From NCBI RefSeq assembly GCF_006345805.1, contig NW_021823758.1, positions 1 to 21,294 of the forward strand: a stretch of 21,294 bases of DNA. Direction: 5' to 3'. Made by a program: the position numbers and the translations under genes. Shown in pieces: positions 1 through 21,294 of this stretch (positions are counted from its first letter, which is position 1; every line of letters starts with the position of its first letter). The notes under the pieces were generated by a model. It saw only the letters and a list, made by a program, of their open reading frames with translations, was not told the origin of the DNA and made no database searches. This DNA is from Octopus sinensis. Lineage: Eukaryota.

Positions 1-282
1 CAACATTGTTAGAATATTTAATGTGTTTCTAGAGAGAGAGAGAGAGAGAGAGAGAGGCAGATGGTGGATTTAGAAATGTTAGTCTGTTTTATTGTGGACA
101 TATTGGGCTATTACATGGGACCACTGTAGAAAGTACAGAAATATTGACCAAAACCATAATGGTCAACATTTGACCATTAATGACAGGAATTGAATGTCTC
201 ACAATAAAAAGATAGAGTTTAATATAAATAAAGATAAAGAAATTTTATTATTAAATGTAAAACTTGGAAATATTTATTTCAG

Positions 283-360
283 AGGCTCCAAAGTTTGAAG
301 ACAGGTGTGTACAAACAGAGGCTATATGTCAGGAATTAGGGGCTGCATCTCAGGCAATTG
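283..360 (+). CDS. Putative 78-nt symmetric (phase 1-1) exon, array copy 1: (E)APKFEDRCVQTEAICQELGAASQAI(G)
   Basis: Flanked by tatttatttcag and gtgagt. Only the phase-1 frame is free of stops. Exon and flanks are homologous to the DD exon at 11904. Actual splicing is not shown by the sequence. Confidence 0.55.
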
Positions 361-612
361 GTGAGTATAAAATAATAGTTCCCAATTGATTTCTGTAAGG
401 TTTTCTTCCCCCGAGTATATTGTGCTTGAAAGAATAACTGAAAACAGCTTCCATTCCTATTTTCCAATTGAACAATTATCTGTATGATAATTGTATTAAA
501 GATATCGATTTACTGTGAGTTTATGAAATACCCATTGAGGTTAATGCTGTTGGTAATAATGTTCAAATTAGAAGACACAATAGAGTAAATTTTGTCATTT
601 GGTCACGGAACT

Positions 613-1450
613 CATCATCATCATCATCATTTAACATCCGTTTCTTATGGCGGCATGGGTCGGACGATTTCACTGGCAAGGCAGTAGGCTGCGTCAGGCT
701 GCAATGTGATCTGGCAAGGTTTCCACATATGTATGCCATTCCTAACGCCAACCACTCCGAGAGTGTGGTGGGTGCTTTTTACGTGCCACCGACACAGGAG
801 CCAGTCGGGGTTGGGGCTGGCATCGACCACGTTCGGATGGTGTTTCTTACGTGCCAACGGCACAGGGAACTAGTCAGGTGGCAGTGACAAGGACCTATGC
901 TTCTATGGTACTTATAACGTGACACAGGAACAGGTGCCAGTCAGGCGGCACTGGCATAGGTCACAACTACAATTTCCATTTTGATTTTGATCTTGATTTG
1001 ATTTTGATTTGTGATTTCTGGTTTTTGGTTTTACTTGACTCAGAAATTCTTCTCAAGCGCAACTTATCACTCTGTGATTCAAGGGTACTTTTAAAAAGGG
1101 CTGGTTATGCGCCACTGGTATAGGCTACAGCTGTGATCTCACTTCACTTGCCGAGTCCTCTTAATCACATCATATTTCCAGAGGTCTCTGTCTCTTGCCA
1201 TTACCTCTGTGAGGCCCAACATTCGAAGGTCGTTTCACCACGTTATCACCTGTCTTCCTGGGTCACCCCTTTCCACGGGTTCGTTCCACTGTTAGGGTGT
1301 AACACTTCTTCCCACAATTCTCCTCATCCATACACATGACAATACCAGTGCAGTTGTCTCTCTTGTACACCACATCTGATGCTTCTTATGTCTAACACTT
1401 CTCTCAGGCCTCTTCACTCTGCCTTGTGTGCACACTGACATCGTTGCATT
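613..1450 (-). mobile_element. 5'-truncated RTE-type LINE (ORF2 C-terminus, 3' UTR, (GAT)n tail), unit 1 copy
   Basis: The minus strand reads, with frameshifts, LREVLDIRSIRCGVQERQLHWYCHV..MDEENCGKKCYTLTVERTRGKG..DLRMLGLTEVMARDRDLWKYDVIKRTRQVK* (stop 1139-1141). The 3' UTR has ~60-bp subrepeats, and (CAT)6 lies at 613-630. Confidence 0.85.
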
Positions 1451-2364
1451 CAAATTATTTAATGAAAGATAGTCATTGTTATTTGACGGAAATGAATTAT
1501 GAATTAGTATTGGCAGTGGACTTGGTTATGGACTTGGTTCTATCTTTTCGTTGCTCATGGAACTACCATAATATTAGCTGTGCTGAGACACAATCATATT
1601 CATAGTAATGAAGGTTATATGTTCTTTACTCAGATTATATACAATCTATATTGATATCTAGTATTGCACCGTCAGGCACAGTGCCATTGTATCACATATA
1701 TACCCAATTATCATGATAATTAATAAGCTATAATTCATTAACTCTCTTACATTTGTATGTATGAAATGTAAACTTATTTTGTCATAGGAACATCGTGTAC
1801 CCTCACCTTACATTTTATATCTTGTTAGGGATCATGTTGGGGAAGGGTGTATGGAATTTGGCTTGTGGAGATGATTTTTAGGGGACAGATTGTGTGCGGG
1901 GTGGGGGGGTATGCACATAAAGGACATTTCTTTATGGGCTTAGTTTCACTTAATTAGAGAGGAATGTTGATTAGTGAATTCTAGAGATGAGAAGACTGTG
2001 CCATGCCATAGATTTGGCACAGTTATAAGAAAAGAAAGACAAAGCTAAGAGAAAACTGGTATGAAGTGTTAATTAAATGAGATAATTGCAACATTGTTAG
2101 AATATTTAATGTGTTTTTAGAGAGAGAGAGAGAGAGAGGGAGAGGGTGGATTTAGGAATGTTAGTCTGTTTTATTGTGGACATATTGAGTTATTACATGG
2201 GACCGCTGTAGAAAGTACAGAAATATTGACCAAAACCATAATGGTCAACAGTTGACCAGTAACGACAGGAATTGAATGACTCACAATAAAAAGATAGAGT
2301 TTAATAAAAATAAAGATAAAGAATGTTTATTATTAAATGTAAAACTTGGAAATATTTATTTCAG

Positions 2365-2442
2365 AGGCTACAAAATGTGAGGACAGGTGTGTACAAACAG
2401 AGGCTACATGTCAGGAATTAGGGGCTGCATCTCAGGCAATTG
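2365..2442 (+). CDS. Putative 78-nt symmetric exon, copy 2: (E)ATKCEDRCVQTEATCQELGAASQAI(G)
   Basis: Same AG/GT splice context as copy 1, open phase-1 frame, no indels. Confidence 0.55.
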
Positions 2443-2694
2443 GTGAGTATAAAATAATAGTTCCCAATTGATTTCTGTAAGGTTTTCTTCCCCCGAGTAT
2501 ATTGTGCTTGAAAGAATAACTGAAAACAGCTTCCATTCCTATTTTCCAATTGAACGATTATCTGTATAATAATTGAATTAAAGATATCGATTTACTGTGA
2601 GTTTATGAAATACCCATTGAGGTTAATGCTGTTGGTAATAATGTTCAAATTAGAAGACACAATAGAGTTAATTTTGTCATTTGGTCACAGAACT

Positions 2695-3530
2695 CATCAT
2701 CATCATCATCATTTAACATCCGTTTCTTATGGTGGCATGGGTCGGACGATTTCACTGGTAGGGCAGTAGGCTGCGTCAGGCTGCAATGTGATCTGGCAAG
2801 GTTTCCACATATGTATGCCATTCCTAACGCCAACCACTTCGAGAGTGTGGTGGGTGCCTTTTACGTGCCACCGACACAGGAGCCAGTTGAAGTTGGGGCT
2901 GGCATTGTCCACGTTCGGATGGTACTTTTTATGTGCCAACGGCACAAGGAGCCAGTCAGGCGGCACTGGCAACAAACAATGTTTGAATGGTACTTATTAC
3001 GTGCCACCGGCACGGGTGCCAGCCAGGCGGCACTGGCATCGGCCGTAATTACAATTTGCATTTTGATTTCGATCTTGATTTGATTTTGATTTGTGATTTC
3101 TGGTTTTTGGTTTTACTTGACTCAGAAATTCTTCTCAAGCGCAACTTATCACTCTGTGATTCAAGGGTACTTTTAAAAAGGGCTGGTTATGCAACACTGG
3201 TATAGGCTACAGCTGTGATCTCACTTCACTTGCCAAGTCCTCTTAATCACATCATATTTCCAGAGGTCTCTGTTTCTTGCCATTACCTCTGTGAGGCCCA
3301 ACTTTCGAAGGTCGTTTCACCACGTCATGCCCTGTCTTCCTGGGTCACCCCTTTGCACGGGTTCTTTCCACTGTGAGGGTGTAACACTTCTTTCCACAGC
3401 TCCCCTCATCCATACCATGACCATACCAGTGCAGTTGTCTATCTTGTACACACATCTGATGCTTCTTATGTCTAACACTTCCCTCAGGCCTCTTCACTCT
3501 GCCTTGTGTACACACTGACATCGTTGCGTT
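2695..3530 (-). mobile_element. RTE-type LINE 3' fragment, unit 2 copy
   Basis: Same insertion point and 5' truncation as unit 1. Contains QLHWYGH..MDEGSCGKKC, with the (CAT)n tail at 2695-2712. Confidence 0.85.
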
Positions 3531-3773
3531 CAAATTATTTAATAGAATATAGTCATTGTTATTTGACCGGGAAATGAATTAATTCATTAGTATTTGGCAG
3601 TGGACTTGGTTATATCTTTCTTCGTTTGCTCATGGAACTACCATAATATTAGCTGTGCTGAGAGACAATCATATTCATAGTAATGAAGGTTATATGTTCT
3701 TTACTCAGATTATATACAATCTATATTGATATCTAGTATTGCACCGTCAAGCACTGTGCCATTGTATCACGTA

Positions 3774-4340
3774 CACTTGCGTCGGCAATTAATTAGCACG
3801 TCTCAAATTTCTACATTTTGTTACATTTTCTTAATTTAATTAACTTATTATCAGAAACGAACTCGTTTTTAATCAAAAATTTATTAAAACATATCCCAGC
3901 ACACCACATAATTGATATTAATCGTGAAATTTAGTCAATATCTTGTTGCTCCTCCTTTGGCAGCAATGACTGCTGCTACGCGGGTCGGCATGCTGTCTAT
4001 GAGTGCCTGCAGGTACTGTGCAGGGATGGCCCCTCATGCAGCAAGAAGTGCCCCAAACAGCTCGTGTCGGTTCCTGTATTGCTGCACATTCAAATCCCTA
4101 CCCAATCGACTCCAGAGGTTCTCAATAGGGTTCAGGTCAGGTGTCTGGCCAGCACGTACTCCTCGCCACCAAAGAGGTATCCCGTACTATCTCAACGTAC
4201 TTTGCTGCGTTGATGTTGCCTTCGACGGCATAGAGCCGCCCAACACAACTGTAGCTGAACGCCCCTCACACCATCAGGCCACCCCCACCATGCTTCATGG
4301 TGAGCAAATCAAGGGTGCTAATTAATTTCTGACGGTAGTG
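3774..4340 (-). mobile_element. Internally deleted Tc1-family (DD34E-type) DNA transposon, 567 bp
   Basis: 26-bp TIRs at 3774-3799 and 4315-4340 (22/26 match), TA duplication at 3772-3773 and 4341-4342, and empty sites in units 1 and 3. Minus-strand remnants read TMKHGGGGLMV*GAFSYSCVGRLYAVEGNINAAKYVEI and TPDLNPIENLW...LIDSMPTRVAAVIAAKGGATRY* (3935-4147, internal stop 4034-4036). Confidence 0.93.
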
Positions 4341-5004
4341 TATATACCCAATTATCAAGATAAATAATTAGCTATAATTCATTAACTCTCTTACATTTGT
4401 ATGTCTGAAATGTAAACTTATTTTGTCATAGGAACATCGTGTACCCTCACCTTACATTTTATATCTTGTTAGGGATCATGTTGGGAAAGGGTGTATGGAA
4501 TTTGGCTTGTGGAGATGTTTTTTAGGGGACAGATTGTGTGCGGGTTGGAGGGTATGCATATAAAGGACATGTCTTTATGGGTGCAGTTTTACTTAATTAG
4601 AGAGGAATGTTGATTAGTGAATTCTAGATATGAGAGGACTGTGCCATGCCATAAATTTGGCACAGTTATAAGAAAAGAAAGACAATGCTAAGAGAAAACT
4701 GTCATCAAGTGTTAATTAAGTGAGATAATTGCAACATTGTTAGAATATTTAATGTGTTTTTAGAGAGAGAGAGAGAGAGAGAGAGGGTGGATTTAGGCAT
4801 ATTAGCCTGTTTTATTGTGGACATATTGGGCTATTACATGGGACCACTGTAGAAAGTACAGAAATATTGACCAAAACCATAATGGTCAACAGTTGACCAG
4901 TAACAACAGGAATTGAATGTCTCACAATAACAAAATAGAGTTTAAAAAAATAAAGATACAGACATTTTATTTTTAAATGTAAAACTTGGAAATATTTATT
5001 TCAG

Positions 5005-5082
5005 GTGCTCCAAAGTGTGAGGACAGGTGTGTACAAACAGAGGCTACATGTCAGGAATTAGGGGCTACATCTCAGGCAATTG
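5005..5082 (+). CDS. Putative 78-nt symmetric exon, copy 3: (G)APKCEDRCVQTEATCQELGATSQAI(G)
   Basis: Same AG/GT splice context, open phase-1 frame, no indels. Confidence 0.55.
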
Positions 5083-5334
5083 GTGAGTATAAAATAATAG
5101 TTCCCAATTGATTTCTGTAAGGTTTTCTTCCCCCGAGTATATTGTGCTTGAAAGAATAACTGAAAACAGCTTCCATTCCTATTTTCCAATTGAACAATTA
5201 TCTGTATAATAATTGAATTAAAGATATCGATTTACTGTGAGTTTATGAAATACCCATTGAGGTTAATGCTGTTGGTAATAATGTTCAAATTAGAAGACAC
5301 AATAGAGTAAATTTTGTCATTTGGTCATGGAACT

Positions 5335-6181
5335 AATCATCATCATCAACATCACAATCGTTTAACGTCCGTTTTTTATGGTGGCATGGATTGGATGATT
5401 TCACTGGCAAGGCAGTAGGCTGCGTCAGGCTCGAAAGTGATCTGGCAAGGTTTCCACATATGTTTGCCATTCCTAACGCCAACCACTCCGAGAGTATGGT
5501 GGGTGCTTTTTACGTGCCACCGACACAGTAACCAGTTGAAGTTGGGGCTGGCATCGACCACGTTCGGATGGTGCTTTTTACGTGCCAACGGCACAGGGAA
5601 CCAGTCAGGCGGCACTGGCAACAAACAATGTTTGAATGGTACTTATTACGTGCCACCGGCACGGGTGGAAGCCAGGCGGCTCTGGCATCAGCCATGATTA
5701 CAATTTGCATTTTGATTTCGATCTTGATTTGATTTTGATTTGTGATTTCTGGTTTTTGGTTTTACTTGACTCGGAAATTCTTCTCAAGCGCAACTTATCA
5801 CTCTGTGATTCAAGGGTACTTTTAAAAAGGGCTGGTTATGCGCCACTGGTATATGCTACAGCTCTGATCTCACTTCACTTGCCGAGTCCTCTTAATTACA
5901 TCATATTTCTAGAGGTCTCTGTCTCTTGCCATTACCTCTGTGAGGCCCAACGTTCGAAGGTCGTTTCACCACGTCATGCCCTGTCTTCCTGGGCCACCCC
6001 TTTCCACGGGTTCGTTCCACTGTTAGGGTGTAACACTTCTTCCCACAGCTCTCCTCATCCATACACATGACCATACCAGTGCTGTTGTCTCTCCTGTACA
6101 CCACATCTGATGCTTCTTATGTCTAACACTTCTCTCAGGCCTCTTCACTCTGCCTTGTGTACACACTGACATCGTTGCGTT
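5335..6181 (-). mobile_element. RTE-type LINE 3' fragment, unit 3 copy
   Basis: Same position and truncation. Contains MDEESCGKKCYTLTVERTRGKGWPRKT and a degenerate (CAT)n tail. Confidence 0.85.
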
Positions 6182-7103
6182 CAAATTATTTAATGAAAGA
6201 TAGTCATTGTTATTTGACCGGGAAATGAATTAATCATTAGTATTTGGCAGTGGACTTGGTTATATCTTTCTTCGTTTGCTCATGGAACTACCATAATATT
6301 AGCTGTGCTGAGACACAATTATATTCATAGTAATGACGGTTATATGTTCTTTACTCAGATTATATACAATCTATATTGATATCTAGTATTGCACCGTCAA
6401 GCACAGTGCCATTGTATCACATATATACCCAATTATCATGATAATTAATAAGCTATAATTCATTAACTCTCTTACATTTGTATGTCTGAAATGTAAATTT
6501 ATTTTGTCATAGGAACATCGTGTACCCTCACCTTACATTTTATATCTTGTTAGGGATCATGGTGGGGAAGGGTGTATGGAATTTGGCTTGTGCAGATGTT
6601 TTTTAGGGGACAGATTGTGTGCGGGTTGGAGGGTATGCATATAAAGGACATGTCTTTATGGGCTCAGTTTTACTTAATTAGAGAGGAATGTTGATTAGTG
6701 AATTCTAGAGATGAGAGGACTGTGCCATGCCATAGATTTGGCAGTTATAGAAAAGAAAGACAAAGCTAGAGAAAAACTCTTATCAAGTGTTAATTAAATG
6801 AGATAATTGCAACATTGTTAGAATATTTAATGTGTTTTTTTAAGAGAGAGGAGAGAGAGAGAGAGAGAGACAGAAGTGAGGGGGTTGGATTTAGAGATGT
6901 TAGTCTGTTTTATTGTGGACATATTGGGCTATTACATGGGACCACTTTAGAAAGTACAGAAATATTGACCAAAACCATAATGGTCAACAGTTGACCAGTA
7001 ACGACAGGAATTGAATGTCTCACAATAACAAGATAGAGTTTAATAAAAATAAAGATAAAGAAAGTTTATTATTAAATGTAAAACTTGGAAATATTTATTT
7101 CAG

Positions 7104-7181
7104 GGGCTCCAAAGTTTGAGGACAGGTGTGTACAAACAGAGGCTATATGTCAGGAATTAGGGGCTGCATCTCAGGCAATTG
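7104..7181 (+). CDS. Putative 78-nt symmetric exon, copy 4: (G)APKFEDRCVQTEAICQELGAASQAI(G)
   Basis: Same AG/GT splice context, open phase-1 frame, no indels. Confidence 0.55.
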
Positions 7182-7432
7182 GTGAGTATAAAATAATAGT
7201 TCCCAATTGATTTCTGTAAGGTTTTCTTTCCCCGAGTATATTGTGCTCGAAAGAATAACTGAAAACAGCTTCCATTCCTATTTTCCAATTGAACGATTAT
7301 CTGTATAATAATTGAATTAAAGATATCGATTTACTGAGAATTTATGAAATACCCATTGAGGTTAATGCTGTTGGTAATAATGTTCAAATTAGAAGACACA
7401 ATAGAGTTAATATTGTCATTTGGTCATGGAAC

Positions 7433-7433
<1 letters not shown>

Positions 7434-7469
<36 letters not shown>

Positions 7470-7748
7470 CATCATCATCATCGTTTAACGTCCGTTTTTA
7501 TAGTAGCATGGGTCGGACGATTTCACTGGCAAGGCAGTAGGCTGCGCCAGGCTCCAACGTGATCTGGCAAGGTTTCCACATATGTATGCCATTCCTAATG
7601 CCAACCACTCCGAGAGTGTGGTGGGTGCTTTTGAGTGCCACCAACACAGGAGCCAGTTGAGGTGGGAGCTAGCATTGACCACGTTCGGATGGTGCTTTTT
7701 ACTTTCCCCCGGCACAGGGAACCAGCCAGGCGGAACTTGCAACAAACC
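7434..7748 (-). mobile_element. RTE-type LINE 3' UTR and tail, unit 4 copy, cut at the array boundary
   Basis: About 16 CAT repeats (7434-7481) followed by the same 3' UTR, which ends within the subrepeats. Confidence 0.8.
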
Positions 7749-8099
7749 ACTGAATAACATTGTTATAAATTAAAAGGATTAAAAATCAAATCTCTAAGAT
7801 TATAAGTATAATGATCATTAACGTTGATTAAATATTAAATTTAGTATTGAACGGTGAACATCTGTTTGCATTTAAACAAAATATTGGTGTTGACATAAAA
7901 TATAAAGATAGGAATTAAATATGAGTTCCCTGTGTGACTTGATCTCACAAATCCTTGTTTGTAACTATATATAATATACACTTATTACATTGTTTGAACA
8001 ACATTTACCATCCATATAGTCATTCTTTTTCTCACTCTTGTTAGATTTTAGATGATATTAATGCTAAAAGAGGCACAGTTTTCTGAGTGTTTCACCCTT

Positions 8100-8425
8100 T
8101 GGTTTTAGTTCTGACTTGATTGTTGCATTCAAATTTGACTACTCCCACAGCTGTTGTCATCCTTTGTCAGGTTCAACTTCTTATTTCCTTCAATTTGGAT
8201 CTCCTGGCACTTCTTTATCCACATTTTTTAAATCCCCCATACTCCTCCCATATCTGTACCATCTCGTCTCTTGTGCGCTATCTCTGAAACTTCTAAACCC
8301 TAGTTTTGCTTCCAGCTCATCTCTGCTCCGGGACTTCAGCACATTAATATTACACTTCTTTTGAAGTATGCTCACTTCATTTTTTAACAGTTTTCATACA
8401 CCCTCTATACTCTGTGAAACATTCC
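8100..8425 (-). mobile_element. Degenerate RTE-type LINE ORF2 C-terminal fragment (paralogous to 13040-13660)
   Basis: The minus strand reads ..SRDELEAKLG..WIKKCQEIQIEGNKKLNLTKDD and aligns by eye to 13100-13350. Confidence 0.65.
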
Positions 8426-8444
8426 ATTTTACAAATACACATCA

Positions 8445-9058
8445 GGGTTCACCAACGATCAGTCCTCAGCCCGCTCTTATTCCTTATAGTCCTCCAGGCA
8501 ATAACAGGGAAATTCCAAGACAGGCTGCCCCTGGGAGCTCCTCTGTGCTGATGACCTTGGTCTAATAGTTGAGTCAATGCCAGAACTGGAGACAAAGTTT
8601 GGGGTGTGGAAGCAAGGTCTAGAATCGAATGGCCTTAGGTTTAACATAGCCAAACCCAAAGGCCTGGTAAGTAGGAAGGTTGAAAATCACAACCCCTTTC
8701 AAGTAGATGACCCTGCTCTATCTGTAGAAATGGAGAGGGTAGAAACTCCACACGATGTACCCGGTGTAAGCTATGGACGCATAATAAGTGCAGCTATATC
8801 AAAGGAAGGTTAACCATGAAAATAGATTTTGTAAGTGGCAGGTGCTCTGGGGCAATAAACACTGTAGATGTACAGAAAACAGATTCCATCACATGTCAGG
8901 GGAAGAAACTAATAGTTAATAGCTTCTGCTACCTAGGTAACCAAGTCTGTAGTTGGGATGGTTGCTCTGAGCGTGTAGCGACTAGAGTAAGAATAGCTGG
9001 GTAAAGTTCAGAGAGATGCCGCCTCTGCTGGCAACTAAAGTCCTTCTTTAAGGTGATA
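8445..9058 (+). mobile_element. Degenerate RTE-type reverse transcriptase fragment with a Cys/His finger insert
   Basis: With frameshifts it reads VHQRSVLSPLLFLIVLQAI..KTGCPWELLCADDLGLIVES..GLRFNIAKPK..CSICRNGEGRNSTRCTRCKLWTHNKC..SFCYLGN..RVRIA. The YADD motif appears as CADD. Confidence 0.85.
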
Positions 9059-9066
9059 AGTTGTGA

Positions 9067-9270
9067 ACTGAGTAGGTTTTGGCTACTAATTCTAGCAGAT
9101 CTCTCTACTACATGGAAATCCCTTTCTTAGTTTGTCTCCCTTGTTGTTAGAGATTAACTGCGGAAATAACGATACACTTTGAAATTTCATTTGTTGATGT
9201 TGTTGTTGTAAGTCCCATCATCTCCCTAGACACTTCCTCTGCTGTATAGACAAAATTAAAATCATGTGAA
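9067..9270 (+). repeat. Diverged copy of the sequence downstream of the DD stop codon (14670-14870)
   Basis: An exact 21-mer gctactaattctagcagatct occurs at 9082-9102 and 14683-14703, followed by about 170 bp of gapped similarity (..ttgttaga..ctttgaaat..ttgttg..tccctaracact..tagaca). Confidence 0.75.
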
Positions 9271-10019
9271 ATTCTTCCAAAAATGAAATGTGTAATTCCA
9301 TTTTGTAAAGCTTGCTTAAAAACATATTTTGCTTTCAAGTAGAACCATCTTGTAGACACAATTGTCAATAAATATATGGTTTCTATTTCTCGCAGCCAAT
9401 ATTTTTACATTAGGAGTATTCCGTATGAATTCAAACAAAATTTAAAAGGAAGAAACTTTTCACTTGACCAACTCAGATTTGGCTCAGATGGTTTTTGGTA
9501 ATGCATAAAGAATACATGTATAATTAGTGTTCAACCACTAAGGGTTTCAATGATATGCCCTACCGAACTTTGAGGGCCACACCCCTCGTGGAGCAAGAAT
9601 GTCAATTTATACGATTTTGGTGCTGAACGCTTTTAAAACTATTCATATTTGTCTGAAATTGGCTACAGCGTGTAATCTGCAATCAGATCGGCCAGAATCT
9701 GCTATCAGAATTCCTCTATTATCTTCCTCCATATTCACGTTATTGGCCTTTCAAATAGGAACATTTTCATGGGCGGAATTTTTTTTTTAAATCAATATTC
9801 AAGGGACCCCCATTGGGCCATGATGTAATACAAGAAAACGTGTGGTGCGTTTTTTCGCTTTCAGGATTGATCTGTCCATGGTAAGCATACTGATAATGCT
9901 CAAGGCATAATATAACATTTAGAGGCTCCTGAAAATGGCTCAGGGTGAAAAAATAACATTGGTTGTGTGAAATATGAAAGTGAGAGGAAAATGCCGTGTC
10001 TTAGATTTGGCCCAAATGT

Positions 10020-10270
10020 AAGAAAGGAAAAACAGAAGAGAAAAGCAGGGTGTCAAGTGATAATAAATGTGATAATTACCACATTGTTAGATTATGTAGA
10101 GCATCTTAATAGAAAGAGGAGATTTAGGAAGGTTGGTCCATTTTGTTGTGGACATAATATTGAGCTATTACATAGGAAATCTGTAGAAAATATGAAAATG
10201 TTAACCGAAGCCATAGTGGTTTCTCATTGCGCATTGTAGAAAGGATTATCAATACAAATAAAGAAATTTT
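10020..10270 (+). repeat. Diverged partial copy of the intron segment that precedes the array and DD exons; no exon follows
   Basis: acattgttag..gatttagga..ttgtggacat..attacat..ctgtagaaa..accgaagccatagtgg matches unit positions ~2030-2330, then breaks into HERO-like sequence. Confidence 0.7.
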
Positions 10271-10334
10271 ACAAGACTCGAGTGCCACAAAAGCAGCCCC
10301 TTGAGAAAGTGGCACAAAACTTAGTTAATGACCA

Positions 10335-10800
10335 CAAAAATTATTGATGGAAGCAATAGACTTCTTTTATATATGCGAAAGGTGTTGCTATAACAACTTC
10401 AAAATGTGCTTCATGAAAGAAAACTTCACAACAGACTGGCACCTTCTTGAGATTGGAATTGCTGTAGTTTGTACAGCATTTGTTTTCTGCTTATGATGGA
10501 GATTTTATGATCAGCAGGTTGATCATAAGAAACGGCTCAAGTGGATTCATCTAAAGAGACTCCATGGATGACATCACAATACTAACAAGAGACCCAAAGA
10601 TATGCAAATAGTTCTGGATCAACTAATTACTTGGTGAATAATGAAGGTTAAAGTAAATACGTAATGCAGTCTGTCATTTGTCATATTTAAGCAGAAGCAA
10701 GTAAATTTCAAAAATAACTGGAGAAACGAGACCAAATGTTAAAGACAATCCTATATAAAGATTAGGACGATGGTGTGCTAGCTTGCTGTCTGGTAGGAAA
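10335..10800 (+). mobile_element. Degenerate HERO-like (REL-endonuclease clade) non-LTR RT fragment, central RT motifs
   Basis: Remnants KLLMEAIDFFYI, YNNFKMCFMKENFTTDWHLLEIGIAVVCT, MDDITILT (MDD at 10564-10572) and LITW..MK..GETRPNVKDNPI*RLGRW (10762-10773). Clade assignment is from recalled motifs. Confidence 0.55.
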
Positions 10801-10969
10801 CGAGGAATTGATACATACCTTGTCACAGATGTAAGAATTATAAGCAGTAGATACGCCAAAGTGTATTATGATGCACAAATACCATGTATCAAAATGTCAA
10901 CATCATGTCTGCTGTTCAATACTCTGTAAACATTGTAAAGCTGCAACGGAGTCTACGAAGCAGTGACCA

Positions 10970-11275
10970 GCATGTCTTCAGATGTGTCTCCAGTGAAGCT
11001 GACGTCTTTGAACGCAGCCTTAAGTTCAATTCAGATGGCTGTTAATGCTCCTAGAGACGGTGGTCAAATCTGGCTGGACATGGTCGCTGTTCGAAGGCCT
11101 TATACATGACAGCAGAATGCAGTTCCTTTCCATACCAGCAGGAAGAATCAGAAGTGACTGTCGGAGAATTTATACGGCTTCCATGGACCCATGTTTAGCC
11201 TCCTAATTGCCTTGATTGTAATCCCATGGATTATTATGTCTGGAGCAGAGTTGAAAAAGAGACCATCCGCTCTGA
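10970..11275 (+). mobile_element. Degenerate mariner-like transposase fragment, DD37D (maT) type
   Basis: Remnants CVSSE.DV..FE..L..NSDG, WLDMVAVRRPYT*QQN(D)AVPFHTSRKNQK*LSEN and *PPNCLDCNPMDYYVW. There are 37 residues between the second catalytic position (11116-11118, mutated to N) and the final D (11229-11231) after one frameshift. TIRs were not found. Confidence 0.75.
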
Positions 11276-11309
11276 CCGCAACAACTGAAACAGGAAATGA
11301 GGTTGGATT

Positions 11310-11670
11310 AGAGAAAAACTCCTTCAGAACCCTTATGATGTTAATAGGAATCTAAATGCAGATGCTATGTGAAGTAGTGTAAAATGTACTGAGGATGAAC
11401 TGGACAGGTATATACAGGATCCCTACAGTGACCCACAGCAAGGCCAGCAGTTCCAGCTCAAGGAGGGTTTGAAATATCGAATGAAGCTGGGAATCAAATT
11501 TCAGCAAAGTGATTTCAGCCAACACCAATCAGATAGCTGTGTGAAGAAGGCAAGAGCAATGGGTGCCCCAGAAGGCGATAGTATACCATAGAAGGTGTAC
11601 AAGTATTTGTACAGGATTCTGTTATAAGCTTTACGTACGACTTAGAGAATTGTGGTACAGAAGTAAACTA
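11310..11670 (+). mobile_element. Degenerate HERO-like non-LTR fragment, N-terminal RT region
   Basis: Remnants LQNPYDV, EDELDRYIQDPYSDPQ and VKKARAMGAPEGDSIP*KVYK (11544-11603). Confidence 0.55.
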
Positions 11671-11903
11671 GTTCGTCGAGTAATAATTAAATCAGATAAC
11701 TGCTAAGTTAATTGATAATGTAGGATATTTTAATAGATACAAGAAGTTTAGGGAAGGTGAGTCTATTTAGTTGTGGATCTAAATATTGACCATTGATAAT
11801 AGGAATGTCTTACAATATAAAATACACTAATAAAATAAAGACCAATTAACAGAGACAAAGAAATTGTACTGTGAAGTGTAAAGTTTGGAAATATTTATTT
11901 CAG

Positions 11904-11974
11904 AGTCTCTAAAACTGAATGGGGAGTATCTCCAAAGAGCAGCAAAGAAGTTAGGGGGCAACTGGCAGCAAGCA
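11904..11974 (+). CDS. Penultimate exon encoding the DD N-terminal part; carries an apparent 1-nt deletion in GGGG 11954-11957
   Basis: Acceptor atatttatttcag and donor CAG|gtgagt. As written it is 71 nt. The phase-1 frame gives ESLKLNGEYLQRAAKKLG and a second frame gives GNWQQA-G. One extra G makes a 72-nt phase 1-1 exon, ESLKLNGEYLQRAAKKLGGNWQQA(G), that joins in frame to RFLG of the terminal exon and supplies the conserved DD Trp. Confidence 0.75.
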
Positions 11975-13039
11975 GGTGAGTATAGAATACCTAATTGCTT
12001 TCTATAAATTTTGCCATTACTTGAAGTTTTGTTTGTTAAAATGACAACGAAAAAGTTCCATTCGTAATTTCCTGTTGAAATGTTAGCTAAAGATATTACT
12101 GAAACTTCATAAAATATTCACCGAAATTAGCATAGTTTTGCATACTTGGTGAAATTAGAAAATACAATAGAGTTGATACAAGGAACGAAGTGCTTTTGTT
12201 ATTTAAAGGTAAACAGGTGAGTTAATAGCGACGCTTCTGTTGTTTACGTTGTTTACGTTTCTACTTAATTTAATGATAGATTGTTGTTGTTGTTGTGTAG
12301 ACTTAATCTGGCAATATTATGAAGAAAGGTGTTCCAGGTGTGACATAACTGCTTCACCTGGGAGACAAGGACCAAATTACCAAATGGAACTTTTTAAACA
12401 GGAGAGTGTGCATTTTATGTGACATGTTGTAGTCTGCCCTTTCGCCAGTCTGTTTTCCTATATTTATAGTAATTCTTTAGCCCCAGGTCAACCTATTGTC
12501 TTGTCTCTAAACAGACAAGTCACTTTGTTGATTGTCTTCATTGCTGGATTGAACTCAGTACTTATAAGTTAATGAAGCACTTCCTAATTATAAAATAATT
12601 ATGCCATCATATGTAAATTCGAATTGATTTTGTTTCTCACTTGAAATCACTTCACTCTTCATTACATTACAAAAGTCATTTGGAAAGGCATGAACATCAC
12701 AATAACCCACTTCCCCTTGTCTGAATGTGTAACAACATAAAATACCATTTATACAATGTTCCCATTATTTATACAAATGCCTTCCCATGGTACCTATATG
12801 CATCTAGGTAGACTGCATCATAGAGAGACGCCTTTAGCAGGGATATAGAGCAGTGCCAGGGACTAGATTTGAACCTTCCAGCCTGGATACAAGAAGTCAT
12901 GACAATATCCTGTCAGTCAGCTGATAGAAATGGTTTATCTAAATTAAGAGAGGATATCATCTATGACATGTCGAACATGTTATACCTTGGAATTAATATA
13001 AAATCTAACAGTCATACTAGGCTAAAATCAATCCACAAA

Positions 13040-13660
13040 CAACGGTTCATCATCATCATCATCATCATCCTCATCTTGTTTCATTTCTCGAAGTTTGAAT
13101 GAGTTAGACTACTTATCTCACAGCTGTTGTCGTCCTTTGACAGCTTTAACTTCTTGTTTACTTCCATCTGGATTTCCTGGTACTTCTTTATCCAGCTTGT
13201 ATCTTCCGTACGCCTCCCATATCTGCACCACCTAGTTTTTCTTCCAGTTCATTTTTTTCTCTGTGATTTCTACACATTAGCATTACACATCCAGTAAAGA
13301 ATGCTCTCTTAATTTCTTGCCAGTTTTCATACATCCTCCATATTCAATGCATCATTGGATCATACAATCTGCCCTTCATTTGGAAACGGAACCTCTTTGT
13401 TACCAACAGCCATAATAGCTAACTGTGCATTTTCACCTCATCTTTTGCTCTAAATAGTATGAATGCAAAATAGTTTCCTCCACTTTTAATTATGTTACCA
13501 AGGTAACAGAAACCATCAACTACAACTTCCATAGTTGTTCTTACTATAGCGACCCCTGTATATCTGCTAATGACAAAGTATTTCCTCTACCCTGTGAACA
13601 TACCTCTGGTCCCACTGCATCACCTTGGCTTATAGAATTCCTACTTACCCACTTCTTTCC
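13040..13660 (-). mobile_element. Degenerate RTE-type LINE 3' part with (GAT)n tail, inside the last intron of the DD gene
   Basis: The minus strand reads VVDGFCYLGN..LLVTK..MKGRLYD..WMCNANV..ELEEKLG..WIKKYQEIQME, with (CAT)n at about 13047-13073. Confidence 0.75.
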
Positions 13661-14330
13661 TGTTAATTAAAACTCTATTCATTGCTAGGTTTACTCCATT
13701 GTCGACATCTCTCTCCATTGTGGCCTTGATCCAGTGAAAGAAATCCTTATTATGAGTCATGAACCAAGAAAATTAATTTCGTGTCTTCTATAATATTTGA
13801 GGAGAACTAAGAAATATTATATTTTTTGTGTCATTGTGATCATTCTGGTATCTTGTCTATTTTTTATTTAATTGGTCACCGTGTACCGAATATTACAGGT
13901 AATGTTTGTCAACTCAGTCCCCACTTTCCAGATATGTCTAAATGTTGATATTCCAGACGAGGAAGGGGTATCACACATCATTATTTCCAGCGTTGATGTT
14001 ATCAGATGGTTTTTCAAAGCCTTCCTTAAAAAAGCATATTTTCCACACAAATACTGCTCCTGTCAGCTGTTTACCATACATTTTCTCAAATCCTTCATTC
14101 TTTTTAATATTTCTTCTTCTTACTTCTTTATTTTAACCTCTTTGTTATTTTTGTCAACATTCTTAAAAATAGAGAACAATGCCTTATAGTTTTCATGTTT
14201 CTTATTTATTTCGTTATTTCTCTATTGATGTAGATCTTTGTTATATTATATACTTACTTACAGTACATAGTCTTTGTATTATTGTTAATGTTGTTGTTGC
14301 TGTTATTTTCTGTCGTTGTATCTTTTGCAG

Positions 14331-14536
14331 GACGTTTTCTAGGAGTTCCAGCAATTGACCAGGATATTATCAAGAACGATTTCCCTTGTGACACAGTAAA
14401 ACAGAGTTATCAAATGCTTTGTGAGTGGTTTATAAATTGTAAACCAGAGGAACGTACAGTTGAGACCCTCAGAAAAGCCCTTAAAGATGCTGAGTGCTTT
14501 GCTGCCCTTGAGTATCTCTCATTATATGAACGGTGA
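14331..14536 (+). CDS. Terminal coding exon of a death-domain protein (C-terminal ~3/4 of a DD)
   Basis: Pyrimidine-rich acceptor tcttttgcag ends at 14330. The phase-1 frame reads (G)RFLGVPAIDQDIIKNDFPCDTVKQSYQMLCEWFINCKPEERTVETLRKALKDAECFAALEYLSLYER* with TGA at 14534-14536. The pattern R.LG...I..I......Q.YQML..W......TV..L..AL is the typical DD consensus. Confidence 0.85.
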
Positions 14537-16155
14537 ATTTCTGTGTAAATTCTACTGTTGTTTACTCCCAGGTGAATGCTGACCAAAGAGAGAGACCTTT
14601 GACCAAAGTATAGAGAACCAAGAACCACATTCTCCAATTTGTCCTCCTTTACAATGATGAGGTGTGGAGTGCAGTGGATTTAGCTACTAATTCTAGCAGA
14701 TCTATCTCTCACATAAGAGATACCCTTCACTGGTTTGGTTCCTTTGTTAGAAATTAGCTTTTGAAATAAAGATAAACTTTGAAATATCCGTTTGTTGTTG
14801 TTGCTGTTGTTGTATATATAATCACTTCCCTAAACACTTTCATTGTTATTTAGACAGTTTTAATATCCTCTGCCAAATTAATAGTTATCTCCCTTCATTT
14901 ATAGCTTAGAACAAAATGTCTGGTATACATACATTGATGTTTTTTTTCTATGAATATATATCACATAGAGATAGTATTTCTATATAATAAATGATATCTC
15001 TCTTTGTTCTGTTATGGTTTAAGACCAGTTTAAAGTGGGGATGCTTGTATAAAACTTCATGGGGTTGTGAGTGCAATTAAGAATCATTATATTTTGTATT
15101 CTAGCTCTAGGCTGCTCTTTATTTTCTAGCTACCGAGTTTTAATAAATTTAAATTTAAGTATAACTGTCATAATGAAATAACATCACAGTATTTGTTACT
15201 GTAATTTCATGTGATTGAGGAAAAGTCACAGTGAGCCCACAGTATCGGAATAAATTGAGATAATGGAAAAGTTCTATTTTGCCCAACAATTTTTAACATC
15301 ATACTACTCGGATGTTATCGCATTTTGATTTTTATTTTAATTTCATAATTCTTTGCACCATAGACGTAGAAAAGTTTTTAAAGAAGTAAAACACTTGAAG
15401 CTTCCTTGGTGGACTTCCTTTGTCTATAAAATTGTGGGATGTGACAGAAAGCTCTACCGTACATAATTTAATGAAACAAGATTGTAAGACACATAGTCAT
15501 TATCCACTGGTTGTAGGATTCTTTTCTGATAGGAGTTAATAAATCTGGTTTAATTTGGAAATTAAATACAAAACTATTTAAATTGCCTCAATTTTAATTC
15601 GGAAATTGATAAGAAATTGCTATTGAGAGGGAAAAGAAAAAAGGCATTTGAGGAGTATGCATACCCTGTGCGCAGATAAAGTTTTTTTTTCTCAAATTAT
15701 AGTATGGCTTACAATGCGTTTCTTAGACATACTTTTGCATTGAACTAACTTAAGCTTTGTAATTGTTTGCCTAAGAGACGATTGAAAGTCTAAGAAGATG
15801 ACAGCTAAAAGTGGACTTGACCGATGTCTACGGCAAACCGTAAAAGTAAAATTTGCAAATGACTAAATAAATGGTTATTCAAATAAAAATCATGATTATG
15901 AAAACGAAAGTGAACAAAATGAAATAAGTATAGAAAATATTGCATAGAATTTCAGAAGTGTTTTCAACGTTTTTCAATGAAGGCAAGAGAATCAAACGCA
16001 GGATATAAATAATAAGGCTACTTGCTGATCGGGAAATTCGTAAGCTCGATTTTATTTCATTTTTTTGTTTTAAGTATCACCATTATAGGTATATACATTC
16101 TGGTGAAATTAAGAAATCAACTCGTAAATAAACGAAACTCTCGCATCCATCACTG

Positions 16156-16345
16156 AACACACACACACACCACACAGAGTCGCATATCTGTGTATGTATT
16201 TATGTATGTGTGTACCTACACGTGTCTACGTACTTAGATACACCATGATCTGTACACATGAAGACAATGGTCGATTCAAATCACACACAAACACATACAT
16301 ACACTCACTCGCACACGCACATACACACACACACACACATATATA
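16156..16345. repeat. Imperfect CA/TATG-rich simple-repeat region
   Basis: (CA)n runs near 16156-16172 and 16283-16340, with TATG-type repeats between them. Confidence 0.8.
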
Positions 16346-17652
16346 TTGTGTACTATTCCGTGCCCCATCTGGTGAGTGAAAAATAGTATTTAATAAACAT
16401 AATACATGTTTTTTTTTCTGTGCTGCTATTAGCTTCTTGTACTGAGAACTTGCCACAACGATGCATAACCTGCGTTCATAATTTCTTTTGCAAAACATAT
16501 TCACAGTCAAAACATTTTGATTCACCCGTCCGCCAGTTTTGAAGATAATCAAACCAGATTTTCATCAAGTTTAGTCATTTATCCACTGCGTATTTCTGCT
16601 GAATTTCGTGAAAATTTGTTCAGCTGTTGTCCAGTTATTGTTTCTAAAACACAAACAGACCACGACGAGCGACCACAATACCTTACTTTCGCTTACGCGC
16701 AGGGTACTTATTAGTATTAAAACAAATTATTGGGTATCAAATTCTGTATAAAATTATTTCAAATAAATTGTTAACATATTTCACTGATTTTTAGTTCCAA
16801 AACCTGGTAGCGAAATTATATTCAAACATTATTTGTGATGTTAAAACAGAAGAAAAATATAAACATGATTGTTTTTCCTGAAAGTTGTACGAAATAAGTG
16901 ACTCTTTATATAAGCTAAGAGAAACATATTTAGTATCGAATTTAATCAGTAGCAGTAAATGTATTTCTAAAAGGGCCAGGTGTGAAAACCTGAGAAAATA
17001 TAATTCTTTTACTGATTCTATAAAACTAAAATGTTTAACTTTCAACTGTGATGACCCAAATCAATTCATCTTGTTTTGCGCAAAGATTCTGACAGTTATT
17101 AGCATATATTAATTAATGAGAAAATATATTGCCCCTGATTGGTCAAGTCAATCAAAGAATAAAACCAGAGGAAATAATGATGATGATGTAACTGAGGAGA
17201 GTCACAAACCTCAACGTGTATCATGCATTCATAAATAAGTAATCCTCTCAGAACGACACAATTTCACATGAAAAAGAGGAAATGTAATGAATTGAGTTGA
17301 TAAAATATTAAAAGAATACCCGTTCGTTTAATTTATAAGAATTGTTTGGTGTCTGAATGTATGAACACTAGACAAATTTAAAACATTTTGTCTCCGTTTT
17401 ATAGAATTAATCATATACAGTTGTTTTGAAAGTATATTGGAATCCTTCAATTCACAGAAGGAATCTGTGAGGGACAGAATGAAATACTTATTTCTTTCAC
17501 TCGTCGCATAATTCGCTGAGAGTTGTTTGTGTCACACAAAATTTCTGCAGATCAGGTTGTAGTGTTACAAGGAACAGCTAAAGTTATTAACATTATTGAA
17601 ATTCTTGCACCCCATAGTTGCCTCTTTTGTGACAAAATGGGATCGAATTTCA

Positions 17653-17808
17653 GAAAGTTGTGGCGAAAGAGCACAGCAGGGGTTCGCCACCAAGCACTGC
17701 CCGAGAATCGTGGAGCTTTAGATGTTTTGGCTAAATAAAAGCTCACAACGTCCGGTCTCAGAATCGAAACTGTGATTCCGCTGCCCTAACCACCAGGCTA
17801 TTGCGCCT

Positions 17809-17810
<2 letters not shown>
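17653..17810 (-). mobile_element. 5' part of a tRNA-derived SINE resembling octopus OK/OR-type SINEs
   Basis: The minus strand begins GGAGGCGCAATAGCCTGGTGGTTAGGGCAGCGG, with box A at 17790-17800 and box B GTTTCGATTC at 17761-17770. The body continues ..AAAACATCTAAAGCTCCACGA..CCCTGCTGTGCTCTTTCGCCACAACTTTC. The 3' part is missing. Family resemblance is from recall. Confidence 0.75.

Positions 17811-17880
<70 letters not shown>
17811..17880. repeat. Compound (CA)n(TA)n microsatellite
   Basis: Seen directly in the sequence. Confidence 0.95.
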
Positions 17881-17882
<2 letters not shown>

Positions 17883-17921
17883 TAGCACTATGACCCGTCG
17901 TTGCTGGCTCATAGTGCTAGT
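17881..17921. other. 41-bp hairpin-forming palindrome with CTAG-T termini, Helitron 3'-end-like
   Basis: Perfect 13-bp inverted repeat actagcactatga (17881-17893) / tcatagtgctagt (17909-17921) around a 15-nt GC-rich loop, adjoining (TA)n. Confidence 0.5.
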
Positions 17922-18035
17922 GCATGTATATATGTGTATATATATGTGTACATATTACATGTACATCTATATATATACATCTACACATAAAATACAAAAT
18001 ACAAAGCTATGTCTTGATATCGCTAGTGATAATAC

Positions 18036-18284
18036 TCAAAATATATAACACACTGGAATTGTAGGCCCGTCTCTTGTAATTTCGATCAATTGTATCTTGT
18101 CCTCGCTCTTGTATAGAAGTGTGGCTACAATCCAGCCTACCTCTACTTCTGAGGGGACATTTTTAATATTAATCCGGAACGTCCTACCTCCCAGATATAA
18201 AGGTAAAAATAAAATATTTCCCATTTGCAAGGTTCCAGTCGAGTACTCCCTTGCACGTTCCGTTGACTCGAACCTTGCTTCTAT
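18036..18284 (-). mobile_element. Possible L1/Tx1-type ORF1 (RRM-like) fragment
   Basis: The non-repetitive end of the minus-strand ORF reads IEARFESTERAREYSTGTLQMGNILFLPLYLGGRTFRINIKNVPSEVEVGWIVATLL, which resembles LINE ORF1 RRM regions. This is from recall only. Confidence 0.4.
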
Positions 18285-18285
18285 T

Positions 18286-21044
18286 GGGAGAGAGAAAGCA
18301 AGAAAAGGGGGAGCATACAGTAATATATAATGAGGTGGGAGAGCGGAGGGAGGGGGAGAGAGAAAGCAAGAAAGGGGGGAGCATACAGTAATATATAATG
18401 AGGTGGGAGAGCGGAGGGAGAGGGAGAGAGAAAGCAAGAAAAGGGGGAGCATACAGTAATATATAATGAGGTGGGAGAGCGGAGGGGGGGAGAGAAGAGA
18501 AAGCAAGAAGGGGGAGCATACAGTAATAATAATGAGGTGGGAGAGCGGAGGGAGGGGGAGAGAGAGAAAGAACAAGAAAAGGGGGAGCATACAGTAATAT
18601 ATAATGAGGTGGGTGCGGAGGGAGGGGGGAGAGAGAAAGCAAGAAAGGGGGGAGCGAGCATACAGTAATATATAATGAGGTGGGAGAGCGGAGGGAGGGG
18701 GAGAAAGAAAGCAAGAAAGGGGGGGAGCATACAGTAATATATAATGAGTGTGTGAGAGCGGAGGGAGGGGGGGAGAGAGAAAGCAAGAAAAGGGGGAGCA
18801 TACAGTAATATATAATGAGGTGGAGAGCGGAGGGAGGGGGGAGAGAGAAAGCAAGAAAAGGGGGAGCATACAGTAATATATAATGAGGTGGGAGAGCGGA
18901 GGGAGGGGGAGAGAGAAAGCAAGAAAGGGGGAGCATACAGTAATATATAATGAGGTGGGAGAGCGGAGGGAGGGGGAGAGAGAGAGAGGGGGAGAGAGAA
19001 GCAAGAAAGGGGGAGAGCATACAGTAATATATAATGAGGTGGGAGAGGCGGAGGGAGGGAGTGGAGAGGAGAGAGAAGCAAGAAAGAAAGGGGGAGCATA
19101 CAGTAATATATAATGAGGTGGGAGAGCGGAGGGAGGGGGAGAGAGAGAAAAGCAAGAAAGGGGGGGGAGCCATACAGTAATATATAATGAGGGGGGGAGA
19201 GCGGAGGGAGGGGGAGAGAGAAAGCAAGAAAGGGGGGAGCATACAGTAATATATAATGAGGTGGGAGGAGAGCGGAGAGAGGGGGAGAGAGAAAGCAAGA
19301 AAAAAGAAAAGGGGGAGCATACAGTAATATATAAAGAGGTGGGAGAGCGGAGGGAGGGGGAGAGAGAGAAAGCAAGAAAAGGGGGGGAGCATACAGTAAT
19401 ATATAATGAGGTGAGAGAGCGGAGGGAGGGGGAGAGAGAATGCAAGAAAAGGGGAGGGGAGCATACAGTATATATAATGAGGAGAGTGAGGAGAGGGAGG
19501 GAAGGGGGAGAGAGAAAGCAAGAAATGGGGGGAGCATATACAGTAATATATAATTAGGTGGGAGAGCGGAGGGAGGGGGAGAGAGAAAGCAAGAAAAGGG
19601 GGGAGCATACAGTAATATAAAATGAGGTGGGATGGAGCGAGCGGAGGGAGGGGGAGAGAGGAAGCAGAAAAAGGGGGAGCATACAGTAATATATAATGAG
19701 GTGGGAGAGCGGAGGGAGGGGGAGAGAGAGGAAGCAAGAAAAGGGGGGGGGGAGGGGGGCATACAGTAATATATAATGAGGTGGGAGAGCGGAGGGAGGG
19801 GGAGAGAGAAAGCAAGAAAAGGGGGAGCATACAGTAATATATAATGAGGTGGGAGAGCGGAGGGAGGGGGAGAGAGAAAGCAAGAAAAGGGGGAGCATAC
19901 AGTAATATATAATGAGGTGGGAGAGCGGAGGGAGGGGGAGAGAGAAAGCAAGAAAAGGGGGAGCATACATACAGTATATATAGAGGGGGAGAGGAGGAGA
20001 GCGGAGGGAGGGGGAGAGAGAAAGCAAGAAAAGGGGGGAGCATACAGTAATATATAATGAGGTGGGAGAGCGGAGGGAGGGGGAGAGAGAAAGCAAGAAA
20101 AGGGGGGAGCATACAGTAATATATAATGAGGTGGGAGAGCGGAGGAGGGGAGGAGAGATAAAGCAAGGAAAAGGGGGAGCATACAGTAATATAATGATGT
20201 GGGAGAGAGCGGGAGAGCGGAGGGAGGGGGAGAAAGAAAGCAATAAAGGGGGAGCATACAGTAATATATAATGAGGTGGGAGAGCGGAGGGAGGGGGAGA
20301 GAGAAAGCAAGAAAAGGGGGGAGCATACAGTAATATATACTGAGGTGGGAAAGCGGAGGGAGGGGGAGAGAGATAGCAAGAAAAGAAAGGGGGGAGCATA
20401 CAGTAATATATAATGGGGTGGGAGAGCGGAGGGAGGGGGAGAGAGAAAGCAAGATAGGGGAGCATACTGTAATATATAATGAGGTGGGAGAGCGGAGGGG
20501 GGGGGAGAGAGAAAGAAAGAAAAGGGGGAGCATACAGTAATATATAATGAGGTGAGAGAGCGGAGGGAGGGGGAGAGAGAAAGCAAGAAAAGGGGAGCAG
20601 GGGAGCATACAGTATATATAATGTGGGAGAGCGGGAGAGGGGGAGAGAGGAGAGAGAGAAAGCAAGAAAAGGGGGGGAGCATACAGTAATATATAATGAG
20701 GTGGAGGGAGGAGAGGGAGGGAGAGGGAGGGGGAGAGAGAAAGCAAGAAAAGGGGGGAGCATACAGTAATATATAATGAGGTGGGAGAGCGGAGGGAGGG
20801 GGAGAGAGAAAGCAAGAAAAGGGGGAGCATACAGTAATATATAATGAGGTGGGAGAGCGGAGGGAGGGGGAGAGAGAAAGCAAGAAAAGGGGGAGCATAC
20901 AGTAATATATAATGAGGTGGGAGAGCGGAGGGAGGGGGAGAGAGAAAGCAAGAAAAGGGGCGAGCATACAGTAATATATAATGAGGTGGGAGAGCGGAGG
21001 GAGGGGGAGAGAGAAAGCAAGAAAAGGGGGGAGCATACAGTAAT
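18286..21044 (+). repeat. 68-bp purine-rich tandem repeat, about 39-40 copies
   Basis: Consensus GAGCATACAGTAATATATAATGAGGTGGGAGAGCGGAGGGAGGGGGAGAGAGAAAGCAAGAAAAGGGG. The period of 68 was measured at 19811, 19879 and 19947. Many copies have indels in G, A and GA runs. Confidence 0.97.
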
Positions 21045-21294
21045 CGGCCATGATTGGATGGTGCTTTTTACGTCCACCGCACGGGGGCCAGACGAGGCTG
21101 GCAACGACCACAATCGGAAGGTGCATTTTATGTGCCACCGGCACGAGGCCAGTCGGGGCGGCGCTGGCAACGGTCACGTTCGGATGGTTCTCTTAGATGC
21201 CATCGGCACTGGTATCACAGCTACAATTTCCATTGATGTTGATCAATTTCGATTTTGATTTTCACTTGACTCAACAGGCCTTCACAAGTAGGGT
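21045..21294 (-). mobile_element. RTE-type LINE 3' UTR subrepeat region (same family as in the array units), distal end missing
   Basis: Subrepeats ggtgctttttacgt..gtgccaccggcacg..gccagtc..ctggca..cacgttcggatgg and the following ctacaatttccatt..gattttgatttt..cttgactca match 770-1040. Confidence 0.8.

Follow-up and report, generated by a model that had tools for sequence, protein, structure and literature searches.

The 21,294-bp window analyzed here spans an entire contig of Octopus sinensis and carries the 3′ part of LOC118768646. We consider it likely that this is an ankyrin-RING-death domain (DD) gene in which four cassette exons are duplicates of the unit bearing the first DD exon, and that these exons encode a disordered linker, or tether, of variable length between the RING and the DD. 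The relevant exons are the following.

283..360, + strand: linker cassette exon copy 1, 78 nt, phase 1-1, APKFEDRCVQTEAICQELGAASQAI, bounded by ag/gtgagt; first exon of XP_036371385.1
2365..2442, + strand: linker cassette exon copy 2, ATKCEDRCVQTEATCQELGAASQAI; best match O. vulgaris L001 35868, flanks 97.0% identical
5005..5082, + strand: linker cassette exon copy 3, APKCEDRCVQTEATCQELGATSQAI; best match O. vulgaris L001 38551
7104..7181, + strand: linker cassette exon copy 4, APKFEDRCVQTEAICQELGAASQAI; best match O. vulgaris L001 40574
11904..11975, + strand: DD exon 1, 72 nt, phase 1-1, SLKLNGEYLQRAAKKLGGNWQQA; parent type of the cassette exons
14331..14536, + strand: last DD exon, RFLGVPAIDQ...LSLYER*, ending in TGA; present in XP_036371385.1

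Four 78-nt, phase-1 exons with ag/gtgagt splice sites had been predicted upstream of a two-exon DD, and this was confirmed when coordinates, frames and splice sites were rechecked. Each exon is preceded by ag, is followed by gtgagt, and has offset 2 (phase 1) as its sole open frame, with a stop in both other frames. The copies differ from one another by merely 1-6 nt, and every copy encodes 26 residues of a Cys-bearing, acidic linker. These are genuine coding exons that are already annotated in RefSeq, as evident by the partial protein XP_036371385.1 (P0001), the single model for this gene, in which the four array exons are stacked ahead of the DD and all six exons are joined (99% identity and 99% coverage relative to the four exons plus the two DD exons).

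When joined, DD exon 1 and the last exon match the Pfam Death family (PF00531) with 36.5 bits (E 5.5e-9), where the gathering cut-off is 22.6 bits, and XP_036371385.1 scores 36.7 bits. The best genuine solved match to this domain is the DD of RIPK1 (6ac5_A, E 1.9e-4). The last DD exon is also 90% identical to a paralogous O. vulgaris last exon (L002).

The proposed homology of the cassette exons to DD exon 1, in both the intron flanks and the coding sequence, is supported beyond chance. The alignment of cassette exon with DD exon 1 scores above 1000 of 1000 shuffles, and the five window exons concerned all share the same 19-nt acceptor context (ttggaaatatttatttcag). The flank upstream of DD exon 1 (11786-11913) is 73-80% identical to the flank of each copy (E 1e-6 to 4e-14), and the repeat unit (exon -150/+250) aligns nearly end to end with paralogous DD-exon-1 regions at 66-67% identity (E 1e-30 to 8e-34). 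Among paralogues, graded intermediates between cassette exons and DD exon 1 are found. Linker exons of 78, ~57 and 51 nt have in common with DD exon 1 an acceptor context (identical or with 1-3 mismatches), a gtgagtat donor, phase 1-1 and alignable flanks, which supports the origin of the linker exons from DD exon 1. The in-frame length difference of 6 nt (78 versus 72 nt) was likewise verified, and the replacement of the DD Trp by Ser follows from the protein alignment in the original prediction (LGGNWQQAG versus LGAASQAIG).

The exons are embedded in larger repeats, whose features are as follows.

1..7750, + strand: tandem array of four ~2.08-kb units found by self-BLAST, the left one cut by the contig end
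3772..4342, no strand assigned: Tc1/mariner-like element of ~570 bp, internally deleted, with inverted terminal repeats, inside unit 2
9981..10220, + strand: old upstream part of the DD-exon-1 unit, ~70% identical to 1988-2245

Each 2.08-kb unit contains a single cassette exon together with a SINE-like element bearing a (TCA)n tract, and units are 90-94% identical to one another in the self-BLAST of the window. Because the window begins within a unit, the array may extend further to the left. The segment at 9981..10220 is homologous to the stretch located 120-380 nt upstream of every cassette exon. Transposon-like sequence of 1.57 kb lies between this segment and position 11786; the halves of the DD-exon-1 unit adjoin each other in O. 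vulgaris (L001 50687-50883 and 50890 onward). Equal length and phase, homologous sequence and homologous intron flanks identify the array as a tandem-exon-duplication cassette array, which is an ordinary type of array formed by exon duplication and not a system for swapping parts of a DD. We propose that a ~2-kb genomic unit, originally a copy of DD exon 1 and its flanks, would have been tandemly duplicated repeatedly to yield the four exons.

The gene belongs to a family annotated in RefSeq as 'MIB2-like' that is restricted to Octopus and comprises dozens of genes. Its members carry ankyrin repeats, one RING (IAP/MIB-type), 0 to ~7 short linker exons and a C-terminal DD, and the domains recognized by Pfam are Ank, zf-C3HC4_3 and Death. 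In O. vulgaris (L001), ankyrin exons and a RING exon (30429-30566) are followed by five intact 78-nt exons. The window array is 95-96% identical to this array (L001 34969-41756), with values of 95-99.8% over the array, exon and flank comparisons. For example, the exon of copy 3 is identical to its counterpart at 38551 and the flanks are 99.5% identical, while copy 4 matches 40574 with 99.8% identity over 478 nt (flanks 97.1%). The DD region of the window is just ~70% identical to the one that follows the matching array in O. vulgaris, and therefore the locus is a mosaic paralogue, or else the small scaffold has been mis-joined. The suggested comparison of copy number across species gives at least four copies in the window, five in the O. 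vulgaris array and 1-4 in paralogues.

Alternative use of array exons is modelled in the RefSeq isoforms of paralogues, which are Gnomon predictions and may be affected by mis-assignment of junction reads among 78-nt exons that are 95% identical. One paralogue with three array exons has isoforms X1-X8 corresponding to ABC, ABC, AB, AC, BC, A, B and C, and the paralogue models together show every combination (ABC, AB, AC, BC, A, B, C and none). Isoforms X1 and X2 on contig L005 differ by one exon, isoforms X1-X12 of another gene differ in 26- and 17-aa steps, and steps of 5-17 aa occur among the listed isoforms X9-X22 of another. An isoform with zero linker exons is modelled as well (P0097). 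Our family set consisted of 172 retrieved proteins, of which 49 contain 26-aa repeats. In these 49 models, the element following a repeat exon is another repeat (44 cases), a short linker exon (18), DD exon 1 (17), intron read-through (5) or something else (3). The expectation that symmetric exons could be stacked or skipped is supported by RefSeq models that carry 0-4 copies, and of the two outcomes originally envisioned, a 26-aa repeat linker of variable length ahead of an intact DD agrees with the stacked and skipped copies in these models. For LOC118768646 itself, we infer that splicing proceeds in the same manner.

Structure prediction is consistent with a linker function. In an AlphaFold2 model of the family member P0029, linker residues 180-257 have pLDDT values of 28-30 and lack secondary structure, whereas the folded parts score higher (Ank 80-93, RING ~80, DD 81-88). 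XP_036371385.1 gives the same picture, with pLDDT below 50 for residues 1-106. For the four repeats, no helical-bundle fold was predicted (pLDDT 28-37, essentially without secondary structure). These disorder predictions derive from alignments that are shallow and confined to the family (19 and 35 sequences), and they suggest that the repeats are an intrinsically disordered linker between RING and DD that is no longer part of the DD.

Taken jointly, the cassette exons would encode a linker of n x 26 residues. Its length could vary at the genomic level by unequal crossing-over and gene conversion among near-identical units, and at the transcript level by independent inclusion or skipping of a symmetric exon whose strong acceptor and donor are kept, with little or no constraint on the amino-acid sequence of single copies. 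For the tether role and the pathway, we infer that the DD may dock the protein onto other DD assemblies, where the RING might ubiquitylate components and the linker would set the RING-DD reach.

The original prediction cautioned that the copies are young and that open frames are no proof of selection, and this caution was justified. Purifying selection on the copies was not detectable by exon-versus-intron diversity (0.052 in the exon versus 0.056 and 0.042 in introns), by the N:S ratio (~10:3, compared to a neutral 164:50, or 3.3:1), or by divergence between species (6/312 sites differ in matched O. sinensis/O. vulgaris exon pairs versus 87/3369 in flanks, p = 0.58). Given equal exon and intron divergence and a neutral N:S, length rather than sequence could be what matters.

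The same observations favor an explanation that we regard as unlikely, though it is the most serious competitor: the exons are neutral by-products, young copies from unequal crossing-over whose inclusion is splicing noise, with part of the isoform diversity being a short-read mapping artefact. In agreement with this explanation, one paralogous copy is modelled as coding despite an internal frameshift that is compensated (APKSEDRCVKKSYMSGLGAASQAI), and splice sites have decayed in related linker exons (atgagt at L001 31683 and L005 9751, ttgagt at L001 46111, and a lost acceptor at L003 25325). Also, units are highly identical among old paralogues, which points to homogenisation, and homogenisation by itself can keep young copies intact. 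However, short linker exons of the same origin remain in frame across dozens of paralogues and in the more distant O. bimaculoides. Across five loci, 15 of 15 26-aa exon copies proved to be open with ag and gtgagtataaaa. Donor positions +1 to +12 are invariant among the 26-aa exon copies, and diversity at acceptor positions -20 to -1 is 0.019, below the surrounding intron (0.042-0.056). Moreover, units that have diverged to 66-70% identity elsewhere retain the same or almost the same acceptor context. A unit homogenised among otherwise old paralogues makes a tidy case of concerted evolution confined to one part of a gene.

A more speculative extension of the linker reading, which we hold to be improbable, is a regulated length-tuner, in which the number of 26- and 17-aa cassettes would be set per tissue or immune challenge, changing either the reach between the RING and the RIPK1-like DD or, by way of paired Cys residues, redox-dependent compaction or oligomerisation, with the 2-kb unit actively exchanged among paralogues. 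If true, dozens of old paralogues would share one evolving linker 'cassette library' made of recycled DD helix-1 exons.

The other outcome envisioned at the start, in which a repeat exon is spliced to the last DD exon and replaces DD helix 1 to create chimeric or decoy Cys-bearing DDs, is very unlikely. The phases would permit it, since the exons are uniformly 1-1 and the last exon likewise begins in phase 1, and an in-silico chimera scores 27 bits against Pfam Death (cut-off 22.6 bits). Truncated DDs are at least modelled, given that the RING exon of an O. vulgaris paralogue (P0008, L002) is joined straight to the last DD exon. However, no junction between a repeat exon and the last DD exon occurs in the 49 repeat-bearing models among the 172 family proteins, the conserved helix 1 Trp is lost, and the repeats are predicted to be unstructured. 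The four repeats concatenated without the DD exons give no Pfam Death match at E <= 1, and together with the predicted disorder this speaks against the suggestion of a 'decoy DD'.

Least probable of all is a Dscam-style cluster that places one array exon in each mRNA to provide alternative linker sequences: isoforms X6, X7 and X8 of the three-exon paralogue do each hold a single, different array exon, but the same paralogue has ABC, AB, AC and BC isoforms, XP_036371385.1 stacks four exons, RefSeq models contain 0, 1, 2, 3 or 4 copies, neither frame nor steric constraint enforces exclusivity when exon lengths are multiples of 3 and introns exceed 2 kb, and a choice between copies only 1-6 nt apart gives almost no diversity.

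With the linker reading as the preferred one, the array can be compared with known systems. MIB1 and MIB2 have N-terminal MIB/HERC2 and ZZ domains, MIB repeats, ankyrin repeats and C-terminal RINGs. The octopus proteins resemble MIB2 in having a C-terminal zf-C3HC4_3 RING after the ankyrin repeats, but differ in that Pfam finds no MIB/HERC2 domain, ZZ domain or MIB repeat and only a single RING. Identity as a true Mind bomb protein was rejected for this family, as Pfam matches in the full-length paralogues P0106, P0113, P0029 and P0094 are limited to Ank families, a single zf-C3HC4_3 and Death, and true MIB proteins are not known to carry a DD. The many short symmetric PEVK exons of titin encode a low-complexity or disordered segment whose length is tuned by differential inclusion. 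The length of the octopus linker would likewise be set by exon number and skipping, but the protein context and scale differ, and the octopus exons demonstrably come from an exon for part of a DD.

Like other tandem exon duplications (PMC8373072), the array arose by local duplication and consists of neighbouring homologous exons that share phase and have homologous flanks, with alternative use seen in the paralogue models. Most described cases are mutually exclusive pairs inside a folded domain, whereas the octopus exons are additive cassettes that stack in any number and have moved out of the parent domain into a disordered linker. Dscam1-type arrays (PMC4835542) similarly have homologous exons in tandem within an immune- or recognition-type gene, but the octopus copies are not mutually exclusive in the gene models and would vary length, not specificity. 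The expanded oyster IAPs (PMC8917759) are also lineage-specific mollusc proteins that join a DD and an IAP/MIB-type RING; the octopus proteins have ankyrin repeats in place of BIR domains, a RING-then-DD order and the repeat-exon linker. Mammalian MIB2 is reported to ubiquitylate RIPK1, a DD protein, in TNF signalling (PMC5912950).

None of these findings overturns current understanding. They provide a clean example in which the exon for the start of a folded domain was serially duplicated and reused as a spacer that is predicted to be disordered and modelled as alternatively spliced. The family in which this happened is specific to the octopus lineage and has an E3 RING and a DD fused in one protein. 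The claim that the system is undescribed holds only in part: gene models are present in RefSeq, but our literature searches turned up no publication about the Octopus ankyrin-RING-DD family. This Octopus-only family is a plausible, unstudied part of cephalopod cell-death or innate-immune signalling.

The Tc1-like insert accounts for the longer spacing of unit 2 (2.64 kb). It has 28-nt inverted terminal repeats (3772-3799 and 4315-4342, 86% complementary) and a weak DDE_3 match (E 6e-4) that is below Pfam's threshold. The O. vulgaris alignment continues across this element, which indicates that the insert is common to both species.

The arrangement described in the original prediction, with four 78-nucleotide phase-1 exons bounded by ag and gtgagt sites lying upstream of two death domain (DD) exons, was confirmed by coordinates, reading frames and splice sites:

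Repeat exon 1: 283-360, 78 nucleotides, ag before and gtgagt after; phase 1 is the sole open frame, with a stop in the other two
Repeat exon 2: 2365-2442, 78 nucleotides, ag before and gtgagt after; phase 1 is the sole open frame, with a stop in the other two
Repeat exon 3: 5005-5082, 78 nucleotides, ag before and gtgagt after; phase 1 is the sole open frame, with a stop in the other two
Repeat exon 4: 7104-7181, 78 nucleotides, ag before and gtgagt after; phase 1 is the sole open frame, with a stop in the other two
DD exon 1: 11904-11975, 72 nucleotides
Last DD exon: 14331-14536

The joined product of 11904-11975 and 14331-14536 matches the Pfam Death model (36.5 bits, E = 5.5e-9). Comparison of the window with itself places each repeat exon in a tandem unit of 2.08 kb. 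Copies of this unit show 90-94% identity, and copy 2 is longer owing to a 570-bp Tc1-like element with 28-nucleotide terminal inverted repeats. The window comprises the whole of an unplaced O. sinensis contig (21,294 bp) and starts within an array unit, and therefore the array may extend leftward. A protein query composed of the four repeat exons and two DD exons retrieves XP_036371385.1 (‘uncharacterized protein LOC118768646, partial’; 195 amino acids) with 99% identity and 99% coverage, and the source contig of this entry is likewise 21,294 bp. Thus the NCBI pipeline already counts the four 78-nucleotide exons as coding, all stacked before the DD. Scans of the window for tRNAs and Rfam families yielded no matches. 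The array is a tandem exon-duplication cassette array, which is a known kind of arrangement; the octopus case is a nicely documented example.

The proposed homology between the repeat exons and DD exon 1 is not only upheld but strengthened by several lines of evidence. Within the window, all four repeat exons and DD exon 1 share exactly the same 19-nucleotide acceptor context, ttggaaatatttatttcag. In paralogous loci it recurs, with no or one to three mismatches, at DD exon 1 and the 51-nucleotide linker exons, and all of these exons, in the window and elsewhere, have gtgagtat donors. The repeat unit (exon with 150 nucleotides upstream and 250 downstream) aligns nearly end to end with the DD exon 1 regions of other family members (66-67% identity, E = 1e-30 to 8e-34), and conserved blocks flank the exon on both sides in a six-sequence alignment. 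Moreover, the alignment of repeat exon to DD exon 1 scores better than 1000 of 1000 shuffles. The paralogues also carry graded intermediates, ranging from SPVLKERDLLRVAKRLGRDWWQ (DD exon 1) through APKFEDRCVQTEATCQELGAASQAI (26 amino acids) and SPKSEDKCVQTEVASEEI (~19 amino acids) to 17-amino-acid linker forms (NRTFEVKETQTLAEPV, RPKFKEKASQRVAEPV and ARPIFEDKEVQTVEEPR). Given these shared splice sites, alignable flanks and intermediates, the entire linker region of the family looks as if it arose by repeated tandem duplication of DD exon 1.

Two products had been envisaged for such an array: chimeric DDs, made by splicing a repeat exon directly to the last DD exon, or a linker of variable length composed of 26-amino-acid repeats ahead of an intact DD. 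RefSeq isoform models served as the evidence for exon use, and the ‘isoform X2/X3’ labels on O. vulgaris proteins (CAJ accessions) were left out because they are names transferred by the submitter rather than Gnomon isoforms. Among 172 retrieved family proteins, 49 carry 26-amino-acid repeats, with one to four in each. In these 49, what comes next after a repeat exon is a further repeat (44 times), a short linker exon (18), DD exon 1 (17), intron read-through (GEYKIIVPN*; 5) or something else (3), and a junction with the last DD exon occurs in none. One O. sinensis gene has three array exons (A, B and C), and its models X1-X8 contain ABC, ABC, AB, AC, BC, A, B and C, respectively, although this combinatorial picture may be inflated in part because 78-nucleotide exons that are ~95% identical allow short-read junctions to be mis-assigned. 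Elsewhere, a single 26-amino-acid exon separates X1 from X2 on the contig of paralogous locus L005, isoforms X1-X12 of another gene vary in increments of 26 and 17 amino acids, and the listed isoforms X9-X22 of another differ by steps of 5-17 amino acids. In one isoform, the RING exon is spliced directly to DD exon 1. These models fit independent cassette exons, and fit neither mutual exclusion nor chimeric DDs. The linker reading is therefore supported, also by the four repeats stacked in XP_036371385.1, whereas the chimeric reading and the analogy to Dscam are not.

Read-through past the donor (361-387, and likewise after every copy) encodes GEYKIIVPN followed by a stop, and several models from both species (P0019, P0020, P0026 and P0027) end in this sequence after a repeat exon. 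Such ends suggest intron retention or early polyadenylation, which would yield Ank-RING-linker proteins that lack the DD.

The domains encoded upstream of the array can be read from L001, the O. vulgaris locus with the best-matching array, where ankyrin exons are followed by a RING exon and then by five intact 78-nucleotide exons; the window itself holds at least four. On two further small contigs of O. sinensis, RING exons precede two and more than three repeat exons, respectively, before the contig breaks off; the O. sinensis assembly is fragmented at these arrays. Candidates for the missing 5′ part of the window's gene are the contigs encoding XP_036354468 and XP_036355812, the second of which stops within a fourth repeat exon. 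All proteins matched in the protein searches came from Octopus (O. sinensis, O. vulgaris and O. bimaculoides), with 79 clusters at E ≤ 1e-30 when a paralogue was used as query. Exhaustive scanning of 1.84 billion representatives with HMMER yielded just 65 matches at E ≤ 1e-3; ten of these were looked up, and eight are from Octopus while the two weak exceptions are unrelated metagenome proteins. Family members are annotated as ‘MIB2-like’. However, the only domains that Pfam scans detect in them are ankyrin repeats, a single zf-C3HC4_3 RING and Death; MIB/HERC2 and ZZ domains are absent, which sets the family apart from true Mind bomb proteins. No description of an octopus Ank-RING-DD family was found in the literature, and this gene family is already annotated but unstudied.

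An AlphaFold2 model of P0029, a full-length paralogue, was built from a 35-sequence alignment, with the following confidence by region:

Ankyrin repeats: pLDDT 80-93
RING: pLDDT about 80
DD: pLDDT 81-88
Residues 180-257, matching three repeat exons: pLDDT 28-30, no secondary structure

For the window's own product (P0001, 19-sequence alignment), residues 1-106 fall below 50 and confidence is low even for the DD. The repeats alone gave no convincing match to a Pfam domain. The best interpretation is that they form an acidic, cysteine-containing linker between RING and DD that is predicted to be disordered, a prediction rather than proof because the alignments are shallow and drawn from the family only. 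The suggestion that they act as decoy DDs is accordingly unsupported. The top sequence matches in the PDB were artificial alphaRep proteins, which we disregarded as spurious short repeated matches to ERTVETLRKALKD.

Among solved structures, the closest to the octopus DD is that of RIPK1 (E = 1.9e-4). In the likely mechanism, a RIPK1-like DD would bring the protein to DD assemblies, where components would be ubiquitylated by the RING, and the repeat-exon linker would determine how far apart and how flexibly joined the two modules are. RIPK1 is ubiquitylated by mammalian MIB2, the Ank-RING protein that lends the octopus genes their name (PMC5912950). DD and RING also occur together in one protein in mollusc IAPs (PMC8917759).

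Paralogues share 94-96% identity across the 26-amino-acid unit and the 250 nucleotides of intron to either side of it (L001 33167-33744; L003 17515-18092; L004 55769-56346; L005 11527-12104; window 6854-7431). Elsewhere in the same paralogues, RING exons are just 59-68% identical and DD exon 1 regions just 72-74%. Judging from these alignments, the unit has evidently been exchanged or homogenized among old paralogues, via gene conversion or unequal crossing-over within gene clusters, so that the copies look young. This pattern indicates concerted evolution, or recent exchange, restricted to the repeat-unit part of the genes.

Exon copies were located by a Hamming-distance scan, and diagnostic differences between the 78-nucleotide exons fall at exon positions 1-2, 6, 11, 13, 17, 43 and 63. 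Nucleotide diversity among 15 copies of the 26-amino-acid exon from five loci is 0.052, compared with 0.056 and 0.042 in the flanking introns, and variable in-frame sites comprise ~10 non-synonymous and 3 synonymous changes, where neutrality predicts 164:50. Likewise, the best-matching exon pairs between O. sinensis and O. vulgaris differ at 6 of 312 sites versus 87 of 3369 in the flanks (p = 0.58). Constraint on the amino-acid sequence is thus undetectable, with omega ≤ 0.3 just marginally excluded (p about 0.05, a binomial estimate from 13 variable sites). Donor positions +1 to +12 are invariant and acceptor positions −20 to −1 have a diversity of 0.019; the splicing apparatus is the conserved part of the repeat exons. 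All 15 copies are intact, which homogenization renders weaker as evidence of selection. Exon number (linker length), rather than residue identity, is possibly the functional variable.

Related short linker exons have broken splice sites:

L001 31683-31733: frame open, donor atgagt
L005 9751-9801: frame open, donor atgagt
L001 46111-46161: donor ttgagt
L003 25325-25372: acceptor lost, diverged

Such remains imply that linker arrays evolve by exon birth and death. The same kind of linker exon is kept in frame in O. bimaculoides. The open-frame atgagt exon is found in both species (L001 31683, L005 9751).

The arrays of the window and L001 are 95-99.8% identical and have the Tc1-like insert in common; the alignment is continuous through this insert, and the array therefore predates the split of O. 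sinensis and O. vulgaris. The best unit matches from window to L001 are 283 to 33417 or 42363, 2365 to 35868, 5005 to 38551 and 7104 to 40574. The DD regions of the two are just ~70% identical, and window 9040-9961 matches a different paralogue, L004, at 94%. Either the window gene is a mosaic paralogue or the contig is mis-joined in repeat-rich sequence. In O. vulgaris, neither a counterpart of DD exon 1 of the window nor a protein containing this exon was found. The L002 locus was rejected as counterpart of the window's DD, since its last exon alone matches (90%) and DD exon 1 is absent, making it a paralogue.

In the L002 protein model (P0008, 10001-15746), a last DD exon 90% identical to that of the window comes immediately after the RING exon; all that persists of DD exon 1 is a 100-nucleotide remnant of its upstream flank, and thus the modelled DD is truncated. 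Just 3′ of the array (7752-9961), L004 (55108-60237) matches better, at 90-94%, than L001 (43560-44826).

The Tc1/mariner-like element is internally deleted (3772-4342; L001 counterpart ~37322-37890) and matches DDE_3 weakly (E = 6e-4). Between the array and DD exon 1, the long intron contains retroelement and transposon debris (8440-9060 and 10380-11300). This includes part of a reverse transcriptase (RVT_1, E = 3e-4) and a stretch without a Pfam match that by eye looks like the tail of a mariner-type transposase; related pieces reappear in the linker regions of paralogous loci. A candidate second, decayed DD gene tail (8134-8434 resembling 13104-13367; 9040-9273 resembling 14641-14879) was rejected because the matches are retroelement fragments. 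Every array unit contains a SINE-like element (600-960, 2690-3040, 5335-5690 and 7430-7745) with 68-nucleotide internal sub-repeats and, at its start, a (TCA)n tract that varies in length among units and has 16.7 copies in unit 4. A 2.76-kb satellite at 18288-21044 consists of ~38.5 copies of a 68-nucleotide purine-rich unit (81% matches; GC skew ~ +0.77); the SINE-like sequence of the array units comes next, at 21045-21294.
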